Shown: positions 1 through 64,000 of the stretch, piece by piece | Position numbering within the stretch: position 1 is the first letter of the stretch | How the letters are laid out: every line of letters starts with the position of its first letter | Origin: Escherichia phage vB_EcoS_Uz-1 | Reading direction: 5' to 3' (one strand) | DNA length: 64,000 bases | Sequence record: OP312987.1 | The notes under the pieces: generated by a model | What the model saw: the letters and a program-made list of their open reading frames with translations, nothing else | What the model was told of the DNA's origin: nothing | Database searches by the model: none | Position numbers and translations under genes: made by a program

Positions 1-2015
1 TCTATTTTTCTGTAGGTGTAGACTTGGGTGGATACAAAGTCATTTATGATAAGACTACTCAACGCGCTTACTCATTGCCCGTACTTCCAGTAGGAACCAC
101 TGCTGTAAGTCTTAGTGAACATGCAGTCTTGGTTCATTCGGCAGGTACAGTTGATTTGGGTGAACTGGCTGCTGCACGTAGAGAGTTTGTATGCTTATCT
201 GATTCATTTACTACGGGCTTAGTAGTAAATACTCGAAATGAGCTTTTGATGCATAATGGTATTGGTTATACCTACTTAGGTTCTCTACCCGTAACTATTG
301 TTGAAGGGGCCAACCCTGTTGGCAACACGGATTGGAAGTCCCAAACGGATCCTAATTTGCGTGCTCAGTTGGCATCTCAGGATGGTATGACTTTAATTGG
401 TAGTGTACCCGACGTAACTGCCCTGGCTTCTGTTGGAGCAACAGTAGGGTCTAGTATAATGCTAGATTCGTACTCAGGCTCTTCCGTTGGTGGGGGTATT
501 ATGATTGCGGTTCCTAATACTACTCCTGTAGATGAAGTTGTAACTTTCACCGGTGCAGGAGTGGTCTGGAAGCGTAAGTTCTTTGATGGCACTGCTACGG
601 TATACGATGCAGGTTATACTGGTACGGGGGATATTGCCCCATTCATTAACAAGGTAAACTCTGCCGGTTACGATTGTCTTGTACCTACATCAGGGACTAT
701 TAGTACACCTATCTTACTGGATGTAGCTAAGGGGGCTTTAGTAGGAGCCAATAAGTGTACCCTTACGGAAATGGAAGGTGTAACAGGAGAGTATTATTTA
801 ACCGTAATCAATTCTAATACAGATTACACAGCCCGTGATGCCATTAATGCTACTGCCCTATTAACAGGTATTTCCTTTGTAGGTAAAGGTACTCGAAAGA
901 TGTGCTTGGGCAGTAGTACTGGAGGGGAGATAGCAGAATTACGTATATCTAACTGCGGGTTTATATCTACCGCAGGTATTGAGTTTAAAGATAATGCATA
1001 CCGTATCCTGTTTGATAAGTGCACCATTTCTCGCAGTTTTACTAACTCTGTAATCTTTAATTCCCCGGTTAATGCTGGTGAGGTTATAAAATTCAACCAC
1101 TGCTGGATGGTTGATAATGGGGGTCCATTTACATTTGAGAATGGGCAGTTCATCTTTGATTCATGCTCATTACCAGCAGGTAAAAAGGCAGGCTACTTCG
1201 ATCCAGTAGTGGCATTAAGTGATAATGCTACCTTAGTATTTGCTAACGGTAATATTGAGTATCAACCCGGGCAGAGTTTTGTAGGCTTTACTGTGAGTGG
1301 AAGCTCACGCCTCAGTATTAAAGATTCTACTATTCTGCTTCCAGAAGGCTACAGTACAGTGCCTATTGTTAGTAATGGTGATGGGGTAGTTAGTTTAAAT
1401 AACTGCTCATTGCCCCTCTACGGTAACACAACGATTGCTACTGGATTTGCTACAAGACAGTTGATAGGCGGTGCAAGTAAAAAAGTAATGTCCAGAGGGT
1501 GCTTCCCTCGTGCAGGATTTATTACAACTAACTGGAATCTAGGGAGCATTGTAAGCCCATATATTAATAGTATTAGCAATGGCTCAGGACAGTTTGGAAA
1601 TACATCTAACTGGACACTCTCGCAAACTGGAACAGGTGCTGTCACTGCTACTACAGCAAATGATGTTCCTAACGATTTAATGTTTACAACTTCTTTTGTT
1701 TTATCTGTACCATCAGCAGATGCAGCAGCTAACTTCACTCAAACAATCATTGATTGTGAACCGGGTCGTTATTTTCAGTTTGGTTTTTGGGCTAAAAATA
1801 CAACAACCACCTTGGCGTCAATTAGATTCCTGGACCAGCAAGGAAATGCTGTTGCGGATTCCATAGGATATATCATTCCAGTAGTAAACACGTTCAACTT
1901 TTACGCTTTGGTGGATTGCGTTCCTCCAGGAGCTTACAAAGCTGAAATTAATTTTAATGTTTCTTCAGTTGTTGGAGGCGTCGTAATACACAATGCAGTT
2001 TATGGATTGATTTAA
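1..2015 (+). CDS. tail fiber/tailspike-like protein with beta-helix-type repeats; 5' end probably outside the window
   Basis: ORF track 24..2015 begins with TTG and the frame stays open to the window edge. Repetitive G/N/S/T-rich segments resemble a right-handed beta-helix. Sits at the distal end of the late structural module. Confidence 0.5.
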   Translation, partial: YFSVGVDLGGYKVIYDKTTQRAYSLPVLPVGTTAVSLSEHAVLVHSAGTVDLGELAAARREFVCLSDSFTTGLVVNTRNELLMHNGIGYTYLGSLPVTIVEGANPVGNTDWKSQTDPNLRAQLASQDGMTLIGSVPDVTALASVGATVGSSIMLDSYSGSSVGGGIMIAVPNTTPVDEVVTFTGAGVVWKRKFFDGTATVYDAGYTGTGDIAPFINKVNSAGYDCLVPTSGTISTPILLDVAKGALVGANKCTLTEMEGVTGEYYLTVINSNTDYTARDAINATALLTGISFVGKGTRKMCLGSSTGGEIAELRISNCGFISTAGIEFKDNAYRILFDKCTISRSFTNSVIFNSPVNAGEVIKFNHCWMVDNGGPFTFENGQFIFDSCSLPAGKKAGYFDPVVALSDNATLVFANGNIEYQPGQSFVGFTVSGSSRLSIKDSTILLPEGYSTVPIVSNGDGVVSLNNCSLPLYGNTTIATGFATRQLIGGASKKVMSRGCFPRAGFITTNWNLGSIVSPYINSISNGSGQFGNTSNWTLSQTGTGAVTATTANDVPNDLMFTTSFVLSVPSADAAANFTQTIIDCEPGRYFQFGFWAKNTTTTLASIRFLDQQGNAVADSIGYIIPVVNTFNFYALVDCVPPGAYKAEINFNVSSVVGGVVIHNAVYGLI

Positions 2016-2023
2016 TTAAAACT

Positions 2024-2047
2024 AAGGCCCAAACTGGGCCTTTTCTT
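2024..2047. terminator. bidirectional intrinsic terminator between convergent genes
   Basis: Hairpin AGGCCCA-AAC-TGGGCCT followed by TTTTCTT, lying between the stop at 2015 (+) and the stop at 2046 (-). Confidence 0.5.
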
Positions 2048-2672
2048 ATATAGAGTTTACTGTTTGCATTACCTCAACCGATACTGCTGTTAGGGTAATT
2101 ACTTGCCCGGATAAGTTAAACATACCCAACTGAATACCATCTACCATGAAAGGGTCAGATGAACCAAGTGTGTAAGTAGCTAGTACGTTATCCCTATTAG
2201 CTATGTCCGTACCCTGTACCTTAACACTAGTGTCTGAACCAACTACTGTAGTTCCATTGGTTCGTCTTGTTTGTGTTCTCCATTCTCTTGCTGTACCAGC
2301 ACCTCCTGTAATAGTTCCTGATATACGTACACTGAACATTACCTGGGTATTCCTGGTTCTAATAGGGAATTTAAGATTACCTCCTTCAATTGTTAATGCT
2401 GCTGTACCCCCAGGTGATTTAGTTATCCATGGTAATGAAAAGTAATTGAGCCAGGACTGGTCATTTACTACCTGGCTCCCGGTCCATGTATACAAGTCCA
2501 GAAGGAAAGTATCTTCTAACTCTGTTGGTGGGATGGGTAGTAGTTCAGGGGGAAGCTCTGAAACGTTATTAGCAGAAACTATTCGTTCCCCATAGCTTCC
2601 CACGACCAACAAACCACCCTTCATTTTGCACACAACATCCTTACCACTTTGGAAAATATCTTTAATAGACAT
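2046..2672 (-). CDS. hypothetical beta-rich protein encoded opposite to the late module
   Basis: ORF track 2046..2699; the more likely start is the second Met (MSIKDIF) at 2672. Convergent with the tail fiber gene and divergent from the lysis genes. Confidence 0.45.
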   Translation of the reverse strand: MSIKDIFQSGKDVVCKMKGGLLVVGSYGERIVSANNVSELPPELLPIPPTELEDTFLLDLYTWTGSQVVNDQSWLNYFSLPWITKSPGGTAALTIEGGNLKFPIRTRNTQVMFSVRISGTITGGAGTAREWRTQTRRTNGTTVVGSDTSVKVQGTDIANRDNVLATYTLGSSDPFMVDGIQLGMFNLSGQVITLTAVSVEVMQTVNSI

Positions 2673-2796
2673 AGATACCTCGTAGTTGATACCAGACACT
2701 ATGTCTGGATGTACTCCATCATACTAAGTATTATCTAAGAGTCATCTTATGATACGACCCTATTGGGGTTTCTAACTTTACAACTACGGTAATATT

Positions 2797-3126
2797 ATGA
2801 ATGAATCGGGTGAACTGCTCCTAGTCAGACTGGAGGAACGATTGAAGACTCTGTTTGAGAACCATACAAGGGAAAGGCAGGACCGTGAGAAACTGGAGGA
2901 AACTCTGGTGGAACTACGGGATTCAATCAATGACATAGGCAATAGACTGAAAAATGTGGAAGAGAGCATCACTAAGTCTGAACCCACCATTGAAGAGTTC
3001 ATCACCATTAAACATAAGGTTGCTGGTGCTGGGATTTTTGGTAAGTGGGTATGGGCTGGAGCAGGTGCAATTATTGGTGTATTGGCTGCTGCAAGACGGG
3101 AGATATTCGCATGGTTCGCAGGCTAA
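2797..3126 (+). CDS. membrane protein with coiled-coil N-terminus and C-terminal TM helix; holin/antiholin candidate
   Basis: 109-aa ORF with a charged N-terminal half and a G/A-rich hydrophobic C-terminus (AGAGIFGKWVWAGAGAIIGVLAA). Immediately upstream of the holin-like gene and endolysin. Confidence 0.4.
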   Translation: MNESGELLLVRLEERLKTLFENHTRERQDREKLEETLVELRDSINDIGNRLKNVEESITKSEPTIEEFITIKHKVAGAGIFGKWVWAGAGAIIGVLAAARREIFAWFAG

Positions 3127-3371
3127 AAAGAAAAGTAGAGTTAGTACCTAACTGGAAAAGATGCTGGAAGTGGGCATCCATTCAGATTAGTACATTTGGG
3201 TTAATTATGTTTTCTGCTATAGATATCATTCAACCAATGCTGACAGGATTACCCCGTCACATCCTAGAAGACATTCCCCATGGTTCAAATATTGCAATCG
3301 CACTCTTTGCCTTAAACATCATAGGCAGATTAATACGATTCCGACCAAAGGAAGATTCACATGAAAGCTAA
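3111..3371 (+). CDS. holin-like protein with two TM helices
   Basis: Start re-derived as ATG 3111 with GGGAGA 7 nt upstream (track ORF starts at 3045). Two hydrophobic helices and a charged C-terminus, directly before the muramidase gene. Confidence 0.4.
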   Translation: MVRRLKRKVELVPNWKRCWKWASIQISTFGLIMFSAIDIIQPMLTGLPRHILEDIPHGSNIAIALFALNIIGRLIRFRPKEDSHES

Positions 3372-3996
3372 ACAGAAACTTGCTGCTAAAGGTGGTGCAG
3401 TGGGAGGAGTTGTCGCTGCTATCCTGGGGGCAGTGTTCTATATGGAAGGGGGATATGTAAATAATCCCCGTGACCCAGGTGGGGAAACTAATCATGGTAT
3501 TACCCAATCGGTAGCTAAGACTCATAAAGAAGTTCTGGCTACTGAGTACGGTTGGGATGGTTCTATGAAGGGTTTATCTAAAGAGATGGCTGCTGAGATA
3601 TACATTGATGACTACGTACTCAAACCTAACTTCGTAGCCTTCGCTGATATATCCCCTGCTGTAACACATAAGCTGGTAGATGCTGGTGTTAACACTGGTG
3701 TAACCCGTCCGGCTAAGTGGTTACAGTTATCTCTTAATGAAATGTCCCGTGATGGCAAAGACTACCCTAAAATACAGGTTGATGGTAAAGTCGGTACAAG
3801 TACTGTTAATGCATATAAAGCATTACAGAAAAAACGAGGCAAAGTTGCAGCATGTCAGGTAATGATTAAGCTGCTTGATGCTAAACAACTGAACCACTAT
3901 ACCTCATTAAACATGCCAGACTTTACGTATGGTTGGGTAGCTAACCGAATTGGCAATGTGCCACTGGAGGCATGTAATGAAGATGCTAATCTCTAA
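3361..3996 (+). CDS. endolysin, N-acetylmuramidase (GH108-like) with N-terminal signal-anchor (SAR-type)
   Basis: EGGYVNNPRDPGGETNHGIT motif typical of GH108 muramidases. N-terminal G/A-rich hydrophobic segment GGAVGGVVAAILGAVFY. AAGGAAG RBS before ATG 3361. Confidence 0.7.
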   Translation: MKAKQKLAAKGGAVGGVVAAILGAVFYMEGGYVNNPRDPGGETNHGITQSVAKTHKEVLATEYGWDGSMKGLSKEMAAEIYIDDYVLKPNFVAFADISPAVTHKLVDAGVNTGVTRPAKWLQLSLNEMSRDGKDYPKIQVDGKVGTSTVNAYKALQKKRGKVAACQVMIKLLDAKQLNHYTSLNMPDFTYGWVANRIGNVPLEACNEDANL

Positions 3997-4483
3997 AGGT
4001 TGGCCTTATCTTCTGGTGGTGGTCCTTGGGGCCACCATTTACTTTTGGGGTAATTCCAATGGACAGTCTACTGTTCAAAAGAAGTGGGATGCCCAAAAGG
4101 TTGAAGACCAGAAGGCAACGCAAAAACTACAGGATAAATACAATGCTCTCCAAAGAAACCATAGTTATGAAGTCGGGTTACTTACTTCCCGGTTGCAGAC
4201 GGCTGAGAGTAATTACGCAAGTGAGCTTGCTCGCGTTAGCAGTGATTACGACAGCCGGATGCAACAGTCTGAAAGACGAGCATCGGTATATAAACGTCAA
4301 GCCGAAGCCGGAACCCTTGAGTGCAGAAGTCTTGCAAGCCATGCAGCCAGACTCGACAACAGTCTTGAAGAAGGCAGACGTTTGGTTGAAGAACTCCGGG
4401 CAACTGTTAGACTCCGTGACAACCAACTAATTGAGTTGGGTAAACAAATTCAGGCTGACCGTAAACTTTTTGAACAGGAATAA
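3977..4483 (+). CDS. i-spanin (Rz-like): N-terminal TM plus coiled coil
   Basis: Start re-derived at ATG 3977 with GGAGG 6 nt upstream. N-terminal TM ([13 protein letters not shown]) then a long Q/R/E-rich predicted helix. Contains an embedded +1 frame lipoprotein ORF. Confidence 0.6.
4167..4430 (+). CDS. o-spanin (Rz1-like) lipoprotein embedded in the i-spanin gene
   Basis: +1 frame ORF wholly inside the i-spanin. [32 protein letters not shown] reads as a signal peptide with a lipobox-like TAGC. Start taken as ATG 4167 within track ORF 4026..4430. Confidence 0.55.
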   Translation: MKSGYLLPGCRRLRVITQVSLLALAVITTAGCNSLKDEHRYINVKPKPEPLSAEVLQAMQPDSTTVLKKADVWLKNSGQLLDSVTTN

Positions 4484-4485
4484 CT

Positions 4486-6756
4486 ATGGAACACCAAGAC
4501 ACTTTTAAGCCTTTACCAGACCCGGCTCAATCAGATAAGTTAACGGACTGGAAGAAGGAACCAAGTATCCAATTACTGAAGGGTGATTTGGAATCTGCTA
4601 AACCTGCTCACGATGCAATCATGGCACAGATTCGTGAGTGGAATGACTTAATGGAAGTTAAGGGTAAGGCTAAACCCCCAAAGGTTAAAGGACGCTCACA
4701 AGTCCAACCCAGACTGGTTCGCCGTCAGGCAGAGTGGCGATATGCTCCATTGTCTGAGCCGTTCCTCTCATCTAATAAACTCTTTAAGGTAACTCCGGTT
4801 ACTTTTGAAGATGAGTTAGCTGCTCGTCAGAATGAACTAGTCCTTAACTACCAATTCCGTACTCAGCTTAATAAAGTAAAACTGGTAGATGATTACGTGC
4901 ATAGTGTCGTAGATGACGGTACTGGTATTGCTCGTATTGGTTGGGAACGTAAGACTGTTAAGATTAAAACGGAAACTCCAGTCTTCCAGTTGTATCCTAT
5001 TGAGAACCAGGAACAAGCAGATGTTCTTCAGCAGGCTTTGCAGCTTCAGGCAGAGAATCCTCGTGAGTATGACGAAACAATGCCAGAAGATATTAAGGAA
5101 GCTGTTAACTACTTCAATGAAACTGGGGAAGCTACTTACGCAATCCAGACAGGAGTTACTGAAGTAGAAGTAGAGAAAGCACTGGTTAACAGACCTACCG
5201 TTGAGATGCTTAACCCTAATAATGTAGTTATTGACCCAAGCTGTAATGGTGATTTGGATAAGGCTCTGTATGCAGTTATCTCCTTTGAAACTTGCAAAGC
5301 AGACCTTATGAAAAACAAAGACCGTTATCACAATCTGGATAAGATTGACTGGGAGAGTTCCAGTCCCATTACTGACCCAGACCATGAAAGTAAAACTCCT
5401 AGCGACTTCCAGTTTAAGGATGCTCTGCGTAAGAAAGTAGTTGCTTATGAGTACTGGGGATTCTACGACATTAATGATGACGGTTCCCTGGAACCAATTG
5501 TTGCTACCTGGATTGGTTCTACTCTTATTCGTATGGAGAAGAACCCATTCCCGGATGGCAAGTTACCATTGGTAGTTGTTCCTTACATGCCACGTAAACG
5601 TGAACTTTACGGTGAAGCTGATGCTGAACTCTTGGGTGATAACCAAGCAATCCTTGGTGCAACTATACGTGGGATGATTGACTTGTTGGGCCGAAGTGCA
5701 AATGGGCAACGTGGTTACCCTAAAGGGATGTTAGATACTCTGAACCGACGTCGATATGATGATGGACAAGACTATGAATATAACCCAATGCAGGGTAATC
5801 CTAGTCAGTCCATTATGGAACACAAGTTTCCTGAGTTACCACAGTCGGCAATAGTGATGACTCAGATGCAAAACCAGGAAGCAGAAGCATTAACTGGGGT
5901 TAAGGCATTCTCCGGTGGTGTAACTGGTTCAGCTTACGGTGATGTTGCTGCTGGTATTCGTGGTGCACTTGATGCAGCATCCAAACGTGAGATGGCAATC
6001 CTTCGTCGATTAGCTAAGGGTATGGCAGACATTGGTACTAAAATTTGTGCAATGAATGCTGTGTTCTTATCTGAGAAAGAAGTAGTACGTATTACTAACG
6101 AGCAGTATGTAGAGATTAACCGTGAAGATCTTAAAGGTAATTTCGACATTGAGGTTGATATTAATACTGCTGAAATTGATAACCAGAAATCCCAGGACTT
6201 AAGCTTCATGGTTCAAACGTTAGGTAATACAGTTGACCAGACTATTACGTTATCCCTTGTAGCTAAGATTGCAGAACTTAAACGTATGCCAGACCTTGCA
6301 CATGAGTTACGTACATGGCAACCACAACCAGACCCTATGGAAGAACAGCTTAAGCAATTGGCAATTCAGAAAGCACAGCTTGAGAATGAAGAGTTGCAAA
6401 GTAAGATTGCACTCAATATGGCTAAGGCTAAAGAGGCTGCTTCTAGTGGTGACCTTAAAGACCTGGATTATCTGGAGCAAGAATCTGGTACTAAACATGC
6501 TCGTGATATGGAGAAACAAAAAGCACAATCCCAAGGAAACCAGAACCTTCAGATAACTAAGGCGTTGACAACACCTACTAAAGAAGGTGAAACTACCCCC
6601 AACATATCTGCTGCTGTTGGATATAACGCTTTGACTAATGGGAACTCTATACCAGAACGTGATTTAGCTGCTCAGCAAGACCCAGCTTATTCGCTTAGTT
6701 CCCAATACTATGACCCTAGCCAAGACCCAGCATCGGCTCTTGGCATGAACTTGTAA
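4486..6756 (+). CDS. portal protein (N4 gp59-like by size and position)
   Basis: 756-aa ORF directly after the lysis cassette and upstream of scaffold and capsid genes; size matches N4-like portal proteins. No motif search run. Confidence 0.6.
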
Positions 6757-6769
6757 GGCAGACCTTCAT

Positions 6770-7114
6770 ATGAGTAAAGAATCAACAATCGCTGGACTGG
6801 AACATCGACTGGAAGCTGCTAAAGGTGCAGTTGCACATGCAGAAGATGTACGTAAACTTCTGGAGAATCCACTGTTCCGTAAAGTAATTCTTCGCCAGTT
6901 CTGTGTGGAAGATTGTGCACGTTACGTGCAAGAGTCTGGTGACCCACTGCTTGAACCAAATAACCGTGCAGATGCATTGAACATGGCTCAAGCTGCTGGT
7001 CACTTACGTCGTTGGCTCGACCTCGCCATTCGTATGGGCGAAAACGAAGCTGACGTTATTCTACAGGTAGAAGAAGAACTCGACGCAGTTCGTGCTGAAC
7101 CTGAAGACGAATAA
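6770..7114 (+). CDS. hypothetical head-module protein
   Basis: 114-aa ORF between portal and scaffold-like genes, tightly packed on the same strand. Confidence 0.45.
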   Translation: MSKESTIAGLEHRLEAAKGAVAHAEDVRKLLENPLFRKVILRQFCVEDCARYVQESGDPLLEPNNRADALNMAQAAGHLRRWLDLAIRMGENEADVILQVEEELDAVRAEPEDE

Positions 7115-7133
7115 TTAACCGGAGATATTTCCT

Positions 7134-8354
7134 ATGACTACGGAAGCTGCAACCACAGCTTCCGACATTCTCGCAATGTCGGATGATGAGATTCTGAATA
7201 TGGAAGCCCCAGCAATTATTGCTGAGGAAGATACTTCCACTCAGAACAACCCAGAAACCAACGGCGTACAGGCTCCTGAAGAAGAAGTTGACACCCCTGC
7301 TGTTGAAGACCTACCAACCGAAGAAACCTCCCCCGAAGCCGAACCAGATGAAGAAGATTCAGCAAATCCTTTAACTTCTGATAAAGTTGATGATAAAGTT
7401 GTTGACACAGAAGTTGATAGTAACGGCGAGCCGATTACTAAAGCTGAACCTTCTACTACTGAACCAGGCCAGGAACAGGAAGAAGAAGGCAAACAGTCTG
7501 AAGGTCTGCCTGCTGACTTCAACTATAAGGAAGGTTACGAGAAGTTGATGGCTCCTTTTAAAGCTAACGGCAAAGTGATTACTCCCCGTTCACCGGAGGA
7601 GGCCATTAGCCTGATGCAGATGGGTGCTAACTATACTCGTAAGATGCAAGAACTAAAGCCTTACCGTAAGGTAATGCTGATGTTACAGAACAACGGTTTA
7701 ATGGATGAGGATAAACTTTCTTTCCTGATTGATCTGGATAAAAAGAATCCTGAAGCTATTAAGAAGTTGCTCAAAGACTCTGGTACAGACCCTCTGGATT
7801 TTAACCCAGATGAGGAAATTAACTACCAGGGTGGCAATCACCGTGTTACCGACACCGAAGCAGATTTTGCAACCGAAATTGACGACTTAAAGTCTACTCA
7901 AGAAGGACAAGCTACATTAGGTGTTATCGGCTCGACATGGGATGCTGCCAGTAAAGATGCTCTTTACCAGAATCGTGGCCTACTTCAGACTATTCACGAA
8001 CAACGTGAGAATGGTATTTATGACACCATTGCAAACGAAGTGAACCGTCTTCAGATGTTAGGCCAGATTCCGGTAGGTACTCCGTTCATTCAGGCTTATA
8101 ACCACGTCGGTAACCTCCTTGCACAGCAAGGGGCATTTAACCGAGTGACTAAGCCTGAACCGGTACAAGCAGTTAAACCAGTAGTTCAGCCGGTAGTGCG
8201 TGTAGCACAACCTAAGCAGACTCTGGCTAACAGTGAGCAAGCTAAAGCAGCTTCCCTTAATCGGGCTGCTACACGTAAAGCTACACCTATTGTAAACCCA
8301 CTCGCTATGAGTGATGAAGATTTCGCTAAACTCCCAGTACCGGGTAGTCTTTAA
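7134..8354 (+). CDS. putative scaffolding protein
   Basis: 406-aa ORF immediately upstream of the capsid gene with a highly acidic, low-complexity N-terminal region (E/D/P/T-rich). Confidence 0.4.
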   Translation: MTTEAATTASDILAMSDDEILNMEAPAIIAEEDTSTQNNPETNGVQAPEEEVDTPAVEDLPTEETSPEAEPDEEDSANPLTSDKVDDKVVDTEVDSNGEPITKAEPSTTEPGQEQEEEGKQSEGLPADFNYKEGYEKLMAPFKANGKVITPRSPEEAISLMQMGANYTRKMQELKPYRKVMLMLQNNGLMDEDKLSFLIDLDKKNPEAIKKLLKDSGTDPLDFNPDEEINYQGGNHRVTDTEADFATEIDDLKSTQEGQATLGVIGSTWDAASKDALYQNRGLLQTIHEQRENGIYDTIANEVNRLQMLGQIPVGTPFIQAYNHVGNLLAQQGAFNRVTKPEPVQAVKPVVQPVVRVAQPKQTLANSEQAKAASLNRAATRKATPIVNPLAMSDEDFAKLPVPGSL

Positions 8355-8370
8355 ACAGGAATAAGATGAT

Positions 8371-9573
8371 ATGTTAAACTATAACGCCCCAATTGACGGC
8401 CAGAAATCTAGCATTGATGGTGCTGGTTCCGACCAGATGAATACCTATTACTGGCTGAAGAAAGCTATTATTCAGTCTCGTAAAGATCAGTACTTCATGC
8501 CACTGGCTAACACCATTAACATGCCGAAGAACTATGGCAAGACTGTTAAGGTGTATGAGTACGTTCCGCTGCTTGACGATAAGAACATTAACGACCAGGG
8601 TATTGATGCCAACGGTGCTACCATTGTTAATGGTAACCTGTACGGTTCTTCCAGAGACGTTGGTAACATCACCTCTAAACTGCCTCTGCTGACAGAGAAT
8701 GGTGGTCGTGTTAACCGTGTAGGCTTTACTCGTCTGTCTCGTGAAGGTTCCATCCATAAGTTTGGTTTCTTCTACGAATTTACTCAAGAGTCCCTGGACT
8801 TTGATTCTGATGACCAACTGAAAGAACACCTGTCTCGTGAGCTGATGAACGGTGCTGTACAGTTGACTGAAGCTGTTCTCCAGAAAGACCTGTTGGCTGC
8901 TGCTGGTACTGTACTGTATGCAGGTGCTGCTACCTCTGATGCTACCATCACTGGTGAAGGTGCTACCCCGTCTGTAGTTTCTTATAAGAACCTGATGCGT
9001 CTTGACCAGATTCTTACTGAGAACCGTACTCCGACTCAGACTACTATCATCACTGGTTCTAAACTTACTGATACCAAAGTACTCGGTGGTACTCGTGTAA
9101 TGTACGTTGGTTCTGAACTGGTTCCAGAACTGAAAGCGATGAAAGACCTGTTCGGTAACAAAGCATTCATCGAGGTTCAGCACTATGCTGATGCTGGTAC
9201 TCTGATGAATGGTGAGATTGGTTGTATCGACAAGTTCCGTATTATCCAGGTTCCTGAGATGCTGCATTGGGCAGGTGCTGGTGCTCAGGTTACTACTAAC
9301 CCGGGTTATCGTTCTTCTATGGTTAGTGGTCAAGAACACTACGACGTATTCCCAATGTTGGTAGTTGGTGATGACTCCTTCTCTACTATTGGCTTCCAGA
9401 CTGATGGTAAGTCTGTTAAGTTCTCCATCATGACTAAGATGCCTGGTCGAGAAACTGCTGACCGTAATGACCCGTATGGTGAGACTGGCTTCAGTTCCAT
9501 CAAGTGGTACTACGGTATCCTGGTTAAACGTCCGGAACGTCTGGCTCTGATTAAGACTGTTGCTCCTCTGTAA
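8371..9573 (+). CDS. major capsid protein (N4 gp56-like by size and position)
   Basis: 400-aa ORF after the scaffold-like gene, followed by a strong intrinsic terminator; size matches N4-like major capsid proteins. Confidence 0.6.
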
Positions 9574-9589
9574 TAGTCCTAAATAAAAC

Positions 9590-9615
9590 GAGGGGGACTT
9601 ATGTCCCCCTCTTAA
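9590..9615 (+). terminator. intrinsic terminator after the capsid gene
   Basis: Perfect 9-bp GC-rich stem GAGGGGGAC-TTAT-GTCCCCCTC followed by TTAAC. Confidence 0.5.
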
Positions 9616-9640
9616 CAAAACTAATTGAACCACAGGAAAT

Positions 9641-10282
9641 ATGAACATGAGCATTAACGATAAACCGACCACTGACGTAGAACTGGGCGTACAGGGCAAC
9701 GAAGATACCGTTAACGATATTGCAATGCCTAGCGAACTTGAAGTTCTTAAGCAACGTGCAACGTTGATGAATATTAAGTTCTCTAACAACATCTCCGTTG
9801 AGAAACTCCGTGAGAAGATTGAAGCTGCACAAGCAAAAGATGAACCAGAAGTAAAAGAAGCTGCTGTTAACCCTTTAGGCGAAAAACAAGAAGCTGGTGT
9901 TAAGAAAATGACTCTGGGTCAGAAGATTCGTGCAGAGCAGACTCGACTGATTCGTGTACGTATTCAGAACCTTGACCCTAAGAAGAAAGATCTGCCAGGT
10001 GAGATTATCACCGTAGCTAACGAATATATGGGTACTGTACGTAAGTTTGTTCCATTCGGTGAAGTCACCGACAATGGTTATCATATTCCGTACTGTATCT
10101 ACGAGTTCCTTAAAGAACGTAAGTTCATCAACATTACGACTCGTAAAGGTAAGAATGGCTTACCGGATATCCGTGCAACAGAAGCACGAGAGTTCTCCAT
10201 TGAAGTATTGCCTCCGCTGACTGAAGCAGAATTGGCTCAACTGGCTCAAGCACAGATTGCTGCTGGTAGCCTGAACGATTAA
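9641..10282 (+). CDS. hypothetical virion-module protein
   Basis: 213-aa ORF in the structural gene block on the late strand. Confidence 0.45.
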   Translation: MNMSINDKPTTDVELGVQGNEDTVNDIAMPSELEVLKQRATLMNIKFSNNISVEKLREKIEAAQAKDEPEVKEAAVNPLGEKQEAGVKKMTLGQKIRAEQTRLIRVRIQNLDPKKKDLPGEIITVANEYMGTVRKFVPFGEVTDNGYHIPYCIYEFLKERKFINITTRKGKNGLPDIRATEAREFSIEVLPPLTEAELAQLAQAQIAAGSLND

Positions 10283-10300
10283 CGTATAAGCTACAGTTCA

Positions 10301-10338
10301 ACACGGCTCACTGGGGTAACTCCGTGGGCCGTTTCTTT
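10301..10338 (+). terminator. candidate intrinsic terminator
   Basis: ACGGC ... GCCGT stem enclosing a structured loop, followed by TTTCTTTTT. Confidence 0.35.
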
Positions 10339-10352
10339 TTGAACCAAGAGGA

Positions 10353-11195
10353 ATGATTATGTCTTGTTCTGCTGAGGTAGAAGCTAACCGACTCCTAGAA
10401 GAGTTGACTAAGGGTGATGACTTTACCCTTCCCGATGTTGATATGACTGGTCCCGAATGGGATATCCCTGGTGGGGATGATTCTCCAATCTTTGGTGCTA
10501 TTGATAAAATATCCAACGAATCTCTTACTACTCGAGAAGTGGGTGGTAGTGGTACGTTTGATGCATTAATGGAATCTGCTCACAATCATCTTAAAGCTGA
10601 GTTTAAAGCTAACCGTATTACTGGTGGTGAATATACCAAAGCATACATTGCTATGATGGAATCTTGCATGAGCAATGCTGTTCAGTTCTTACTTGGTCGT
10701 GACCAGGCATACTGGGCTGCTGCTATGGCACAGATTCAAGCAGTTACTGCTCGTGTTCAACTGGCAACGTCTAAAGCACAGTTTGTGCTGGCTAAGATTC
10801 AGGCACTGTCTGCTAAGAGTGAGTATGCTCTTACTAAGATGAAGATTGCTACTGAGTCTGAAACGTACTGTGCTGCACTGTTTAACGCTAACCAGATGTT
10901 ACCTCAACAGCTTAAATTGCTTACTGAGCAGACTGAAGCACAACGTGCACAGACACTTGATACCCGTAGTGATGGAGCTACTGTTACTGGTTCTGTAGGT
11001 AAACAGAAAGAGTTGTACTCACAACAGATTACTTCTTACCAACGTGATGCAGAAGTTAAAGCATCCAAGCTGTTTACTGATGCATGGATTACTCAGAAGA
11101 CTATTGATGAAGGCTTGAATCCACCTAATGGTTTCACTAATGCAAGTATTGATACCATTCTGACCAAGCTGAAGTCTAACAACGGGCTGAACTAA
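10353..11195 (+). CDS. hypothetical virion protein
   Basis: 280-aa ORF in the structural block; helical, Q/A-rich. Confidence 0.45.
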
Positions 11196-11196
11196 T

Positions 11197-13850
11197 ATGG
11201 GCTTATTCAGTGGGAAGACCAAAGTATACGTAGCATCCTCTGTCTATAACATGGCAGGGGATATACATAAGCGTCCAAACTATATGAAGACTGTAGTCAT
11301 CGGTAAGATTGTTGCTGATACAGGATTCACTATGGCAGATACTATCTCTGATAGTTATCTGAATGGACCGGGTATTCGTATGCGACTGTTCTCCAGCTGG
11401 AGTAAGAACCACTATGACTCAGAAGTTGGTATGGCAGGAGCTTCATTAGGTGTGCTGGCAAAGATTGACCCTACTGTTATAGAGGGTCAAATTACCCCAC
11501 CTGCTGGAGAATCAGTCTATGTTCAGGCAGCAGAGATTGGCTTTGCTGACTTTGAGCAATGGTGTGACCAGTATCTTTATGAGAATGCTCCAAGTCGAAT
11601 CATGGAACGATTCGACATAGACATTGATGAAGATACCAATGAAATTACTATGACCTCCCTTGATGGAGGTTCTACCATTACATTCACACCTACTAACTTT
11701 GAACCAGGTGCTTTATATCTCTATGCTGATTACTCATTCTATAAGTCCCCGGCTACCAATCCACCGGTAGTAGGACCGACTACTGTCTATGATGATGAAG
11801 ATGACTTACCGTCTACTTTGTTGTGGACTACCATCTCAAGTGATACGACAGCTAATACAACCAATCTTACTAAGACTATACAGACCCATTCTGTTTACTC
11901 TGATGGTAGGCCGGATGAAGACAGTACTGTTACTGAACCAAGTGTGGATAACTGGAACTCTTATGTTAAGGTTTACCGTAGAGGATTCACTGAAAAGCCT
12001 GATGACGTAACTGTAGTTGTATCTGACAGAGTAATGACTCATACAAAGTTTGGTGAGGTTCAATCCAGTACTACTGTAACTACCAATGTTGTTAATTTAG
12101 GTGGTGGTGTTACTCGCACTGACACAATCACCACAACTACAGAGACACTGGTTCGTAAGTACTCATCCCAGACTACTCGTACTGATACTGAGATGACTGC
12201 TGTTGGTACACCTAAGATGCTTATCTATAAGCAGAACTCTGGCAACGTTGCACTTGATTCCCTGTTTGAGACTGAAGCTACTGATAATCGATTCTACCAT
12301 TTATTCCAATCAGGAATGATAAACAATGGGTAGAGAATGACCCAATCTATCCTCACTGTAAGAAGGCACTCTATAAAGCTACTGGTGGTAAGCTCAATAA
12401 AGTAGTGACGGAGCTTAAGAAGAATGACGACATAGGTGATATTCAATACATCTATGGTACATTTGGTGTATCTCTTAATACTCCAGAAGATACGGCTAAG
12501 GAATACATCTACCGTTTCTTTCAGATGGCTACTGAAGCATTCCCACCTGACCCAACTTACCCTACATTGGAAGCAGTGATTGCAGGTTATCAGGCAGCAA
12601 ATGATGCAGTCGATGCATACGTAGAATGGTGGAACAGGCAGGAAGGTCAGATTGTTGGAACACCTCCATCTCTTCCAGAATACCCTGTTATACCTAAGCG
12701 AGAGTTTAGGATACATAGTAATAAGCAGTATAAGTACGACATGACCATTGGTTGGAACTACGTGTCTGAAACTACCCATTCCGGTGAAGCATGGGCTGGT
12801 GCTAAGCAAGGACAACTTCGAGCCAGATATGCAGGAGATATAACTCTTACCCGTAAGAACATACGTACTGCTAGTACCTACTGCTATGCTAACAAACTAG
12901 AAGTTACCACTACGTTTTATTCTATGCAGGAATACGAGTTACTTTGGCAGGATGGTAATGACACTTACCGTAAACTTAGAGTACTGGGTCTAAATCACAA
13001 CAATAGGGTATATAAGAATAAATCAGTAAGTATTGATGTTGCCGAAGCAATGGGAGATGCAGAGGAGAGTGGGTTCATTATCCCACTACACACTAATATT
13101 TACCGTTCAATGTCACTGGTTCGTAGTACACAACTGTCTACTGCCTGTTCCTACTTAGTGATGAACTCATACAAGAAAGTTAAGCAGAAATGGTATCAAA
13201 CCTCTGCTTTTAAGATTGTGGTCGTTGTAGTTGCTGTCGTTGTATCTGTATTCACTATGGGTACGGGTGGTGCAGGTATACTTGGGGCATATGGTGCAGT
13301 TGGTGCATCTCTGGGTTTTGTTGGATTAGCTGCTGTAATAGTTGGTGCTGTAGCAAACGCCATAGCTGCAATGATTCTGGTATCCATTATTACTAAAGTA
13401 TCTACTTCACTGTTCGGTGATAAGCTAGGTTTTATCATTGCTGCTATTGCCTCAATGGTAGCCATGAACGTTGGTACTGCTTTGTCTACTGGTACATCCT
13501 TATCCTCCCTAGCTGGTGAAATGATGAATGCTCAAAACATCATGCAACTTACCAGTTCGGTAGGTAATGGTATTAGTCAGTATATTAATGCATCCACGGC
13601 TGCTACTATTCAGAAAGCAGAGAATGTAATGCAGCAGTACAATACTGATATGATGGCAATCAATAAGCAGTATGAAGAAATGTTTGGTACTGCTGGGCAG
13701 GGTGTAATTGACCCTATGCAATTTGTGTCAATGGAGTCGTTGGATTCTTTCCTCTCACGTACTCTTATGACTGGTTCGGATATAGCTGACATGTCTTTAA
13801 ACATGGTTGGCAGCTACTCTGATATGACTCTTAATACAGACCTTGTTTAA
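11197..13850 (+). CDS. large virion protein with a long G/A-rich hydrophobic segment; apparently split by a frameshift near 12290-12400
   Basis: Track ORFs 11197..12333 and 12405..13850 (GTG start). The downstream frame is open and protein-like for about 39 codons before its annotated start, overlapping the end of the upstream ORF. Combined length about 884 aa. Hydrophobic glycine-zipper-like stretch encoded around 13196-13470. Confidence 0.4.
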
Positions 13851-14307
13851 CAGGAGAATCCCCATGGATTTGTCATTCTTAACAGGCAACCAAACCCCAC
13901 AGCCAGCTGCTATGTCTTGGATGTCTAATAACAATCAGAACTTTAATACCCCAGCTATGAACTACAATCCGGGTGCAGCTATTGGTATGAATGCAGGTAC
14001 AGGATTAACTACCCCTACCTCTTTCTTATCTGGTTCAGCTAATCAGTTGGGTATGAACGTACCTACCTTCCAGCTAGGACTTGGTGCACTTGGTTCATTA
14101 GCCAATATCTATAGTGGTTTCCAAGCTAATAAGTTAGCCAAAGACCAGTTGAACTTTACTAAGAGTGTTACTAACACTAACCTGAATAACCAGATTAAGT
14201 CTTATAACACTGCACTGGAAGATCGTGCTCGTAGCCGTGCTACAGCAGAGAACCGTGACCAGTCTACTGCTGATGCTTATATTGCAGCTAATAAACTAAC
14301 TCGTTAA
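13843..14307 (+). CDS. hypothetical virion protein
   Basis: 154-aa ORF, N/Q/G-rich, overlapping the upstream gene end by 8 nt. Confidence 0.45.
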   Translation: MFNRRIPMDLSFLTGNQTPQPAAMSWMSNNNQNFNTPAMNYNPGAAIGMNAGTGLTTPTSFLSGSANQLGMNVPTFQLGLGALGSLANIYSGFQANKLAKDQLNFTKSVTNTNLNNQIKSYNTALEDRARSRATAENRDQSTADAYIAANKLTR

Positions 14308-14319
14308 TAGGAAACTATC

Positions 14320-15186
14320 ATGGCTCAGATAACCTGGCGTAATGTTGATGCACCTAACTTCTCTGGAGTTGGTGACAGCATTCGCACATTTGGCAACATG
14401 ATTGGTAACGCCACCTCCGGCTTAAGTGATGCACTGGGTAATTTCCAGAACGCTGCCAAGCAGGAGGCTGGTAATGCCGTCATGATGAATGCTATGCAGT
14501 ACCAAGACCCAACTGAGTATCGTAATGCATTAGCATCTGGTGCACTGTTTCAGGGGGTTGACCCTTCATTGGTAAACCAGCGTACTCTCCAGAATCTGGA
14601 TGAGCGAGCAGGTACTCTTCTGTCTCAGCAAGGTCAGCAGGGGATCAATGACTACAATGCTTATCGTTTTGGTCGTTTACAGAATACTGACTCTGCATTA
14701 GATAATGCTTCCCCAGCTATTCGTTTACTGTCTGAGGCTTATCAGTCTGGTGACCAGAATCGTATTAATGCTGCATTAGGTCAGACCCGTGAGGCATTAT
14801 CTGCATTACCTGCTGACCAACAACTGGATATGTTGAGTCGTCTACAAGGACAAGGTGGTCAGGCTATTAACCAAGCACAGAATCGTTTTGATTTGGGTGT
14901 GGCTCAACGTAATGATGCGGATAGTCAGGCAGCTATGGGTGTAATGTCACAGATTACCCGTGGTTCTGAGAACCTAATGATGCTCGTTTGTTGGCAGAGG
15001 CGTATAGTAAAAACCTGTCCCCTGTTGCACAGGCACGTTTACAGGAAATGCTTGCTCGTGCATACCGGTGTTTATGGTAATAATGTTGGTGCTACGTCTG
15101 CTCCGGGTACTGCTGGTACTCGTCAGGGTTCCCCTTATGATGTTACTTACCAATTTGCTGGTACATCTACCCTATTACTCAAATGA
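14320..15186 (+). CDS. hypothetical virion protein; possible internal compensated frameshift pair near 14975 and 15070
   Basis: 288-aa ORF. Between about 14975 and 15070 the annotated frame reads as garbage (LMMLVCWQRRIVKTCPLLHRHVYRKCLLVH) while the +1 frame reads protein-like (EPNDARLLAEAYSKNLSPVAQARLQEMLARAY) and is bounded by stops. Confidence 0.4.
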   Translation: MAQITWRNVDAPNFSGVGDSIRTFGNMIGNATSGLSDALGNFQNAAKQEAGNAVMMNAMQYQDPTEYRNALASGALFQGVDPSLVNQRTLQNLDERAGTLLSQQGQQGINDYNAYRFGRLQNTDSALDNASPAIRLLSEAYQSGDQNRINAALGQTREALSALPADQQLDMLSRLQGQGGQAINQAQNRFDLGVAQRNDADSQAAMGVMSQITRGSENLMMLVCWQRRIVKTCPLLHRHVYRKCLLVHTGVYGNNVGATSAPGTAGTRQGSPYDVTYQFAGTSTLLLK

Positions 15187-15446
15187 GTATTGGTGATGTA
15201 ATTAAACACCAGGATGGTATGAAGACGAACCAAGGTGCTTCACCTGTTGGTGCATTCCAAATTAACCAAGCTACTCTGAAAGACTTCGCTCCTAAAGTTC
15301 TTGGTTCAGATTGGCAAAGCCAGCCTCTTTCTCCTGAGAACCAGGATAAGATTGGTAAGGCTATCTTTGAGGCCCGTAAGAATGGCAACCTTAAAGATAC
15401 CTGGGCTGCACTTCCTAACTCTACCCAGGTGCTTATAAGGATATGA
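15183..15446 (+). CDS. hypothetical protein, ATGA-coupled to neighbours
   Basis: 87-aa ORF; start overlaps the upstream stop (ATGA) and its stop overlaps the next start. Confidence 0.4.
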   Translation: MSIGDVIKHQDGMKTNQGASPVGAFQINQATLKDFAPKVLGSDWQSQPLSPENQDKIGKAIFEARKNGNLKDTWAALPNSTQVLIRI

Positions 15447-16279
15447 CTTGGGAACAGATTAAACCTGTTATTGCTCAAGCCGAGGTGGGAGCTGACCCAC
15501 TCGCTATGGTTCAGAATAATCAAGGTAATCAGGCAGTATCTACTCTGGCTCAGGGTATGATTGGTACACGTTCTATGCAGGATAACACCGGTAGTCTTAA
15601 CACTGACTTCCTTGGTACTGTCACTGATAATACCCCAGTAGGTGAGATTGCTAACCGTTTGTTGGAAGGTGACTTTAAAGGTGCTGACCGTAACTGGGTA
15701 CTGAACCGACTGAATGATATTTCTCAACGTGGGAATATGTCACCAGCTATGGCTGCTGCTGTTATGCAACGTGCACAGACCGGTGTTCCAGAAGGTTATA
15801 TTAGTCGTGCTATTGATGCAGTTAACCCATTCATTACCAATGAAGCTGGTAATGGTATGCGTCTTAATGACCGTCTGGTAGATCAGTTAATTGAGGGTGT
15901 ACAACGTGGTGAACCACTGGAAGGTAGTGTGCGTAATCTTGGACGTGCTCAAGCTATGCAGAATATTCAGGCAGCACAGACTGCTTATGATGCTGCTGTA
16001 GCTGCACTGACAAATACCCAGAACAAGATTAACACTGGACAAACTGGACTTACTGCACTGTTACCTGCACGTCAGGAAGCTGTTACTAAAGCTGCTGCAA
16101 TGCTTCAAGCTGCCCAAGCTCAAGTACAGGCTGACCCAGCTAACCTGGCTCCAAGAGGTTTTCAGTCTCAGGCTAGTGTGGACAGGGCACGAGCCAAGGA
16201 AGATGAAGAACGTGCTGCACGATACTTACGTCAGGCACAAGGTTTGCCTGAGTATATGCAACCAAGACAAAATCGGTAA
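15443..16279 (+). CDS. hypothetical virion protein immediately upstream of the virion RNAP
   Basis: 278-aa ORF, A/Q-rich, ending 76 nt before the giant polymerase gene; may belong with the two preceding ORFs as one gene. Confidence 0.4.
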   Translation: MTWEQIKPVIAQAEVGADPLAMVQNNQGNQAVSTLAQGMIGTRSMQDNTGSLNTDFLGTVTDNTPVGEIANRLLEGDFKGADRNWVLNRLNDISQRGNMSPAMAAAVMQRAQTGVPEGYISRAIDAVNPFITNEAGNGMRLNDRLVDQLIEGVQRGEPLEGSVRNLGRAQAMQNIQAAQTAYDAAVAALTNTQNKINTGQTGLTALLPARQEAVTKAAAMLQAAQAQVQADPANLAPRGFQSQASVDRARAKEDEERAARYLRQAQGLPEYMQPRQNR

Positions 16280-16285
16280 TACTAA

Positions 16286-16310
16286 TAAAAGCCCTTCGGG
16301 GCTTTTTTCT
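16286..16310 (+). terminator. intrinsic terminator
   Basis: AAAGCCC-TTCG-GGGCTTTTTTC, a GC stem followed by a T-run. Confidence 0.5.
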
Positions 16311-16354
16311 TAACAGGCTTACTGTAGAGTAAGCTTCCTATATACGATATAAGT

Positions 16355-19300
16355 TTGAACAGGAAACATGCTATGTCAACATTTGACCGTCTGGCAGGTT
16401 TCGCAGACAGCATCACTAATGCTAAGCAAGTCGATGTCTCTACTGCAACCTCCCAGAAGCAAGCTGCACAAGGGCAAAGCCCTTTCCAATTAACCCCAGA
16501 GAATGCTTACAATCTCCAAACAGGTCGTGTAGGTAATCTTGGAATCGGTGCATTCGAACCAGGTTCACTTCAGGCAGATTTCACTCAAGCCTCCCCATTA
16601 GAAATTCTTAATAAATACGGTAATGAGCAAGGTCTACAGATTCTTAATAGCCGAGCTAATGCTGCTGATGCTGTACGTCAGGACTTATCTAAACAACGTA
16701 CTAACGCAGAAGCATTTGGCGATACTCTTTCTGGTGTTGGTCTTGGTGTTGCTAATACCCTTGGGGGCATTGCTGCTCTTGGTACAGGTCTGGTCAATGA
16801 TAATGCCGGGGCATCCATTGCTTCTGGGATGGATTGGCTGAATGAAGGTGTACATAATCTACAGTCTGATGCACTGAATGCTACCCGTAAGGTTGTTCAG
16901 AATCAGAACCAGATTTCTGCACAAAAGAACCAGAAGCTCTATAAGCAAGACATTAAAAATGGGGAGAGCAATTTAGTTGCCTCCTTGTCTCGTATTGGTC
17001 GTGACGCTTTTGATTCTGTTGCTAATACACTCGATAATGGTATGTCTGCTACTGACGGGTTAAGTGAGGGTGTTGGTTCCCTCTTTACTGGTGGTCCACT
17101 CATCCGTGGTGTATCTGCACTTGGTAAAGTAATGGTAGGTGGTAATAAAGCTGTTAAAGGCATTACCCTAGCTGCTGAGTTAGGTTCACGTCCTGCACAG
17201 GTTGCATTGTCTGCTGGTCGTGTTGCTGCACCTGCTATTGCAATTGGTGGTATGGAAGCAGGTGGTGCATACCAACAGACTGCTTCTGAAATCATGAAGA
17301 TGCCCATCAATGAATTGGCAAGTAAGTCTCCTGTTTATCAACAACATATTGCTGATGGTTTATCTCCTGATGAAGCACGTCGTCAGACTGCATCTGAGAC
17401 AGGTATCACTGCTGCTGGCTTAACTGCTCCAGTTGCTGCTGCTACCGGTCCACTGGTATCTCGCTTTGAACTTAACCCACTTAAGGTAGGTTCACTGGCT
17501 GGTGCTGGCTCTAATATGCTGCGTGAAACTGTAGAAGAAGGTATTCAGTCTGGTACAAGTCAGTTTGCACAGAACAAGGCAATTCAGGGTAATGTAGATG
17601 CTAAGCGTGATTTGCTTAAAGGTGTCGGTGAGCAAGCAGGTCTTGGTGCACTTTATGGCTTCGGTAGTGCTGGTGTTGCTCAGGCTCCAGGTGCAACTGT
17701 TAAAGCTGTTGGTGCTTCTGCTGGGCCTGCTTTACGTACTACTCTGGCAGGTGCTTCTCTGGTTGGTAAGGCATTAGCAAAAGTAGCCTCTCCTCTTACT
17801 AACATCCTGGTTCAACGTGGGGAAGAAGTTGCTAAGCGCAATGAGCAAGCATCCCCTGTAGCTGATGCTACGGTTAATGCTGCTGCACAGGAAGCTGCTT
17901 CTCAGGCAGAACAAGCACAGGCAACTGTACAGGAAGCAGTAGATGCAATGGACATCTCTCCAGAAGAGAAGGCTGCTGCTACCCAGTATGCTGCTGACTT
18001 AACTCAGGCAATGAAGTTTGACCCTGTAGAATTGGAACAAGCTAACCCAGTAATCCGTGAAGCTGTTTCTGGTTCCACTAACCGTGTAGAAGCTATTCAG
18101 AAAATGGCTGACTTGGTTAATACTGCTGAAGACCCTAACGTTCAAATGGAAGCTGCAATCCAGATGTATGACAATATCATGTCTATGGATAGCTTCATTA
18201 ATCGTGACCCGGGTGCTCTGGCTAATCTGGAACAGGGATCTCCTGCTGCTACAATCGTAGACCAGTTCTCCGGCCTGATGGCTAACGTACAGAATACCCC
18301 TAAAGTACTTCGTGCATTCCGTGCCATCCATTCCATGATTCAGGAACAGGCTGAAGCAGGTAAGCTGAAGGCTACTGAAGAAGCTAATCAAGCCCAAGCA
18401 AACAACATTGCTATGGCTGCCGATGTATCTCCAGAAGTACTGGATGCAGATTCAGTGAACATGGTTCTGAAACATGCAAGTGAAGGTAAGATTACACTGG
18501 GGAATCGTCAACGTGCTGCCCTGCAATCTGCTGCTGCCTTGTTACAGGGTGCACGAGAGTTCGACGCTAAAGCAGAAGAACTAGGCTTACGTCCTCAGGA
18601 CATTGTTAGTAAACAGATTAAAACCGACGAGTCTCGTTCTAATGAAGGACAGTACTCTGCGTTGCAACATGCGAAACGCATTCGTTCTGCGTATAACTCT
18701 GGTAACTTCGATTTGGCCTCCGCTTATCTGAGCGACTTTATGAAGTTCGCCCAGCACATGCAGAATAAGGTCGGAGCGTTGAATGAGCATCTGATTTCGG
18801 GGAATGCGGATAAGAATAAGTCTGTCCATTATCAGGCTCTCTCGCCTTCCCGTGAATGGGTACGTAGTCGTACTGGTCTTGGTGTCAATCCGTATGATAC
18901 CAAGTCGGTTAAGTTTGCCCAGCAAGTAGGACTGGAGGCCAAGACCGTAGCTGATATTGCTAACGCACTTGCTACGGCTTACCCGGAGCTTAATGTTTCT
19001 CATGTGAAAGTTACCCCATTGGATTCACGTCTGGACAAGCCTGCTGCCCAGGTAGTTAAAGAGTTCCGTCAAGGTGGTCTTGATGCCACTCAGTCTCAAC
19101 AGACTAATGAACCAGTGAATCAGGTTGATGAAACTCCTGCACCTGTGCAAGAGGCCACTACTACTGTACAGCCTAAAGCTAAACCAGTGGTAGAAAATAA
19201 GACTGTTCCTGTTAAGGAGACTAGTTCAAAAGCAGAAGAAGTCTCTACTACCGAATCCGAAAGGGATGCTTATGTGAAAGAAAATACTATTTCACAGGAC

Positions 19301-22300
19301 ATCCTCAATAAGAGTGGTGATCGTAGAGAGAGTCCTTGGCTCTTTGCTGATGGTACTGTTGTTGGTTCTAACGGTGATCACATTAGCCTGTCCGATGTAT
19401 TTGGTCACGATGGTTATCGTGATATGTCTCTGGACACTGGTGCTGTACGCTCCACTTTCTACAAAGGTAGTGAGCAACCATTTGTATCTCTGCAATTGTT
19501 TGATAATCAGAAGTTGACTGCTAAACAGTTTGATACTGTTAAGTCCTTTGTTGATGCTAACAATGCACTGATTCAAGTAGGTGTAGATACTTCTGGTCGT
19601 AATACCAATAACGTTGAGAAGGTAGAGGTATCACTGGCTCAACTGAAAGCAGACTATACTGTTGGTGGTAAACCTTTGTCTGAGATGGAAACAGTGTTCC
19701 CTGTTTATAACAATGACAAGACACCGAACCAGTTCCTTAAAGCATTTACCCTACCAGAAGAACCTAAGTCTCGTACCATTGGCTCTGAATCTCCTTTGAC
19801 TGATGTTAAGAAAGCACTGTCTTCTGCTGCTCGCTTTGAAGCATTCACTCAAAAAGAAAATAACGCTCTCACAAGTGATGTGATTAAGCGTTATCAGGAC
19901 TTAATGGACTTTGGTGAAACCCTGAAGACTACCCTGTCTGACCGTCTGACTAAGTTCCTTGCTAACAAGAATGTCGGTAAACGCTTTGCAGAAGGTACTG
20001 AGGCTAACCGTTGGGTAGGTGGTAAGTTACTTAACATCGTAGAGAAAGATGGGGATACCTTTAAGTTTAATGACCAGTTGTTAGAGACTGCTGTACTTGC
20101 TGGTCTGCAATGGCGATTGACTGCTACACAGAATGCTGCCGTTAAAGATATGAAAGACGTAGCTGCTATTACTGGTGTAGAAGCATCTCTGTTACCTGAA
20201 GGTATTCTGGCTGACTTCGAGAATGCTCAGACCCTGGTTGAAGCTACTAACTCACTGGCTCAAAAGATTGAATCTTATTGGGGTCTGAATCGTAATCCTA
20301 ATGCACCACTGGGTTATACCAAAGGTATCCCAATGGCAATGGCTACGGAGATTCTGTCTTCTCTCATTGAGATGGGTGAAGTTAAAGAATCTATGCTTGA
20401 TGTGTCTGAGATTGACCCAGATTCCAATAAGACTGTTGGTCTGTATACCATTGAGAAGCTGGATGACAATGATGCCATTAATAAATTCCCTACTGCTATT
20501 GAGGAAGCTGTCCTCTTAGAACCAGAAGAGAAAATGTACTTCGGTGACGACATTCCTTCCGTGGCTCAAACTCAGTTACGTAACCCGGCTGTTAAGAATA
20601 CCCCTGAGCAGAAAGCTGCACTGAAAGCCGAACAGGCTACCGAGTTCCGTGTACACATGCCGATGGTTAACTTCTATGAAGCATTGGGACGTGACAACAT
20701 TCTGGAACTGATGGGTGCTGGTACTCTTAACCCAGAACTACTGAACGTGAACACTGCTAAATCTCTGGAAGGTAAAAACCTGTCCGTATCCATGGCATAT
20801 GATTCTCTGTTTGGTGTAATCAGCCAGATACGGGAACAAGAGAATGGACTGGATACACCTATCCATTACGGTTACAACATGACCCGTGTAGGTCGTATGC
20901 AGATGCTTGGTAAGAACAACCCACAATCCAGTAAACTGGTTCGTGAAGCAATCTTACCGACTTTCTCTACTATCGACTTGAGTAATGAAAACAGCCAAGC
21001 GTTCTCTGACTTCCAGTTAGGACTGGCTCAGGCATTAGGCATCAAGGTACATAACATGTCCCGTGAAGCTATGTCTGAAAAGTTGACCAAGGCTCTGGAA
21101 GGTAATCTGAAACCTGCTGTTGATATGATGGTTGAGTTTGATAAGTCTGGGCACTTACCTGCTGATGCAGTAGATATTCTGAAGACCTCCTGGGTGGATG
21201 ATAAATCCTTCGTAGCTCTCATGGCTCTGATGGAATATGCCCGTTACCTGAACAGTGATGACCGTGCCAACTTTACTACTCCACTTTACGTTGAAGCTGA
21301 TGGAGTAACCAACGGCCCGATTAACGCAATGGTATTAATGACTGGTGGTAAGTTCACCCCAGACTGGATTAAGAATACTGCCAAAGGTGGCTTGTTCTTC
21401 GGCAAAGCTGGTAAGACTATGAACGAACATCGTTCACAGGATGACAGTGTTGACCTGTATGAAGCATCTACCAATGGTCTGCAACAAGCCCTGAATGAGT
21501 TACGTACTACTTACCGTAACAACGTTCCGGTTATGAGCCAGATGAATCATCTCCAGAAGTTAATGGACCTGTTCATCAAAGACTTTAACCTGAACGAAGA
21601 CGGTACTCTGGACCTGAAACGTGGTATCGCTAAAAACCCACTGACCATTACCATCTATGGCTCTGGTGCACGTGGTATTGCTGGCAAGATGGTTAGTGCA
21701 ATTACTGACACCATCTATGAACGCTTCAGTGACGTTCTGCAAGCACGGGCTGCTGACCCTAGCATTTCCCCGGCTATGGCAATGTTTGGTAAGGAGGCTG
21801 CGTCTGAGGCTGATGCTCAGGCTATGCTGGATACTTTCCTTACTTCTATGGAAGCACTGACTGGTAATGTTCCAGTTATGCGTAAAGGTGAATTGTCTAT
21901 TCAGCAAGTAGAGGGTGCTCTGACTGGTAAGTTAGACCCTCAGAAATTTACCGTATCCGGTAACGCCCTGAAGAACTTACAGGAGAACATGCTCCATCTG
22001 TTCGTTGAACCAATGCGTACTGGTATCCGTAATACTGTTGGTGAAGGTCTGATGCACTCTACCGAGAACTTGCAGAAGGCTACCCAGATTCAGTCTCTGG
22101 TATTGCAGGATATGTTCCAACAAGCAGTACAGGCTAAGCTGGCAGAAAAAGAAAAAGACCCAACCTGGAAGAAGGGTGATTTCTTAACCCAGAAAGAACT
22201 GAATGAAATCCAGGAATCATTGTCTCCATTGGCTCCAATGATTGAGACTGGTTCGCAGACTTTCTACATTGCTGGTAGTGAGAATACTGATGTTGCTAAC

Positions 22301-25300
22301 CAAGTGCTGGCTACCAACTTAGATGACCGTATGCGTGTGCCAATGAGCATCTATGCTCCTTCGCAGGCAGGTGTTGCAGGTATTCCATTTATGACCATTG
22401 GTACTGGTGATGGCATGATGATGCAGACCCTTTCTACTATGAAAGGTGCTCCGAAGAATACCCTTAAAATCTTTGATGGTATGAACATTGGTATCAACAA
22501 CATCACCGATGCAAGTCGTAAAGCTAACGAGGCTGTGTACACTTCCTGGCAGGGTAACCCTATCAAGAATGTTTATGACTCCTTCTCTAAGTTCATGAAG
22601 AATGTAGACTTCAGCAAACTGTCTGATGAAACCAAACAAGCCATTGCTAAGTCTGCTCTGGAATATGACCAGCGTGAAGGTGCTACTGATGACCTGTTAC
22701 GTGTTGGTGCTGAACAGATTGAACGTAACCTGCGTAACATTGCTCTGGGTGTAGATATTCGCCACAAAGTAATGAACCAGGTACAGACTACTGTTGACCA
22801 GATGGCAGCTGTAGGTGCTCCTTACGTTAATAATGGTAAAATCTCTCTGGAAGGTCTGACCGTAGACCAGCAAGTAGCTAAGCTGAACGAACTGTTTGAT
22901 GCTGAGTTAAACAAGCGTCGTGATGCAGTACGTGCTGCTAAAACAGAACCAGAGAAAGAAGTACCAGCAATGGAACAGGTTGGTCGTGTACTGAAGTCTG
23001 GTGTACGTCTACTGTCTAATACTGCTATCTCTAAGCTGGCTAAAGAGATGTCTCCGGAACAGCAAGCAGTATTGAAAGAAGTACAGAAATCCCTTGCTGC
23101 TAAAGACTACAAGGTTGTTTACGGTACACCTTCTCAACTGGATGCATACGCTATTGAGAAGAATATTACTCGCCCAGCACCGGAAGATATTGAAGCTGCT
23201 GAAGCAGGTAATGCGTATGGCTGGACTAATTTCGAGGATAAGACCATCTACTTAGTTACCCCTTCCTTAGAGACTCTGGTTCATGAATTGGTACATGCTT
23301 CTACTTTTGAATCTGTACTGGCTCACTATGAGGGTACTCCTAATGAAGCAGTCCAGAACATTGAAGACCTGATGAACCAGTTCCGTGCTCTGGATGTTAA
23401 GGATGAAACTCCGGCAGTACGCGAAGCATACGCAGATGCACTTAATACTATTAATGGTCATTTATCTAATGGCTTCATTGAACCAGCAATGGCTAAAGCT
23501 GCTGCATTAAATGAGTACATGGCGTGGGGCTTAACCAACCGTGAACTGATTAGTAAGCAGAAGAAAACTACTGCACTTAAGACTATGGTTCAGGCTGTAT
23601 ACGAAGCAATCAAGCGTCTGGTATTTGGGCGTAAGAAAGCACCAGCTAATGCAGATGATATGTTCTCAGGCTTACTGTTTAACTCTGCTGTAGTAATGCG
23701 TGGACAAGCTCCTACTGCTGCTGTAGCCAAAGATACTACCTTGTTCCATAACAAAGCATACGGTGACAATACTCGTCTGGAAGAGCTAGGGAAAACCTTT
23801 GATAAGTTGATTACTGATTACATTGGCTCAGAACCAGTACAGCAAGTAATTCGTAAAGGTAAGTTCTCTGATGCAGTAGTGAATGCAACTAAAGTAACTC
23901 GTGATGTTCAGGCTCATGGCTTCACTATGAATATGCAGGAACAGCGTCTCTTTACTAACATCGTTGCTGCTCTGGCTATTGAAGCTGCTATTAATCCTGC
24001 TGTCCCGGCTCGTGCACAGGAATACTATACGCATGTTACTAAGAACCTGACTGTTGAAGCATTCATGGCTGACCCAGATAGTACTAACCCTGCTGACCGT
24101 TACTATGCTCAACAGAAGTTCGATACCATCATGGGTGCTAACAACATTGAGTTTGATGCACAAGGTCGTTCTTCCTTACTGCCTACCTTTGTTGGTCTGG
24201 CAATGGTAAGTGAAGAAGTACGTAGAGTATTGGCTGACATTCCAGTTATGAAAGCAGATAAGCAATCCGGTAATACAGTTGATGCAATGCTGACTAACAT
24301 CGGTACTGCTGCAATGGCTAGTCTTAATGCTCGTGTAGCAGGTGATACCAAAGCTACCAACGTACAGGAAGGTATGGATGCACTGGCTCAGACAATCATG
24401 CAGACAAGTCTTAATGCACAATCCTTCTACGATTCCGTTGCTACTCCTAGTGGTAATGCTATTGATCGTGCTAACCAGTATCTGGTGGACTCTATTGATG
24501 TACTGTCTACCCGTGCTTTAGAAGGTGCTCGTGAAGTTGCAGCTAATACTAAGAACCCGTTGGTTAAAGGTGCTGCTCATGCTGCACAACTAATAGCTGC
24601 TATTGCCACAGAAAAGAATGGTGCAATCGTAGCTGAGGGTGTTATGGCTGCAATGAACCAGGGTAAGGTATGGCAACCTTTCCATGACCTGGTTAATGAC
24701 TTAACTGGTCGTACTAAGAGCAATGCTTCTGTATATGATTTGATTAAAGCAGTTCGTGCACAGGTACAAGCTGACCGTCAGCAGTTCCGTGAACATTTGC
24801 CTACCACTATCGCATCTAAGTTCAGCCGTAAGCTTACTAATGATGAGTGGAAAGCAATGCATACTGGTATGGGTAAAGCTGACTTAGCTGTTTTACGCGA
24901 CACTATGTCTCTGGCTGAAATCCGTGACTTGCTGACTGACCAGAAGATTGTTGACCGTGAAGTGAATAAGCTGGAAGCAGACTTGCAGAAACAAGCAGGA
25001 CGTAACTGGCCTCTGATTAGTCGTAAATCTAAGCAACTGGCTCAGTACATGATTAATGGCACAGTTGGTAATAATCTGCTGCGTAATGCTACTGCAATTT
25101 CCCGTATGCTGGGTGAACGTCAGGCTGCACGTTCTACTGTAGATGTAGCTCAACTGGATAAACTGATTACTCTGTATGCACTGGAAGCAATGAGTAAGAC
25201 TGACCGTGAGATGTTATCTTCACTGGCTCAGACAGAAGTTGAGGGAATGGACTTTGCTACTTCTTATCTGGTTGGGCAGCGTAAGGATGAAATGGCTAAA

Positions 25301-27085
25301 GCCAAATCTGATACTCGTGCAACCCTGAACCAGTACAAAGGGTATATCCCCAGTGAGACTAAACAGGGTGTTAACCTGATTGTTGCTGAAGATAGTCAGT
25401 TTGCTGATTTGATTGAGAAGTCCTACGTACGTTTAGGTACATATCAAGGTAGTTCTGCTAATCGTGGTCCAGCACGTAGCTACTATTTTGCACCGGTACA
25501 GGCACAGGCTCCATTCTCACAGGGTATCCTACAGAACGTTCGCAATACTGCTGGTGGTGTAGACCTTGGCACAGGCTTTACGATGGGTTCTATGGTAGCT
25601 GGTCGTATCACTGACAAGCCGTCCGTAGACCGAATCACTAAAGCACTGGCTCGCGGCGAGCGTGGGAATGAACCACTGCTGCCTGTATATGATGATAAAG
25701 GTAATGTAGTTGCTTATGAGCAATCTATTGACCCTAATATGCTGAAGCACATTGAGGGTGAAAATCATCTTGCTCGTGCAATCGGTGTATGGCGTGGTCG
25801 TCAGGTAGAGGAAGCTAAGGCTCAGCGTTTCAACGATATGCTGATTGAAAACCTGCATAACATGTATGAGAACGACATTAAGATGTCTGCCTCTAATAAG
25901 TCCCAGTACGTGAATCTCCTTGGTTCTAAACTGGACCCAGTAACTGCCGATGCACTTAAACTTATGAACAGTGAAACACGTCAGAAAGCTGAAAGTCTGT
26001 TTGGTGAAGGTGAACTGTGGGTACGGCGTGACATGCTGAATGATGCATTGGGTTATCGTGCAGCTTCTGTAGGGGATGCCTGGTCTGGTAATTCTCGTTG
26101 GTCCCCGGAAACACTGGATACCTTCAAGAAAGCTATGCTAGGTGTATTCGGTAACCGTGCTTATAAGTATGTAATGGGTGGTGAGAACCTGGTTCAGAAT
26201 TTAGTTAAAGAAGCCAAAACTCTGATTGTAGTTAAGTCAGTAGTTGTACCTGCTGTTAACTTCTTAGCTAACCTTTACCAGATGGTTGGTCGTGGTGTAC
26301 CTGTTAAGAACATTGCCAAGAGCATTCCACAGAAAACTGCTGAGATTAACCAGTACCTGAAATCTCGTCTGCGTCAGGTAGATGCAGAAGCAGAATTACG
26401 CGCAGCTACTAACCCGAACCAGATTCGTAAGCTTAAGGCTGAAATTCAGTCCATTACTGATAGCCATAAGCGTATGAGTATCTGGCCTCTGTTAGAAGCT
26501 GGTGAGTTCTCTTCAATTGCAGATGCTGGTATTGGTCGTGATGACATCCTGATTACTGAAGGTAAACTTCACGAATACATGGATAAGCTGGCTGATAAGT
26601 TACCTAAGTCTGTACGTAATGCTGGACGTTATGCACTTATAACCAAGGATACTGCTCTCTTCCAGGGTATCCAGAAGACGGTTGAGTACTCTGACTTTAT
26701 TGCTAAAGCAATCATCTATGATGACTTAACTCAGCGTAAAGGTAAGACTAGTGAAGAAGCACTTGGACGTGTAACAGAAGAGTTTATTAACTATGACCGT
26801 CTGCCAGGTCGATTCCGTGGGTATATGGAGAGTGTCGGTTTAATGTGGTTCTATAACTTTAAGATTCGTTCTGCAAAAGTTGCAGTATCCATGATTCGTA
26901 ATAACCCGGTACATGCAGCTATGGCTATGTTGGCTCCAACTCCTACCATGTTTGGTAACGTTGGTCTGCCTATTCAGGACAACATCTTCAGTATTGCTGC
27001 ACAAGGTAATCTCGGTTACTCCTGGGGCTTCGGACAAGGGCTACGTGCCCATAACCTGAACCCTTGGCTCAATCTTACTAACTAA
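16355..27085 (+). CDS. virion-encapsidated RNA polymerase (N4 gp50-like giant vRNAP)
   Basis: Single uninterrupted 3576-aa ORF (10.7 kb) at the end of the structural module. This size and placement is the hallmark of N4-like phages. Polymerase motifs were not verified by alignment. Confidence 0.85.
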   Translation: MNRKHAMSTFDRLAGFADSITNAKQVDVSTATSQKQAAQGQSPFQLTPENAYNLQTGRVGNLGIGAFEPGSLQADFTQASPLEILNKYGNEQGLQILNSRANAADAVRQDLSKQRTNAEAFGDTLSGVGLGVANTLGGIAALGTGLVNDNAGASIASGMDWLNEGVHNLQSDALNATRKVVQNQNQISAQKNQKLYKQDIKNGESNLVASLSRIGRDAFDSVANTLDNGMSATDGLSEGVGSLFTGGPLIRGVSALGKVMVGGNKAVKGITLAAELGSRPAQVALSAGRVAAPAIAIGGMEAGGAYQQTASEIMKMPINELASKSPVYQQHIADGLSPDEARRQTASETGITAAGLTAPVAAATGPLVSRFELNPLKVGSLAGAGSNMLRETVEEGIQSGTSQFAQNKAIQGNVDAKRDLLKGVGEQAGLGALYGFGSAGVAQAPGATVKAVGASAGPALRTTLAGASLVGKALAKVASPLTNILVQRGEEVAKRNEQASPVADATVNAAAQEAASQAEQAQATVQEAVDAMDISPEEKAAATQYAADLTQAMKFDPVELEQANPVIREAVSGSTNRVEAIQKMADLVNTAEDPNVQMEAAIQMYDNIMSMDSFINRDPGALANLEQGSPAATIVDQFSGLMANVQNTPKVLRAFRAIHSMIQEQAEAGKLKATEEANQAQANNIAMAADVSPEVLDADSVNMVLKHASEGKITLGNRQRAALQSAAALLQGAREFDAKAEELGLRPQDIVSKQIKTDESRSNEGQYSALQHAKRIRSAYNSGNFDLASAYLSDFMKFAQHMQNKVGALNEHLISGNADKNKSVHYQALSPSREWVRSRTGLGVNPYDTKSVKFAQQVGLEAKTVADIANALATAYPELNVSHVKVTPLDSRLDKPAAQVVKEFRQGGLDATQSQQTNEPVNQVDETPAPVQEATTTVQPKAKPVVENKTVPVKETSSKAEEVSTTESERDAYVKENTISQDILNKSGDRRESPWLFADGTVVGSNGDHISLSDVFGHDGYRDMSLDTGAVRSTFYKGSEQPFVSLQLFDNQKLTAKQFDTVKSFVDANNALIQVGVDTSGRNTNNVEKVEVSLAQLKADYTVGGKPLSEMETVFPVYNNDKTPNQFLKAFTLPEEPKSRTIGSESPLTDVKKALSSAARFEAFTQKENNALTSDVIKRYQDLMDFGETLKTTLSDRLTKFLANKNVGKRFAEGTEANRWVGGKLLNIVEKDGDTFKFNDQLLETAVLAGLQWRLTATQNAAVKDMKDVAAITGVEASLLPEGILADFENAQTLVEATNSLAQKIESYWGLNRNPNAPLGYTKGIPMAMATEILSSLIEMGEVKESMLDVSEIDPDSNKTVGLYTIEKLDDNDAINKFPTAIEEAVLLEPEEKMYFGDDIPSVAQTQLRNPAVKNTPEQKAALKAEQATEFRVHMPMVNFYEALGRDNILELMGAGTLNPELLNVNTAKSLEGKNLSVSMAYDSLFGVISQIREQENGLDTPIHYGYNMTRVGRMQMLGKNNPQSSKLVREAILPTFSTIDLSNENSQAFSDFQLGLAQALGIKVHNMSREAMSEKLTKALEGNLKPAVDMMVEFDKSGHLPADAVDILKTSWVDDKSFVALMALMEYARYLNSDDRANFTTPLYVEADGVTNGPINAMVLMTGGKFTPDWIKNTAKGGLFFGKAGKTMNEHRSQDDSVDLYEASTNGLQQALNELRTTYRNNVPVMSQMNHLQKLMDLFIKDFNLNEDGTLDLKRGIAKNPLTITIYGSGARGIAGKMVSAITDTIYERFSDVLQARAADPSISPAMAMFGKEAASEADAQAMLDTFLTSMEALTGNVPVMRKGELSIQQVEGALTGKLDPQKFTVSGNALKNLQENMLHLFVEPMRTGIRNTVGEGLMHSTENLQKATQIQSLVLQDMFQQAVQAKLAEKEKDPTWKKGDFLTQKELNEIQESLSPLAPMIETGSQTFYIAGSENTDVANQVLATNLDDRMRVPMSIYAPSQAGVAGIPFMTIGTGDGMMMQTLSTMKGAPKNTLKIFDGMNIGINNITDASRKANEAVYTSWQGNPIKNVYDSFSKFMKNVDFSKLSDETKQAIAKSALEYDQREGATDDLLRVGAEQIERNLRNIALGVDIRHKVMNQVQTTVDQMAAVGAPYVNNGKISLEGLTVDQQVAKLNELFDAELNKRRDAVRAAKTEPEKEVPAMEQVGRVLKSGVRLLSNTAISKLAKEMSPEQQAVLKEVQKSLAAKDYKVVYGTPSQLDAYAIEKNITRPAPEDIEAAEAGNAYGWTNFEDKTIYLVTPSLETLVHELVHASTFESVLAHYEGTPNEAVQNIEDLMNQFRALDVKDETPAVREAYADALNTINGHLSNGFIEPAMAKAAALNEYMAWGLTNRELISKQKKTTALKTMVQAVYEAIKRLVFGRKKAPANADDMFSGLLFNSAVVMRGQAPTAAVAKDTTLFHNKAYGDNTRLEELGKTFDKLITDYIGSEPVQQVIRKGKFSDAVVNATKVTRDVQAHGFTMNMQEQRLFTNIVAALAIEAAINPAVPARAQEYYTHVTKNLTVEAFMADPDSTNPADRYYAQQKFDTIMGANNIEFDAQGRSSLLPTFVGLAMVSEEVRRVLADIPVMKADKQSGNTVDAMLTNIGTAAMASLNARVAGDTKATNVQEGMDALAQTIMQTSLNAQSFYDSVATPSGNAIDRANQYLVDSIDVLSTRALEGAREVAANTKNPLVKGAAHAAQLIAAIATEKNGAIVAEGVMAAMNQGKVWQPFHDLVNDLTGRTKSNASVYDLIKAVRAQVQADRQQFREHLPTTIASKFSRKLTNDEWKAMHTGMGKADLAVLRDTMSLAEIRDLLTDQKIVDREVNKLEADLQKQAGRNWPLISRKSKQLAQYMINGTVGNNLLRNATAISRMLGERQAARSTVDVAQLDKLITLYALEAMSKTDREMLSSLAQTEVEGMDFATSYLVGQRKDEMAKAKSDTRATLNQYKGYIPSETKQGVNLIVAEDSQFADLIEKSYVRLGTYQGSSANRGPARSYYFAPVQAQAPFSQGILQNVRNTAGGVDLGTGFTMGSMVAGRITDKPSVDRITKALARGERGNEPLLPVYDDKGNVVAYEQSIDPNMLKHIEGENHLARAIGVWRGRQVEEAKAQRFNDMLIENLHNMYENDIKMSASNKSQYVNLLGSKLDPVTADALKLMNSETRQKAESLFGEGELWVRRDMLNDALGYRAASVGDAWSGNSRWSPETLDTFKKAMLGVFGNRAYKYVMGGENLVQNLVKEAKTLIVVKSVVVPAVNFLANLYQMVGRGVPVKNIAKSIPQKTAEINQYLKSRLRQVDAEAELRAATNPNQIRKLKAEIQSITDSHKRMSIWPLLEAGEFSSIADAGIGRDDILITEGKLHEYMDKLADKLPKSVRNAGRYALITKDTALFQGIQKTVEYSDFIAKAIIYDDLTQRKGKTSEEALGRVTEEFINYDRLPGRFRGYMESVGLMWFYNFKIRSAKVAVSMIRNNPVHAAMAMLAPTPTMFGNVGLPIQDNIFSIAAQGNLGYSWGFGQGLRAHNLNPWLNLTN

Positions 27086-27091
27086 ATAAAA

Positions 27092-27119
27092 AAGCCCCTC
27101 TATTGAGGGGCTTCTATTT
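27092..27119. terminator. bidirectional intrinsic terminator between convergent late and early/middle units
   Basis: AAGCCCCTC-TATT-GAGGGGCTT with A-run on one side and T-run on the other, between the stop at 27085 (+) and the stop at 27120 (-). Confidence 0.55.
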
Positions 27120-27611
27120 TTACTGAGCTAACACCCAATCTTCTGCTAATACATCTGATTGAGATGGAACCCATGGCATAAACTGGTTATCAACGGTTTT
27201 AATACCCAGCCAATCCCGTTTCTCACAAACGGTATTTTCATGTTTATCCATGGCCCAATTTTCACCAGATACTAAGGTGATATACATTCCTTTTCCGTTC
27301 CAACCTTTACGGGTCATTCTAAAGCCTGATTTGAGAATCTCTACTGCATGACCAAAGGTACAACCTTTTTCTACGTCACGGTATGCAGCTTCGAATGTAG
27401 CTTTAGGTGACCAGCTAATATAGCCACGGAATTGGGGATGGTTGGACTTAGAGTCTGGATACTCGACTAAGTAGCCTTCTTCTAGCGGGTCTTCATCTGC
27501 TGGTACATCCCAACCACGAAGTTTGCAGTATGTTTCTTTGCTCATCGGGAAACCATTTACACACTTGGTTCCAATGTAGTTGGTGAAATGGACTTTAATT
27601 TCTTCTGACAT
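27120..27611 (-). CDS. DUF2829-like phage protein
   Basis: C-terminal KGWNGKGMYITL ... DW motif typical of DUF2829-type phage proteins, recalled from memory. Start re-derived at ATG 27611 with GAGG RBS. Confidence 0.45.
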   Translation of the reverse strand: MSEEIKVHFTNYIGTKCVNGFPMSKETYCKLRGWDVPADEDPLEEGYLVEYPDSKSNHPQFRGYISWSPKATFEAAYRDVEKGCTFGHAVEILKSGFRMTRKGWNGKGMYITLVSGENWAMDKHENTVCEKRDWLGIKTVDNQFMPWVPSQSDVLAEDWVLAQ

Positions 27612-27729
27612 AACTACCTCAAATGAGAAAGCCCTCACTAGGAGGGCTTGTTTTGTTTTGGCTTCATGAGCTTACTACTTTGTCGGGTAGTTCAGTACCT
27701 TTCGGTAAAAACTACCATACACCTTTGAA

Positions 27730-28110
27730 TCAAATGGTGCAACCACCACCATCACAGGTATTGTTTTCTGCAAAAGAAGCCAGAGCCTTAGCTGTTTCTT
27801 CTTTCTCATGCATTGCTTGACGTAGCAGGTAACCTTCTAATTCCCAAATCTTATTGAATGCAATTTCGTATGCATACTGACGGCCCTTCTGCTCATCATA
27901 GATGGCCGGGTCAACGCAGGCAGATACACCTTCAACTTTGAAGTCGTTTTCCAGGATGATAACACAATAGGTTACTAGACCCAGGTTAGCCAAATCGTCT
28001 GCCGGTAGTGCAGATGGATCAACGAATGCAGACTTCACTGCATCAGCACCATTAAAATAGTAAACGCTCTTAATCTTAGCTTCGATTGCTTCTTTACTTA
28101 CTGTTGCCAT
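27730..28110 (-). CDS. hypothetical protein
   Basis: Start re-derived at ATG 28110 (MATVSKEAI) with GAGG RBS; followed by a hairpin terminator. Confidence 0.45.
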   Translation of the reverse strand: MATVSKEAIEAKIKSVYYFNGADAVKSAFVDPSALPADDLANLGLVTYCVIILENDFKVEGVSACVDPAIYDEQKGRQYAYEIAFNKIWELEGYLLRQAMHEKEETAKALASFAENNTCDGGGCTI

Positions 28111-28170
28111 TATTAGCCTCATAGAGTGGTTTGAGTTTGTACTTAAACATGACTGCGTTCATTAATACTC

Positions 28171-28198
28171 AAATAAAAAAGTCCCCCAGAGGAGGGAC
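28171..28198 (-). terminator. intrinsic terminator (minus strand) downstream of the tRNA region
   Basis: On the minus strand a GTCCC/GGGAC stem is followed by TTTTTTTATTT. Confidence 0.5.
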
Positions 28199-28423
28199 TT
28201 AGTAGCTTTAACGCAGCTAACGAGGCTAGGCCAGTCAACTACTACCACTAGTGTTTGTACCAGCGATGCGGGTTGATAGCCCGATAGTAGTAAACTGGGT
28301 TTGAGATTTTTAGTGTTCTCATAGCGAAACCGTCAGGGAGAATAACAATAAATAGAGCCACGGACTGTCTTACCAGTGTTGTCTTTAGAATGCTATGCAA
28401 TCAGGACTATGTTCTCTATTAAT

Positions 28424-28500
28424 GGGTGTCCACTACTGGATTTGAACCAGTGACCTTCCGATTATTAGTCGGTTGCTTTCCCAGTCTAAGCTAAGTGGAC
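28424..28500 (-). tRNA. tRNA, canonical cloverleaf; anticodon reads AAU by hand fold (Ile-type), isotype unconfirmed
   Basis: Minus strand GTCCACT-TA-GCTT-AGACTGGGA-AAGC-A-ACCGA-CUAAUAA-UCGGA-AGGUC-ACUGG-UUCAAAU-CCAGU-AGUGGAC-A. Perfect 7-bp acceptor stem, D-arm, T-arm with TTCAAAT loop; anticodon stem has one mismatch. Confidence 0.6.
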
Positions 28501-28945
28501 ATAAATGAGTGAGTCATGCCAGGCTCTAACTGGCTCCTTCTTCGCAATCCTTACATACCCCTACATAATTATTGCGTTAAGCTTTTATTGTTTAAGTTTA
28601 AGTGAAGGCGTTCTTGCTGACTCATAATTGGGTGGGCGTTTGACGAATGACTAGTTCGTTACTACCCGTTTGCCATAAGTACCTGGCGACTTTGGTTTGA
28701 GGTGGGAGTCCGAGTCCTGTACAGCCTTACCGTTCACACATTGGCAGCATATCTAGAATTGCACTTCCGGCAACTGGATTTAACTGTTACACCTCAAATA
28801 TGGTAGGGGCGTCCAGAAGTCTCATCTGGTACTTACGCCGTCGTATGGTTACGACTTACCCCCATAATCTTACTAATTCAGAGTAGCACTGCTCCATGTT
28901 TGGCCTTTGAACTCCGGGATGGATTAGTGCAATGCTACTTTGAAT

Positions 28946-29069
28946 TGGTTACCAGTGAGGGATTCGAACCCCCGGTTGGAGTCTATAGCTTACCGCAGCA
29001 GCTCTCCAATCTAGCGGTGTCACACTTAGTCCAAACTTGAACATATCAAGCTATCTCGTGCAACTGATA
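28946..29069 (-). tRNA. tRNA-like element with encoded CCA; about 124 nt, non-canonical by manual folding
   Basis: T-arm GGGGG-TTCGAAT-CCCTC, then ACTGGTA-A-CCA. The only partner for the 3' acceptor strand (TATCAGT, one G-U) lies about 120 nt upstream. Confidence 0.3.
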
Positions 29070-29071
29070 AT

Positions 29072-29137
29072 TGGTTCCGGCGTCTGGACTCGAACCAGAA
29101 CACTTATGCCGTGCACGACACTAGTACCTACACCGGA
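29072..29137 (-). tRNA. tRNA-like element with encoded CCA; about 66 nt, lacks a foldable D/anticodon region
   Basis: Acceptor TCCGGTG pairs with CGCCGGA (one G-U). T-arm TCTGG-TTCGAGT-CCAGA, discriminator A and CCA, but only 29 nt between acceptor and T-arm. Confidence 0.3.
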
Positions 29138-29203
29138 ATTAATTGCCAGGGATTCCACCTGGTCCATCTGTTTTTATAGTCACTCAGATATCGTCTGGAC
29201 TGT

Positions 29204-29279
29204 AGGCATGGGTGGGAATCGAACCCACAAACCATTCAGCACTGTAGCCTCACGCTCTACCTATTTGAGCTATCACACA
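29204..29279 (-). tRNA. tRNA-like element, 76 nt, with canonical D-arm and T-arm but unpaired acceptor and anticodon stems in my fold
   Basis: D-arm GCTC-AAATAGGTA-GAGC and T-arm GTGGG-TTCGATT-CCCAC at canonical spacing; acceptor and anticodon stems do not pair by eye. Confidence 0.35.
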
Positions 29280-29572
29280 CCATTGATTAACTCCCCGTTT
29301 CTAATACACGGACGAGGACACTCCATGGTCGTTTGATAATCAGGACGACTCACTCCCGACTGACGCTTGGCTTATTAGGCTGCCATCAGAACAACATCAT
29401 CGTTTGCATTTATGTTATTGGTTCGTTTCTAAAAAACCGCATAATCGCTTACGAAAACTATCAAAGAGTACACTAAGCACAGGTAGCTACCCTGCCGTCT
29501 TCTCCACCTACACCGGCTACAGTGTAAACCTCCGCACGTTAGCTTAATGTACTCATTGATAGGATGTCAGTA

Positions 29573-29642
29573 GGTCGGGGGCTGGATTCGAACCAGCGAG
29601 AGAAGTAGCGACCATCTGCACATGCCTACGTGCTACCTCGAC
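29573..29642 (-). tRNA. tRNA-like element with acceptor, D-arm and T-arm but no clear anticodon stem
   Basis: GTCGAGG ... CCCCGAC acceptor (6 of 7 pairs), D-arm GCAC-GTAGGCAT-GTGC, T-arm GCTGG-TTCGAAT-CCAGC; only 20 nt between D-arm and T-arm. Confidence 0.35.
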
Positions 29643-30027
29643 CATTATAATAGGAGGGAGGGGACGAATCCTCCCTTTATATCCTATATTGCATGTAAGA
29701 TCTAACAGTTCGATGTTGTAGGTAGCTAGGCTATCCGACATTTAACCCAGCCATATAGGGCTTATGTGATTAGAATGCTCAACATTGAGCGGTTAGTTTG
29801 ATAAGGGATCTGAAGCCTTATCCTAAAGATACTAACCTTTGGGATATAGCCTAAGATTCAGAAATGGCCCCTATAGGGAGAGGCCATTGATTAACCCGAA
29901 TGTTGCTTTACATTTTCTGTGATAACCAATTCTTAAAATAGTCTACCTGACGGATGGGGGCCACCCCTAGCGTCAGTGCCATACGGCAAAGATTAAGTTA
30001 AGAAAGGTTATGATAGGAGTTCCTATC

Positions 30028-30228
30028 TCAAAGGATTCTAACAGAACCATTTACGATATTAACTACTCTTTTTAATGCTTCTACTTCACCCTCTCTATAC
30101 CAAGCATATGGTACTAAGATTTTGCAGCCTTCTGATTCAATGTGAAATGCTTTCTTTCCTTCAACGGGTTCTCCACCCATGAAAGAACTAACCTTTCCAT
30201 TGAGCCAGTGAATAGTAAATTTGTTCAT
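30028..30228 (-). CDS. small hypothetical protein
   Basis: Track ORF 30028..30327; the N-terminal 33 codons are poly-N/low-complexity, so the internal ATG at 30228 (MNKFTIHWLNGK) is preferred. Weak RBS. Confidence 0.3.
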   Translation of the reverse strand: MNKFTIHWLNGKVSSFMGGEPVEGKKAFHIESEGCKILVPYAWYREGEVEALKRVVNIVNGSVRIL

Positions 30229-30462
30229 ATTAGTCTCAGTTGAACCAATGGACTGGGGAGAGTATTCCAATCCACTGGTTCGGTTATTGTTGTTATTCTG
30301 GCGGCTTGTCACCACCGTGTTTACCACTGCATTTCCACAGGATAATGACAGTGATGATAAAAGCTATGTATGGAGCCGACACGTCTATAATCCTGACCAG
30401 TAGTAGCATCAGGACTATAAACACTACCACACCTAGCAGCAGCTTCTGAGCCACCTACCAGA

Positions 30463-30903
30463 TTAACTACGTTTAAGGCCAGCGAACAGTGAAGGCTTAG
30501 TAGCAGGTTTCTCTGCTGGTTCTTCAGCCTTAACTACTTCCTGCACAATTTCTTCTTGTGCTTCTGGTTCAGCTACAGCTTCTTCGTTAGGCTCCGACGT
30601 AGAACTCCCGTTCGGACCACCAGTAGAGGTCTGGGTTTCTTCTTCCTTTACCTCTTCAACCACTTCTTCCGGTTCCGGTTCTACCGGACGGTGTTTGGCT
30701 TCCTGTGGGTTCTTACGAGAACGACGTGTCTTCTTCTCTACTCCCACGGGTGGAGCATCATGACTTACCTCTTCGTTGATACCAACGGAGGCTGTACCAT
30801 CTGCATTGATGACAATACTAATGTCACCTGCAAGATTGATTTGATCATCGACATAAGCCTGTACAGCAGCTTCTACTTCGGACTGGTTCAAAATGATTTG
30901 CAT
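30463..30903 (-). CDS. hypothetical protein with acidic, proline/glutamate-rich C-terminal half
   Basis: 146-aa ORF with a folded-looking N-terminal 50 aa followed by a low-complexity E/P/V/K-rich tail. Confidence 0.45.
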   Translation of the reverse strand: MQIILNQSEVEAAVQAYVDDQINLAGDISIVINADGTASVGINEEVSHDAPPVGVEKKTRRSRKNPQEAKHRPVEPEPEEVVEEVKEEETQTSTGGPNGSSTSEPNEEAVAEPEAQEEIVQEVVKAEEPAEKPATKPSLFAGLKRS

Positions 30904-30904
30904 G

Positions 30905-31459
30905 TTACGCCTTTAATAATTTAATGAGGTTCTGGAAAGCTGGGAGATTTACACCAGCGTGGATTGCACCGATTGCATCTGCTAAGTGCTCATTCTTATT
31001 CAGAAGTTTGCCTTTCTTATCAGTGAGCCAGTTGGCTTCTGGATAGATGGCATGAGCAGCACGAATCATCGTGTCCTTAGATGCAGTTTTATCACCGACC
31101 AGTGCAAGTTTGTTTTCAATTGGGGATACTTCAAAGATTGGACAACCCAATGCACGAAATGCACCAATTAATCCTACGCATACACCATAGGATTTCATAC
31201 CGTTAGCAGACTGGGAGCCTACTGGTACTTCTACGAATACTGCTTTAGCAGACCGTAACCATTCCTCGCAACCGAGAAACAAATCATGAGCGGCTTGTAT
31301 ATCTTTGGAGTTGGTTCGAACTTGTTTGTTGTGGTCAACTTCAGTTTGAACCAGTTTAAGTTCGACCTGCTCGAAAACGCCGGACTCAATGTCCAGCATC
31401 CCACGAGCTAAACCCCAATTGCGGAGACTAATGTCTGCACCAACAATTGGGATTTTCAT
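30905..31459 (-). CDS. RuvC-like Holliday junction resolvase
   Basis: N-terminal MKIPIVGADISLRNWG and C-terminal EHLADAIGAIHAG resemble the RuvC catalytic and C-terminal motifs; by eye only. Confidence 0.5.
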   Translation of the reverse strand: MKIPIVGADISLRNWGLARGMLDIESGVFEQVELKLVQTEVDHNKQVRTNSKDIQAAHDLFLGCEEWLRSAKAVFVEVPVGSQSANGMKSYGVCVGLIGAFRALGCPIFEVSPIENKLALVGDKTASKDTMIRAAHAIYPEANWLTDKKGKLLNKNEHLADAIGAIHAGVNLPAFQNLIKLLKA

Positions 31460-32262
31460 TAACGCTTACCGAACAGTGATTTACCACCAGCAGGAGCAGT
31501 ACCCGTGCCAGCACCTGGTTTAGGTTTAGGAGGCAAGCCACCTTTGCCATTACCACCAGCAGAACCCTTGGTCTTATCACGGGTTTTGCCTTTGTTTTTC
31601 TCCAGCCATGCTGCATAGAATACAGCCAGTTCTGGGGTCAGTTCTTTTTCAGCCTTCTCTGCTTCCTGAGCCTCGACGACTGTGACCAGCAGTTCCGGAT
31701 GAAATACTTTCTGAATCTCGTTTACTTCACGAGTTTCACCGGAATCAACGTAACCGTTGTCACCCTTAACCTGCTTGGATTCCAGAACTTTTTCCAGAGC
31801 GAAGGTAACAGTCTGACCAACCAGGTCAACTGGAACCATGACAGATTTATTAACTTCTGCTTTGGCATCGAAGTCATAGACTTTAACAATCTTCTCTTCG
31901 AAGTCAGCTTCAGGCAGTTCCGTACCGGTAGCCATCAGCATCATGTCATTGATGACGGTATAACCTGGCAGGAAGTATTCTTTACCGTTCTTCTCGTAAG
32001 TAGGCTTATTACCTTTAGAATTACCAGAAGTGAAGTACACCTGTGCACGGAACTCACCAGCATGCATGCCAGCGGAACCTTTCAGGTTTTCAATGATTAA
32101 CTGCATCCAGTCTGCACCAGAGTCAGCTTTACCAACGTAAGCTACTTTGACCTCTCCGGTGTAGATATCAGTCTCTTTTGCACCGAATCCACCACCACCA
32201 AGGGTGTCTTTTACAGCTTCAACGTTTTTGGTTTTTTCTTTCAAGTTACTGAACAGGGACAT
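31459..32262 (-). CDS. putative single-stranded DNA-binding protein with G/K-rich C-terminal tail
   Basis: 267-aa ORF in the replication/recombination block, with a C-terminal KGSAGGNGKGGLPPKPKPGAGTGTAPAGGK tail. Size and position fit an N4 SSB-like protein; not alignment-verified. Confidence 0.35.
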   Translation of the reverse strand: MSLFSNLKEKTKNVEAVKDTLGGGGFGAKETDIYTGEVKVAYVGKADSGADWMQLIIENLKGSAGMHAGEFRAQVYFTSGNSKGNKPTYEKNGKEYFLPGYTVINDMMLMATGTELPEADFEEKIVKVYDFDAKAEVNKSVMVPVDLVGQTVTFALEKVLESKQVKGDNGYVDSGETREVNEIQKVFHPELLVTVVEAQEAEKAEKELTPELAVFYAAWLEKNKGKTRDKTKGSAGGNGKGGLPPKPKPGAGTGTAPAGGKSLFGKR

Positions 32263-32301
32263 AATATTTTCCTAATAAGTGATTAACAACCAGGCAAACG
32301 C

Positions 32302-33054
32302 TTAAGCGTAGTATTCAGCCAGATGGTCTAAGAGTTTCTGGGCATCGTTATCAATATAAGTCTCGGACTTATCGAACATACCCATTGGGGAACGAAGTCG
32401 TTTACCAACCGACTTCTTAGTTGGACGGGTCTGGAATACGTGCTTATACCCTAAGTCACGTTCTTCTTCCGTAATTTCAAGCATCTTGTTGCCATACTTC
32501 TCCAGTTCCTTAATGTCTACACGCTCTGCGTAAACCACTGTAGAGAAGTAAGCCTCAAGGCCATTGTTCTTCAGAGAGCCTTTCACTGGGATGAACGTTT
32601 TAATCACACCAGCAGCTTCGTCGAGTTCATCTTTGGCATGGGCAGTAATAATTACCGGCTTACCAAACTTAACAACTTTCTGTTGCAGCAGTATTTTAAA
32701 GAACTGTGCAAAGTCACCCCATGCTTTCTGGGTATTAGCAGATGGCAGTACATACTGGGATTCCAGCATATCCATCATGAAGGTAGCAGAGTCGATAATG
32801 ATACCGTCAACATCGTCTGCCATTTCTCCACCCGGGGATGCAACATCAAACGCTTCCCAAATCTGGTATGGGTCTTCAATGTTGTAGGTATTGAACTTGT
32901 TACGGAAAGGCAGACGTTTACCTGCTTCTGTATTCAGGTAGAGCCAGCGTTCCTGGTTCCTGATGTTACGCAGTGATGCTGATTTACCACTCGCTGAGAA
33001 TCCTGCAATCAGGATTAGCTGAGTGTTCATATCATTGGAGATTTCTTCGGACAT
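32302..33054 (-). CDS. RecA-like/Sak4-like P-loop ATPase
   Basis: Walker A GFSASGKS and Walker B IIIDSATF in a 250-aa protein. Confidence 0.5.
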   Translation of the reverse strand: MSEEISNDMNTQLILIAGFSASGKSASLRNIRNQERWLYLNTEAGKRLPFRNKFNTYNIEDPYQIWEAFDVASPGGEMADDVDGIIIDSATFMMDMLESQYVLPSANTQKAWGDFAQFFKILLQQKVVKFGKPVIITAHAKDELDEAAGVIKTFIPVKGSLKNNGLEAYFSTVVYAERVDIKELEKYGNKMLEITEEERDLGYKHVFQTRPTKKSVGKRLRSPMGMFDKSETYIDNDAQKLLDHLAEYYA

Positions 33055-33110
33055 TATTTTTCCTCGTTTAATTTAGGAGTCCTTCAAACCAAAGAAAGAC
33101 TCCTGTTTAC

Positions 33111-35263
33111 TTATTTGCCAGCGTAGCGTTTAGCCACGGTGACCATTACGGTTGCATTCAATTCATCATCAGGTAATGGATTAGCCAGCTTCTTATTGAA
33201 TGAGTGGACGGCTTGCTGTACTTGAGCAAAGTCCCAACCACTGTCAACCAATGCCAGTGCGTACTTAATCATTTGATTATTACGATTACCGGAGGCAATA
33301 CGACTAGCGAACCAACGCTCCAGATTATCCAACGACTGTACTTCCTTCATCTGGTTCTGGAACTGCTCGTTCTTACTAGTACGAGGAATAAAGTCACGCA
33401 CATCTAACAGATTTGCATCAAGGTTGTAATGATAAGAACCAGTCTCACAGGACATCCACTTCTTGGCTCGTTGGTTAGCTGACTCATCTGTTTCGAATGG
33501 TAGCCAAGCCATAACGTTATTCATGAACTCTTTGTATTCCTCTGTATCGAGGTGTAACTCATAGTTCATTGGAATAATCAGACGGAAGCGGTTCTCTTCA
33601 TCAGTATGACGCTTGGTGGTATAGGTCATGAACTTATATTCCTTCATCAGTTCATGGCACGTATGCAGTGGTACTCCACCATCACAGTCAATAACAATCA
33701 TGTTAAATCCTGGGATAACGTTCTCTTCAGAACGATGCCCATTCTTCATGTGATGGTTTACCCAGTGCATACCGGGAGCTTGGGTTAATACATGCAACTG
33801 GTCGAACGGTACGCGTTCACCAATGTAGTCATAAGCAAAGCTATCACTATATGCCACTATCATCTCATTGATGTCAGTCTCTTTAAGAGTTTCACCACGG
33901 AAGAACTCAATACCCTCATTGAAGGTCTTCTTAATGATGATGTGCTGTTTGTAACCCCATGCAGTAGCAAGAGTCATCATTTCATTACGAGCTGCATTAC
34001 CACTCTTATAGAATGGTAAAGACTCCAGCAAGTCAGCATGAGTTACTTCTTTACCTACGGAGGCAATGTACTTAGCCAGCTTCACATAGGCTTTTTCACG
34101 ATTAAGGATTGTCTGGAATGCTGCCCCAGATTCCTCTACAAGCAGAATTGCTTGTTTAAGGTGAGCCATCTCAATAAATGAACTCTGGTCAACAAATGCC
34201 AGTGCACCTGCCAGCTTAAGAGCTTTGAAGTAACGGTGGGAGATTTCAGCTTTACGAATCTCTTCGTGGTCAGCCATAGCTTCTGCTTGTTTCTCACAAT
34301 CAATTTTGTAAGTAATCAGGGCAATACCTACAGCATCTTCCACAATCATCTTAAAGCCAAACAAGTTTGGGTCAGCCAGACTATGGAAGTGGTTAGCCCA
34401 TTTACCAAGAGACTGTACGTTATCCTGTTTAATCAGGTTACGGTAGATTTCTTCTGGGGTTAGTGTTGCATGTGCTCGTTTGTCTAAATGCCCGATGGCA
34501 AACAAACAACGACGTGCATAACCTGTATCAAGGAAGTCATAGAACTGGTCCTCAGTCTGACCACCATCCAGCAGTTTACTCGGAGTACCAAACAACAGCA
34601 GGTTAGTTGGAGTCTTACCGTCCAGTTCTTCACCACGAACGCTTTCAGCAGTATTCTTGGTCAGCTTCTGCTTAACCTTACCCTGGTCATATAGCTCCAG
34701 AAACAGAGTTAATACATCAGAGTTAGCCAACAGATTTGAACCAATTTCATCAATTTGAAGATTGATTGAACCACATCCAGCCATTAACAGTTTATGACGT
34801 AGCTGTTTAACTGCTGGTGGAGTACCTGAGTCAAACGTAAACGGATATGCTCCGGCACGTTTATATTCTGCTTCAACTTTATCAAACTCTTCCTGCTGGT
34901 CAGTACCTTGACGTGCAGAGCGTTCGTTAGCAATCTTCCATAGACGGTCATTTGCAATGACGGGCATGGTGTCTTCCATAAAACGTTTACGGAAGCCAGT
35001 CATGAACCCGTCTTCGATGATATTACTGAGTGACCTTTACCGAAACCAGATGTAGCCAACGCTATAGCGTAGATGTTTACCGGCAGGTCACCACGGTCTT
35101 TAGTTACGATGGTTGCACCCATGCAGGATGCCATTTTAGCCAAGAAGTAGGCTACTTCGACACGGAAGAATCCCCGGTCATTGTTCTGGGTTTTATTGCA
35201 GAGCACATCTACGATTTCTTCAATCGCTGGATGGTGCACTACTCCGGTAAGGTCAATACTCAT
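33111..35263 (-). CDS. primase-like replication protein; apparent frameshift near 35028-35041
   Basis: Track ORFs 33111..35003 (630 aa) and 35000..35320, with real start at ATG 35263 overlapping the upstream stop as ATGA. The frames join at GGTAAAGGTCACTC (coding strand), consistent with a 1-nt deletion. Primase assignment is tentative (acidic DxD-type motif VIDCDGG). Confidence 0.4.
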
Positions 35264-36240
35264 GATGGAAAATATCTCTCTCTTTGTTTGCAAATGGTCG
35301 CGACAGGGCAGTATAAACAACGCTTAACCTGCCCCTCCACGACCTTGATAGCACCCTTGCCACCTTTTTCAGCCATGAAGATACGGGCAGATGCCATATC
35401 GTCAAAGTTTTTGGTACTTCTGGCTCCAGGCACATCTACCTTAGAAGCATCAGAGAAGTATTTGAATTGTGGCTCTGTTCGCCACAACTCCTCGTCAGTA
35501 CATTCAGGAATTTCCTCTTCAGGAGCATCCCAGTACTTTTCGATGAGGTGAATCTTCTCTTCCACCCAACGTTCAGTCTTCTCGACAGATAGCAGCGGAA
35601 TATCCTTATGCATAATACGATTAGCAGGATAGTTCGGGTTGCTATTAGCCATGTGTTTCATGAAGTCAGTGAAGATGTAGTTAATACGGATTACATCCTC
35701 CGTAATGATGTCGTTATGAATCCAACGGTACAAGCTGCCTTGCATCTTGTGTTCATCATCACGGGAACCGGCAACCCAGGAATAGGTTGAGGTAGACTTA
35801 AAGTCTTGCAACAGACCTTCCGTTACGATGTCGAACTTACCACCGATAGTCCAACCCTTAACTACCCTGGTTCCACGTTGTTCAATGTAGATTGGGATAA
35901 GGTCTGGGTTAGCATCAAAGTCTGCTTTGGTTGGGTTAATGACTACTGCATCAATGACTCGCTGAGGATAGCCTAGTTTCTTCAATGCAGTCTTATGCCC
36001 CAGCTTCCAGGCTTTCTCAATAGAATCATGCAAGCCAGTACCCATTGATGTGGAGACGAAATCCATAACATCAATGGATTGTTCACTGAGATCTACGCGA
36101 TGCTTCATGACGATTTGCTTAATGGGTTTAAGCAATGTAGTAGCAGACAAGTACTTAGGATTGTCTACATAATCATACTCGTCATGTAATAGCCATACAG
36201 CTAGTGCAAGACTAACGTCGTGTTTGTTGGTAAGTTTCAT
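35260..36240 (-). CDS. PD-(D/E)xK nuclease with C-terminal cysteine cluster (Cas4/RecB-like)
   Basis: GKFDIV ... LQDFK motif plus C-terminal CLYCPVATIC and an upstream Cys, compatible with a Cas4-like Fe-S nuclease. Its first 21 codons are duplicated upstream of the adjacent HNH gene. Confidence 0.5.
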   Translation of the reverse strand: MKLTNKHDVSLALAVWLLHDEYDYVDNPKYLSATTLLKPIKQIVMKHRVDLSEQSIDVMDFVSTSMGTGLHDSIEKAWKLGHKTALKKLGYPQRVIDAVVINPTKADFDANPDLIPIYIEQRGTRVVKGWTIGGKFDIVTEGLLQDFKSTSTYSWVAGSRDDEHKMQGSLYRWIHNDIITEDVIRINYIFTDFMKHMANSNPNYPANRIMHKDIPLLSVEKTERWVEEKIHLIEKYWDAPEEEIPECTDEELWRTEPQFKYFSDASKVDVPGARSTKNFDDMASARIFMAEKGGKGAIKVVEGQVKRCLYCPVATICKQRERYFPS

Positions 36241-36734
36241 AACAGTCCCAATTGCTTATTAGTTTTAGCAAACTCACCATAATGAGTTATAGCAGCTTCA
36301 TCATAGAGAACAGCAGCTTCTCTTGGGTCATCTGTAAAACCTAATGTAATTGGTTTACTGTTAACCCAAATAGTTGCTCTGTATTTACCTAAATTCTTTG
36401 AAAAGGATACCCCCTTAAATCCAGATGTGTTTGTTTTAGATAAAACAGCACTCTGGTTATTCTGCTTGTGGGTCGCTTCTCTGAGGTTATCTATCCAGTT
36501 GTGATGGCGAATATTGTCCTTATGGTCAATCCTATCCGTAGGCCATACACCGTGCACATAGAACCATGCAAGGATATGCCCATAGTACAACACACTATCT
36601 ACACGGAGTTGAACGTAACCACTCTTCATTAGGTAACCAGATACCTTTCCGGTATTCCTACGAGTAAAAATCCCGGAAATAGGGTCATAACTAACAAGCT
36701 GTAAAAGCCTGTCATGGGCAATCCTCTGTTTCAT
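36237..36734 (-). CDS. HNH homing endonuclease with AP2 DNA-binding domain (intact)
   Basis: HNH_3-type core (HGVWPTDRIDHKDNIRHHNWIDNL) and AP2-like C-terminus (SGFKGVSFSKNLGKYRATIW ... AAVLYDEAA). 165 aa, free-standing between replication genes. Confidence 0.7.
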   Translation of the reverse strand: MKQRIAHDRLLQLVSYDPISGIFTRRNTGKVSGYLMKSGYVQLRVDSVLYYGHILAWFYVHGVWPTDRIDHKDNIRHHNWIDNLREATHKQNNQSAVLSKTNTSGFKGVSFSKNLGKYRATIWVNSKPITLGFTDDPREAAVLYDEAAITHYGEFAKTNKQLGLL

Positions 36735-36740
36735 AATTAG

Positions 36741-36803
36741 TTACTCGTCATGCAATAGCCATACAGCCAGGGCCAGTGATACATCATGGTTGTTGGTTAT
36801 CTT
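36741..36803 (-). repeat. recoded duplicate of the first 21 codons of the nuclease gene, ending in a stop, directly upstream of the HNH gene
   Basis: 36741..36803 encodes MKITNNHDVSLALAVWLLHDE then stop; 36177..36239 encodes MKLTNKHDVSLALAVWLLHDE as the true gene start. About 76 percent nucleotide identity but 19 of 21 amino acids identical. Confidence 0.6.
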
Positions 36804-36805
36804 CA

Positions 36806-37282
36806 TTAGTAAGTAATCCTGTATCTGTGAACCCAGTTCCACTTAATTTCACTTAGCTGATTGAAGTTATACGAGTAAATTTCATCTCGTTCATCTTTAT
36901 AAACAATCTCAATGAATGAAAATTCTTTAGTGAAGTGAGGTTTACCATTGTTTGTATGGTGCCAATAACTACCAACGGTATTTACATTCGTAGCAGGATC
37001 CGGAAATAACTCACTAGCTAACTTCTCTTTAGCGAGAATACGATTAGCGTAATGAACCAGCTTCTCAGCATCATACACCGAAGAGTTTCCTGGTTTACCA
37101 TTACCCATACGGGCAGCAGCATTTCGCCATAGAGCCTTAAAGGCACAACCTTCATCGAAGGTCATGCCCAGTGCCTGGATAATATCCTCACACTCTGCTT
37201 GGTATGGCTCTTGCTCTTTCCGTTGGGGGTTCTTAACTGGTACTACATACCAGTTATTCAATCCACCGGAGAGCTTAGTCAT
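36806..37282 (-). CDS. hypothetical protein
   Basis: 158-aa ORF between the DNA polymerase region and the HNH insertion. Confidence 0.45.
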   Translation of the reverse strand: MTKLSGGLNNWYVVPVKNPQRKEQEPYQAECEDIIQALGMTFDEGCAFKALWRNAAARMGNGKPGNSSVYDAEKLVHYANRILAKEKLASELFPDPATNVNTVGSYWHHTNNGKPHFTKEFSFIEIVYKDERDEIYSYNFNQLSEIKWNWVHRYRITY

Positions 37283-37587
37283 TATTCCCCCTTGGGAATC
37301 ATGTTTGCCTGGAACTCTGGTTCAGACATCAGACCCAGGTTGTTAATGGACAGATAAACAATGTCTTTCAAATCAACCGAAGTGTCGAAACGCTGGTCCA
37401 GACTAATTTTAAGAGAGTGATTGGCACGGGCCAAATCTTTATAGGTCACATGAGGCTCGTCAGTGAGCAGCATTGTGTTCATAGTAAGCAGGGAGCCATC
37501 ATCAGCTTTGGGAAGCTGGAAGATTACCTGTGCTGCTACCATCCAATGATATTTTCTGACAACGGTTTCTTTAGTACTTTTAGTCAT
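37282..37587 (-). CDS. hypothetical protein
   Basis: 101-aa ORF directly downstream of the DNA polymerase gene. Confidence 0.4.
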   Translation of the reverse strand: MTKSTKETVVRKYHWMVAAQVIFQLPKADDGSLLTMNTMLLTDEPHVTYKDLARANHSLKISLDQRFDTSVDLKDIVYLSINNLGLMSEPEFQANMIPKGE

Positions 37588-40050
37588 GCGAATGCCTTTT
37601 GAATTATTTGATGAACTTCATCTGGGGTAGCGTGATTTGGAATTTCAATCTCGTTAGCCCACGTTGGATAAAACAAGGATAGTTCCCCACCCAAACCAAC
37701 TTCTGGATGAGCAATATCAGGATGGTCTTGCCAGTTAACGGCTTCAACCAAGTGCTTGTTCGTATACTGTAAGGTATCCATGTTGTCACGGATCATGAAG
37801 TATTGGGCATCATGAATGTGAATACAAGGACGGATATCTAACCTGAACTCACTGGTTCTGACTTTACGCATAAACTCTGAGCCAGCACGGTTATTAAGTA
37901 GACACCAGCTTTGACCTAATGCATTACCAGCAGTTCTGCCTTCAGCTTCTGCTTCATACGGAGTCTTACATGTCCCACGTAATACCTGAGCCAGTAAAGG
38001 AGTACGCACTCTTAAACCAAATGCAGCAGTTACATAACCAGTCTTAGCAGCTTCGTCTAGCTTAGCCTGAACCCACAAATCACTAACTACATAGAGATCG
38101 TGATAACGTTTCTCCGTAGTTTTAGCCTTCTCTTCGGAGAAGCCACAGTTTTCATTAAGCCCATGTAAGTACCACCATAGGTAAGCAGGAAGGTTGGAGC
38201 CTTCGAGTCACTACGTAATGATTTGTACTTATGCTGAATGGAATTAATGGATTCTACTGTGTCTTCTATGTCTGGCATCTGCTCACCAAAATAAGCATAT
38301 GCACGGAGACTGTGACCATCATAGCCATCGGTATATACCTTAAGCTTCTGCGGGTCTTTAGTAGTTAAAGCTGAGATACGGTCTTCAAGGCTTGCAAAGT
38401 CCAGTCCACAAAATATCCAACCTGGTGGTGCTTCGAAGCATTTCTTAATCTTCTTGGCGTATTTGGAACCACTGGGGATGGTCTGTAGATTAGGCTCGGA
38501 CGCTGAGAGACGTCCTGATACTGTGCCTCCAAATTGAGGTTACCGAACAGGTAGTGCCATCCATCTGGTCCAGGTTGTGCATTACGGAAAGCTGGGATGA
38601 ATGAAGTGATGATCTTATCCACCAGCTTATAGTCGATAAGTGCATTGAGCAGTTCCTTAACATCTTCACTCTGCGTATGTGTACGCAGTGCTTTAATAGT
38701 GTCACCGTCAGTAGCAGGTTGCTTGCTCTTAGTAAGACCAAGAACCGGTAAGCCGATGTAGTCAAATAACAATTTCTGTAATTGTGGACCAGAGTTAGGA
38801 TTAAACTCTATGTCACAATCAGCCAACGTTACCTGCTTCTTCTTAAGCTTGGCATTCTTATCGTCTACCCATTCCTGACGAAGCATCAGGGTGAAGTTCT
38901 TCATGAGCTTAGACTCACGAATAGTTTTCAGAGCCTGGTTCCTGTCAGTTTCCATTTCTTCAGCTACTTGGTTAACGGTTTCCATATTCATGGGCATACC
39001 GGTTAACTGCATCTGAATAATGTCTTCGCAGGCTGGTTTAAAGATGTTGTTATAAACATCTAGTTGGTTATCAGCTACCAGGGTATCCCAGTGTTTCTCG
39101 TAGGTGTACCAGGTACACAAACCATCAATAAGGTTGTATCGTAACAGTTGCTCATTAGGAATGAGACGAATGTCTTTAATATCATCCTGAGCATAGTTAC
39201 CAGCATACTCCTGAGCCTGCTCTTTTAGACTAAGGTGATTACCAGCACAACTGTTAGTAGCTAAATAAGTAATTAATTTAGTACAGTCCCAGTTACGCAG
39301 CATGATGTCCATGCCATGCAGTAAGCCTCCAGTATCAATCAGGTTATCCATGAATAACTGATAAATAAGTATGTACACATCATAACTAATGTTGTGATAC
39401 ATCTGCCGTTGGGTGTACTTAATGAAGAACTCACGGAGAAGATTTCGAACAATATCATTACGATTGATTCTCCCATAAGGTGCTTCAGTAGCTCCCCTAA
39501 TTGGCTCGTAATCCACATTAAAGGCTATGCCCTGTGTCTTACTCCAACAGAACGTAATTGTTCCTATACCTGCGTTATAGTGCTTTAAACCGAATGCCTC
39601 GATGTCTATAGCCAGAGGCTTATTCATCTCAAGCAACTGGTCTAGCCAGGCTTTAATCTTTTCTGGAGTATCTGGATAGGCTTCAAACTCAATGATTCCC
39701 TGACCTGGTTCAGCATACTGCCCACGTATGTGGTTTAGTAATGCATCCATACCCTGAGCAATTTTGGCTCTCACTACAGGTGGGTCATAAAAGACCTGTC
39801 TGTAACTAGGCGTATAGATAACTTTCTGTTTACCCCATACTGAATCACAAACATAGCCGAGATTAGCCTCTGCTTTAGCCTCTTTAGTCAGTATTTTGAA
39901 GTAATCAGAATCGGTGCAGATAATGTACTGGGTCTCTGCATCATCCAGTACTTGCTGCAATTCCTGCTTTATGAACTCCTTAATCTCTCTTGCTGGGGTC
40001 TTCTTCTTGCCCGGAGCAGAGTGAAGTTCAATAAAGATGAAGTCTTCCAT
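37584..40050 (-). CDS. DNA polymerase, family A, with 3'-5' exonuclease domain; at least two apparent frameshifts
   Basis: Fragments 38365..40050, 38087..38278 and 37584..38078. Exo motif LAIDIEAF; FNPNSGPQLQKLLF; motif A (GLDFASLEDRISA) readable only in a shifted frame after a break near 38531-38546; motif B (KAPTFLLTYGG); motif C (IHDAQYF). Second break at an A-run (ATGAAAACTGTGG) near 38143-38155. Confidence 0.7.
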
Positions 40051-40169
40051 GCTTAGGTCATAAGGCAGCAGGTAGGTTTAATCATCTCCTCCCTTCGGAT
40101 TTGATGACCGAGGATAGCAATAGGATACTTACCAGTATCCTGAGAGGTGATGTAACGCATAGCTTTACC

Positions 40170-40700
40170 TTAAAAGATCAGATGGGAAGCTGCATAATAC
40201 TCAATAGAGGGCAGAATCTTCTCATACTGCTTGATTGCCATAGCATCACCAGCAAGTGTCCAGGCTGCTTCACGAGTACGTGGCAGACCTTTGTACTGAC
40301 CAGTCTGATCTTGTGCTACCAGACATTCAGGCAGGGCATCTCGTACATCCTGATAAGACATACAACCACGAACCAGGCGATATACAGTCTGGTTCACAAG
40401 GTGTACTTCCATAATCAGACGACTGGAGGCTTTCAGATACTTGTCCATTGCAGGCCATAGTTCTGGATTAAGCGTTAATCGTTCACCATAGGTTGGGGGT
40501 CTGGTAGCATTAGAACGCTGATAGAACTCCCCTTGGTGAAGGAATCCAGCCGATACATCTACACCATTGATGCGATCATTCTTATCAATGATACCGTTTA
40601 ACACACCATCAAGACGAACCAGTTCTGCTAAGAACAGGTGTTTGACTATCTCGCTGCTATTGGCAACTTGACCAATAGTCGCTGAACCAATCTGAGGCAT
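40170..40700 (-). CDS. hypothetical protein
   Basis: 176-aa ORF between helicase and DNA polymerase. Confidence 0.45.
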   Translation of the reverse strand: MPQIGSATIGQVANSSEIVKHLFLAELVRLDGVLNGIIDKNDRINGVDVSAGFLHQGEFYQRSNATRPPTYGERLTLNPELWPAMDKYLKASSRLIMEVHLVNQTVYRLVRGCMSYQDVRDALPECLVAQDQTGQYKGLPRTREAAWTLAGDAMAIKQYEKILPSIEYYAASHLIF

Positions 40701-40710
40701 ATATCCTCCC

Positions 40711-42021
40711 TTAGAAAGTTAGACCACCATACTTACTGGCAAGATTGCCATAGAACACTACACGCTTACGGGCACGAGACACAGCTACGTAAAGCAGACG
40801 AGCAACCATATCCGGTTGGCGACAACTTGAGAGGTCATTTGCATCAATGAAGATTGTGTCGTAAGTAGAGCCTTGTGATTTATGGACAGTACATGCATGG
40901 GTAGCACGTAGGTCTGGAATGGTTTCTTTAAGACGGAAGTAAGGTTCCCAGTTTTTCTCTTTACCTAACCATTTAACCAAACGGTTGAAGTAGTCTGGAT
41001 CAGTAGGAACTGGAACTTCACTTACGATACCACCGTAACCAAGGTCAAGAGTACTATCACGAACTTCCAGTTCCAGGTCACCTGTAACCTTAATCATGCG
41101 AGTACTACTATCCTGGTCGATGAGTTTTACGTCTTGCTCGATAGACAGACGATTATCCACACCTAAGCGAACAGCAGAGTTAGATACTAGTTGCTCGCCG
41201 ATGGAGTACTCACCTACGTAACCATTAGCTTCACGGATGTAGTTATTGTAATTAATAACCTGGTCATTCGTATAAGCAACAATACGGCTGTTGGTAGGTT
41301 GAGTGAAGTGACTGAGAACCAGTCTCTCCATCTCTTCTTCCTGTACCCAGTCAATGATACCCGGAATACATTTAATAGGCAGGAAGCCTGTCTTACCCTC
41401 CACCGTATCACGCAATTGCTGGTGCAATGCTTTAAGTTCCGGTGCATCAGTACGCATCTGTTCAGTCAGATAGTGTGTTGGGATATTACCTGCATACACT
41501 GGAGACTTATTCTCTTTAACAGGTAAAAGCTGAGAAGCATCGCCTACGAATACCAGTTTGCACTGGTGAGTACCTTCACGAGCATACTTAAGTAACTGGC
41601 GGTCAATCATGGATGCTTCATCTACGAAGATGATTTTGTTCTTCTTAATATTGAATGATTTAGATGGTACGACATTAGCCTCACCAGTCTTAAAGTCATT
41701 CTTAACAATCAGACCCTGGAAGGAGTGATAGGTAGATGTTGGACGTCCTGTAGCTTGAGCCAGTACTTCAGCAGCTTTGTTCGTGGTCGCAGTCATGACA
41801 ACTTCGTTATACAGAGGCTTGGTTCCCATTAGAGAACAAGTTTCTATATATGCAGGCATAGTGTCATCAATGAGGTGCGACATCAGGAATGTCTTACCAG
41901 TTCCCCCAGGTCCACTAATATTGAATTCTGAGGCATTAGGGTCGAGCAGGAAGTCGAAGAACTCCTTCGCAACCGCTTCTTGCCCCTGGTTCAGTGGGGC
42001 TTTGGTAGGTTTGGAAAACAT
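40711..42021 (-). CDS. SF1 DNA helicase (Dda/RecD-like)
   Basis: Walker A GPGGTGKT, Walker B FVDEASM, motifs TVHKSQGSTYD and AVSRARKRVVF. GGAGA RBS before ATG 42021. Confidence 0.7.
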   Translation of the reverse strand: MFSKPTKAPLNQGQEAVAKEFFDFLLDPNASEFNISGPGGTGKTFLMSHLIDDTMPAYIETCSLMGTKPLYNEVVMTATTNKAAEVLAQATGRPTSTYHSFQGLIVKNDFKTGEANVVPSKSFNIKKNKIIFVDEASMIDRQLLKYAREGTHQCKLVFVGDASQLLPVKENKSPVYAGNIPTHYLTEQMRTDAPELKALHQQLRDTVEGKTGFLPIKCIPGIIDWVQEEEMERLVLSHFTQPTNSRIVAYTNDQVINYNNYIREANGYVGEYSIGEQLVSNSAVRLGVDNRLSIEQDVKLIDQDSSTRMIKVTGDLELEVRDSTLDLGYGGIVSEVPVPTDPDYFNRLVKWLGKEKNWEPYFRLKETIPDLRATHACTVHKSQGSTYDTIFIDANDLSSCRQPDMVARLLYVAVSRARKRVVFYGNLASKYGGLTF

Positions 42022-42032
42022 TAAAATCTCCA

Positions 42033-42056
42033 GTAAAAAACCCTCCGTAGAGGGTT
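42033..42056 (-). terminator. intrinsic terminator (minus strand)
   Basis: AACCCTC-CGTA-GAGGGTT followed on the minus strand by TTTTTTAC. Confidence 0.45.
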
Positions 42057-42516
42057 AGATGTATGGGGTTAAATCCGGGGGAGTGTAGTCTTTCCCCTTC
42101 ATGACTTTCTTGTTCTCATTGAAGACAGGTTCCCCATCCTCAAACTTAGAGTAGTTAGAGCGATTGACCTCACTCAATGCTCCCGGGACATTCATCCCAA
42201 GGAAAGTACCGACGCCAGTTGCTGTAACAATCTGGTCTGCCAGTGAATCCAGCAAAGCCAAGCGATTGCTATTTGCTGGGAAGATAGCCATGTGGTCTGC
42301 TTTCATCAGCAGAGATAATTTACCCAAAGCAGCCTGTGCATCGGCTAACACTTGCATACTATCCTCGCAGGATGGGGTCAACTCATCTAACATTTCTGCT
42401 ACTTCTTCCAGATGACAACCAATCTGGGTACTAATGTTCTTACTCGTCGGATTTGGTACTGCTTTCCGGAACCAGGCTTCCGTATTTACCAGCGTACAAA
42501 CGGATGAACTTGTCAT
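42055..42516 (-). CDS. putative MazG-like nucleotide pyrophosphohydrolase
   Basis: AWFRKAVP ... HLEEVAEMLDEL helical EE-x-x-E pattern resembling MazG/HisE-type NTP-PPases. Start uncertain (GTG 42522 or ATG 42516); overlaps the upstream gene by about 77 nt. Confidence 0.35.
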   Translation of the reverse strand: MTSSSVCTLVNTEAWFRKAVPNPTSKNISTQIGCHLEEVAEMLDELTPSCEDSMQVLADAQAALGKLSLLMKADHMAIFPANSNRLALLDSLADQIVTATGVGTFLGMNVPGALSEVNRSNYSKFEDGEPVFNENKKVMKGKDYTPPDLTPYI

Positions 42517-42835
42517 GCTCACTCTCTTGGTTAAGGTGGCGATTATTATATGCTTCCAGAATCAAGTCTCTTACATATGAGCGAATCTCATAAGCAGGAC
42601 CAACTTGTTCTGACAGCCAATCTGCCACATGGGTTGGTAATGGACGGAGTACATTCTCCATGAACGTCCGACGTGTGTCGGCTGGTTCAATGTTTAAAGA
42701 ACGCAATCGCAGAGTAACCGTAGTGGGGTGAACCCCCAACGTCTTAGCGATAGTTGCGAGGGACAGACCAACAGCATTCATACGAATGATGTCTTCATCA
42801 GTTGCTTTGCGATTACTTCTGAATACTTTAGACAT
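42440..42835 (-). CDS. helix-turn-helix DNA-binding protein
   Basis: 131-aa ORF with HTH-like segment LSLATIAKTLGVHPTTVTLRL. Confidence 0.5.
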   Translation of the reverse strand: MSKVFRSNRKATDEDIIRMNAVGLSLATIAKTLGVHPTTVTLRLRSLNIEPADTRRTFMENVLRPLPTHVADWLSEQVGPAYEIRSYVRDLILEAYNNRHLNQESEHDKFIRLYAGKYGSLVPESSTKSDE

Positions 42836-42897
42836 AGCTTATTTCCTCTTCAAAGATAGCCTCACTTTATTACAAGTGAGGGCATTTGAACAGGCTA

Positions 42898-44946
42898 TTA
42901 CTTAACGTGCTTTGACAGCTTAGTAGCCAATTTGCTCTCTTCTTCAGTCAGACCCATTGCAGCTGAAGACTTCTTAGCTGCACGCTTATAGTCTTGTAGG
43001 GCATGACCTTTCTGATAGTCAGAGATAGGACTATCTTCAGGATGTACGCAGATTATCATGGCATGTTTACCAGTAATGGCAGGCTTATATTTAGTGGGTA
43101 GAACGGTCTTAGCTTGCTTCACTGGTTTTGGTTTGCCGATGGGTTTAGCTGTGTAAGTTGTACGTACATCAGCAATCTTAGCCACTACATCGGAACCAAC
43201 TCCTAAAGCAGCCCATGGCTTACGGGCCTTGCCTCGCATTTCCACAAGCAAATCAGCAGCAGCTAATTTATCTTCTGGGGTTGTTGCATTGAGGAACTCT
43301 TTGACCAGTTCCTGGATTTGTTCTTTCACAGTAGGAGCCTTCTTAATAACGGGTTTAAGGTCAGTAGCCTTCACTGGTTCAGAAGCTACAGTTTCATTCA
43401 GTGACTCTTCCATATTCAGTGCTTCTTTATTAGCAACTGTACGGAATTGTTCTACAGAACCAGATGTGAGATTAGTATATTTGAGGTTAGTACCACGATG
43501 TCCACCAACCATAACAAGTGTGGTAGGTGAACTATGGTTCCCAACGATGGCATCATTAAGCAACTTCTTACCTACTTCTGTCTTAGACAGATAGATACCG
43601 TTGTTAACGTTGCAACGTTCCTCTTCCGGCAGTTCAGCAATAATGTGATATGCAGATACACGCATCTTATTAGTGCTGTACTGAGGAACAGCAAATACAT
43701 CTTCTGGTGCTACTTTACCAAGGATAGTTACGTTACCACCGAAGCTACGAATGTAGCTCATGGATGCTACATGCAGACCATTAGAACAGTCCTGGCGACG
43801 GTCAGGGTCTACCAGGTCTTCGCGTACCTGCACTTTACATCCTACCCATTGACGAATGTTGCCTGAGTGACAATCAACGAATACACGTTTACCATTCTCT
43901 AGACTTCTATACTTCAGACGTTTCAGGAACAGGATTGAACCATCATCAGCAATAGGTAGCTCAGCAGTTTCCATGAACTTCATCAGGTCTTCAACTGAGT
44001 GTAGACGGTCTTTAATTACTGGAGCCAGACGCTCAAGGAACTTAGTAAAGCCCTTGTAGTCTTTCAGTTGGGCAGACTGACGCAAGTGACGTTGCAGGTT
44101 CTCAACTCCAGGGATAACCCCATCGTTGGTAACAGCAACAACCACTTCATCTTCCTTCACATCAGTGTGGAAGTTAGCGTCATCAGTACTAATAGCACCC
44201 AATGCAGCCAGTTTCTCAGAAGCAGCAGCCAGCTTATCCTGATTCGTAACTTTAACCTCTTCTACATAAGGCAGTGGAGTTTCATCGCGACTGGTAAATA
44301 CAATGTGTACTCCTTTGATATGTTTGGCTTGTTTAGCAAACTCACTCATTTCATCATCGGATACTGCACGAATTGCAATAGGCCATTCTTGCTTAAGAAT
44401 GCTGTCAGTATGCTTATAACTCCAACACAGTACATCATTAATAAAACGAACCAGTGCAGGATGGTTATGGTCCTTGTCCCAACCAGTAACCCACATCAGA
44501 TTGTCACGTTTATCGTAACAACCGTCTGCTACTGTTACTTCTGGTTCATTAGCCTGGACAGCCAGGAAGGTATCCATAGCTCTAGACACCAGCGTCTTAG
44601 TGGGATTTCCCAGCTTAATATCTGAGACGATTCGGGCTGGTTGAGTACTTGTACCATCTTCGAAGAACTCTTTGAGTTTAGCCTTAGCTACCTTGAAGAA
44701 ACGGACGAATCCGTTAGTGTTCTTCTCTGCTTCCAGATATTCAGTACGCAGGTTTACTTCTGGTGCAATGTTTACTTCTATCTGGTCTTTGGTAGTTCCC
44801 AGACCTTTGGTTTGTGCTTCAGATACAATACGAGCAACCCGTGGGTCGCTCTGAGGATATACAATCGTGGAGCCATCAGGCTTCCACAGTGTAAGGTTAC
44901 GACTGTCAACTGCCAGTGCGATGATAGAAATCAGTTCGATTTTCAT
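42898..44946 (-). CDS. large hypothetical protein immediately downstream of rIIA-like gene (rIIB-like by position only)
   Basis: 682-aa ORF following the rIIA-like gene on the same strand. No motif recognised; the rIIB label is positional. Confidence 0.3.
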   Translation of the reverse strand: MKIELISIIALAVDSRNLTLWKPDGSTIVYPQSDPRVARIVSEAQTKGLGTTKDQIEVNIAPEVNLRTEYLEAEKNTNGFVRFFKVAKAKLKEFFEDGTSTQPARIVSDIKLGNPTKTLVSRAMDTFLAVQANEPEVTVADGCYDKRDNLMWVTGWDKDHNHPALVRFINDVLCWSYKHTDSILKQEWPIAIRAVSDDEMSEFAKQAKHIKGVHIVFTSRDETPLPYVEEVKVTNQDKLAAASEKLAALGAISTDDANFHTDVKEDEVVVAVTNDGVIPGVENLQRHLRQSAQLKDYKGFTKFLERLAPVIKDRLHSVEDLMKFMETAELPIADDGSILFLKRLKYRSLENGKRVFVDCHSGNIRQWVGCKVQVREDLVDPDRRQDCSNGLHVASMSYIRSFGGNVTILGKVAPEDVFAVPQYSTNKMRVSAYHIIAELPEEERCNVNNGIYLSKTEVGKKLLNDAIVGNHSSPTTLVMVGGHRGTNLKYTNLTSGSVEQFRTVANKEALNMEESLNETVASEPVKATDLKPVIKKAPTVKEQIQELVKEFLNATTPEDKLAAADLLVEMRGKARKPWAALGVGSDVVAKIADVRTTYTAKPIGKPKPVKQAKTVLPTKYKPAITGKHAMIICVHPEDSPISDYQKGHALQDYKRAAKKSSAAMGLTEEESKLATKLSKHVK

Positions 44947-44950
44947 CAGA

Positions 44951-47516
44951 TTAGTTACCTTTCAGTTTATTTAGACGATTACGGTAGAGGGACTTAAACC
45001 CAGGAATATCCTCTGGATTCTTCTTAAGGTGTTTGACCAAACTACCTAAGTCCAGCGTCTGTAGGATGTCATTTTTATTCCAGCTATAACTGAATAATTC
45101 TTTGTAATCATTAAGTATTTTAAAGTACTTATGATTACGCGGATTAGTCATTATTGCATATGGCTCTAAGTCATCCACTGACTTAATACAACCCATTTCA
45201 ACAAGTTTTTCTTTGTTGTCGTGTGGTCGATTCCGTAGAAAGTCATATGCCCATTCATATTCTGGTTTAAAAATCAGATTCTGTAATGGTTTGAAGGTTA
45301 GACCAGTATGTCTAGGATTTCCCAGTATTCCCTGTCATCCAGTCCTACGTATTCCAGAATACCAATACGGTGTTCAGTAACATATTTCTTGAAGCCTTTA
45401 CTGGTAATAACTGGCATCAGCTCCATAAAGCGAACATCATCAATGTGGATAGCACCTCTCCGTTTGGCCTTGTTAGCTTCGATTTGATTACGGCAGACAA
45501 CAGTCTCTGCTCTCATCTCATCAGATAACTCATACCATTTCCACATGGTTCCAATTCGAGCAGTTACTGGGCTACCTGAACCAACCTGATTGGCTAGTAC
45601 GTAGTACTTAGGTTGCTCTACTTCAACGAAACCAGACTTATCATGGCGACTTGGGTCTGCAAATTCCTTCTGAATATAAGGCTTTGGTTCCCAATCCCCA
45701 TTTTTATTCCGTATTTGGGTAGCACCAAGAACTGCATTCAATGAAATCAGAGAATTAGTTTTACCTCCTGCCTTGGTTTTATTGGCAGCGATTGTCTTAG
45801 ACCGTTTCTCAGCAGCTATCTTAGCTTTCTCTCTACGGAAGTTAGTTGGTTTGTCCCACTCATTATATTGAGTAAGGTCGATTACCCGATAACCCATAGC
45901 AGTGAACTTAGCCACAGCTTCTTCTGCTGCACCCTTCTTAGGTCCAACGACGTGAACAAAAGCTGTACGCTCCAGGTCACCTCGATCGTACTCAGGGAAG
46001 TACGAGAAAGAGTCTGCACAGTCAGACAAACGTCGGGTAACTACAACGTTTTTGGTAGTGAATATGCCAATACTTTGGTGGGAGTTATTGTATATCCTAA
46101 AGTAGTCAGTAAGTTTACCTTTTACCAAGTCAACACGGTTACCTTGATTCATTATGTAACCAGACCACTTAATACCAGAGGTTTTCAAAGCAGCCAGCTG
46201 AGGTAAGTGCAGATGGCGATATACTAATTCCGAGAATGGGGAGTATGTACTTTCTTCACGAGTATCCTTAAGAGCACGCATAGCCTTACCATACAGTTTC
46301 TTAAGACCTGCGTATTCAGGACGAGCTAATAATGCCTTATTGGATAAATTACGCCAGTGCTTGATGTAATGCTTACGTTGCTTAGCCCACAAACTAGAGG
46401 ACATATAGCGTTGAACAGTTCTGTCTGTAACAGCACCCAGGAATGATGGATACTCCCAGAAGCGAGTAGAGGATTTAGAAGCATATTCTTCAACCTGCTT
46501 AATGGCTTCAGGAATCTTAGCCTTAATCTCTTTCTCCATACGGTCTACTAAATCTACACATAGAGTAGTAATACCATCGTCGGTTAACTTCTGGTTAGAC
46601 AGCGTTTCTCGACTAGGAGCAATAGCTAAAGTGTCTGGTGCAGCCTGAACTACTAGATTAGAAGCACCAATAATATTCATGAAGTTGAGGATAAGGCCTA
46701 CAGCTTCTTCACTAGCTGGGCTGGATACAATTGGTACATTACATTACCGTAGCGAACGTATATGTTACTGCTACCCATATAGCCTTGATACCATCTATCA
46801 GACATATCATATGAACCAGGTTCAAATGGCATGCCTAGTGTATCCAGTAGAGTGTAGTCGCCTTGTTGAATACTATTACTCTCGTCTGTTCTAATGAGTT
46901 TGGGAGTACTTAGCTCAGCTTTAATTTCACCGTTAAACACAATTGATTTGATGTAATGAATAAAGGTATTTAAATCATGTTTGCCTAACTGGAATTTAAC
47001 TTCCAGACCAGATTCCTCAGTAGGAATACCAGTAATAATAGGAACAATACCAGGCTTACCATCATTCTCAATTGCAGCCTTAGCTACGTTATATACAGAC
47101 ATCTTCCCTTGGTTCCATGATGTAACCTGGAAGCTATCTGTATAAGCGAATGGGGATTTACATCCCAGACCAAAGCCACCAGTAACACTACTGTTGGACT
47201 TCTTGGTAGATGCACCATAGACACCATAAATGGAGCCAATGAGTTCATCTTGGATACCGTTACCGAAGTCACGGAAGGTAATAAAGTTGTCAGTATCAAT
47301 GGTAATACGGATAGGAGTATCAGTCTTACCTGCTTCAATATGGGCATCCCAACTGTTACAGATAGTTTCACGGACTACTGCCAGAGTAGGGTTGTTATAC
47401 AAGGAAGTACTTAATACATGAAAGAATGCCGGGTCATCAGAGATGCCAAAGGCGATTGCTTCTTTGCCACCCAGTGTCGCTGAAGTGGCTGATTGATTGG
47501 TATCTGCAACTAACAT
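44951..47516 (-). CDS. rIIA-like protein with GHKL-type ATPase N-terminal domain; two apparent frameshifts
   Basis: Fragments 46698..47516, 45298..46680 and 44951..45196, about 855 aa combined. GHKL-like motifs ETICNSWDA, RDFGNGI, GGFGLG. Adjacent frames are open and protein-like across both junctions; the second is at an A3 run (TGGGAAATCC, coding strand) near 45315-45324. Confidence 0.55.
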
Positions 47517-47543
47517 TTATTTACTCTCCAGTTTAAATGTTGC

Positions 47544-47735
47544 TTACATTAGAACTTGTTTACACTTATCAAAAATAGCTTTACGAAGTTCAGCTTCTTC
47601 CCGTGGTTCATCATTAGGATGGTGACCTACAGGACTATTTTGAAAAGCATTCATTAGGAATAAGACCTGATACTCGGTTAAACCATTAATCTGAATGCTA
47701 TACGTTTTCTCTGAGGCGATATTTACATTAGCCAT
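47544..47735 (-). CDS. small hypothetical protein
   Basis: Track ORF 47544..47792; start preferred at ATG 47735 (MANVNIASEK), overlapping the upstream gene end by 8 nt. Confidence 0.35.
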   Translation of the reverse strand: MANVNIASEKTYSIQINGLTEYQVLFLMNAFQNSPVGHHPNDEPREEAELRKAIFDKCKQVLM

Positions 47736-48102
47736 TGCGTTTACCTGCCATTGCTTGTAATACAAACACAGCCATATCTGATGCCATGTCATCTGTTATA
47801 TCGTTGACCGTTCCATATGGTAGTGGGCCGTTCTCTTCCCAGTTATCTAACGTGTTTTGTACTTCAGCTAAACCAGCCTGAATCATTTCCTTGCTTGGTT
47901 CCAGCCATAACTTACGTTCCTCTGCTAGTGCAGCGATGCATATGCATAGAGAGGCAATGTTAGCTGGACAAGCAGCAATATCACCAGTTACTGCAATCTC
48001 ACTGAGTGGGACAGCCTTACCGGTTTTACTATGAATTACTTCAGGGTTAATCATGAATTTGCTCCAGGTTATGGGCAGGAATAGGGAAGCATGGATAGTC
48101 AC
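47728..48102 (-). CDS. hypothetical protein
   Basis: 124-aa ORF. Confidence 0.4.
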   Translation of the reverse strand: MTIHASLFLPITWSKFMINPEVIHSKTGKAVPLSEIAVTGDIAACPANIASLCICIAALAEERKLWLEPSKEMIQAGLAEVQNTLDNWEENGPLPYGTVNDITDDMASDMAVFVLQAMAGKRNG

Positions 48103-48259
48103 CGGTAGGGTCCAGTGTTACTGACACATGCAGTGTATTTGTCATTTGGGTTAGCATCTGAGCAGCATTGAAATCATCCTGGATACAGGCATATACAATG
48201 TCGCCCTTCTCACCCTCACACATTACGGGTGTGTCTTTGATACGGTATTTAGCAGGCAT
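48047..48259 (-). CDS. hypothetical protein
   Basis: 70-aa ORF immediately downstream of a terminator hairpin. Confidence 0.35.
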   Translation of the reverse strand: MPAKYRIKDTPVMCEGEKGDIVYACIQDDFNAAQMLTQMTNTLHVSVTLDPTGDYPCFPIPAHNLEQIHD

Positions 48260-48286
48260 ATGCCCTCCTGAAAGAGTTAATTGAAA

Positions 48287-48314
48287 CCAAAAAAGACCTC
48301 CCGGAGGAGGTCTT
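48287..48314 (-). terminator. intrinsic terminator (minus strand)
   Basis: AAGACCTCC-CGGA-GGAGGTCTT followed on the minus strand by TTTTTTGG. Confidence 0.5.
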
Positions 48315-48318
48315 AGGT

Positions 48319-48534
48319 TTACTTACGATTTTGTTCTACAAATCGTATCATTTGTTTTTTCACTTCTTCTTGCTCACGAATTGCTTCGTAGTCACGAGCA
48401 AAGTAGTAAACACACCATAAACCAATCTCGCTTACAAAGAACAGAATACTAGCTCGAATGAACTGCATATCTGTTTCTACGACAAAGGCAACTTTGTATG
48501 CGTAGGTCAGTGTTAGTAGGGTACTAATTAGCAT
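48319..48534 (-). CDS. small membrane protein
   Basis: 71-aa ORF with two hydrophobic helices. Confidence 0.4.
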   Translation of the reverse strand: MLISTLLTLTYAYKVAFVVETDMQFIRASILFFVSEIGLWCVYYFARDYEAIREQEEVKKQMIRFVEQNRK

Positions 48535-48553
48535 TGCGTATAGAGCTAGTTTT

Positions 48554-49498
48554 TCATTCTGTAATTGTTTCTCCGGGGATTAGTTTACGGAATTGGATGA
48601 AATCCAGTAAGTTGCCAGAATACAGCTTACCTTCACGGTCCATAGATGTAACACCCTGTTCCCATGTTAATGGGTTCTGGTTGTTCACATACTTATCACC
48701 AACAGTCATAGGAGTTGCCTGGTGTTCGGTAGGGGATGCATGAATAGGTTGGTTTTCAACTAACTTAGCAAACAATCCTAAGTCCTCTTCAATAGTAGAT
48801 GGACGGCCTTCGAAATTGTTGTAAGAAGCACGAGCACAACGAGCAGCACTTACTTTAAGAAGTAAGCCATACACTTCTTCACGACTTGGCTCATCACGAG
48901 TAATTCGCTGATGTTTGCAGTAATTATAAGCCCCGACACGATCAATATGAGCAATATACGGTAAATGCCATTCCCCTTGTGGGAGTGCTCTCGTAGTGCT
49001 TTCATTGTGTGCCTTACGCATTGCTTGAGCCAGTTCACGAATCTCTGGTTGAGCGTCCTCATGGTCACGCAATCCATAGAAGTTAGTCCAGCTAGTTGAA
49101 GTTACCACTACACGGATATGTGTGAATGGTTCCAGAATACGGTTAACAATCTGCTTATGTACTTGACCACGACGAAGCATTTCTGCATAGGTAGCAGCAC
49201 TGGACGCAGCCTGATTCCAGATAAAGATTGCATCTACGTTGGTCTTCGGACTGAGTTCCTCAAATGCCTGCATACCCTTCTGGTTCTTACCCCAGTGACT
49301 TGGCATCACTGGTTCATTACGAACCTGTTCGATGAACTTAGAAGTAGGGATAGCACGACTACTTGAAGCATTTCGGTTGAATACACGGTGAGTCATAAAC
49401 TCACTGTGGATGAATCGGGGGTAAACCAATTCAAAGGTAGTAATACGAGTTCCTGTTTCTGGGTGAACGGAATCTGCAATGACAGTTGCCTTAATCAT
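48554..49498 (-). CDS. thyX: flavin-dependent thymidylate synthase (ThyX)
   Basis: ThyX signature RHRxxxxxS present (EFMTHRVFNRNASSSRAIP); 314 aa. Confidence 0.7.
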   Translation of the reverse strand: MIKATVIADSVHPETGTRITTFELVYPRFIHSEFMTHRVFNRNASSSRAIPTSKFIEQVRNEPVMPSHWGKNQKGMQAFEELSPKTNVDAIFIWNQAASSAATYAEMLRRGQVHKQIVNRILEPFTHIRVVVTSTSWTNFYGLRDHEDAQPEIRELAQAMRKAHNESTTRALPQGEWHLPYIAHIDRVGAYNYCKHQRITRDEPSREEVYGLLLKVSAARCARASYNNFEGRPSTIEEDLGLFAKLVENQPIHASPTEHQATPMTVGDKYVNNQNPLTWEQGVTSMDREGKLYSGNLLDFIQFRKLIPGETITE

Positions 49499-49941
49499 TA
49501 GAATGACCTTAGATAGTTGGTGATACCACTTCTCGTCTCTGTAATCCTCTTAACCTGAACATATACCAGCTTAAACTCACTACGAGGTAGTTCTTGTAAT
49601 ACTGCTATACCTTCGGTAAGGGCCACAGAACACGCTACAGCGGTTTCTTTTTTAAAGGAGTACAAGTCTTCATACATGAGGGCTTCATACTCCCTACGGA
49701 GCATACAGAGAGCATCTCTTGCTTTATCACTTACTTCTTGTGAACCAGCAGACATAGCTAAGCTGTATATGATAAAGACTTGTTCAAAAACAAAGTCCAG
49801 TAATCTATCAGGATTGTTAGTCCCCATAAATAATTTTGTTGTGTAGGAACGAGCTTTACGGTTGAGTTCATACTCATCCTCTATGCCTTTATTGTAAAGA
49901 ACAGGATTTCGTTCCCTTTTCCGTAGGAATGGGATACGCAT
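49498..49941 (-). CDS. hypothetical protein
   Basis: 147-aa ORF, start overlapping the upstream stop. Confidence 0.4.
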   Translation of the reverse strand: MRIPFLRKRERNPVLYNKGIEDEYELNRKARSYTTKLFMGTNNPDRLLDFVFEQVFIIYSLAMSAGSQEVSDKARDALCMLRREYEALMYEDLYSFKKETAVACSVALTEGIAVLQELPRSEFKLVYVQVKRITETRSGITNYLRSF

Positions 49942-50321
49942 TAGTATTTACTGCCTCTTCTATACCAAGGATAGTGATGGGTAGTACTTTTACCTTTGAA
50001 CACATCCTTAGTACGCGGATTCTTTTGTATTTGAGCCAGGTAAAGAGGTATTTCGTCATAACACGGGTTAAGCCAAAACAAATCTATGATTCGGTCTACC
50101 TTAGTTTTCAGATTAGGTTCTAGGGGAATGTATGAATTAAAAGGTCTGCTAGTAGTCCATCCTCTCTGAACAAGAACCTGCATTGTTGTATAAAGATCTA
50201 ATTCATTTCCATTCTCTACTTGATCATGAATAGTTTTACCTAAAGTAAGCATTGCAGTTTGTTCCAGCTTACTTAAGTCCAATCCTTGCAGGATAGACTT
50301 ACCATTTTGTCTACTTGACAT
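49941..50321 (-). CDS. hypothetical protein
   Basis: 126-aa ORF following a terminator. Confidence 0.4.
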   Translation of the reverse strand: MSSRQNGKSILQGLDLSKLEQTAMLTLGKTIHDQVENGNELDLYTTMQVLVQRGWTTSRPFNSYIPLEPNLKTKVDRIIDLFWLNPCYDEIPLYLAQIQKNPRTKDVFKGKSTTHHYPWYRRGSKY

Positions 50322-50334
50322 AAGAGTACCTGTA

Positions 50335-50364
50335 AATAAAAAAGCCCACTGGTTAGGTGGGCTT
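50335..50364 (-). terminator. intrinsic terminator (minus strand)
   Basis: AAGCCCAC-TGGTTAG-GTGGGCTT followed on the minus strand by TTTTTTATTT. Confidence 0.5.
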
Positions 50365-50476
50365 GGGTTAGGAGATGGATAAGCAATGAGCTGGAAGTAA
50401 CTTCCGCAAGCACCACTATGTAATGATGCTTAGATTAGTTACTCTGCTTTGCTACTACCGTTTGAGACTACAACAG

Positions 50477-50716
50477 TTACGATTGTAGTCTGAGACTGCC
50501 TTTATTAGACAGTGCCCAAATTAGTGCTACTACCCAGAAGACTAAAGACCAGCCTAATACGATATTGAGCACACCAATGCCCCACTTGGAGGCATGGCCT
50601 CGTGCAAAAGCAATGATAGTAGGGATGAGGTATACAGCTATTATGAATAAGAAAACAAGGATTGCTGCTAAAGATTCCATGATGGTTCCTATGTGGGGTT
50701 GAGTTAGTTTCTTCAC
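50477..50716 (-). CDS. small membrane protein (two TM helices)
   Basis: 79-aa ORF, strongly hydrophobic. Confidence 0.45.
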   Translation of the reverse strand: MKKLTQPHIGTIMESLAAILVFLFIIAVYLIPTIIAFARGHASKWGIGVLNIVLGWSLVFWVVALIWALSNKGSLRLQS

Positions 50717-50753
50717 AAATAGCCCAACTATGCTGGGCTATTTAGGCAGCTAC

Positions 50754-50963
50754 TTACTCAGCATCTTTGCTTGCAGAAGCAAGAGCTTTCTTCAGGTAAT
50801 TACGTACTGAACGATAGGTTTCTTTAGTATCCATAGCATTATCATTTACGAAAGTGATACGTGCACAATCAGACAGCGGAATCTGCTCCACTGCAATTAC
50901 ATTTGCAGCATTAATGGTTACACGTACATCTGAGGTTGCATGAGTTACTTGAAATACTGACAT
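50754..50963 (-). CDS. hypothetical protein
   Basis: 69-aa ORF. Confidence 0.35.
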   Translation of the reverse strand: MSVFQVTHATSDVRVTINAANVIAVEQIPLSDCARITFVNDNAMDTKETYRSVRNYLKKALASASKDAE

Positions 50964-50972
50964 GTTGTTTCC

Positions 50973-51479
50973 TTAATTAAGCCGTCTAGCAGCTACTGGT
51001 TTATCTTCCTGGTTCTGATACTTGCCATTGTAATTAGCAGGTTCTTGAACCAGATGAAATAATACTTGAGCTATCCCAGCACCAGCCGGGATATGCAATT
51101 TCTTACGACCATGATAGACCAGTTCGAGGGTAAGATACCCTTTCCATCCTGGTTCTATTACGGTATTGAACACTGATAATGCACGTCTTGCCCACGTAGA
51201 CTTATCGTGAACGATGGCTACACAGGACGGGGACATATTAAACTTCTCAATTGCTGAGGCCAAGGCGAACTTACCGAGATGGCGTGATACTTGATTTCCA
51301 TCAACGACTTTCACCATTGGAATCAACCCAAATAAGCGATAGAAGGTAATATCCTGTTTGATACGAATATCATAACCAGCTTCACCTAATCCGTAGCTTA
51401 CACCATGCTTAGATACCTTACGGTCTGGGACATCCAGCAGCTGAGATGAACGGTATAGAGAATTACCATTAACAACCAT
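50973..51479 (-). CDS. dCTP deaminase/dUTPase-family protein
   Basis: SYGLGEAGYDIRI and GWKGYLTLEL motifs resemble the dCTP deaminase/dUTPase fold. Confidence 0.55.
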   Translation of the reverse strand: MVVNGNSLYRSSQLLDVPDRKVSKHGVSYGLGEAGYDIRIKQDITFYRLFGLIPMVKVVDGNQVSRHLGKFALASAIEKFNMSPSCVAIVHDKSTWARRALSVFNTVIEPGWKGYLTLELVYHGRKKLHIPAGAGIAQVLFHLVQEPANYNGKYQNQEDKPVAARRLN

Positions 51480-52651
51480 TATTTCATTCCTTTAGGGATA
51501 TGAACTACCTCCCCAAAAGGTACGGTAGCATTGGGATTATTCAGAACACACCAGATGATAGGAATATCAAATGGCAATTCTTCCATTGGACGAACATACA
51601 TATCGGAGAATATGATTGCAGCGGTTGGCTTATTCTTAATAATCCAATCACGTACTGGTTCCAGGTTTGTACCACCACGACCTGTAATCTTAATCTCTTC
51701 AAATGTATCTTCTTCAGTGATGTCTATCTCTTCTTGGATAATATCGTCGAAGGTAATTAGGGACATCTTCTTAGGATTGAACTGGCTTTTAACGTAGGCA
51801 ACCTCTGAGTTAAATCGCAGAGAGTCTGCACTACTAATAGAACCAGATACATCTTCAAAGTAGGCCAGGTGTCGTAAACGTCCTTCATCATCTTCCATAG
51901 AAGGTAGATAGATATCAGTAAAACGACGGTTAGGTCTGGCCCATGTATAACGTGATTCATCAATGTCGGTAAAAAGTTCATCAGAACTTCTTGCCATGGA
52001 ACCACTGGTTTAAGAAATTGGGTAATAACCTCTTCCATACGACCAGCACCCTTACCTGGCATCTGTCCACCAGCCATTTTCTGGCTTTGCATTGCACGTA
52101 CTACGTTGTTGACAACAGCACCCTGGGACTGCCCGGAGTGGGGATTTCATGTCGCCAGCAAGACCTGCTCCAGCACCCCCTGACGGCTTCTGCCTTTTCT
52201 GAGGGTTCTTCATCAAGTCATCGTAGATATCTTCTTCGACCCATCCTTTATATTGAGGGTCTTTGCAAATACCTTTGTCGATACCAGTGAATTTGTAACC
52301 ATCTTCTTCTAACTGAAGGTTAATGAAGTGGTCACATGCCTGGTTCCAGACTTCTGGGTCACGGCTTCCACGACGGATGTCATGTAGATATGCCACATGC
52401 CAGAGTTCGTGCATTAACACTGTTTCTCTTGCGTCTGGACACATCCAGATAAAGAAATCTGGATTGAAATGGAGTTCTATCCCATCGGTACATGCAGTGG
52501 GACAATCCTCGCGTTTCCACGAGAACTTAAGACTACATAGTAATGAACCAAAGAACGCAGCGCTTCGACCTAGGAAAGCCTGAGCTTGAATACGATCATA
52601 TTCACGCATGAGTTGTTCATCTGTGAGACTATGCGTAGGTATACTGTTCAT
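51479..52651 (-). CDS. metallopeptidase-like (HExxH) plus VWA domain protein; two apparent frameshifts
   Basis: Fragments 52052..52651 (HELWH motif), 51757..52092 and 51479..51997 (VWA MIDAS-like DVSGS). First break at a C4 run on the coding strand (plus strand GGGG at 52140..52143). Confidence 0.5.
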
Positions 52652-53129
52652 TAGGGTGCTCCATGATTGGGGTGATAGCCATACAGTTTTTCAGCCGCTT
52701 TTCTGGCGTCTATGGCATCTTGCTTGTCTGCAAAAGTGCCCAAACTTACCAGACGTGTTCCATCAGATATAGCTGCATACCAGATGGAATCACGCTTGTG
52801 CCAGTACACACCAGTAACACCACTGGAATTAGTTACCCGTTTCTTTTGGTTTCTGGTGTTAGTTCTGCTGTCTACTAATCTAAAGTTACTTAGAAGGTTA
52901 TTAACCCTATTGTGGTCTAGGTGATCAATCTGCATACCTTTCGGGATAGGTCCATTGTGCATTTCCCATATGACACGGTGCACTTTGTAACTTTTGCCCT
53001 TATAGTTGAAGCATAAATAACCATCGCTATTTAGATTACCTACCTTTTTCCAGCAATGCCTCTGGAGGCTACTGTAACTTTCCAGAATAGCTCCCCATTT
53101 ATGTAAACGAGTATGTCATTCCAGTTCAT
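52651..53129 (-). CDS. HNH homing endonuclease with AP2 domain; disrupted by a 1-nt deletion in an A-run
   Basis: True start ATG 53129 gives MNWNDILVYINGELFWKVTVASRGIAGKR then stop; the downstream frame continues VGNLNSDGYLCFNYKGKSYKVHRVIWEMHNGPIPKGMQIDHLDHNR (HNH_3) and an AP2-like C-terminus. The frames join at GGAAAAAGG (plus strand T5 at 53045..53049). Confidence 0.6.
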
Positions 53130-53136
53130 GTTGTGA

Positions 53137-54188
53137 TTATCCGTGAATGTAGCGGGAGATGTTAGCAGCAGCCTTACGCCATTCAGGGGTAGCCTGAAGT
53201 TCTGGCAATGCTCTGCCTACTGTACGAAAGTACAGAATCTTATGAGTGAACGTTTTAAAGCGTTCAATGTACTGAAGAACATCAGCGAAGTTTTCCTCAG
53301 TAGTTTTGTTAGCCAGATGGTTAACGGTAGCCCAACACAGGTTATTATCTTCCGGTAGTGTACAGCCCATAGGGTCTTTGACTACCTTATCAATCGTAAT
53401 GATACGATTGTACACCTGTGTAAATTGAACAAACTCTGTAGCCTTACCAGCAGTAACGTGTCCTGCATAGTAGATAGAATCTTCATCAGGCAGAGCACCT
53501 TCAGGACGGTTCTTGAGGTCTTTGTTAACAAAGTCCCAGGTACGAGGGCAACAGAACGTTTTGTTCTTATGTGCTGGGTCGAAGTCATGCAGATAACCGG
53601 GGTTAGCATGTAAGAATGCAACCAGACGTTCATCCATTGTTGTGGAATCATTACGTCTTCAACAAAGATGTCGAAGTTAAGTTCCATTTCGAAGTGGACA
53701 ACACGGGACTGCATTGCAGTACCCAGTGGGTTAACGATGGCACGGTCAGTAGCTTTGTTACCAGCACAGATAATCATCACATTAGGATGAAGTTTTTTCT
53801 GACCAGTCATACGGTCTAGAATCAGTTTATATGCAGCAGCTATTACTTCTTTGCGAGCAGATGGGAACTCATCAAGGAATAAGAGCCAGCCATTATATCC
53901 TTCCGGTATTTTATCCCCTTCAATTGGGAATAAGTCAGCGAATGGAATAAACTCTGCACGGTCACCATTACGGAATGGTAAGCCAGAAAGGTCTTCCGGG
54001 GCAGAAGTTGACAGACGATGGTCTATCAACTTCATACCAAATTCTTCTGCAATAGAACGAATGATTGCAGATTTACCCATGCCAGGTGATGAAGTCAGGA
54101 ACGGTACGTTACCTGCTTTCAAAGCACGGATAATAAAGTTACGAGCTTGACGTGAATTACATACGGTCAAGGAGTCAATGCTTGCCAT
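53137..54188 (-). CDS. MoxR-like AAA+ ATPase; N- and C-terminal parts in different frames
   Basis: Walker A SSPGMGKS, Walker B LLFLDEF, sensor-1-like ICAGN in 54188..~53650; a protein-like C-terminal ORF 53137..53637 in another frame, while the N-terminal frame continues as low-complexity garbage. Could instead be two genes. Confidence 0.5.
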
Positions 54189-54222
54189 TTACTTACTCTC
54201 CTAAAGCTAATGGAATTACTGA

Positions 54223-54552
54223 TTAAGATTTAGTGCAGGGATAGGCCTTGTGTACTGAGTACACAACAATTTGAGATGTATTCTTCATCTTGAGGATTGC
54301 AGAGTCATAAATAACCACTTTGGCAATCTTAGGCAGAATGACCGAATATTTAATACCTTCTGGAACACAGTTATCTGTGCTCTCGATGTAAGAGATCATA
54401 CTGCCCATGAAGAAACCTTGTCCGAACGCATCACGAGTGTCATCCAGGTAAGCCTGAGCACCTTCCAGAATTGGTTCTGGTTCAATTGCTTGTGCACTTG
54501 GGGCTAAAGCTATCAGTGCAGCTACTGCAATACCTTTAAGTAAAGTTTTCAT
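54223..54552 (-). CDS. small secreted protein with Sec-type signal peptide
   Basis: N-terminus MKTLLKGIAVAALIALAPSAQA with an AxA cleavage-like site; 109 aa. Confidence 0.5.
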   Translation of the reverse strand: MKTLLKGIAVAALIALAPSAQAIEPEPILEGAQAYLDDTRDAFGQGFFMGSMISYIESTDNCVPEGIKYSVILPKIAKVVIYDSAILKMKNTSQIVVYSVHKAYPCTKS

Positions 54553-54738
54553 TTAGTTACCTTTCATTTCATTGAGTTTAAGTACACCGATAGGGGTTAA
54601 TGACCACCCAAGACCAGCATTGAACTGAACTAAGCCCAGCTTCTTAAGAGACTGTGCGGTTTTGTTATTACGGTTGCTGGTGGCAGAACCACCTTGAACC
54701 ATACGAAGGAAGATTGCTTGGGACTGAGTTAATTTCAA
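54553..54738 (-). CDS. hypothetical protein
   Basis: 61-aa ORF, start overlapping the upstream stop. Confidence 0.35.
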   Translation of the reverse strand: MKLTQSQAIFLRMVQGGSATSNRNNKTAQSLKKLGLVQFNAGLGWSLTPIGVLKLNEMKGN

Positions 54739-54944
54739 AGGTAATATCCTTCCAGGTTTATTGGTGTTACAAATGTATTTGCTGATAGATAGAATGATTT
54801 ACCAGTTTCTACAGCAACAGCAGCAGGTTTGCCTTCAGGTAGGTGAATCTTTAAACACACTGTCTGGTTATAAATAAAACCATTAGCAGGCTCTACATCA
54901 CCGAAAGTTACTTCATTGTTCTCAGAACGATTTGTTACTTTCAC
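54735..54944 (-). CDS. hypothetical protein
   Basis: 69-aa ORF, ATGA-coupled. Confidence 0.35.
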   Translation of the reverse strand: MKVTNRSENNEVTFGDVEPANGFIYNQTVCLKIHLPEGKPAAVAVETGKSFYLSANTFVTPINLEGYYL

Positions 54945-55201
54945 TCATCTTCTCCTTCATCCGGTAGCGGTGATAAATCTACACCTAAATGCTTCAGGCG
55001 TTTCTCTAAGTCATCTACCTTATTTTGATAAAATGACAGTAGCTCAGGTAGTATTCTTGTACGAGCTTGCGGTCCTAAATCCTTATCGTAAAAGGATACT
55101 TTCACCATATGTGGAGCTTTCTTCAAACTAGCTAATTGCTGTCGGTTGTCGTTGTATTCTTCATACAATTTCTCAACCAAATGTAGATTGTGGATATTCA
55201 T
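54941..55201 (-). CDS. hypothetical protein
   Basis: 86-aa ORF, ATGA-coupled. Confidence 0.4.
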   Translation of the reverse strand: MNIHNLHLVEKLYEEYNDNRQQLASLKKAPHMVKVSFYDKDLGPQARTRILPELLSFYQNKVDDLEKRLKHLGVDLSPLPDEGEDE

Positions 55202-55386
55202 TTCTTCTCCGGTACGAACTGCATTACACAGCTTTGATTACGAGGGATATTAAGTTCACATTCATGCTTGAGGGTTTGTGTTACAGAGTTTGGAGTAGAA
55301 CCAAAATAGGTATTGGAGATAGCTACGAATCCTGCACCTATTAAACCACCTAGTAAGAATGAGAAGAATGCAATCTCTTTATACAT
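55198..55386 (-). CDS. small membrane protein
   Basis: 62-aa ORF with an N-terminal TM helix. Confidence 0.4.
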   Translation of the reverse strand: MYKEIAFFSFLLGGLIGAGFVAISNTYFGSTPNSVTQTLKHECELNIPRNQSCVMQFVPEKK

Positions 55387-55446
55387 TTCCTGGCTCCAGA
55401 TGTAGAAAACCCAGTCAATGCTGGGGTTTATCTATCAGTTTATACT

Positions 55447-55707
55447 TTATAGACCATGTGGTCGGCATAGACTACCCGAACCAAACGAACGGTGTCCAAG
55501 TCGGCCCAGGATTAGATTGCTTACTTCAGCAGCAGCACGACTGAATGCTTTAAAGTCAAAAACTACGATACCAAAGAGTGGGGCTGCAATAGCAGCTACC
55601 ATGATTGGAGTCAGGTCAACCAGTGACATACCCAAGATTAAGTGAGCAGCGTAGGCAATAATACCCATTCCAACACCACAACCATATCCAATAGCAATTT
55701 TACGCAT
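55447..55707 (-). CDS. small membrane protein
   Basis: 86-aa ORF with two G/A-rich hydrophobic helices. Confidence 0.4.
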   Translation of the reverse strand: MRKIAIGYGCGVGMGIIAYAAHLILGMSLVDLTPIMVAAIAAPLFGIVVFDFKAFSRAAAEVSNLILGRLGHRSFGSGSLCRPHGL

Positions 55708-55844
55708 AGTTACCTTCTTAGTTAGTAAGTTGATTTACATATTCATATAACAGACAAACAATAGTCAAAAAAGACTCCCTTCAATAGGGAGGTCAAACTT
55801 GAGGGTTTCATTTCAGGGTTTATAACCCCAAACAAAGAATACCC

Positions 55845-56678
55845 TTATTCTGCAACAGTAATAGCGATGGTTACATCGACCTTACCGTTGGTAACTACTA
55901 CAGAAGTAGCTTCACCAGCAGCTACAGGTTTAACTGTCAGTACATTACCAGCAATGGTAGCTGTAGCACGGGCAGAATCTGGGGCAGTCTTGATAGACAA
56001 AGTACCCGCAGATGAACCAACAGGCATAGCAATAATGGTTACAGTCTTACCATCAGTGGTATCGTCAGCAACAGACAGAGCCAGTGAAGCAGGAGTAGCT
56101 ACCAGTGAGCTTGCTTCGTAGTAGCCTACAGCCAGCAGTGATTCATCTTCTACAGTGGTTCCATTAGCATCAGTAACAATCACTTTATAAGTACCAGCAG
56201 AAGCAGCGGTTACGTCATTAAGAGTCAACGTTGCAGTAGCAGCAGATGCGTTATCACCAGAATCAATATCAGCGAATGCTGCACCAGCAGTATCAGCTTT
56301 GAATTGCCATTTATAAGTAAATGGTGCTTTACCGCCTGCTACATCAACATGCCAGTTAATGTCTTCGCCTTCGATAGCGGAGACTAAACGGGGCAGTTTG
56401 GTAGCAATAGTTAATCGTGGGGTAGCTTTCATATCAATAGAGATGGACTGCATATCCACGATGTTGTTAGGCCAGAAGCCTTCTTCAGCTGGGTCTTTAG
56501 CAGAACGTTTATATAGCAGATCACGTACACCATGAAAGATAACTAAGCTATCTGGGTAAGTGGCATCTGGATGTACAAAAGTACCTACTTCTACGGAACC
56601 ACCTGGGATAGAACCACTGGCATCCAGTACAGTTGCGACATTGGTGGTTTTGTTAAAACCTACTTTTAAAGTTGGCAT
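55845..56678 (-). CDS. Ig-like domain protein; capsid decoration protein candidate (N4 gp17-like by position)
   Basis: Start re-derived at ATG 56678 with GAGGA RBS. Ig-like patterns (APFTYKWQFK ... GTYKVIVTDANGT) and a Big_2-like C-terminus, adjacent to the RNAP II genes. Confidence 0.5.
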   Translation of the reverse strand: MPTLKVGFNKTTNVATVLDASGSIPGGSVEVGTFVHPDATYPDSLVIFHGVRDLLYKRSAKDPAEEGFWPNNIVDMQSISIDMKATPRLTIATKLPRLVSAIEGEDINWHVDVAGGKAPFTYKWQFKADTAGAAFADIDSGDNASAATATLTLNDVTAASAGTYKVIVTDANGTTVEDESLLAVGYYEASSLVATPASLALSVADDTTDGKTVTIIAMPVGSSAGTLSIKTAPDSARATATIAGNVLTVKPVAAGEATSVVVTNGKVDVTIAITVAE

Positions 56679-56724
56679 ATCAATTTCCTCATAAGTAAAT
56701 AGCAGGATTAGTATACATGACATG

Positions 56725-56753
56725 TAAAAAATAAACCCTCCGTTAAGAGGGTT
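56725..56753 (-). terminator. intrinsic terminator (minus strand)
   Basis: AACCCTC-CGTTAA-GAGGGTT followed on the minus strand by TTTATTTTTT. Confidence 0.5.
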
Positions 56754-56934
56754 AGTTGTTTACACAGTAGATAGCGAAAGCTATCCATCCTGCCATTACA
56801 AAGCATCCTAGTGAATATGCCCCATAGTAGCAGTAAGCAAACTTAGACTTGTGGGCACGGACTATCGTAGCCAGAACCAGTACAGATAAAACTATCAGTA
56901 TTAACTGAGAGATTACTTCAAAAGGGATTAGCAT
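56752..56934 (-). CDS. small membrane protein
   Basis: Track ORF 56752..56967; internal start at 56934 (MLIPFEV) preferred because the first 11 codons overlap a terminator hairpin. Confidence 0.35.
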   Translation of the reverse strand: MLIPFEVISQLILIVLSVLVLATIVRAHKSKFAYCYYGAYSLGCFVMAGWIAFAIYCVNN

Positions 56935-56951
56935 AGTTGTTACCTCCAAGC

Positions 56952-56984
56952 AAAAAATATGCCTCACTCCCGAAGGAATGAGGC
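56952..56984 (-). terminator. intrinsic terminator (minus strand) after RNAP II large subunit gene
   Basis: GCCTCA-CTCCCGAAGGAA-TGAGGC followed on the minus strand by ATATTTTTTG. Confidence 0.45.
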
Positions 56985-56991
56985 TAGTTTA

Positions 56992-58209
56992 TTAACTCAA
57001 CGCATAGTCTGTTTCAAGAATGTCCTGCCAGAGGCTGTCATCCAGCTTACCAGCAGAGAACTCTTGCCCCAGTACCTGAGACAGGATGAAGCCCAGTAGG
57101 TCACTCTTAGCAATATCAGACAGGATCTGATTGTACTGACGACGCAGGTCATTACCGTAGTTAGGATGGCAACGGAAGCAGTCATGTACAGTCATTACAG
57201 GGAATGGTTTCTTAGGCAGAGTGTCAATCATATCTGCTACTACCTGACGGTCTACATAAGCAATAGTACATGGGTCAAGATAGTCCAGGATGGATAAAGA
57301 TAAGAAGCCAGACTTCTCATAATGGCTCCATAGCTCTTGTACCTTCTCCAGATTACCTGCAATCTCCCCATATTCTGATGGACCTTCATCACAGAGTTCT
57401 CGCACAGCTTCCACTAAGTCACGTTCGAAGTTACAACGACGTAGCATCTCACGCACTACCATCCCATCAATAGAGTGAGTGATGTTAGCAGAGAGCATAC
57501 GGGTCTTCTCTTCAGTACCCTGAACCATACGGGTGATATCAAATGGTTTACCTAAGAAGTTAACAGTCTGTACTTCTGGAACCATGACCTTAATCACAGC
57601 ATGGAAGTTGTCAGGCAATACCCATACGTAACGATTAGCATCCGGGTTACCACATTGCAGTAAGAACTTGTTCAATGCCCAAGGACCACTCGCAACCGTT
57701 TCCATTACATTCTCAAAAGTCTTGAGACGAATACCTTCACCGAATACTTCTTTAGGCTTAGCTTCTGAACCGTAGAACGCAGTCATAACTGCCTGCTTAG
57801 TGTCACTACGTTTAATACGTGAAGCTTCACCAAGGATGTCCAGCATCTTGTGATAGATAACTGTATAAGCATCACGACGTAATGGCTTACCATTCTCTCC
57901 CATGTAGTTAACTACGTTACACAGTTCAGCAGCAGAGCGGTCACCAGTCAGACAGGCCAGTAACTGTAAGCCAGATGATGTAGCATCCAGAGCTACAGCA
58001 TAACCAATAGGCTTACCAGCTTTCATATCCTTCCATGCGTTTACACCAGCATAAAACAGTGCAGATTCTTCAGCTTCATCTACCAGATTAAGTAGGTTAG
58101 CTTCATTCTCATCGAACCAGCTAATACGTTCATCCCATGTCTTCTTATCTAAGCCATAGTTGTTAGCGATATCTATTTTCAGGTATTGTTTAGCGGTTAA
58201 CAGTTGCAT
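56992..58209 (-). CDS. phage RNA polymerase II catalytic (large) subunit, T7-like single-subunit RNAP C-terminal half
   Basis: T7-RNAP-like motifs LDATSSGLQ (A), TAFYGS (B) and HDCF (C). Start re-derived at ATG 58209 with AAGGAA RBS; the track ORF starts at a GTG 30 nt upstream. Confidence 0.75.
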   Translation of the reverse strand: MQLLTAKQYLKIDIANNYGLDKKTWDERISWFDENEANLLNLVDEAEESALFYAGVNAWKDMKAGKPIGYAVALDATSSGLQLLACLTGDRSAAELCNVVNYMGENGKPLRRDAYTVIYHKMLDILGEASRIKRSDTKQAVMTAFYGSEAKPKEVFGEGIRLKTFENVMETVASGPWALNKFLLQCGNPDANRYVWVLPDNFHAVIKVMVPEVQTVNFLGKPFDITRMVQGTEEKTRMLSANITHSIDGMVVREMLRRCNFERDLVEAVRELCDEGPSEYGEIAGNLEKVQELWSHYEKSGFLSLSILDYLDPCTIAYVDRQVVADMIDTLPKKPFPVMTVHDCFRCHPNYGNDLRRQYNQILSDIAKSDLLGFILSQVLGQEFSAGKLDDSLWQDILETDYALS

Positions 58210-58415
58210 TTTATGTTCCTTTTGCTTCTTGCTCCCCACTATGGAGAGCCTGCTTATTGGATGGTTAGGCAGTTACTACGTCGGCAGATAGTTTATAAAT
58301 AATGGTTTTACTCTCAGGGTTTTGAAGCTTGTAAAGCTTCTCAAAGTATAAGCACTTCACATATGTACCTGAGTAGACACACTCTTCATTAACCCATAAT
58401 TCATAGGAGCCAATG

Positions 58416-59234
58416 TTAGTCTTCATTTACTAACTCTTTATCTGCGAACTCTATGACTGCTTTGTTATAAGAGGTTCCCGCATAGTTAATGTGGTATCCA
58501 CAGGCATAGGTTCGCCCACTCTTGTCATACTTATGCGCTAGTGAGAAGTTATTACCTTCTTTGGTCACTAATTCCATTACTTCCTTAGCAGTACGGCTGT
58601 ACTTTTCAAAGGCTTTAACACGTTTCTCATATTCCTGACGGGTTTCACCCTCTTTGGGCTTATCCATATTAGGACGAGAGTCTTTTACATAGTTAGCAAC
58701 GTCCCAGTTAATGCTTAGGCGTTGATTATTCATACGGTTGATATGGTCAAGACAGACATCCATCTCGTGATGGTTCTTCTTGAGGATGATGCTTCCCCTG
58801 CTCTCGTAGTAACCTGTATCACGGTTACACAGAACAGGCTTAGGAGCACTTACAATAGGTAATGGATACTGGAATGCTTCCAGTTCCATCTGAACATCTT
58901 CACTAATCTCATAGATAACACCGAACTTGTCGATGGTAGGGTCATAGTTGAAGCAGTCATTCTCTGCCATCTTATACAGACAGTCAGCAATGTACTGAGC
59001 ATCATCTGAGTGACTCATTAGGGAGCCAATCATAGTCTGAATGTCAGCACGTTTATGTAGGGCAATCTGCACCATTGCATCAATGAGCAGCTTATAATCA
59101 ATTTCCAAATAGGCAGCAAATGCCTTAAAGTCAATTTCTTCGGAGTCCTCAAATTCCTTCCTCATGCGAGGCAGTAATTGATTTTTATTGAATAGGACTT
59201 CAAGCTGCTTCTGATGTTCAATAGATGAGTACAT
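58416..59234 (-). CDS. phage RNA polymerase II small subunit, T7-like RNAP N-terminal half
   Basis: 272-aa ORF immediately upstream of the catalytic subunit on the same strand, AGGAG RBS. Assignment by synteny with two-subunit N4-like RNAP II. Confidence 0.55.
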   Translation of the reverse strand: MYSSIEHQKQLEVLFNKNQLLPRMRKEFEDSEEIDFKAFAAYLEIDYKLLIDAMVQIALHKRADIQTMIGSLMSHSDDAQYIADCLYKMAENDCFNYDPTIDKFGVIYEISEDVQMELEAFQYPLPIVSAPKPVLCNRDTGYYESRGSIILKKNHHEMDVCLDHINRMNNQRLSINWDVANYVKDSRPNMDKPKEGETRQEYEKRVKAFEKYSRTAKEVMELVTKEGNNFSLAHKYDKSGRTYACGYHINYAGTSYNKAVIEFADKELVNED

Positions 59235-59268
59235 CGCATATTCTCCTAATTGTTATTTAAATCCTTAA

Positions 59269-59283
59269 GCTGCGGAGCAGCTA
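59269..59283 (-). promoter_or_regulatory. candidate virion-RNAP hairpin promoter (5-bp stem, GGA loop) upstream of RNAP II genes
   Basis: Plus-strand CCTTAA-GCTGC-GGA-GCAGC, 35 nt upstream of the start at 59234. Shares the CCwTAA-NNNGC-GGA-GCNNN pattern with two other sites. Confidence 0.6.
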
Positions 59284-59287
59284 TTAC

Positions 59288-59548
59288 CTAACGCTTAGTC
59301 CAAAAGGTAATACGAATACTGTTCTCTTGGCCAAGGTAGTTGATACGTACATATAAACCATTACCGCTAAATTCATTACTTTTTTCTTTATAAGGCCATA
59401 CTAGACTACGCATTGGTATTTTAACGAAACCTGATATGTGACCTAGCTTAGTACGACCCTTTAGTTCGTTCTGCAATGCACAGTAGATATCATGCCGTGT
59501 GAGTGCTCTGGCTCTAACCTGAGCAGCCCATAGTTCTTCATATGTCAT
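59288..59548 (-). CDS. hypothetical early protein
   Basis: 86-aa ORF, ATGA-coupled to the upstream gene. Confidence 0.4.
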   Translation of the reverse strand: MTYEELWAAQVRARALTRHDIYCALQNELKGRTKLGHISGFVKIPMRSLVWPYKEKSNEFSGNGLYVRINYLGQENSIRITFWTKR

Positions 59549-59928
59549 GAGAAGGTTCCCCAGTAGATATAGTCATCTCCCAGAATAGGCTTCCAGGCTT
59601 CATCAAACATGACATTGCCTGTAGCATTGGCAAACATAGGAGCAATTTCTTCATCCTTATAGCCAGCCAATCCACAACCAATACGTGTTACTTTAAAGTC
59701 CCACTCTGGGTGTGCTGCTGCATATCCCATGAAATATTTTACGAACATATCAATAGCTTCTAAGGGCATTGTTTTAATGTTCTGGTCTTTAGTAGGAATT
59801 GCATAGCTGCAACCATAATGACCAGCTCCCATACCCCAGCGAGCACCGTGTTTCTTATACGCAACTTTCGCTGCACCAGCACCGTGACGGCCTGCTAAAT
59901 TACTACCGAATACGAAGATTTCTTTCAT
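59545..59928 (-). CDS. hypothetical early protein with glycine-rich nucleotide-binding-like motif
   Basis: 127-aa ORF; N-terminal IFVFGSNLAGRHGAGAAKVA resembles a Rossmann-like phosphate-binding loop. Family not identified. Confidence 0.4.
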   Translation of the reverse strand: MKEIFVFGSNLAGRHGAGAAKVAYKKHGARWGMGAGHYGCSYAIPTKDQNIKTMPLEAIDMFVKYFMGYAAAHPEWDFKVTRIGCGLAGYKDEEIAPMFANATGNVMFDEAWKPILGDDYIYWGTFS

Positions 59929-60004
59929 TTGCAGTGATTCCTTACTTCTTTATAAAAGATAAGTGCAGTCGGCCTTGTATTCACATTGGCTAGCTCTGAA
60001 CACA

Positions 60005-60109
60005 TCAGAGCATACTCATGTCATGCTGTTCTTTCTTGGTTCGACAGTGACCACACTTGCTATCCCATTGGGATGCATAGCCTTTCCCACAATTACATTG
60101 TTTGTTCAT
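60005..60109 (-). CDS. 34-aa zinc-ribbon-like micro-ORF (below the 60-aa track cutoff)
   Basis: MNKQCNCGKGYASQWDSKCGHCRTKKEQHDMSML with a four-Cys CxC...CxxC pattern; its ATG overlaps the upstream stop as ATGA. Confidence 0.3.
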   Translation of the reverse strand: MNKQCNCGKGYASQWDSKCGHCRTKKEQHDMSML

Positions 60110-60354
60110 TTAAAAGTACTCCATGGTATGGACTCCAAGTAATTAATTTTGTAAATAATCTTACTTCTTATTTCTCCACCAACATCTTGTACATGGATTA
60201 GGTTTAACCTTTGTGCTTGGGTTATAGTAGCTGCAAGAGTTCTCCCCATAATATTTGATATTTCTATAAAAGATTTATTGGATTCTACTAGTATCTTTAA
60301 ATTAGTATTATCTAAGTTACTCCACTCTTTAGAATGATTTGCTGGCTTATCCAT
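60106..60354 (-). CDS. hypothetical early protein
   Basis: 82-aa ORF. Confidence 0.4.
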   Translation of the reverse strand: MDKPANHSKEWSNLDNTNLKILVESNKSFIEISNIMGRTLAATITQAQRLNLIHVQDVGGEIRSKIIYKINYLESIPWSTFK

Positions 60355-60727
60355 TTGGATTCTCCACGAAATAGTTATACATAGCCTTCACTAGCTTCTC
60401 TTTAATAACCTCACCATGACATGGTTTCGGATAACAGAAGCACTGTAAGGCCAGTCCTTTCTCGTCAATGGCTTTATTACCCAGACGATTGAGTTCATCC
60501 AGTACAACTGGATTCTTTATCATTATCTGTTCTTGCAGCCAGACTTTATACTTAGCAATTACTTGCTCCCTGGTTCCATGTTTACCAATGACGAATGGAT
60601 TTCCAAGAGGTGAACCACGTCCAATATACTCACCGGATTTACCGTGATGTTTGTTAACAATACTAATTGGACGTGCAGATACACCCAGCAGAGCATTGGT
60701 GTTATCACCTAATGAGATAGTTTTCAT
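60347..60727 (-). CDS. DUF4326-like protein
   Basis: YIGRGSPLGNPF motif followed by a conserved W, recalled as characteristic of the DUF4326 phage family. Confidence 0.45.
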   Translation of the reverse strand: MKTISLGDNTNALLGVSARPISIVNKHHGKSGEYIGRGSPLGNPFVIGKHGTREQVIAKYKVWLQEQIMIKNPVVLDELNRLGNKAIDEKGLALQCFCYPKPCHGEVIKEKLVKAMYNYFVENPNG

Positions 60728-61038
60728 GGTTTAAGTACCTGGAATGCGAATACTGGACGTTTACTACGCCATTGGTTCATGGCTAGTTCACTGGCAGGAG
60801 AGCCATCATGTAAGTCATATATGAATGTAATCATATACTCTGGTTCTTCCGGGAAGTTCTCTGTAGAGAAGGGTAAACCAGCTTCTTTAATACAGGTAAT
60901 CAATGGTGATTCTGGTTCACAATAAACAGTGAACTCTTCGTTGAATGCTTTACTAGTCTGAGATACATAATCAATATTACGCATCATCTTATCGACGTCA
61001 GTAAATGTATTATCATGTACTACTACAATAGTTTTCAT
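60724..61038 (-). CDS. hypothetical early protein
   Basis: 104-aa ORF, ATGA-coupled. Confidence 0.4.
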   Translation of the reverse strand: MKTIVVVHDNTFTDVDKMMRNIDYVSQTSKAFNEEFTVYCEPESPLITCIKEAGLPFSTENFPEEPEYMITFIYDLHDGSPASELAMNQWRSKRPVFAFQVLKP

Positions 61039-61226
61039 ACTGGCTCCCTGCCTGTAAATGCTACTACTTTTCCTGACATATTCCGTAGGGTTACCTGTGC
61101 TGAGTTAACATCAGCAAATTGCTCTGCAACCCAGTTAAGCATCTCAGGGTCATTATTTAATTGTTTGTTAATCACAGTTTTACTGTCTGCTGTTACTAAA
61201 GTGATTTCATAATTTTCAATATTCAT
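61035..61226 (-). CDS. hypothetical early protein
   Basis: 63-aa ORF, ATGA-coupled. Confidence 0.35.
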   Translation of the reverse strand: MNIENYEITLVTADSKTVINKQLNNDPEMLNWVAEQFADVNSAQVTLRNMSGKVVAFTGREPV

Positions 61227-61480
61227 GCTACTTTCTCCAGCGTTAGGTAAACGTTATTATTGACAATACTCAAATCACAAAAACCAATCTCTTCTTGTCT
61301 CCCAGAGGATACCCAGATATTGTTTTCTGTTAGCTTAGGTTTTTTAGAGAATCCTATTAGTGAGGTATTAGCACTCTTATATTGACGAGGTAGTAATGCT
61401 ATATACTTAACCCAGTGAGGCACTTGAATAGTATGCTTCATATATTCCACAGTCTTGCCTGTAGGATATGCAATAATCAT
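61223..61480 (-). CDS. hypothetical early protein
   Basis: 85-aa ORF, ATGA-coupled. Confidence 0.35.
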   Translation of the reverse strand: MIIAYPTGKTVEYMKHTIQVPHWVKYIALLPRQYKSANTSLIGFSKKPKLTENNIWVSSGRQEEIGFCDLSIVNNNVYLTLEKVA

Positions 61481-61698
61481 TTCTGATACCCCTGTATATA
61501 GTTAATACGGCGAATACGTTGAGTAGATGCTTTAACAGCCATCTGTTGATTCTCTTCTTTATGCTGATTATTCAGCACCTTATCCCATTCTTTCTGATTC
61601 CGTTGTTTCTGTAATATACGACTACACTTCTTATGATTAGCAACTCCTCTTCCTTTATTGCAAATTGGGCAAATACCATAATTAGTGCTGAACAACAT
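61477..61698 (-). CDS. small basic protein with CxxC motif
   Basis: 73-aa ORF; GICPICNKG near the N-terminus and a K/R/Q-rich remainder. Confidence 0.35.
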   Translation of the reverse strand: MLFSTNYGICPICNKGRGVANHKKCSRILQKQRNQKEWDKVLNNQHKEENQQMAVKASTQRIRRINYIQGYQK

Positions 61699-61703
61699 TT
61701 TGT

Positions 61704-61934
61704 TTATTCCTTAGTAATGTGATTGGCAGTATAGAAGTCATTAATCTCTGATTGGGTAGTATCAGCATAACCGGATACACCGGTTTCTTTATTAACCCAT
61801 TTATCGAAGCACTCACTGTGTCCATGTGTACTAACTTTTACCCATGTACTGGTTCCAAAGAATGTTTTTTTCTCTACTTCTGCACCAATACCACGTTCAT
61901 TATCTGCAAAGCGTATTACCTTATATTTAGCCAT
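61704..61934 (-). CDS. hypothetical early protein
   Basis: 76-aa ORF. Confidence 0.35.
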   Translation of the reverse strand: MAKYKVIRFADNERGIGAEVEKKTFFGTSTWVKVSTHGHSECFDKWVNKETGVSGYADTTQSEINDFYTANHITKE

Positions 61935-62235
61935 TTAAAGCCTCCATTAATATTTTGCGAATAACGTTAACATCAGATTCAGTACCAATTAAACCAACAG
62001 GTTTCTTTGTACTATCTGTGACAAAGGATGCAATCCTTTCCATCTCTGCTGTAATTAGTTTGTCCCCACTAATAAGACGATTACGGAGGTAAGCTTCATA
62101 AGCTACCTCTACATCTTCTACTGTGGTTCTTTCATTACGAGTGAATGGATTACTTAATTGAAAGGGTAAGTGGATACGGATATTCCTGTCAGCTATCTTA
62201 GCTGATTGAGGAAGTATACAAACAATTTCATTCAA
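61927..62235 (-). CDS. hypothetical early protein
   Basis: 102-aa ORF. Confidence 0.4.
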   Translation of the reverse strand: MNEIVCILPQSAKIADRNIRIHLPFQLSNPFTRNERTTVEDVEVAYEAYLRNRLISGDKLITAEMERIASFVTDSTKKPVGLIGTESDVNVIRKILMEALNG

Positions 62236-62277
62236 GGTTATTTCTCCTATTTAAATACATATCTAACTATTCAGGAA

Positions 62278-62306
62278 TAAAAAATAGAAGCCCTCCTAAT
62301 GGAGGA
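62278..62306 (-). terminator. candidate intrinsic terminator (minus strand)
   Basis: CCTCC-TAAT-GGAGG stem followed on the minus strand by CTATTTTTTATT. Confidence 0.35.
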
Positions 62307-62426
62307 CTCCTAGTTACTTGATACATGAATGGTTGAAGGTAACAATCTTACGTACTGGTTCAGACGTCTGTTTCTTAGCAACCAGACGTTCTTTCATCTT
62401 TTGCACGTCTTCTCTGGTTCCCATGA

Positions 62427-62609
62427 TTAATGATTTACGCATGATTTAGTACTCCACATAAAGTTAAAAGGTTTATTCTTACGTACAATTCTTACAACCA
62501 TTTGATAGCCATTGAGTTGTACAACACCATAGTGTCGTTTCTGTACACCAGTGTGATACCTACGAAAGATACATTCTTCAATGGCATCATCTATGTTAGT
62601 GAATATCAC
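62427..62609 (-). CDS. hypothetical early protein
   Basis: 60-aa ORF, ATGA-coupled to the upstream membrane protein ORF. Confidence 0.3.
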   Translation of the reverse strand: MIFTNIDDAIEECIFRRYHTGVQKRHYGVVQLNGYQMVVRIVRKNKPFNFMWSTKSCVNH

Positions 62610-62794
62610 TGGTTCCTCTTTGCAAACTCTTCTGCTTGTTGCTTGTAGTACTGAGTCATTGCTTTCTTGTGTTTAATACTAGCAATGAGACACTCGATAG
62701 TAACGAATGGCAGTTTAGCAATAAGCAACCATTTATGACGTAACTTCCAACCCAGAAAGTAGAAGATTACACAGAAAGCGATGAAGTCTAACAT
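62606..62794 (-). CDS. small membrane protein
   Basis: 62-aa ORF with an N-terminal TM helix. Confidence 0.35.
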   Translation of the reverse strand: MLDFIAFCVIFYFLGWKLRHKWLLIAKLPFVTIECLIASIKHKKAMTQYYKQQAEEFAKRNQ

Positions 62795-62896
62795 GGTTAC
62801 TCCTTCATCTAATATAAATCTATATCTATCTGGTTACTGTTTTAGTACCCTTCGTCTAAAGATGCTCAAAAAGTAGAAATAGTTTATCGTCTAGTT

Positions 62897-62926
62897 AAAA
62901 ATAAAAGACTCCCCGAAGGGAGTCTT
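62897..62926 (-). terminator. intrinsic terminator (minus strand)
   Basis: AAGACTCCC-CGAA-GGGAGTCTT followed on the minus strand by TTTTATTTTT. Confidence 0.5.
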
Positions 62927-62934
62927 ATGGTTGA

Positions 62935-63315
62935 TTAGAAAGTCAGTTTACGAGCATATTTATTCTCGTCTGCTGGGATGTCAGCAGCCTCTGCTTTCAC
63001 ACGACGAAGTTGAACTTGCAGGTTAATGATACCTTCTTCACCTGGTTCCAGGTTCTGAGCATATTCGATTAACTGTTCCAGCAAATCGTTCTGTGCACAA
63101 CGCATAGCACGGAAGTCAGCATTGCTGCTGTTAGTAGGCAGTGGTTCCTGAGTATCCAGTGGAATACCAGTAGGCAGAGAGATGAATTTCTCATCTTCAG
63201 AGCCTTCATTAGCAATATAACCAATGTTCAACCAGAACTGAGCCTTAGGCTTAGCAGTTTTAGCAGTGGTAGCAGCAGTGTTAGATTGACCGAAAGTGAA
63301 TTTTTGAATAGACAT
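62935..63315 (-). CDS. early protein with acidic C-terminal tail
   Basis: Start re-derived at ATG 63315 (MSIQKF) with GGAGA RBS 8 nt upstream; track ORF 62935..63408 extends further. C-terminus [18 protein letters not shown]; lies 100 nt downstream of a hairpin promoter. Confidence 0.45.
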
Positions 63316-63421
63316 TTTGTACTCTCCAGATTTATGTGATTTACGGGTGAACTCGTCGGTGAGAACACCCAAACAAAGGGATAAAAGTTCAATGATTAGT
63401 GGATGCATTTACATCATCCAT

Positions 63422-63438
63422 AAGACGCGGAGCGTCTT
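63422..63438 (-). promoter_or_regulatory. candidate virion-RNAP hairpin promoter (GGA loop)
   Basis: Plus-strand CCATAA-GACGC-GGA-GCGTC (stem extendable to 7 bp), upstream of the gene starting at 63315. Confidence 0.6.
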
Positions 63439-63533
63439 GGTTTTTAGAAGTAGAAGTAAAGTAGATAGTTATCTACTTTTGACTATCTATCTAATGTTCA
63501 AAACAGGAGACTCCGAAGAGCCTCCCAGGTGAT

Positions 63534-63857
63534 TTAGTCTTTAGTCAGGATGTCAATTACTTTTGAATATTCTGCGTTATAGATACGAGCGTTTTCTGAA
63601 TCTTTGCAGAATTCCTCAATACTTTTCTTACGCAGAGTCTCGTTCATAGCTGTTTCTTCAGCTAATTTGTTTACGAATGTATGCATTTCTAACTTAGTAC
63701 GGATGGCTTGTTTCTCTGCCATAGTAGATACATATGAGTTAAGCATACCTACTGCTTTAGTAGCTGTGCCAAATGTATCTGCAACAGTAGTAGCAGCTGA
63801 GTTAACAGTACCAAGTAAAGTTCCTGCGGTCATACGTACAGTAGCTTGAGTAGTCAT
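63534..63857 (-). CDS. hypothetical early protein
   Basis: 107-aa ORF directly downstream of a hairpin promoter. Confidence 0.4.
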   Translation of the reverse strand: MTTQATVRMTAGTLLGTVNSAATTVADTFGTATKAVGMLNSYVSTMAEKQAIRTKLEMHTFVNKLAEETAMNETLRKKSIEEFCKDSENARIYNAEYSKVIDILTKD

Positions 63858-63900
63858 GATGATAGCTCCAATAGTTGATGATAGGACGACATGTCCATAA

Positions 63901-63913
63901 CATGCGGAGCATG
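63901..63913 (-). promoter_or_regulatory. candidate virion-RNAP hairpin promoter (GGA loop)
   Basis: Plus-strand CCATAA-CATGC-GGA-GCATG, 44 nt upstream of the start at 63857. Confidence 0.6.
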
Positions 63914-64000
63914 TGTAACGTGTAAGGTGGGGTAGGGTAGTGGCTACAGGGTCAACATACCGGGGGGGGTAGTTGAGTGTAAGGGTGTAGCCCCTGCCAC

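What the first reader, a model, noticed from the sequence alone, without database searches (positions are those of the whole stretch)
44951..47516. rIIA-like gene split into three ORFs by frameshifts
ORFs 46698..47516, 45298..46680 and 44951..45196 are consecutive on one strand, and at both junctions the downstream frame is open and protein-like for 12 to 22 codons before its annotated start. The second junction is restored by adding one A to TGGGAAATCC. Combined length is about 855 aa with an N-terminal GHKL ATPase domain, as in rIIA.
Basis: seen in the sequence. Interest (0 to 1): 0.4.

Follow-up and report, generated by a model that had tools for sequence, protein, structure and literature searches.

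The report
Ordinary rIIA gene, split by sequence errors
This is the ordinary rIIA gene of an N4-like E. coli phage, and the two single-base gaps that cut it into three pieces are almost certainly errors copied from a flawed public reference genome (phage Bp4), not biology.

Summary
ORFs 47516..46698, 46680..45298 and 45196..44951 (minus strand) are collinear pieces of one rIIA gene, the homologue of N4 gp33. It has an N-terminal GHKL ATPase domain and sits directly upstream of rIIB.

Relatives show exactly what is missing: one C from a CCC run (window 46733-46734) and one G from a GGG run (45303-45304). Restoring them gives a 2568-nt, 855-aa ORF. It matches the rIIA profile end to end and differs from phage PD38 rIIA at 8 residues.

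The breaks are most likely artefacts:
- The window aligns without any gap over all 64,000 nt to Escherichia phage Bp4 (KJ135004.2), despite 5.95% substitutions.
- Bp4 differs from its near-twin PD38 by 3 substitutions and 32 indels. All 32 are deletions in Bp4, and 31 shorten a homopolymer.
- The window carries every one of them, even inside strongly diverged stretches.
- The same indels break DNA polymerase, primase and virion genes.
- Every relative examined has an intact rIIA.

The window is probably a consensus built in Bp4 coordinates, possibly vB_EcoS_Uz1. Interest is low.

The parts
44951..47516 (-). Complete rIIA gene (N4 gp33 homologue) as it stands in the window. It is 2566 nt here and 2568 nt (855 aa) once the two missing bases are restored.
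   Evidence: tblastn of PD38 rIIA hits three frames collinearly: residues 1-263, 262-738 and 739-855.
46698..47516 (-). Fragment 1. It holds true rIIA residues 1-262 with the GHKL/HATPase_c_3 ATPase domain, followed by about 10 out-of-frame codons and a TAG stop.
   Evidence: Pfam PF13589, E = 6.4e-10. PHROG 2979 positions 1-249.
47526..47529 (-). GGAG Shine-Dalgarno motif 9 nt upstream of the rIIA ATG. It is the only convincing ribosome-binding site among the three ORF starts.
   Evidence: Read directly from the sequence. No GGAG or GAGG precedes the ATGs at 46680 or 45196.
46733..46734 (-). Junction 1. The minus-strand run CC is CCC in relatives (GTACCCAATTG), so one base is missing.
   Evidence: Alignment to PD38 and ShWW44. 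Three of three metagenome contigs and one IMG/VR contig carry CCC. The deleted 30-mer is absent from IMG/VR.
45298..46680 (-). Fragment 2, the central part of rIIA. The true coding frame already begins at about 46732, 17 codons upstream of the ATG of the called ORF.
   Evidence: PHROG 2979 positions 266-733. 100% identical to PD38 rIIA residues 262-738.
45303..45304 (-). Junction 2. The minus-strand run GG is GGG in relatives (ACTGGGTCT), so one base is missing. It lies immediately before the TAA that ends fragment 2.
   Evidence: Alignment to PD38 and ShWW44.
44951..45196 (-). Fragment 3, the C-terminal part of rIIA. The true frame is open from about 45304 onward (PD38 residues 739-855).
   Evidence: PHROG 2979 positions 775-845. 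tblastn gives 100% identity over residues 739-855.
42898..44946 (-). Intact rIIB gene (N4 gp34 homologue), the partner of rIIA. It starts 4 nt after the rIIA stop.
   Evidence: PHROG 2886 'RIIB lysis inhibitor', E = 1.7e-208. Single-frame tblastn hit, 88.7% identical to PD38 rIIB.

Best explanation
The locus is the normal single-ORF rIIA gene of a Gamaleyavirus (N4-like, Schitoviridae) E. coli phage. It encodes an 855-aa protein with an N-terminal GHKL-type ATPase domain and is co-transcribed with rIIB.

Its split into three ORFs comes from two one-base homopolymer under-counts (CCC to CC, GGG to GG). These are sequencing or assembly artefacts of the public Bp4 genome record. The window inherited them because its sequence was built in Bp4 coordinates, most likely as a reference-guided consensus in which substitutions were called but insertions relative to the reference were dropped.

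Shown here: the identity of the gene, the exact missing bases, the intact state in all relatives examined, the genome-wide homopolymer-deletion pattern, and the gap-free correspondence to Bp4.

Inferred: that the real phage DNA carries CCC and GGG, and that the window comes from a Bp4-guided assembly, possibly vB_EcoS_Uz1 (OP312987).

Function rests on established knowledge of T4 and on PMC8594841. The rIIA/rIIB pair protects the phage from Rex-type abortive infection. The mechanism is poorly understood, and nothing here tests it.
For: 1. Gene identity. The repaired protein matches PHROG 2979 over residues 1-850 against profile positions 1-845 of 846, at 990 bits. It has 8 aa differences from PD38 rIIA, all within the first 111 residues. 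HATPase_c_3 is present and rIIB lies adjacent.

2. Relatives. PD38, which differs from Bp4 in this 2.9 kb only by the two indels, has one 2568-nt ORF. ShWW44, 9 IMG/VR loci at 48-96% identity and 2 metagenome contigs each have one ORF of 852-855 aa. In the megablast listing only Bp4 shows more than one rIIA feature.

3. Error signature. Over 64 kb, Bp4 differs from PD38 by 3 substitutions and 32 gap events. All 32 are deletions in Bp4. Of the deleted bases, 28 of 33 lie in runs of 3 or more, against 13% expected (P about 3e-20). The 32:0 direction gives P about 5e-10.

4. Other genes are broken too. In the window, DNA polymerase I falls in 4 frame segments, primase gp43 in 2, the gp51-like virion protein in 3, gp53-like in 2 and gp24-like in 2. 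A plaque-forming phage cannot plausibly carry all of these.

5. Bp4 coordinate frame. The window aligns to Bp4 8584-72583 with no gap over 64,000 nt at 5.95% mismatch. Natural relatives at 91-93% identity need 3-15 alignment pieces. The Bp4 deletion states persist where the window has 20-45 mismatches within 100 nt either side.

6. Likely source. PMC9670874 describes vB_EcoS_Uz1 with exactly the Bp4 length (72,583 bp), the same odd tRNA annotation (Xle, Cys) and use of the Genome Detective tool.

7. Translation signals. Only fragment 1 has a Shine-Dalgarno motif.
Against: No reads were available, so the true run lengths in the phage DNA were not observed.

rII genes are dispensable for T4 on permissive hosts, and homopolymer runs are natural frameshift hot spots, so a genuine rIIA-null phage is biologically possible.

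The announcement for the probable source genome says it was assembled with SPAdes from Illumina reads. Taken at face value, that method would not produce homopolymer under-counts.

Both rIIA sites lie inside a 2413-nt block identical to Bp4 (44684-47096). The window therefore gives no independent information on them either way.

The Bp4 genome paper was not held, so its sequencing chemistry is unknown to me.
Confidence: 0.9

Rival explanations
1. The two frameshifts are real mutations. On this reading, Bp4 and the phage behind the window are natural or laboratory rIIA-null mutants making only a 262-residue ATPase fragment, tolerated because rIIA is dispensable on hosts lacking a Rex-like exclusion system.
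For: Two public-type sequences (Bp4, and the window) show the same breaks. rII mutants of T4 are viable on permissive hosts (established knowledge; PMC8594841). Both sites are homopolymers, which are natural slippage hot spots.
Against: The two sequences are not independent. The window is gap-free against Bp4 over 64 kb and shares all 32 Bp4-specific deletions. The same class of deletion breaks DNA polymerase, primase and virion proteins, and those breaks cannot all be real in a viable phage. PD38 is identical to Bp4 apart from the indels and is intact. Two independent hits in one non-essential gene, with no accompanying substitutions, would be unusual.
Confidence: 0.07
2. The gene is expressed as one protein through two programmed -1 ribosomal frameshifts, or alternatively the three ORFs are separately translated functional proteins.
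For: Each break would be compensated by a -1 shift. A GGGAAAT heptamer lies in the junction-2 overlap.
Against: Junction 1 has no XXXYYYZ heptamer at all. The junction-2 heptamer is out of phase, because the zero frame reads TGG GAA ATC rather than G GGA AAT. PD38 has the same flanking sequence with a continuous ORF, and no relative conserves a frameshift. ORF2 and ORF3 lack Shine-Dalgarno motifs, and their ATGs are internal Met codons of the intact protein.
Confidence: 0.01
3. The breaks are artefacts created independently in the assembly behind the window, as recurrent systematic errors at the same sites, rather than being inherited from the Bp4 reference.
For: Flow-based chemistries make reproducible errors at particular homopolymers (established knowledge).
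Against: This would need all 32 sites to be identical with no extra indel anywhere in 64 kb at 6% divergence. That is far more simply explained by a shared coordinate frame. The probable source used Illumina.
Confidence: 0.02

Closest known systems
Escherichia phage Bp4 (KJ135004.2 / NC_024142.2), CDS EpBp4_0054, _0053 and _0052, each annotated 'rIIA-like protein'
   Same: It has the same three ORFs at the same coordinates (window coordinate + 8583) and the same two missing bases. It is 98.7% identical across 2901 nt, and all 38 differences lie in 47097-47532.
   Different: The window carries 38 substitutions at the 5' end of the gene, and that stretch resembles other Gamaleyaviruses more closely (96% to E20 and F22). 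Genome-wide the window is 5.95% diverged from Bp4 but has no indel.
Escherichia phage PD38 rIIA lysis inhibitor (AXY81322.1, MH669274.1 16499-19066)
   Same: It belongs to the same species (Gamaleyavirus Bp4). It is identical to Bp4 in this region apart from the two extra bases. The repaired window protein differs from it at 8 of 855 residues.
   Different: PD38 has a single uninterrupted 855-aa ORF. It also has intact DNA polymerase, primase, gp51-like and gp53-like genes, all of which are broken in Bp4 and in the window.
The rIIA/rIIB locus of phage N4 (gp33/gp34) and of T4
   Same: There is full-length similarity to the rIIA profile of N4-like phages (PHROG 2979) and weaker N-terminal similarity to T4-type rIIA families (PHROG 612 and others). 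The N-terminal GHKL ATPase domain is present and rIIB lies immediately downstream. PMC8594841 notes that the rIIAB locus of N4-like phages is homologous to that of T4.
   Different: No functional data exist for this locus. Protection against Rex-type exclusion is extrapolated from T4. As written in the window, the gene is interrupted.

Membership tests
rIIA (PHROG 2979; N4 gp33-type RIIA) | Full-length, collinear sequence similarity to the family profile | tested here: met
   The three fragments hit profile positions 1-249, 266-733 and 775-845 of 846. The repaired protein hits 1-845 in one stretch, E = 2.1e-297.
rIIA (PHROG 2979; N4 gp33-type RIIA) | N-terminal GHKL (HATPase_c) ATPase domain | tested here: met
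   Pfam PF13589 HATPase_c_3, E = 6.4e-10, 39.6 bits against a cut-off of 25, residues 47-155. Weak NCBIfam hits to topoisomerase VI B and sacsin ATP-binding domains cover the same residues.
rIIA (PHROG 2979; N4 gp33-type RIIA) | Immediately followed by rIIB on the same strand | tested here: met
   ORF 44946..42898 matches PHROG 2886 RIIB at E = 1.7e-208 and starts 4 nt after the rIIA stop.
rIIA (PHROG 2979; N4 gp33-type RIIA) | One uninterrupted ORF of about 850 aa | tested here: not met
   The window as given has three ORFs. The feature is met only after adding one base at 46733-46734 and one at 45303-45304. All relatives examined meet it.
rIIA (PHROG 2979; N4 gp33-type RIIA) | Function: with RIIB, protects the phage from Rex-type abortive infection or lysis-related exclusion | not testable with these tools
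   Known for T4 only (PMC8594841).
Programmed -1 ribosomal frameshift site | In-phase slippery heptamer X XXY YYZ within the frame overlap | tested here: not met
   There is none at junction 1. GGGAAAT at junction 2 is out of phase with the zero frame, which reads TGG GAA ATC.
Programmed -1 ribosomal frameshift site | Frameshift conserved in related genomes | tested here: not met
   Apart from Bp4 itself, every relative examined, from 48% to 99% identity, has a continuous ORF.
Homopolymer-length sequencing or assembly artefact | The indel shortens a homopolymer and belongs to a one-directional, genome-wide excess of such indels over substitutions | tested here: met
   Between Bp4 and PD38 there are 32 of 32 deletions against 3 substitutions. 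28 of 33 deleted bases lie in runs of 3 or more, P about 3e-20.
Homopolymer-length sequencing or assembly artefact | The same class of indel disrupts essential genes of a phage known to be viable | tested here: met
   DNA polymerase I, primase gp43, and the gp51-like and gp53-like virion proteins are each split across frames in the window.
Homopolymer-length sequencing or assembly artefact | Raw reads contradict the consensus at the site | not testable with these tools
SRR21162442 is named in PMC9670874.

The most novel reading that the evidence does not exclude
The two rIIA frameshifts are genuine and shared by descent in the Bp4 lineage. Circulating Gamaleyaviruses that lyse avian-pathogenic E. 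coli would then do without full-length RIIA while keeping RIIB intact, and rIIA would be dispensable or counter-selected in that niche.
Probability: 0.05. Interest if true: 0.15.

Novelty: already known. Interest (0 to 1): 0.05.

Why it matters
Biologically it matters very little. This is a routine rIIA gene, and the same three-piece annotation already sits in the public Bp4 record.

Its practical value is as a data-quality flag:
- The Bp4 RefSeq and GenBank record carries about 32 homopolymer deletions.
- Those errors appear to have propagated into at least one further genome built on it.
- The result is false pseudogenes and inflated gene counts for rIIA, DNA polymerase, primase and virion proteins.
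- Anyone using these records for phage-therapy screening, pangenomes or training data should use PD38 as the clean representative of the species.

Tried and rejected
1. Programmed frameshifting. I scanned both frame overlaps for XXXYYYZ heptamers. There is none at junction 1 and an out-of-phase GGGAAAT at junction 2, so I rejected this, also because relatives are continuous.

2. Three independent genes. I rejected this because the fragments are collinear pieces of one profile, ORF2 and ORF3 lack Shine-Dalgarno motifs, and no relative has separate genes.

3. The window as independent confirmation of the Bp4 frameshifts. I rejected this after finding the gap-free 64-kb correspondence.

4. Occurrences of the deleted junction elsewhere. 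The deleted 30-mer is absent from IMG/VR. The three metagenome matches all carry the intact CCC.

5. Fetching OP312987 (vB_EcoS_Uz1) to test whether it is the source of the window. It is not in the collection.

6. Reading the Bp4 genome paper (PMC8193434) for the sequencing platform. It is not held.

7. NCBIfam has no rIIA model. It returned only sub-threshold GHKL-type hits.

8. A look-up in the CRISPRi-ART paper (PMC11879866) for rIIA essentiality in N4-like phages failed on a term-length rule, and I did not repeat it.

Full report
**What is in the sequence**

On the minus strand, the ORF listing returns ORFs 47516..46698 (272 aa), 46680..45298 (460 aa) and 45196..44951 (81 aa). They are followed directly by a 682-aa ORF at 44946..42898.

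The three ORFs hit one profile, PHROG 2979 'RIIA lysis inhibitor', collinearly at profile positions 1-249, 266-733 and 775-845 of 846. The downstream ORF is RIIB (PHROG 2886, E = 1.7e-208). ORF1 contains a GHKL ATPase domain (Pfam HATPase_c_3, E = 6.4e-10, above the curated cut-off).

Three-frame translation shows the ORF2 frame open for 21 codons before its ATG. The ORF3 frame is open for 46 codons before its ATG, and 12 of these overlap the end of ORF2.

**Where the breaks are**

The region is 98.7% identical to Escherichia phage Bp4 (KJ135004.2) and 98.6% to phage PD38 (MH669274.1). About 55 other Gamaleyavirus genomes (N4-like, Schitoviridae) cover it at 89-95% identity.

Bp4 annotates the same three 'rIIA-like protein' CDSs. 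PD38 and ShWW44 annotate a single 2568-nt rIIA.

A four-way alignment shows exactly two indels:
- Minus-strand GTACCCAATTG has become GTACCAATTG (run at window 46733-46734).
- Minus-strand ACTGGGTCT has become ACTGGTCT (run at window 45303-45304).

In this 2.9 kb, Bp4 and PD38 differ by nothing else.

Restoring the two bases gives a 2568-nt ORF. Its 855-aa product differs from PD38 RIIA at 8 residues, all within the first 111. It matches PHROG 2979 in one stretch, residues 1-850 against profile positions 1-845 of 846, at 990 bits.

It would mis-predict six residues, giving ENPRHTGL instead of the conserved EILDILGL.

**Relatives**

Nine IMG/VR loci at 48-96% protein identity, two metagenome contigs, ShWW44 and PD38 each carry one uninterrupted ORF of 852-855 aa.

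The 30-mer spanning the deleted junction 1 is absent from IMG/VR, while the intact version is present. All three metagenome matches have CCC. Three separate genes are therefore not the ancestral or common state anywhere.

**Why the breaks are almost certainly artefacts**

1. Over the 64 kb covered by the window, Bp4 differs from PD38 by only 3 substitutions but by 32 gap events. Every one is a deletion in Bp4, and 31 of the 32 shorten a homopolymer.
2. Of the deleted bases, 28 of 33 lie in runs of 3 or more, against 13% of the genome (P about 3e-20). The 32:0 direction has P about 5e-10. A one-directional excess of indels over substitutions is the signature of homopolymer under-calling, not of evolution.
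3. The same events break essential genes. tblastn of PD38 proteins against the window finds DNA polymerase I in four frame segments, primase gp43 in two, the gp51-like virion protein in three, gp53-like in two and gp24-like in two. Helicase, vRNAP, portal, major capsid protein and RIIB are in one piece. A phage that forms plaques cannot carry all of these lesions.

**Why the window does not independently confirm Bp4**

The window aligns to Bp4 positions 8584-72583 with no gap at all over 64,000 nt, although 3811 positions (5.95%) differ. Natural relatives at 91-93% identity align in 3-15 pieces covering 89-97%.

The Bp4 deletion states are retained even where the window has 20-45 substitutions within 100 nt either side.

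The substitutions themselves look natural. Transitions outnumber transversions 2:1. In rIIA most of them leave the protein unchanged, with 38 nt changes giving 8 aa changes. The 47090-47540 patch is closer to other Gamaleyaviruses (96%) than to Bp4.

The simplest reading is a real, distinct phage whose deposited sequence is a consensus in Bp4 coordinates. Substitutions were called, and insertions relative to the reference were lost.

A genome announcement describes such a candidate (PMC9670874). vB_EcoS_Uz1 (OP312987) is 72,583 bp, exactly the Bp4 length. It has the same 'Xle, Cys' tRNA annotation, and its reads were processed with tools from the Genome Detective package. The window ends exactly at the position equivalent to the end of the Bp4 record. 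I could not fetch OP312987, so this attribution is an inference.

Both rIIA sites lie in a 2413-nt block (44684-47096) that is identical to Bp4. At these sites the window says nothing independent about the phage.

**Rivals**

- Genuine rIIA-null mutations are biologically possible. rII is dispensable for T4 on permissive hosts, and Rex sensitivity of rII mutants is documented in PMC8594841. However, they are not supported once the shared coordinate frame and the broken essential genes are taken into account. I give this about 7%.
- Programmed frameshifting is excluded for practical purposes. Junction 1 has no slippery heptamer. The GGGAAAT at junction 2 is out of phase. Relatives with identical flanks have a continuous ORF.
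- Separate translation of ORF2 and ORF3 is unlikely. Only the first ATG is preceded by a GGAG motif (47529-47526), and the other two ATGs are internal Met codons of the intact protein.

**Function**

The gene is the N4 gp33-type rIIA. By homology it makes an 855-aa protein with an N-terminal GHKL ATPase domain and acts together with RIIB. In T4 the pair protects against RexAB abortive infection by a mechanism that is still poorly understood, and N4-like phages carry a homologous locus (PMC8594841). Nothing in this work tests that function.

**Verdict**

The feature is an ordinary, already annotated rIIA gene, and its split is an inherited sequence artefact. Interest is low. The useful by-product is the evidence that the Bp4 reference record and a derivative genome carry about 32 homopolymer errors.

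Noticed in passing
window 1-64000 (equivalent to Bp4 KJ135004.2 8584-72583): The whole window aligns to phage Bp4 with no gap and 3811 substitutions (5.95%). Eleven blocks of more than 400 nt are identical, for example 1-2960, 44684-47096 and 53920-55796. It looks like a consensus built in Bp4 coordinates. vB_EcoS_Uz1 (OP312987; 72,583 bp, the same length as Bp4; PMC9670874) is a candidate source.
   Followed up: partly
window 37587-40160 (-): The DNA polymerase I gene (N4 gp39 homologue; 859 aa and intact in PD38) is broken into four frame segments by homopolymer deletions at about 38148, 38525 and 40076.
   Followed up: partly
window 33114-35263 (-): The primase gene (N4 gp43 homologue; 717 aa in PD38) is split into two frames by a missing T at about 35022.
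   Followed up: partly
window 11197-13847 (+) and 14320-16276 (+): The gp53-like (884 aa) and gp51-like (654 aa) virion protein genes are split into 2 and 3 frames by deletions at 12296 and at 14972, 15066, 15169 and 15423.
   Followed up: partly
window 53140-54188 (-): The gp24-like gene (350 aa in PD38) is split into two frames at about 53633. Further deletions at 51970, 52134 and 52139 lie in the gp25-like gene, which the Bp4 record annotates as two CDS.
   Followed up: partly
window 47097-47532: All 38 differences from Bp4 in the rIIA region are clustered here. This patch is 96% identical to phages E20, F22 and PhAPEC5 but only about 92% to Bp4. That suggests either a recombination boundary inside rIIA at about 47097 or a boundary between read-supported and reference-filled sequence.
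   Followed up: partly
window 28423-29643 (-): ARAGORN finds three tRNA genes: Ile-AAT, Cys-ACA and Ala-CGC. The Bp4 record annotates only two ('Xle' and Cys). Homopolymer deletions at 29162, 29752 and 29757 lie nearby, in a region where PD38 annotates no genes.
   Followed up: no
window 36237-36734 (-): An HNH homing endonuclease gene (per the Bp4 annotation) lies inside a block that is 100% identical to Bp4 (36191-37027), while the flanking sequence is 4-8% diverged.
   Followed up: no

What the first reader, a model, noticed from the sequence alone, without database searches (positions are those of the whole stretch)
51479..54188. MoxR-type AAA ATPase and VWA/metallopeptidase pair, both interrupted
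An AAA+ ATPase with MoxR-like Walker and sensor motifs and a protein combining an HExxH metallopeptidase-like domain with a VWA MIDAS motif form a classic ATPase/VWA module, here inside a phage replication region with an HNH gene inserted between them. The VWA gene is broken at a C4 run (plus strand GGGG 52140-52143) and again near 51990-52010; the ATPase C-terminal part is in another frame from about 53650. The function of such modules in phages is poorly defined.
Basis: partly seen in the sequence, partly recalled or inferred. Interest (0 to 1): 0.45.

Follow-up and report, generated by a model that had tools for sequence, protein, structure and literature searches.

The report
Known phage ATPase/VWA pair, false frameshifts
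The region holds the well-known, conserved N4-like phage gene pair gp24 (AAA+ ATPase) and gp25 (metallopeptidase-like plus VWA protein), and the "interruptions" are single-base sequencing errors copied from a reference genome, not biology.

Summary
The genes are real. Window 53137-54188(-) is N4 gp24, an AAA+ ATPase of the dynein/midasin/MoxR clade. Window 51479-52651(-) is N4 gp25: DUF2201_N with an HExxH motif plus a VWA domain with a full MIDAS motif. An HNH-AP2 homing endonuclease gene lies between them. gp24 and gp25 are published core genes of all N4-like phages.

The frame breaks are artefacts. All five are also in the GenBank record of phage Bp4. They are absent from PD38, which has no substitutions against Bp4 in this region, and from IME11 and G7C.

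The window's ORF products are exactly those of Escherichia phage vB_EcoS_Uz-1. That record is 72,583 bp, the same length as Bp4. All 64,000 bases align to Bp4 without a single gap despite 3,811 substitutions. Bp4 differs from PD38 by 32 homopolymer shortenings that also split the DNA polymerase, primase and rIIA genes. The record therefore looks like a consensus built on the Bp4 reference.

Adding one base at each site restores proteins of 350, 159 and 391 aa. The real phage probably lacks the HNH gene here.

Verdict: already known, low interest. The function of gp24/gp25 is still untested; a chaperone/protease role is only inferred.

The parts
53137..54188 (-). gp24 homologue: AAA+ ATPase of the dynein/midasin/MoxR-like clade. 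It is 350 aa once one base is restored at 53634-53635. As written in the record it splits into ORFs 53382-54188 and 53137-53637.
53634..53635 (.). Frame break 1, in gp24: CC where PD38, IME11 and G7C have CCC. It falls at W185/D186, between the alpha/beta core and the C-terminal helical part.
52651..53129 (-). Free-standing HNH_3 + AP2-like homing endonuclease gene (G7C gp24.1 type), 159 aa once one base is restored. It is 100% identical to Bp4 over 52617-53139 and is probably carried over from the reference rather than present in the real phage.
   Evidence: HNH_3 63.5 bits, AP2 23.3 bits. PHROG 99. Absent from IME11, PW8, pSb-1 and U1G at this site. Zero-mismatch block. Chimeric flank.
53045..53049 (.). 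Frame break 2, in the HNH gene: T5 where PD38 has T6.
51479..52651 (-). gp25 homologue: an N-terminal zincin-like domain (DUF2201_N, HELWH at residues 81-85) plus a C-terminal VWA domain (DUF2201) with the MIDAS motif DxSxS...T...D. It is 391 aa once three bases are restored.
52140..52143 (.). Frame break 3, in gp25: G4 where PD38 has G5. IME11 and G7C have the same length as PD38.
52132..52134 (.). Frame break 4, in gp25: C3 where all relatives have C4.
51971..51975 (.). Frame break 5, in gp25: A5 where PD38 has A6. Together with breaks 3 and 4 it returns translation to the original frame.
52580..52618 (-). Codons 12-24 of gp25. The protein sequence is identical in HNH-carrying and HNH-lacking phages, but nearly every codon is recoded between the two allele classes. 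Here the window carries the HNH-lacking allele while nt 1-33 of the gene carry the Bp4 allele. This is a likely homing-site region and the junction of the reference carry-over.
50973..51479 (-). dCTP deaminase (gp26 homologue), immediately downstream. Listed as context for the conserved order gp24-(HNH)-gp25-gp26.

Best explanation
The locus is the conserved Schitoviridae middle-gene pair gp24 and gp25. gp24 is an AAA+ ATPase of the dynein/midasin/MoxR-like clade. gp25 is an HExxH zincin-like domain fused to a MIDAS-bearing VWA domain. In the record, a free-standing HNH-AP2 homing endonuclease gene separates them.

The five frame breaks are not biological. They are one-base homopolymer undercalls that first appear in the GenBank record of phage Bp4. 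The source record of this window (Escherichia phage vB_EcoS_Uz-1) reproduces them because it appears to be a substitution-only consensus laid on the Bp4 reference. In the living phage, gp24 (350 aa) and gp25 (391 aa) are almost certainly intact, and the HNH gene is probably absent from this site.

The mechanism is inferred, not shown. By analogy with MoxR-VWA pairs (CbbQ-CbbO, NorQ-NorD, RavA-ViaA, ATV p618-p892), a gp24 ring would use ATP hydrolysis to remodel a client that gp25 holds through its VWA/MIDAS site. The gp25 zincin domain could cleave that client or gp25 itself. This would be a chaperone/maturation step during the middle phase of infection.
For: Shown:
- All five breaks are 1-nt deficits at homopolymers. 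They are shared with Bp4 and absent from PD38, IME11 and G7C.
- Bp4 and PD38 have 0 substitutions in these 3.1 kb. Over 64 kb they differ by 3 substitutions and 32 indel events. Bp4 is the shorter at all 32, nearly all at homopolymer runs.
- In Bp4 these events also split the DNA polymerase, primase, rIIA, gp51 and gp53 genes, all of which are intact in PD38.
- The whole window aligns to Bp4 8584-72583 with 3,811 substitutions and no gap.
- The window ORF products are exactly UWJ04360.1, UWJ04356.1 and UWJ04355.1 of vB_EcoS_Uz-1, whose contig is 72,583 bp, the same length as Bp4.
- Natural relatives at about 92% identity align only in 2-7 pieces, and where coordinates allow the check the aligned spans differ in length by hundreds of bases (444 for ECBP1) per 25 kb.
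- Substitutions fall mostly on third codon positions of the corrected frames on both sides of each break (42/55 in gp24, 61/78 in gp25). 75 of 141 variant bases are alleles seen in IME11 or G7C. So a real, selected, intact-gene phage underlies the substitutions.
- Thirteen blocks are 100% identical to Bp4. They include both HNH genes and the tailspike. The gp25 5' end is chimeric exactly where an HNH-lacking allele would start to map.
- Adding one base per site restores 350-, 159- and 391-aa proteins.
- gp24 and gp25 are listed as core genes of N4-like phages (PMC4193335 Table 3; PMC7650795 Table 2).
- Family evidence.
- gp24 lies upstream of gp25 on the same strand in all 7 bacterial/MAG loci with enough flank.

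Inferred: the chaperone/protease mechanism. A similar proposal exists for the MoxR + metallopeptidase-vWA pair of jumbo phages (PMC7824862).
Against: I could not read the Uz-1 record or its reads: OP312987 is not in the searchable collections, and the Bp4 paper is not held. The reference-guided origin and the sequencing platform are therefore inferred from sequence patterns alone. Mosaic 100%-identity blocks could partly reflect real recombination.

For the mechanism, no experiment on N4 gp24/gp25 was found. AAA_5 and AAA_3 Pfam scores are below threshold. RFC-type clamp-loader folds score close to CbbQ/NorQ. The zincin fold of the gp25 N-terminal domain was not recovered in the fold searches.
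Confidence: 0.9

Rival explanations
1. The frameshifts are real mutations. In the Bp4/Uz-1 lineage, gp24, the HNH gene and gp25 would be pseudogenes or be expressed as separate fragments (for example a 268-aa ATPase core plus a 166-aa C-terminal piece that happens to start at a new ATG).
For: Two GenBank records (Bp4 and Uz-1) show the same breaks. The gp24 deletion happens to create an ATG that opens the C-terminal ORF. Genuinely split gp24 genes exist in relatives through an HNH-containing insert.
Against: The two records are not independent: they have equal length and no indels over 64 kb. PD38 differs from Bp4 by only 3 substitutions over 64 kb and has all genes intact. The same class of event breaks the DNA polymerase and primase in Bp4, which a viable lytic phage cannot tolerate. 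Third-position bias holds in the corrected frames on both sides of each break, including the 160-nt out-of-frame middle of gp25. gp24 and gp25 are core genes of the family. Of the 120 best-scoring homologues listed for each gene, all gp25 entries (368-396 aa) and all but four gp24 entries are full length; the four are fragments, one of them the Bp4/Uz-1 product itself.
Confidence: 0.04
2. The breaks are real and are bypassed by programmed ribosomal frameshifting or transcriptional slippage at the homopolymers, giving regulated synthesis of full-length gp24 and gp25.
For: All breaks lie in homopolymer runs, and A/T runs can support polymerase slippage. Restoring the gp25 frame needs exactly the net three bases that are missing.
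Against: Three of the five runs are only 2-4 nt of G or C (CC, CCC, GGGG), too short for known slippage. The sites are not conserved as shift sites: every other relative examined is in frame there, and IME11 and G7C do not even have a homopolymer at two of them. gp25 alone would need three successive +1 events, and there are 32 such sites across the genome. No RNA family match lies in 50500-55500.
Confidence: 0.02
3. The window is an honest de novo genome of a natural recombinant. A Bp4-like HNH cassette would have homed into an HNH-lacking gp24/gp25 background. The 100%-identity blocks would be recent exchanges with a Bp4-like phage, and the shared breaks would be recurrent errors of the same sequencing platform.
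For: N4-like coliphages are mosaic, and homing endonuclease genes move between them. The substitutions carry natural alleles.
Against: Homing normally co-converts flanking markers, yet here the recoded protective flank (codons 12-24) is of the HNH-lacking type. Thirty-two identical homopolymer errors, zero other indels in 64 kb including intergenic DNA at 6-12% divergence, and an identical total length of 72,583 bp are not expected from an independent assembly.
Confidence: 0.03

Closest known systems
Escherichia phage N4 gp24 (AAA+ ATPase) and gp25 (vWFA-domain protein), core genes of Schitoviridae. The direct orthologues are G7C gp24/gp25, IME11_49/48, and PD38 AXY81309 / an unannotated full-length ORF.
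   Same: Same genes, same order (small ORFs - gp24 - [HNH] - gp25 - dCTP deaminase gp26) and same lengths after correction (350 and 391 aa). Protein identity to Gamaleyavirus orthologues is about 96%.
   Different: Only the five one-base deficits, which are shared with the Bp4 record and are artefactual.
MoxR-class AAA+ ATPase / VWA partner systems: CbbQ-CbbO, NorQ-NorD, RavA-ViaA, and ATV p618-p892.
   Different: gp24 does not reach the Pfam thresholds for AAA_5, AAA_3 or bpMoxR. It has a roughly 165-aa helical C-terminal region with no family match. The gp25 VWA domain is fused to an HExxH domain, which as far as I recall the classical partners lack. No client is known.
The MoxR + (metallopeptidase-vWA) pair of group 2.2 jumbo phages (Iyer et al. 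2021, PMC7824862).
   Same: The same two-gene architecture in a phage. It is described there as a chaperone-cochaperone pair with an N-terminal metallopeptidase on the vWA protein, and a role in virion assembly/processing is proposed.
   Different: Direct sequence relatedness to the jumbo-phage proteins (ASV44729.1/ASV44728.2) was not tested here. In N4-like phages the pair lies among middle (replication/nucleotide metabolism) genes, not in a structural module.
Midasin (Rea1/Mdn1) and dynein AAA modules.
   Same: Midasin is the only significant sequence match in the PDB (E 2.9e-4; profile E 9e-4). Dynein and midasin are the top fold matches. Midasin also couples AAA_5 modules to a MIDAS domain.
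   Different: Midasin and dynein carry six AAA modules in one giant eukaryotic polypeptide. gp24 is a single 350-aa module that presumably forms homo-oligomers.
Free-standing HNH homing endonucleases of phages (G7C gp24.1, the phage TLS EndZ type).
   Same: HNH_3 plus an AP2-like DNA-binding domain. The gene shows presence/absence polymorphism between otherwise collinear genomes and a recoded target flank in carriers.
   Different: In this record the gene is frameshifted, and it is probably not part of the real phage genome.

Membership tests
AAA+ ATPase superfamily | Walker A (GxxGxGK[ST]), Walker B (hhhhDE), sensor-1 polar residue and a conserved arginine after sensor 1 | tested here: met
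   G38-K39-S40, D106-E107, N144 and R162 are invariant in 32 homologues. Pfam AAA scores 26-29 bits against a cut-off of 21.2.
MoxR / AAA_5 (dynein-midasin-MoxR) clade | Score above the curated threshold of Pfam AAA_5 (PF07728), AAA_3 (PF07726) or bpMoxR (PF20030) | tested here: not met
   AAA_5 scores 15.5-17.5 bits against a cut-off of 22. bpMoxR scores 13.2 against 27. AAA_5 is detected at E<0.01 in 20 of 32 family members, AAA_3 in 1 of 32.
MoxR / AAA_5 (dynein-midasin-MoxR) clade | The closest solved structures belong to the clade | tested here: met
MoxR / AAA_5 (dynein-midasin-MoxR) clade | Helix-2 insert and pre-sensor-1 beta-hairpin | tested here: inconclusive
   The model shows a roughly 40-residue insert between strand 52-58 and strand 100-106, which is partly low-confidence. 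It also shows short strands at 127-134 before strand 137-144. This was read from the secondary-structure string only and was not superposed.
MoxR / AAA_5 (dynein-midasin-MoxR) clade | Encoded next to a VWA-domain partner | tested here: met
   gp24 lies immediately upstream of gp25 in Bp4, PD38, IME11, G7C and PW8 and in 7 of 7 bacterial/MAG loci with enough flank.
VWA domain with MIDAS | Rossmann-like VWA fold | tested here: met
VWA domain with MIDAS | MIDAS motif DxSxS ... T ... D | tested here: met
   D268, S270, G271, S272, T329 and D351 are invariant in 34 homologues. The window reads DVSGS, GGT and FSD.
Zincin-like metallopeptidase (Pfam DUF2201_N) | HExxH zinc-binding/catalytic motif and family HMM match | tested here: met
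   H81, E82, W84 and H85 are invariant. DUF2201_N scores 192.5 bits against a cut-off of 23.2.
Zincin-like metallopeptidase (Pfam DUF2201_N) | Zincin fold and a third metal ligand | tested here: inconclusive
   Fold searches returned only VWA matches. The N-terminal domain could not be searched alone. Invariant D107 is a candidate third ligand but is unproven.
Zincin-like metallopeptidase (Pfam DUF2201_N) | Peptidase activity | not testable with these tools
   No experimental report was found.
Schitoviridae core genes gp24/gp25 | Orthology and synteny with N4 gp24/gp25 | tested here: met
   RefSeq notes in Bp4 and G7C say 'similar to YP_950502.1 gp24 / YP_950503.1 gp25 from N4'. Core-gene tables are in PMC4193335 and PMC7650795.
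HNH homing endonuclease | HNH nuclease motif domain | tested here: met
   HNH_3 scores 63.5 bits against a cut-off of 24.8. PHROG 99 scores 192 bits.
HNH homing endonuclease | Sporadic presence between collinear genomes, with target-site differences in carriers | tested here: met
   Present in Bp4, PD38 and G7C; absent in IME11, PW8, pSb-1 and U1G. Codons 12-24 of gp25 are recoded between the two classes with the protein sequence unchanged.
Programmed frameshift / slippage site | Shift site conserved in relatives, with both frames needed | tested here: not met
   All relatives except the Bp4 record are in frame at all five sites. IME11 and G7C lack a homopolymer at two of them.

The most novel reading that the evidence does not exclude
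The short homopolymers are really present in the phage DNA, and gp24 and gp25 are still made. This could happen as functional split polypeptides (an AAA+ core without its lid plus a separate C-terminal piece; a zincin fragment plus a separate VWA fragment) or through slippage. That would make a family-wide core module dispensable or re-wired in one lineage.
Probability: 0.02. Interest if true: 0.5.

Novelty: already known. Interest (0 to 1): 0.1.

Why it matters
As biology the finding adds little. gp24/gp25 is a published core gene pair of N4-like phages, and the MoxR + metallopeptidase-VWA architecture in phages has already been described.

The practical value is as a caution.
- One GenBank phage record (vB_EcoS_Uz-1) appears to be a consensus laid on another error-rich record (Bp4). 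It therefore reproduces 32 false frameshifts and probably carries reference-only genes.
- Such fragments have already seeded spurious protein families. PHROG 16335 and PHROG 30358 match only the frameshift product or a fragment.
- PHROG 1314 and several RefSeq records label gp25 as 'HNH endonuclease'.

What the ATPase/VWA-zincin pair does for N4-like phages remains a real open question, but this window offers no special handle on it.

Tried and rejected
- An exact 41-nt window-specific pattern found nothing in IMG/VR.
- Look-ups of the 268-aa product in the contig index failed. The source was identified through the protein cluster table instead.
- OP312987 is not in the annotated collections, and the Bp4 genome paper PMC8193434 is not held. 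Sequencing platforms and assembly methods therefore could not be read.
- NCBIfam gave no hit for any of the three proteins. PADLOC gave only a negligible DolB hit for gp24 and homing-endonuclease hits for the HNH gene, so nothing points to a defence or anti-defence system.
- The PDB sequence/profile search for gp25 gave nothing meaningful.
- Both fold searches of the whole gp25 model returned only VWA domains, so the zincin fold stays unconfirmed.
- Rfam found nothing in window 50500-55500.
- Literature searches for functional work on N4 gp24/gp25, including the CRISPRi-ART study, found nothing.
- I considered and rejected random in-silico mutation of Bp4 as the origin of the substitutions. 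They are biased to third codon positions, and more than half match alleles of other natural phages.
- Searches failed on term length.
Full report
**What is in the sequence.** All genes here are on the minus strand. The region 51479-54188 carries:
- an ORF of 268 aa (53382-54188) with Walker A and B motifs;
- an overlapping ORF in another frame (53137-53637);
- an HNH ORF (52651-52983);
- three overlapping ORFs (52052-52651, 51757-52092, 51479-51997).

Pfam assigns the first ORF to AAA. It assigns the 199-aa ORF to the first half of DUF2201_N ('putative metallopeptidase domain'), the 172-aa ORF to DUF2201 ('VWA-like domain'), and the middle gene to HNH_3 plus a sub-threshold AP2 domain.

**Identity of the locus.** The window is an N4-like coliphage of the genus Gamaleyavirus (Schitoviridae). 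The closest records are Bp4 and PD38, at 95.5% identity over the region. RefSeq annotation of Bp4 and G7C identifies the genes as homologues of N4 gp24 (ATPase) and gp25. In G7C, an HNH gene called gp24.1 lies between them and dCTP deaminase gp26 lies downstream. In PD38, IME11 and G7C the ATPase is one 350-aa ORF. In IME11 and G7C gp25 is one 391-aa ORF.

**The frame breaks.** A five-way alignment shows that the window and Bp4 share five one-base deficits relative to PD38, IME11 and G7C. In plus-strand coordinates they are:

| Gene | Window | Coordinates | Relatives |
|---|---|---|---|
| gp24 | CC | 53634-53635 | CCC |
| HNH | T5 | 53045-53049 | T6 |
| gp25 | G4 | 52140-52143 | G5 in PD38 |
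| gp25 | C3 | 52132-52134 | C4 |
| gp25 | A5 | 51971-51975 | A6 in PD38 |

It placed the other gp25 break and the ATPase break about 15-35 nt off, missed the second gp25 site 5 nt from the first, and missed the break in the HNH gene. Adding one base at each site yields uninterrupted proteins of 350, 159 and 391 aa. Their Pfam hits are AAA 26 bits, DUF2201_N 192.5 bits and DUF2201 116.3 bits.

**Why the breaks are artefacts.**
- Bp4 and PD38 have no substitution differences in these 3.1 kb.
- Over the 64 kb equivalent to the window, Bp4 and PD38 differ by 3 substitutions and 32 indel events. Bp4 is the shorter at every one, nearly all at homopolymer runs. This is the signature of homopolymer undercalling.
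- In Bp4 these events split DNA polymerase, primase, rIIA, gp51 and gp53 into two or three ORFs. All of these are single ORFs in PD38.
- The entire window aligns to Bp4 positions 8584-72583 with 3,811 substitutions and no gap at all. It therefore carries all 32 shortenings.
- The window's three ORF products are exactly UWJ04360.1, UWJ04356.1 and UWJ04355.1 of Escherichia phage vB_EcoS_Uz-1 (OP312987.1 according to PMC11927229). Its contig is 72,583 bp, the same length as the Bp4 record.
- Natural relatives at about 92% identity align in 2-7 pieces, and where coordinates allow the check the aligned spans differ by hundreds of bases (444 for ECBP1) over 25 kb.

**The substitutions are natural.** They fall mainly on third codon positions of the corrected reading frames, before and after each break (42 of 55 in gp24, 61 of 78 in gp25). 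75 of 141 variant bases are alleles found in IME11 or G7C. The simplest account is that reads of a real, related phage were mapped to Bp4 and only substitutions were transferred.

**Evidence of reference carry-over.** Thirteen blocks of at least 250 nt are 100% identical to Bp4. They include the tailspike region, a second HNH gene and the HNH gene of this locus (52617-53139). These look like stretches where nothing mapped and the reference was kept.

The 5' end of gp25 supports this directly. Phages that carry the HNH gene (Bp4, PD38, G7C) and phages that lack it (IME11, PW8, pSb-1, U1G) have two distinct alleles. Nt 1-33 differ in sequence. Codons 12-24 are recoded at nearly every codon while the protein stays identical. 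The window has the Bp4 allele for nt 1-33 and the HNH-lacking allele from nt 34 on. The real phage therefore probably has no HNH gene here.

**What the pair is.** gp24 and gp25 are two of the roughly 14 core genes of N4-like phages. They are annotated 'unknown' or 'AAA+ ATPase' and 'vWFA domain' (PMC4193335; PMC7650795; PMC2784036). They are transcribed as middle genes in N4.

*gp24.*
- Its only PDB sequence match is a midasin AAA module.
- Pfam AAA_5, AAA_3 and bpMoxR stay below threshold.
- It works like, and probably belongs to, the dynein/midasin/MoxR clade, but it is a divergent member. 'MoxR-type' is a reasonable label rather than a demonstrated family membership.

*gp25.*
- It has an invariant HExxH motif and an invariant DxSxS...T...D MIDAS motif across 34 homologues down to 48% identity.
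- The zincin fold itself was not recovered.

*Synteny.* The order gp24 then gp25 is kept in all 7 bacterial or MAG loci with enough flank (8 loci were retrieved). One is a 28-30% identical pair in Burkholderia alba that lies beside VirB11- and VirB4-like genes.

**Mechanism (inferred).** The analogy is with MoxR-VWA pairs, and with the MoxR + metallopeptidase-vWA pair that Iyer et al. describe in jumbo phages as a chaperone-cochaperone pair for virion assembly and processing (PMC7824862). On that analogy, gp24 rings would remodel a client held by the gp25 MIDAS site, with possible cleavage by the HExxH domain. No experimental work on N4 gp24/gp25 was found.

**Verdict.** The module assignment is right. 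The 'interrupted' state is a database artefact. The module itself is already known. Interest is low.

Noticed in passing
window 1-64000: The whole window aligns without gaps to Bp4 (NC_024142.2 8584-72583) at 94.05% identity. Its ORF products are those of vB_EcoS_Uz-1, whose record has the same length as Bp4 (72,583 bp). The record looks like a substitution-only consensus on the Bp4 reference. The 'S' (siphovirus) in the name also conflicts with an N4-like podovirus genome.
   Followed up: yes
window 12297; 14973-15424; 35023; 38149, 38526, 40077; 45303, 46733; 50499; and 20 further sites: There are 32 homopolymer shortenings relative to PD38. As annotated in Bp4, they split gp53, gp51, the primase (gp43), the DNA polymerase (gp39) and rIIA, and truncate the Imm-like gene. 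Any 'interrupted gene' finding elsewhere in this window should be read in that light.
   Followed up: partly
window 1-2960, 27115-27735, 28882-29667, 36191-37027, 44684-47096, 47533-48559, 52617-53139, 53920-55796, 56872-57423, 61027-61938, 62021-62799: These blocks are 100% identical to Bp4 inside a genome that is otherwise 6-12% diverged. They cover the tailspike, both HNH genes, most of rIIA and clusters of small ORFs. They are probably reference sequence kept where no reads mapped, so these stretches may not exist in the real phage.
   Followed up: partly
window 52580-52651 (gp25 codons 1-24); loci L001-L004, L017-L019: There are two allele classes at the gp25 5' end that track presence or absence of the upstream HNH gene. 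Codons 12-24 encode the same peptide but differ at nearly every codon. This is a likely homing-endonuclease target with protective recoding in carriers.
   Followed up: partly
L017 513-2433 (PW8), L018 513-2433 (pSb-1), L019 345-2279 (U1G): In these Gamaleyaviruses gp24 really is split after about codon 68 in PW8/pSb-1 (later, after about codon 105, in U1G) by an insert of roughly 0.9 kb that carries an HNH ORF. There is a weak group I intron match at 1232-1521 (Rfam RF00028, 25.6-26.8 bits against a gathering score of 50). U1G annotates it as 'Phage intron'. It may be an intron in the ATPase gene. It is absent from the window.
   Followed up: partly
PHROG families hit by gp24/gp25; RefSeq annotations: PHROG 16335 (267 positions, matched only over 1-186) and PHROG 30358 (204 positions = gp25 residues 188-391) look as if they were built from frameshift products or fragments. 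PHROG 21479 (68 positions) matches the short first piece of the split gp24. PHROG 1314 labels the DUF2201 protein 'HNH endonuclease', and this label is propagated to gp25 in several RefSeq phage records (Bp4 orf66, St11Ph5, ZQ2, HK2).
   Followed up: no
L014 3888-11665 (Burkholderia alba NZ_JAWJWL010000025.1); L010, L011: Distant gp24/gp25-like pairs occur in large bacterial contigs. In B. alba the pair lies directly upstream of VirB11-like (T2SSE) and VirB4-like genes. The module is therefore not restricted to phages and may also serve conjugative elements or prophages.
   Followed up: partly

What the first reader, a model, noticed from the sequence alone, without database searches (positions are those of the whole stretch)
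52651..53129. Second HNH-AP2 homing endonuclease between the AAA ATPase and VWA genes, broken at a homopolymer
A free-standing HNH-AP2 gene sits exactly between two functionally paired genes (MoxR-like ATPase and VWA/metallopeptidase protein), a typical homing endonuclease niche. Its reading frame is broken after 29 codons at GGAAAAAGG (coding strand); one extra A would restore a full 159-aa endonuclease. It is either a decaying endonuclease gene or a sequencing indel.
Basis: seen in the sequence. Interest (0 to 1): 0.5.

Follow-up and report, generated by a model that had tools for sequence, protein, structure and literature searches.

The report
Intact phage endonuclease gene, artefactual frameshift
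The "broken" HNH homing-endonuclease gene is a known, normally intact phage gene, and its frameshift is one of dozens of one-base homopolymer errors carried over from the public phage Bp4 record, so the finding is ordinary.

Summary
On the minus strand, a 29-codon ORF (53129-53040) ends at GGAAAAAGG-TAG. The rest of an HNH_3 + AP2-like endonuclease continues in the -1 frame to 52651, and one extra A gives a 159-aa protein. That repaired protein is 100% identical to the intact ORF AXY81310.1 of phage PD38, which has A6.

The break is not biological. The window aligns without a single gap to phage Bp4 (NC_024142.2, positions 8584-72583) despite 5.95% substitutions. Bp4 differs from PD38 by 3 substitutions and 39 indels. 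All 39 are deletions in Bp4, and 38 lie in homopolymers. The window carries all 32 that fall within it. They break eight genes, including the DNA polymerase and primase. Adding PD38's bases restores every one.

So the window appears to be a consensus built in Bp4 coordinates. Its probable source is vB_EcoS_Uz1, which has the same 72,583-bp length and went through a reference-guided pipeline. The HNH block (52617-53139) is identical to the Bp4 record, error included, and may be reference fill-in.

The gene itself is a known free-standing homing-type endonuclease. It sits between the N4 gp24 ATPase and gp25 VWA homologues, which are 7 nt apart in relatives that lack it. Interest is low.

The parts
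52651..53129 (-). Free-standing HNH_3 + AP2-like endonuclease gene (Bp4 orf67, PD38 AXY81310.1). It is 159 aa when the A-run is A6.
   Evidence: 100% identity to the intact PD38 ORF; I-HmuI 1U3E, E 7e-7; phrog_99, E 4.5e-56.
53040..53129 (-). 5' fragment of the gene as it reads in the window: 29 codons plus TAG.
   Evidence: It has no Pfam match of its own.
53045..53049 (-). A5 run (T5 on the + strand) where one base is missing. PD38 has A6 at this position.
52852..52980 (-). HNH_3 nuclease domain, with the catalytic DH...N...N motif aligned to I-HmuI.
   Evidence: (60.6 bits on the 110-aa ORF).
52678..52824 (-). AP2-like DNA-binding domain.
   Evidence: Pfam AP2 scores 23.3 bits, below the 33.3 cut-off. 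A six-member family profile hits the AP2 domain of WRI1 (7WQ5) at E 5.8e-8 and TEM1 at 6e-4. The low-confidence model shows three strands followed by a helix.
52617..53139 (.). 523-bp block with zero differences from the Bp4 record. It spans the HNH gene plus 10 bp upstream and 34 bp downstream. Diverged sequence flanks it, with 20 mismatches in the next 106 bp.
   Evidence: The chance of a 479-bp mismatch-free run at the background 7.6% divergence is about 4e-17 per start position.
53137..54188 (-). AAA ATPase (N4 gp24 homologue). It is split into 268 + 166 aa by a GGG to GG contraction near 53633-53636 and is 350 aa when repaired.
51479..52651 (-). DUF2201_N metallopeptidase plus VWA-like protein (N4 gp25 homologue). 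It is split into three pieces by contractions near 52139, 52131 and 51970 and is 391 aa when repaired.
36237..36734 (-). The 'first' HNH_3 + AP2-like gene (Bp4 orf42). It is intact at 165 aa and is a 28%-identical paralogue. It also lies in a block with zero differences from Bp4 (36191-37027).

Best explanation
The locus holds a known free-standing HNH (I-HmuI-like HNH_3) endonuclease gene with a C-terminal AP2-like DNA-binding domain. It is a homing-type selfish gene lodged in the 7-nt gap between the N4 gp24 (AAA ATPase) and gp25 (metallopeptidase/VWA) homologues of Gamaleyavirus phages. The frameshift at the A-run is not a property of any phage. It is a homopolymer under-call (A6 read as A5) in the public Bp4 record. 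The window inherited it because the window is a consensus laid out base for base in Bp4 coordinates: substitutions were taken from the sample, insertions relative to the reference were dropped, and unaligned stretches were filled with reference sequence. Shown here: the identity of the restored ORF to PD38, the one-directional homopolymer pattern of Bp4 versus PD38, the gap-free collinearity of the window with Bp4, and the repair of all eight broken genes. Inferred: the pipeline history, and that the window is vB_EcoS_Uz1.
For: (1) The window matches Bp4 positions 8584-72583 with 3811 substitutions and no indel in 64,000 bases, and it ends exactly at the Bp4 record end. The substitutions look natural: 2632 of 3533 coding changes are at third codon positions, and ts:tv is 2568:1243. 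(2) Bp4 versus PD38 shows 3 substitutions against 39 indel events. All 39 are deletions in Bp4, and 38 lie in runs of 2-8 identical bases. (3) The window carries all 32 of these deletions that fall inside it. By my comparison of the sites with the blocks, 21 of the 32 lie in regions where the window has its own substitutions. At 38525 the run itself is changed to CCTCC but the base is still missing. (4) Adding PD38's bases restores single ORFs for the gp53-like protein (884 aa), gp51-like protein (654), primase (736), DNA polymerase (859), rIIA (855), gp25 (391) and gp24 (350), and for the HNH (159 aa). A plaque-purified lytic phage cannot lack both polymerase and primase. (5) The restored HNH is 100% identical to PD38 AXY81310.1, a 480-nt intact ORF. 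(6) Homologues in the same slot in G7C, Mimir124 and UE-S5b are uninterrupted ORFs with no A-run at that position. (7) PMC9670874 describes vB_EcoS_Uz1 (OP312987) as 72,583 bp, exactly the Bp4 length. Its closest relatives are given as Bp4, PD38 and ECBP1, and it was processed with Genome Detective. That tool joins contigs against a RefSeq reference to make a consensus.
Against: I could not retrieve the source record or its reads. The link to vB_EcoS_Uz1 and the pipeline history are therefore inferences. The collections hold nothing closer than 95.2%, and an exact-protein look-up found nothing. The authors say the contig came from SPAdes de novo assembly, which would not normally reproduce a reference's indels. 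No reads for Bp4 itself were examined, so that Bp4's A5 is an error rests on the comparison with PD38 and on the broken essential genes.
Confidence: 0.9

Rival explanations
1. A sub-case of the best explanation: the sampled phage does not carry this HNH gene at all. Its gp24 and gp25 genes would be adjacent, as in IME11 or St11Ph5, and the whole 523-bp block 52617-53139 would be Bp4 reference sequence pasted into an alignment gap.
For: The block has zero differences from the Bp4 record, including the artefactual A5, while both flanks diverge immediately. Its borders coincide with the borders of the presence/absence polymorphism seen against IME11. The first 177 nt of gp25 outside the block are closer to HNH-less phages (89.8-92.7%) than to HNH-bearing ones (81.9-87.6%). 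Twelve other zero-difference blocks totalling 13.3 kb exist in the window, and several contain Bp4-specific deletions.
Against: A recently homed endonuclease gene with short co-conversion tracts would also be near-identical between phages with diverged flanks. The difference in flank similarity is modest and the segment is short. It cannot be settled without reads.
Confidence: 0.45
2. It is a genuine pseudogene: the endonuclease gene in the sampled phage really has A5 and is decaying after fixation, as the homing cycle predicts.
For: Decay of fixed homing endonuclease genes is expected from established knowledge. An orthologue in Shigella phage Moonfish (89-97% aa identity) carries a 31-nt deletion that breaks the AP2 part, so decay does occur at this locus.
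Against: The same record shows the same type of lesion in seven other genes, including the DNA polymerase and primase. PD38 has A6. The window is not an independent observation of Bp4's indels. There are no other degenerative changes: the restored protein has 0 aa differences from PD38.
Confidence: 0.04
3. It is programmed recoding: the full-length endonuclease is made by -1 ribosomal slippage of tRNA-Lys on A_AAA before the rare AGG codon and the stop, or by transcriptional slippage on the A-run, which would keep nuclease dosage low.
For: A -1 shift at GGA AAA AGG TAG gives the same protein as A6. tRNA-Lys can re-pair on A AAA. AGG is a rare codon in E. coli, and a GAGG motif lies about 11 nt upstream (read; the mechanism rests on general knowledge of dnaX-type frameshifting).
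Against: There is no canonical X XXY YYZ heptamer. A5 is too short for efficient transcriptional slippage. The 71 nt from the last A of the run downstream fold no better than shuffles (z = -0.28). No homologue conserves a shift: PD38 is in frame with A6, and G7C, Mimir124, UE-S5b and Moonfish are in frame with no A-run. The same explanation would then be needed for 31 other homopolymer deletions in the window.
Confidence: 0.01

Closest known systems
Escherichia phage PD38 AXY81310.1 / Bp4 orf67 (YP_009032030.1, 'HNH endonuclease')
   Same: It is the same gene at the same locus. The restored window protein is 100% identical to PD38's 159-aa product. The window DNA is identical to the Bp4 record over 52617-53139.
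   Different: PD38 has A6 and an intact ORF. Bp4 and the window have A5, and Bp4's annotation keeps only the 103-aa 3' piece.
G7C gp24.1 (YP_004782150.1, annotated as similar to EndZ of phage TLS) and its copies in Mimir124 and UE-S5a/b
   Same: These are free-standing HNH_3 + AP2-like endonucleases of 158 aa in exactly the same gp24/gp25 slot.
   Different: They are only 57-58% identical in protein, so they form a second allele or lineage of the endonuclease in the same niche. All are intact.
I-HmuI (PDB 1U3E), the HNH homing endonuclease of Bacillus phage SPO1
   Same: It shares the HNH_3 nuclease core, with the DH..N..NN..N motif aligned (E 7e-7 for the single sequence, 4e-9 for the profile).
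   Different: I-HmuI is intron-encoded and uses different C-terminal DNA-binding modules. This protein is free-standing and carries an AP2-like domain. No activity data exist for it.
AP2/ERF DNA-binding domains (WRI1 7WQ5, TEM1 7ET4, AtERF1 1GCC)
   Same: The C-terminal ~50 residues of the family profile match AP2 domains (E 5.8e-8 to 0.1). The HNH-AP2 combination in phages and cyanobacteria is the described bacterial relative of plant AP2 (from my own knowledge of the literature).
   Different: The single-sequence Pfam score is below the gathering threshold. DNA binding was not tested.

Membership tests
HNH_3 / I-HmuI-like HNH endonucleases (PF13392, phrog_99) | HNH_3 domain above Pfam's curated cut-off | tested here: met
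   63.5 bits against a 24.8 cut-off on the restored protein, and 60.6 bits on the 110-aa ORF. phrog_99 at E 4.5e-56.
HNH_3 / I-HmuI-like HNH endonucleases (PF13392, phrog_99) | Catalytic beta-beta-alpha-metal motif residues (DH ... N ... N) present | tested here: met
   IDHLDHNRVNNLLSNFRLVDSRTNTRNQ aligns to VDHKDGNKDNNLSTNLRWVTQKINVENQ of I-HmuI 1U3E. D20, H21, N29, N33 and N42 are invariant in six family members.
HNH_3 / I-HmuI-like HNH endonucleases (PF13392, phrog_99) | Uninterrupted reading frame | tested here: not met
   The frame is broken at A5 in the window and in Bp4. It is intact in PD38 (A6) and in the G7C-type alleles. I judge the break to be an artefact.
Free-standing homing endonuclease genes | Presence/absence polymorphism at a precise site between conserved genes | tested here: met
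   IME11, St11Ph5 and 24-32N have gp24 and gp25 separated by 7 nt; nithesis and ECBP1 likewise lack an HNH gene in this slot. Bp4, PD38, Moonfish, G7C, Mimir124 and UE-S5b carry a ~480-bp HNH gene there.
Free-standing homing endonuclease genes | Site-specific cleavage of the HEG-less allele and gene conversion (homing) | not testable with these tools
The elevated divergence of the gp25 5' end next to the insertion (20 of 106 nt) is compatible with target-site or co-conversion effects but proves nothing.
AP2 DNA-binding domain (PF00847) | AP2 domain at Pfam's gathering score | tested here: inconclusive
   23.3 bits against a 33.3 cut-off, E 7.8e-5. The G7C allele scores 30.0 bits. The family profile hits solved AP2 domains at E 5.8e-8. 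The single-sequence AF2 model has the three-strand plus helix topology but a mean pLDDT of 47.9.
Programmed -1 ribosomal frameshift sites | Slippery X XXY YYZ heptamer, a downstream stimulatory structure, and conservation of the shift in homologues | tested here: not met
   The site reads A AAA AGG. The downstream fold has z = -0.28. All homologues are in frame.
Genuine pseudogene | Lesion confirmed by an independent sequence of the same lineage, with essential genes in the same record intact | tested here: not met
   PD38 has A6. The window is collinear with the Bp4 record and shares 32 such lesions, including ones in the DNA polymerase and primase.

The most novel reading that the evidence does not exclude
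The A5 run is real in the sampled phage, and the endonuclease is expressed at a low level by -1 slippage of tRNA-Lys on A_AAA before the rare AGG codon and stop. This would be a recoding switch that throttles a potentially toxic homing nuclease.
Probability: 0.01. Interest if true: 0.45.

Novelty: already known. Interest (0 to 1): 0.06.

Why it matters
The main value is as a data-quality result. Every split gene in this window is the same artefact and should not be scored as a pseudogene, an intron or a recoding site. That covers the gp53-like, gp51-like, primase, DNA polymerase, rIIA, gp25 and gp24 genes as well as this HNH. The result also shows that a deposited 'complete genome' can be a reference-coordinate consensus. 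Such a record inherits the indel errors, and possibly whole accessory genes, of another record. The biology left over is ordinary for phage genomics: two HNH lineages compete for one intergenic slot in Gamaleyavirus, and one orthologue (Moonfish) appears truly decayed.

Tried and rejected
(1) Programmed frameshift or transcriptional slippage. Rejected: no canonical heptamer, no downstream structure, and no conservation in homologues.

(2) Genuine pseudogene. Rejected on the Bp4/PD38 indel pattern and the broken essential genes.

(3) The window as an independent natural relative of Bp4 that shares real indels. Rejected: 6% substitutions with zero indels in 64 kb, intergenic DNA included (278 mismatches in 6295 intergenic bases), is not a natural pattern. 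PD38 is 3 substitutions from Bp4 yet lacks all 39 deletions.

(4) Tracing the source record through an exact-protein look-up with the window's ThyX. Nothing was on record. The phage collection holds nothing closer than 95.2%.

(5) Single-sequence AlphaFold2 model of the 110-aa ORF to test the AP2 fold. Mean pLDDT was 47.9, too poor for a fold search. I used a profile search against PDB sequences instead.

(6) The large protein-database searches were not run. The phage tblastn and the PDB, Pfam and PHROG scans already answered the question.

Full report
**1. What is in the sequence**

Read on the minus strand, ATG at 53129 opens a 29-codon ORF (MNWNDILVYINGELFWKVTVASRGIAGKR). It stops at TAG 53042-53040, directly after GGAAAAAGG (A5 at 53049-53045). 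The -1 frame is open from the A-run down to 52651. It contains a 110-aa ORF with Pfam HNH_3 (60.6 bits, cut-off 24.8) and a sub-threshold AP2 match (23.3 bits, cut-off 33.3). Adding one A gives a 159-aa protein with both domains. The gene starts 8 nt after the stop of the AAA ATPase gene, and its stop codon overlaps the start of the DUF2201_N/VWA-like gene (TAATG). The ATPase is split 268 + 166 aa, and the metallopeptidase/VWA protein is in three pieces of 199, 111 and 172 aa.

**2. What the window is**

The region belongs to a Gamaleyavirus, a G7C-like member of the N4-like Schitoviridae. The best matches are Escherichia phages Bp4 and PD38 at about 95%. Bp4's annotation shows the same ORF fragments as the window, whereas PD38 has an intact 480-nt HNH ORF and an intact 1053-nt ATPase.

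Over 2.9 kb the window has 138 substitutions but no indel against Bp4. Against PD38 it has essentially the same substitutions plus five one-base homopolymer gaps, one of which is the A-run (window A5, PD38 A6).

Extended to the whole window, positions 1-64000 align ungapped to Bp4 positions 8584-72583, and the window ends exactly at the end of the Bp4 record. There are 3811 substitutions (5.95%) and zero indels. The substitutions look natural:
- 2632 of 3533 coding changes are at third codon positions.
- Transitions outnumber transversions 2568 to 1243.

They are absent from 13 blocks of at least 250 bp, which total 13.8 kb.

**3. Why the frameshift is an artefact**

Bp4 and PD38 are 99.94% identical over the whole genome. 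They differ by 3 substitutions and 39 indel events. All 39 are deletions in Bp4, and 38 fall in runs of two to eight identical bases. Evolution does not produce a 13:1 excess of indels over substitutions, all in one direction and all in homopolymers. That pattern is the signature of homopolymer under-calling in the Bp4 record.

The window carries all 32 of these deletions that lie within it. By my comparison of the sites with the blocks, 21 of them lie in stretches where the window has its own substitutions nearby. At 38525 the run itself is altered (CCTCC) and the base is still missing.

In the window these deletions break the gp53-like, gp51-like, primase, DNA polymerase, rIIA, gp25, gp24 and HNH genes. 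Inserting the bases that PD38 has restores single ORFs of 884, 654, 736, 859, 855, 391 and 350 aa for the first seven. For the HNH it gives the 159-aa protein. A plaque-purified lytic phage cannot lack its polymerase and primase. The restored HNH protein is 100% identical to PD38 AXY81310.1.

**4. Why the window shares another record's errors**

A phage 6% diverged from Bp4 cannot naturally share Bp4's sequencing errors, and it cannot naturally lack any indel of its own, intergenic DNA included (278 mismatches in 6295 intergenic bases). The window must have been built in Bp4 coordinates. Substitutions were accepted, insertions relative to the reference were dropped, and unaligned stretches were filled with reference sequence.

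A literature search gave a probable source. Phage vB_EcoS_Uz1 (OP312987, reads SRR21162442) is reported as 72,583 bp, exactly the Bp4 length. Bp4, PD38 and ECBP1 are listed as its closest relatives, and it was processed with Genome Detective. That tool joins contigs against a RefSeq reference with a coding-aware aligner to produce a consensus. This attribution is an inference. The record is not in the collections I could search.

**5. Is the HNH gene even present in the sampled phage?**

The block with zero differences from Bp4 around the gene is 52617-53139. It covers the HNH gene plus 10 bp upstream and 34 bp downstream, and includes the artefactual A5. The next 106 bp of gp25 just outside it carry 20 mismatches to Bp4. 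The block borders coincide with the borders of the insertion seen against HNH-less IME11. The adjoining 177 nt of gp25 are closer to HNH-less phages (89.8-92.7%) than to HNH-bearing ones (81.9-87.6%).

This fits reference fill-in over a real deletion. A recently homed gene with short co-conversion tracts would look similar, so I put this sub-case at about 45%. Either way, the A5 says nothing about the real phage.

**6. What the gene is and how it most likely works**

The N-terminal two-thirds is an I-HmuI-like HNH_3 nuclease. It matches 1U3E at E 7e-7, with the DH..N..NN..N motif aligned, and phrog_99 at E 4.5e-56. The C-terminal ~50 residues are AP2-like. A profile of six family members hits the AP2 domain of WRI1 (7WQ5) at E 5.8e-8, and also TEM1, ERF096 and AtERF1.

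The family occurs in 2110 phage records. Within Gamaleyavirus the locus varies in three ways:
- **No HNH gene.** IME11, St11Ph5, nithesis, 24-32N and ECBP1 have no HNH gene between gp24 and gp25; the spacer is 7 nt (TCACACT in IME11) in IME11, St11Ph5 and 24-32N.
- **This allele.** Bp4, PD38 and Moonfish carry it.
- **A second allele.** G7C (gp24.1), Mimir124 and UE-S5b carry a 57-58% identical gene in the same slot.

The inferred mechanism is standard for free-standing homing endonucleases and was not tested here. The AP2-like domain would recognise the HNH-less gp24/gp25 junction region, the HNH domain would nick or cut it during co-infection, and repair from the HNH-bearing genome would copy the gene across.

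**7. Rivals**

A genuine pseudogene (about 4%) and programmed -1 or transcriptional slippage (about 1%) are not supported. The site has no canonical heptamer. The 71 nt from the last A of the run downstream fold no better than shuffles (z = -0.28). Every homologue is in frame.

**8. Verdict**

The gene is already known and annotated, and the break is not a real feature. Interest is low (0.06). The practical lesson is that all split genes in this window share one technical cause.

Noticed in passing
window 1-64000 (indel sites 12296, 14972, 15066, 15169, 15423, 16302, 27670, 29162, 29750, 29757, 29955, 30068, 35022, 38148, 38525, 40076, 45302, 46732, 48288, 48549, 50498, 51970, 52131, 52139, 53044, 53633, 55409, 55766, 55774, 56725, 58230, 60019): The whole window is gap-free against Bp4 NC_024142.2 positions 8584-72583 despite 5.95% substitutions. 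It carries 32 Bp4-specific homopolymer deletions, which split the gp53-like, gp51-like, primase, DNA polymerase, rIIA, gp25 and gp24 genes. Any 'broken gene' finding in this window has the same technical cause.
   Followed up: yes
window blocks 1-2960, 27115-27735, 28882-29667, 36191-37027, 44684-47096, 47533-48559, 52617-53139, 53920-55796, 56872-57423, 58177-58436, 60096-60355, 61027-61938, 62021-62799: Thirteen blocks totalling 13.8 kb have zero differences from the Bp4 record, inside a genome that is otherwise 7.6% diverged. Several contain Bp4's artefactual deletions, so they look like reference fill-in. Accessory genes inside them, including both HNH genes, may not exist in the sampled phage.
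   Followed up: partly
L003 (Shigella phage Moonfish PQ613263.1) 2761-3203, minus strand: The Moonfish orthologue of this HNH (89-97% aa identity) has a 31-nt deletion after residue 117. The deletion shifts the frame inside the AP2-like domain. This is a candidate for genuine decay of the endonuclease gene at this locus.
   Followed up: partly
L010 (Shigella phage pSb-1 NC_023589.1) 1561-3481: In pSb-1 the gp24 ATPase gene is annotated in two pieces (675 and 207 nt). A different HNH gene (585 nt, psb1_0063) and a small opposite-strand ORF lie between them. A second endonuclease may be inserted inside the ATPase gene, either free-standing or intron-like.
   Followed up: no
window 52511-52616 and L009/L015/L016 (G7C, Mimir124, UE-S5b): Two HNH lineages only 57-58% identical occupy the same gp24/gp25 slot in different Gamaleyaviruses. 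The first ~100 nt of gp25 next to the insertion are unusually divergent (20 of 106 nt against Bp4). HNH-bearing and HNH-less phages tend to carry different alleles there, which may mark a target site or co-conversion tract.
   Followed up: partly
window 52052-52651 (Bp4 orf66; also St11Ph5 gp25, nithesis CDS0060, Mimir124 XLZ23665.1, Moonfish gp47): Public annotations name the gp25 homologue 'HNH endonuclease'. Pfam shows DUF2201_N (putative metallopeptidase, E 1.2e-35) and the DUF2201 VWA-like domain instead. This looks like a propagated misannotation.
   Followed up: partly
window 28423-28501, 29202-29280, 29572-29643 (minus strand): ARAGORN calls tRNA-Ile(aat) and tRNA-Cys(aca), both 79 nt with unusual A34 anticodons, plus a tRNA-Ala(cgc) that Bp4's annotation lacks. 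Bp4-type deletions lie close by (29162, 29750, 29757), so these predictions may be distorted by the same errors.
   Followed up: no
window 53130-53139 and 52646-52655: The HNH gene reuses the gp25 start context (TAATCACAAC-ATGAAC, against TAATCACACT-ATGAAC in HNH-less IME11). It ends with TAATG overlapping the gp25 start. The insertion is therefore exact and keeps the translational coupling of gp24, HNH and gp25.
   Followed up: partly

Follow-up and report, generated by a model that had tools for sequence, protein, structure and literature searches.

A predicted periplasmic protein of the Rap1a/Tai4a fold in a mosaic gene cassette of Bp4-like coliphages

In this study, we describe a cluster of six small genes in Escherichia phage vB_EcoS_Uz-1 and find that one of its genus-wide members, here called A, encodes a predicted exported protein that is best modeled as a distant relative of the Rap1a/Tai4a immunity proteins. 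We tentatively favor the explanation that the cluster is a plastic accessory cassette in which A acts as an immunity-like inhibitor of a cell wall endopeptidase arriving from outside, a reading that we hold to be somewhat short of probable. Overall, we offer a model-based structural assignment together with a hypothesis whose mechanism is proposed.

The DNA analyzed (the window) comprises 64,000 nucleotides of sequence record OP312987.1 and derives from a virulent, N4-like coliphage that belongs to the Bp4-like phages of Gamaleyavirus. New isolates directed against uropathogenic and avian pathogenic E. coli strains include phages of this genus. The region 54223-55707 holds six minus-strand genes, A to F, which correspond to Bp4 orf70-75 in the same gene order (DNA identity to Bp4 99.5%) and are flanked by gp17, which encodes a decoration protein, and gp24, which encodes a MoxR-like ATPase. 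These coordinates agree exactly with an earlier note on this DNA, which had placed six ORFs between the AAA ATPase and decoration genes. In the direction of the genes, the cluster and its flanks read as follows:

gp17 (upstream flank), 55845-56723, minus strand: Hoc-like decoration protein with an Ig-like domain (phrog_2973 at 5e-101)
Gene F, 55447-55707, minus strand: Bp4 orf75, 86 aa, sporadic accessory gene
Gene E, 55198-55386, minus strand: Bp4 orf74, G7C gp17.1 family, 62 aa
Gene D, 54941-55201, minus strand: Bp4 orf73, 86 aa, sporadic accessory gene
Gene C, 54735-54944, minus strand: Bp4 orf72, 69 aa, GTG start, sporadic accessory gene
Gene B, 54553-54738, minus strand: Bp4 orf71, G7C gp17.2 family, 61 aa, TTG start
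Gene A, 54223-54552, minus strand: Bp4 orf70, G7C gp17.3 family, 109-aa precursor of a predicted exported five-helix Rap1a/Tai4a-fold protein
gp24 (downstream flank), 53137-54188, minus strand: MoxR-like AAA ATPase, starting 34 bp past A

The gp17 product matches Pfam Ig_3 at 25.4 bits, below the cut-off of 30, and gp24 of the window is split by a 1-nt deletion. The genes of the cluster are tightly spaced, as had been noted before, but the ATGA coupling ascribed to them is found only between E and D; D and C overlap by GTGA, C and B by TTGA, B and A abut (TAA directly followed by ATG), and F lies 60 bp from E. A Shine-Dalgarno-like sequence precedes each of the six genes. The possibility raised earlier, that the ORFs might be conserved in no related genome, is not borne out, as all six are conserved in related phages with dN/dS values of 0.05-0.29. 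Given this conservation, the ribosome-binding sites and the dN/dS values, we consider A to F to be real genes and not chance ORFs.

Two candidate transcription signals were found within and next to the cluster:

Intrinsic terminator after gp17, 55775-55791, minus strand: stem-loop followed by T6 (-13.5 kcal/mol, z = -2.3)
Hairpin with a U-run in the F-E spacer, 55410-55425, minus strand: weak pattern-scan hit, a doubtful terminator or attenuator

The first lies in the 137-bp spacer between gp17 and F, a stem-loop is annotated at the matching site after gp17 in G7C, and this terminator is the upstream boundary of the cassette transcription unit. The second was rejected as a terminator, its folding being no better than that of shuffled sequences (z = -0.39). 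A pattern scan and folding found no terminator between A and gp24, and we propose that the cassette genes would be transcribed after the gp17 terminator, with transcription running into gp24. Because they share a strand with the genes for the phage RNA polymerase and for replication, A to F are probably middle genes, a timing deduced from the early/middle strand assignment in the whole-genome annotation of a relative. The holin-endolysin-spanin genes are located far from the cassette and on the opposite strand.

Comparison with other phages reveals that the cluster is a mosaic, composed of a genus-wide core (E, B and A) and inserts that come and go (F, D and C), and not one system. Among 50,697 phage records, homologs were detected in 56 records for A, 81 for B, 99 for E, 19 for C, 21 for D and 21 for F. 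The trio E-B-A (G7C gp17.1-17.3), for which our literature search found no dedicated study, occurs in every Gamaleyavirus record found, and in G7C, phi G17 and Jgk1 it stands alone without F, D or C. Elsewhere in the Enquatrovirinae, the gp17-gp24 interval corresponds to N4 gp18-gp23, KP8 gp027-gp034 and Frozen gp29-gp36, where it likewise carries small membrane, lipoprotein or secreted proteins as well as homing endonucleases, the latter being dispersed through the interval in Jgk1, KP8, Frozen and N4. KP8 and Frozen each have an E-like gene and, one or two genes after it, a gene for a signal-peptide protein. However, the secreted proteins of the N4, KP8 and Frozen intervals are unrelated to Rap1a, and in Kaypoctavirus and Johnsonvirus secreted proteins unrelated to A occupy its position. 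Homologs of A, B and E are absent from N4, whose interval encodes a membrane protein and a lipoprotein.

Central to our interpretation is gene A, for which the following feature was identified using Kyte-Doolittle windows and the -3/-1 rule, on which all our export and topology calls are based:

Signal peptide of A, 54487-54552, minus strand: residues 1-22, MKTLLKGIAVAALIALAPSAQA, predicted cleavage between AQA and IE

The N-terminus combines a basic n-region (MKTLLK), a 12-residue hydrophobic core (KD19 1.66) and an A-x-A site, in line with the Sec signal peptide proposed earlier for this ORF, and the signal is kept in 121 of 121 relatives. Protein A is thus predicted to carry a Sec signal and to reside in the periplasm. 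An AlphaFold2 (AF2) model built on an alignment of 121 sequences has a pLDDT of 94.9 and consists of five helices; an earlier run on 12 near-identical sequences had given one model with a pLDDT of 77 and four of about 45, and its Foldseek matches were only suggestive. When the improved model was compared with the PDB using Foldseek, all matches above a TM of 0.35 were chains of either Rap1a or Agrobacterium tumefaciens Tai4. The TMq was about 0.60 for Rap1a (3zfi, 4bi8) and 0.62-0.69 for A. tumefaciens Tai4 (6ije and 6ijf, the Tae4-Tai4 complex), which is the best structural match with a Foldseek probability of up to 0.84; the full range over both families was 0.59-0.69, and the Foldseek E-values were not significant (0.56 at best).

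The cysteines of A point in the same direction. Rap1a is a five-helix periplasmic protein in which a disulfide between Cys78 in the α2-α3 loop and Cys122 at the C-terminus is required for folding (PMC3852654). In A, Cys62, located in the loop that connects helix 2 to helix 3, and Cys106, four residues from the C-terminus, are invariant in all 121 sequences, and their spacing of 44 residues equals that of the two Rap1a cysteines. At the sequence level, A scores 14.6 bits (E 0.049) against Pfam Rap1a, for which the cut-off is 27.7, and Rap1a is the sole Pfam family matched by 12 of 12 diverse A relatives, with a best E-value of 5.5e-5; these hits, too, do not reach the family threshold. Aligning the A family with Rap1a and A. 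tumefaciens Tai4 by hhalign paired 18 C-terminal columns with a probability of 6%, and phmmer or hmmsearch found no Rap1a or Tai4 match among PDB sequences when A, the A-family profile and the two most divergent relatives served as queries. In UniProt, the Bp4 protein is named 'Rap1a immunity protein domain-containing', and a few GenBank records carry similar machine labels. Hence the exported protein, which had been thought typically uncharacterized, already bears a family name, and the model makes A a distant but structurally well-supported candidate member of the Rap1a/Tai4a fold. Our literature search found no study of Tai4 or Rap1a homologs in phages.

[quoted passage not shown] Like Rap1a, A has a Sec signal, a small mature size (87 compared to about 101 residues), a compact five-helix fold with one cysteine in the α2-α3 loop and another four to six residues from the C-terminus, and a C-terminal (Y/F)PC motif; A. 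tumefaciens Tai4 shares with Rap1a the cysteine pattern W/N-C ... FPC. Unlike Rap1a, however, A comes from a virulent phage and has neither effector nor T6SS genes in its vicinity, its similarity stays below the Pfam threshold and the hhalign match is confined to the C-terminal helix. Similarly, A and A. tumefaciens Tai4 are only 9-12% identical in sequence, and whereas Tai4 belongs to a chromosomal T6SS effector-immunity pair, A is a phage orphan. [quoted passage not shown]

Gene A is also highly polymorphic. The window allele is only 37% identical to that of G7C or UE-S5b, compared to 93-97% for the flanking E, B and gp24, and near-identical phages carry A alleles that are 29-45% identical. 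The A family comprises at least 131 clusters at 90% identity, collected with an E-value limit of 10, compared to 33 for E with a limit of 0.001. Between the two cysteines, positions equivalent to the Ssp1 contacts of Rap1a are more variable than the others (1.18 versus 0.65 bits, permutation p = 0.02), such that the variable surface of A coincides with the effector-contact segment of Rap1a. We take this variability as an indirect hint, read from the alignment, of blocking in the manner of the Rap1a family. The variable positions of A belong to a loop and to the beginning of a helix, places that are prone to vary anyway. Within the Bp4-type allele, the dN/dS of A is only about 0.2, with no gene-wide positive selection. 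The diverged alleles in near-identical backbones and the variable effector-contact equivalents fit a polymorphic partner.

All relatives of A whose contigs were examined come from N4-like or phage-like contigs, most of them directly upstream of gp24. Searched exhaustively with HMMER, 1.84 billion representatives gave only seven clusters, one of which is a spurious repetitive protein of 2887 aa, and no relative of A was confirmed when 185,579 species genomes of bacteria and archaea were scanned twice. With no bacterial relative found, and therefore no cognate pair, the A family is not tied to a bacterial effector-immunity locus; moreover, no effector or T6SS gene appears in the annotations of relatives. 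Adjacency to an effector is typical of the Rap1a family but not obligatory, since orphan Rap1a genes are known in bacteria: Cronobacter sakazakii harbors orphan Rap1a-, Rap2a- and Rap2b-like genes, which are thought to guard against the effectors of other cells in an arms race, and one preprint describes orphan immunity genes of gut bacteria as evolving rapidly. Like these bacterial orphans, A is an immunity-type gene without its effector. The bacterial orphans, however, reside in bacterial genomes or resident mobile elements, whereas A is part of a lytic phage and would act for one infection cycle only. For a virulent phage with a short cycle, T6SS immunity is of less benefit than for a resident bacterium, which counts against an immunity role.

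The remaining genes are less informative individually, and searches of all six proteins against PADLOC-DB (no match at E up to 1) and NCBIfam (nothing meaningful) did not identify related systems; for B, C, D, E and F, Pfam searches with the window proteins and with divergent homologs yielded only noise. B has a net charge of +7 (phrog_7665, function unknown; 55 of its 81 phage records at 80% identity or more; dN/dS 0.13-0.29). C (phrog_18793; 19 phage records, all Gamaleyavirus; dN/dS 0.11) and D (phrog_19185; dN/dS 0.13-0.16) are soluble, acidic proteins, D with an acidic C-terminus, and none of B, C and D has a hydrophobic segment or a signal peptide. The view of the region as a cluster of secreted and membrane proteins thus applies to three of the six products, A, E and F. 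F consists of Gly and Ala to 14% each, has two hydrophobic segments and, judged by hydropathy, is basic at its N-terminus and in its C-terminal tail (phrog_26763; 21 phage records, 10 from Escherichia and 11 from Klebsiella; dN/dS 0.16). It is predicted to form a two-helix membrane hairpin, consistent with the 2-TM annotation of its KP8 homolog, and showed no homology to named families in Pfam, PHROG and NCBIfam, also with divergent homologs. Of the two glycine-rich two-helix membrane proteins proposed previously, F fits that description, but E has a single predicted N-terminal transmembrane helix (residues 4-25, KD19 2.28); the helix counts given by the KP8 annotators for the E and F homologs agree with ours.

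E (phrog_7508; 99 phage records over several genera; dN/dS 0.05-0.17) stands out by its C-terminus:

Invariant C-terminal tail of E, 55201-55263, minus strand: residues 42-62, ECELNIPRNQSCVMQFVPEKK, about 20 residues

In 19 homologs whose overall identity to the window protein is 44-87%, 16 columns of this tail are invariant, and the conservation extends over phages of Escherichia, Klebsiella, Erwinia and Enterobacter. As synonymous differences are present, the constraint acts on the protein, and a DNA-level element was rejected for the same reason. The tail probably binds a conserved partner. Moreover, an E-like gene adjoins a gp24-like ATPase gene in the unrelated jumbo phage SonariX, and E travels with the ATPase-VWA genes gp24 and gp25, which argues against a stand-alone exclusion factor. 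Given a mosaic cluster, an A protein that is not anonymous and an E gene that moves with gp24/gp25, the suggestion that these genes are superinfection-exclusion or host-takeover factors is too coarse.

How might A act? We propose that A is exported, oxidized and would then behave like an immunity protein in the periplasm, where it may bind a peptidoglycan D,L-endopeptidase of the NlpC/P60 type arriving from outside and block it sterically. Judged by homology, the likeliest target would be a T6SS effector of the Tae4/Ssp1 class delivered by neighboring bacteria, and a hydrolase brought by another phage would be less likely; with either target, the wall of the infected cell would be kept intact until the GH108 endolysin of the phage acts. 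A target inside the phage itself was rejected, given that the endolysin is a GH108 muramidase (GH108 + PG_binding_3) and that Pfam recognizes no hydrolase domain in the internal virion proteins. Because no NlpC/P60 enzyme of the phage's own was found, an external target is more plausible.

The alternative that comes closest, although we consider it unlikely, is superinfection exclusion of the kind exerted by Spackle and Imm of T4, with A inhibiting the wall-degrading enzyme of incoming particles and F, E or both keeping the genome from crossing the inner membrane. Imm of T4 sits in the inner membrane as a small protein with two helices, as is predicted for F, and diverged A alleles could follow different phage enzymes. 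To our knowledge, no exclusion phenotype is known for Gamaleyavirus. Spackle (gp61.3) resembles A in being a small signal-peptide periplasmic protein of a virulent coliphage that neutralizes a wall-degrading enzyme, the tail lysozyme gp5, according to two reports (PMC7677548, PMC7650644). The locus itself also lends the idea some weight: N4 gp18 and IME11_55 belong to phrog_1510 (PF17420), which is annotated as superinfection exclusion and described as P22 gp17-like, and members of this family occupy the interval in IME11, St11Ph5, Jgk1 and N4, in the last alongside the membrane protein and lipoprotein mentioned above. In the window, however, none of the six proteins matches phrog_1510, and the gp17-F spacer is too short to hold such a gene. 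Neither A nor F shows a fold or sequence relationship to Spackle or Imm by Foldseek, Pfam and PHROG: no Spackle chain is among the 45 Foldseek PDB matches of A, even though Spackle structures are published, and F has no homology to Imm in Pfam and PHROG. In addition, the target of Spackle is a lysozyme, whereas proteins of the Rap1a fold target NlpC/P60 endopeptidases; self-exclusion through A would be without a visible target, since no NlpC/P60 or other hydrolase domain was detected in the phage's own virion proteins, and E goes with gp24/gp25, unlike an independent moron.

A takeover of host envelope growth, in which A binds a host NlpC/P60 enzyme (such as MepS, MepH or NlpC) or another periplasmic host protein and the E tail binds a conserved partner from host or phage so that wall synthesis is remodeled, seems improbable to us. 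E. coli has several periplasmic NlpC/P60 enzymes, the Rap1a fold blocks the active sites of such enzymes, and the invariance of the E tail across enterobacterial phages fits a target conserved in enterobacteria. Yet a conserved host target does not explain why near-identical phages differ so strongly in A, nor is it favored by the unrelated secreted proteins that take the place of A in Kaypoctavirus and Johnsonvirus.

We think it quite improbable that the six genes are dispensable cargo that a recombination hot spot has accumulated, lacking a shared or envelope-related role and with the Rap1a likeness of A as a fold relic that has another binding function or none. The presence/absence mosaic of F, D and C, the homing endonucleases in the interval of Jgk1, KP8, Frozen and N4, and the sub-threshold sequence similarity of A to Rap1a would all suit such cargo, but purifying selection acts on each of the six genes, E, B and A are retained throughout the Gamaleyavirus records found, and 121 variants of A preserve the signal peptide and both cysteines.

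A role of A and the small membrane proteins in lysis timing, either in the manner of antiholins or by regulating the endolysin, is very improbable, despite the resemblance of the inferred F topology to class II holins, which form a hairpin with a charged tail: the cassette and the lysis genes lie far apart on opposite strands, the endolysin belongs to the GH108 muramidases instead of the NlpC/P60 enzymes, and N4 lacks homologs of A, B and E. Although the periplasmic antiholin RI and Spackle of T4 are tied to lysis inhibition and N4 shows lysis inhibition too, G7C carries E-B-A and is yet reported to be without it, and the N4 rapid-lysis mutations associated so far map to membrane proteins of the lysis cassette (bioRxiv 10.1101/2025.11.12.688109).

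Finally, we return to A as an immunity-like inhibitor of an external endopeptidase. In its most specific form, our proposal states that a lytic coliphage exports a polymorphic orphan Rap1a-fold protein with which the infected cell would withstand peptidoglycan endopeptidases from the T6SS of neighboring bacteria until lysis, with alleles that match effector variants, and that, separately, the membrane-anchored E tail may be a dedicated partner of the widespread MoxR-VWA module of gp24/gp25; we regard this combination as possible but doubtful. If A does neutralize T6SS effectors, virulent phages would join contact-dependent bacterial warfare by defending the cell they have seized, a form of virocell protection, and dense gut communities would select on gene A. 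If A instead blocks the enzymes of other phages, it would represent a second structural solution to Spackle-type exclusion. The invariant tail of E (gp17.1), in turn, gives a way to approach gp24 and gp25, two of the N4 core genes. Either outcome for A would give a function to a gene that is found in every Gamaleyavirus and could affect how these phages perform in mixed communities.

The cassette at 54223-55707 comprises six small ORFs, here lettered A to F from the side of gp24 (a MoxR-like AAA ATPase gene) towards that of gp17 (a Hoc-like decoration gene). All six lie on the minus strand between these two genes and correspond to orf70-75 of Escherichia phage Bp4 (Schitoviridae, Enquatrovirinae, Gamaleyavirus), an N4-like virulent coliphage to which positions 54100-55900 are 99.5% identical; the same positions were matched by 56 phage records. 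The features are as follows.

54223-54552, minus strand: A, 109 aa
54553-54738, minus strand: B, 61 aa, TTG start
54735-54944, minus strand: C, 69 aa, GTG start
54941-55201, minus strand: D, 86 aa
55198-55386, minus strand: E, 62 aa
55447-55707, minus strand: F, 86 aa
55775-55791, minus strand: intrinsic terminator after gp17 (-13.5 kcal/mol, z = -2.3, then U6)

Judged by their sequences, A to F are genuine genes, since each is preceded by a Shine-Dalgarno-like sequence and their dN/dS values (0.05-0.29, from homologues in IME11, St11Ph5, 24-32N, G7C, phi G17 and UE-S5b) indicate purifying selection, near the values of the flanking gp17 and gp24. The earlier note had described a cluster of small secreted and membrane proteins, and this description proved largely correct and the finding real. 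A carries the proposed signal peptide, of textbook Sec type (MKTLLK, a hydrophobic core, AQA/IE), and E and F fit the description, whereas B, C and D have neither export signals nor a hydrophobic helix (B has a net charge of +7 and D an acidic tail). Of the two glycine-rich two-helix membrane proteins that had been noted, F is one (two helices, 14% Gly, 14% Ala), whereas E has a single hydrophobic helix. Likewise, ATGA coupling is confined to the E/D junction; D/C is GTGA, C/B is TTGA, B/A is TAA/ATG, and F and E are separated by a 60-bp spacer. A hairpin in this spacer was rejected as a terminator because it folded no better than shuffled sequence. Given the terminator after gp17 and the lack of anything structured on folding the 34-bp gap between A and gp24, the cassette appears to open a transcription unit that runs on into gp24; the G7C annotation has a stem-loop at the position matching the terminator. 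According to the whole-genome annotation of a relative, the interval lies on the strand that also carries the two phage RNA polymerases and the replication genes, and the holin-endolysin-spanin cassette lies far away on the opposite strand. Between RNAP2 and gp17 lies another small envelope protein outside A to F, gp16.1 (56752-56967, minus strand; 71 aa from GTG, two membrane helices; phrog_12530, no function on record), flanked on both sides by terminator-like hairpins (56961-56984 and 56734-56753).

By tblastn against 50,697 phage records, E was found in 99, B in 81 and A in 56, the last within the Gamaleyavirus group only, and C, D and F in 19, 21 and 21, respectively. G7C, phi G17 and Jgk1 have E-B-A alone of the six genes (named gp17.1-17.3 in G7C), IME11 has F and C and lacks D, and St11Ph5, 24-32N and UE-S5b have D and lack C and F. 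IME11, St11Ph5 and Jgk1 carry an extra gene in the interval that is like N4 gp18 and P22 gp17 and belongs to phrog_1510, annotated 'superinfection exclusion'; it is absent from the window. In N4 the interval (locus L017, 169-2409) holds gp18, gp19, gp20, gp21, an HNH homing endonuclease gene and gp23, among which gp18 is P22 gp17-like (PHROG 'superinfection exclusion'), gp19 is a two-helix membrane protein, gp20 is a 278-aa lipoprotein and gp23 is a two-helix protein resembling KP8 gp031; homologues of A, B and E were not found in N4. This variable content among relatives and N4 identifies the gp17-gp24 interval as an accessory-gene hot spot in the subfamily, with many genes envelope-directed, and the cassette itself, small accessory genes in a plastic block, is of an ordinary kind. 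In KP8 and Frozen, A's place is taken by a 119-aa protein with a Sec signal, encoded one or two genes after an E-like gene (L008, 2930-3663, and L012, 2480-3024, respectively, in locus coordinates). Neither of these two exported proteins is related to Rap1a, nor, apparently, are they related to one another, and thus the slot for an exported protein 5' of gp24 is conserved and its occupant varies.

Several neighbouring genes are interrupted in this sequence. gp24, which IME11 and G7C have as a single gene of 1053 nt, is present in the window as two overlapping ORFs (53382-54188 and 53137-53637, minus strand), with a frameshift near 53636 where a GGG run is short by one G (CAATGGGATG to CAATGGATG). 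The Bp4 RefSeq record has the same frameshift and an ATG right at the shift opens the second ORF, and the break could be either a homopolymer sequencing error or a true split. Within 51479-52983, gp25 (DUF2201 / VWA-like) is in pieces (52052-52651 and 51479-51997, minus strand) and abutted by a small HNH/AP2-like endonuclease ORF (52651-52983, minus strand); in G7C an HNH gene, gp24.1, lies between gp24 and an intact gp25, and homing endonucleases seem to be mobile around this block. Moreover, 11197-13850 (plus strand), 14320-16279 (plus strand) and 45298-47516 (minus strand) each hold two adjacent ORFs that are single ORFs in UE-S5b, the split long genes including rIIA and two internal virion proteins 5' of the giant virion RNA polymerase, which suggests that this Bp4-type sequence contains more frameshifts or assembly errors.

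E has homologues in Gamaleyavirus, Klebsiella Kaypoctavirus, Erwinia Johnsonvirus, Gordonclarkvirinae and the jumbo Enterobacter phage SonariX. They diverge in the transmembrane half, with whole-protein identity to the window E down to 44%, and the C-terminal 20 residues (ECELNIPRNQSCVMQFVPEKK) hardly vary (16 columns identical across 19 sequences), a constraint that the presence of synonymous differences indicates to act on the protein. Two conserved cysteines would place this tail in the periplasm and the Lys-rich stretch that follows the helix in many homologues would place it in the cytoplasm, leaving the topology ambiguous. In Schitoviridae E is always a few genes 5' of gp24. SonariX extends the association outside this family: its E-like gene lies 3 bp 5' of a gp24-like ATPase gene (38% identity to G7C gp24, E 8e-68). 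In that locus (L013, 2474-5151) the E-like tail reads ECELNIPRNQ.CVMQFVPE and a gp25-like gene lies two genes further on. For the E-like gene of KBNP1711, no gp24 homologue was found at a distance of up to 2.5 kb. A comparative study counts gp24/gp25 among the N4-like core genes (PMC4193335). From gene adjacency in SonariX and Schitoviridae, E may be a partner of the gp24/gp25 module (MoxR-like ATPase / DUF2201 VWA), which we offer as a lead only. B, C, D and F had no match in Pfam, NCBIfam, PADLOC or annotated PHROG. B, small and basic, is conserved in Gamaleyavirus, Kaypoctavirus and one Erwinia phage, C and D are restricted to some Gamaleyavirus genomes, and F, which has homologues of about 52% identity adjoining gp17 in KP8-like Klebsiella phages, may form an N-in/C-in hairpin, to judge by its N-terminus and tail, which are both basic.

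Within the cassette, A alone is singled out by a specific assignment, as a predicted periplasmic protein of the Rap1a/Tai4a fold, the fold of the T6SS immunity proteins Rap1a (Serratia marcescens) and Tai4 (Agrobacterium tumefaciens). Its single Pfam match is weak (Rap1a, PF18602; E 0.049, 14.6 bits against a cut-off of 27.7), covering residues 33-106 and ending at the last profile position, on Cys106. Scanned singly, however, 12 of 12 diverse relatives match Rap1a (best E 5.5e-5), and no other Pfam family recurs among them. AF2 gave no reliable model when the alignment was shallow; with 121 sequences, mature A was predicted as five helices (pLDDT 94.9, pTM 0.86). Foldseek of this model against the PDB returned TM >0.35 only for eight chains, all Tai4 or Rap1a, with no significant E-value (A. 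tumefaciens Tai4, 6ije and 6ijf: TMq 0.62-0.69, probability up to 0.84; Serratia Rap1a, 3zfi and 4bi8: TMq about 0.60). Rap1a is made with a signal sequence that is cleaved off; the periplasmic protein has five helices, and its folding requires a disulfide that joins Cys78, in the a2-a3 loop, to Cys122, close to the C-terminus (PMC3852654). Similarly, A has Cys62 in the helix 2-helix 3 loop and Cys106 four residues from its end, spaced 44 residues apart as in Rap1a and invariant in 121 sequences, and a ...C...(F/Y)PC pattern is common to A, Rap1a and A. tumefaciens Tai4 (PDB sequences). Profile comparison gave less: the A family profile had no match among PDB sequences, and hhalign against Rap1a and A. 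tumefaciens Tai4 aligned only the last 18 columns (probability 6%). Thus the assignment of A to a distant, phage-specific branch of the fold is well supported by predicted structure and cysteines and marginally by sequence. The Bp4 protein is named 'Rap1a immunity protein domain-containing protein' in UniProt and the G7C-type allele 'Tai4' in several GenBank records; these labels are machine-made, and our literature search found no study of A or of gp17.1-17.3. BFVD matches included three more 'Rap1a immunity protein domain-containing' proteins of uncultured Caudovirales phages (TMq 0.45-0.65), and Rap1a-like proteins in phages may be more widely spread than this genus.

An exhaustive HMMER search with A of 1.84 billion representative proteins returned only seven clusters, one a spurious repeat protein: P0012, a 2887-aa metagenomic protein of about 25 tandem repeats, aligned with mature A along 39 residues (AGAFFV.FLLGSSASP...) at E 2.6e-29 and has the look of a chance match inflated by its repeats. 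Both of the most divergent relatives are on phage-like contigs, one of them directly 5' of a gp24/gp25/dCTP-deaminase block on an N4-like contig; scans of bacterial genomes found no relatives. In Gamaleyavirus the alleles of A are deeply diverged: 22 records carry the Bp4-type allele (>=80% identity) and 34 the G7C type or other alleles (33-42% identity); A of G7C and UE-S5b is 37% identical to that of the window, against 93-97% for E, B and gp24. At 90% identity the A family forms at least 131 clusters and the E family 33, at E-value limits of 10 and 0.001, respectively. With dN/dS about 0.2 within the Bp4-type allele, the picture is of old alleles swapped by recombination, without gene-wide positive selection. 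In an ungapped A-Rap1a register fixed on both cysteines, with residue names checked against the paper, positions equivalent to the Ssp1-contact residues of Rap1a (S81, Q82, Q84, T85, V86, T87, E90, E94, R119) were more variable among G7C-type alleles than others between the cysteines (mean 1.18 vs 0.65 bits, permutation p = 0.02), which is suggestive only, because loops are more variable anyway.

A thus combines an export signal, a Rap1a-type predicted fold and a conserved cysteine pair, and is conserved in the genus and polymorphic. Rap1a and Tai4 are periplasmic dimers that sterically block T6SS-delivered NlpC/P60-type peptidoglycan D,L-endopeptidases, and orphan copies are presumed to guard against foreign effectors. 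By analogy, we infer that A would be exported, oxidised and bind a wall-cleaving enzyme arriving in the periplasm from outside, and would so keep the infected cell intact until programmed lysis. An external target is favoured because no NlpC/P60 enzyme was found in the phage, whose endolysin is GH108 + PG_binding_3, and no hydrolase domain could be recognised in its internal virion proteins. Among the candidate targets we rank a T6SS effector first, followed by a hydrolase of another phage, which A would block by the logic of T4 Spackle; a host endopeptidase comes third. A is encoded by a virulent phage, as an orphan with no effector, and is polymorphic between near-identical phages.
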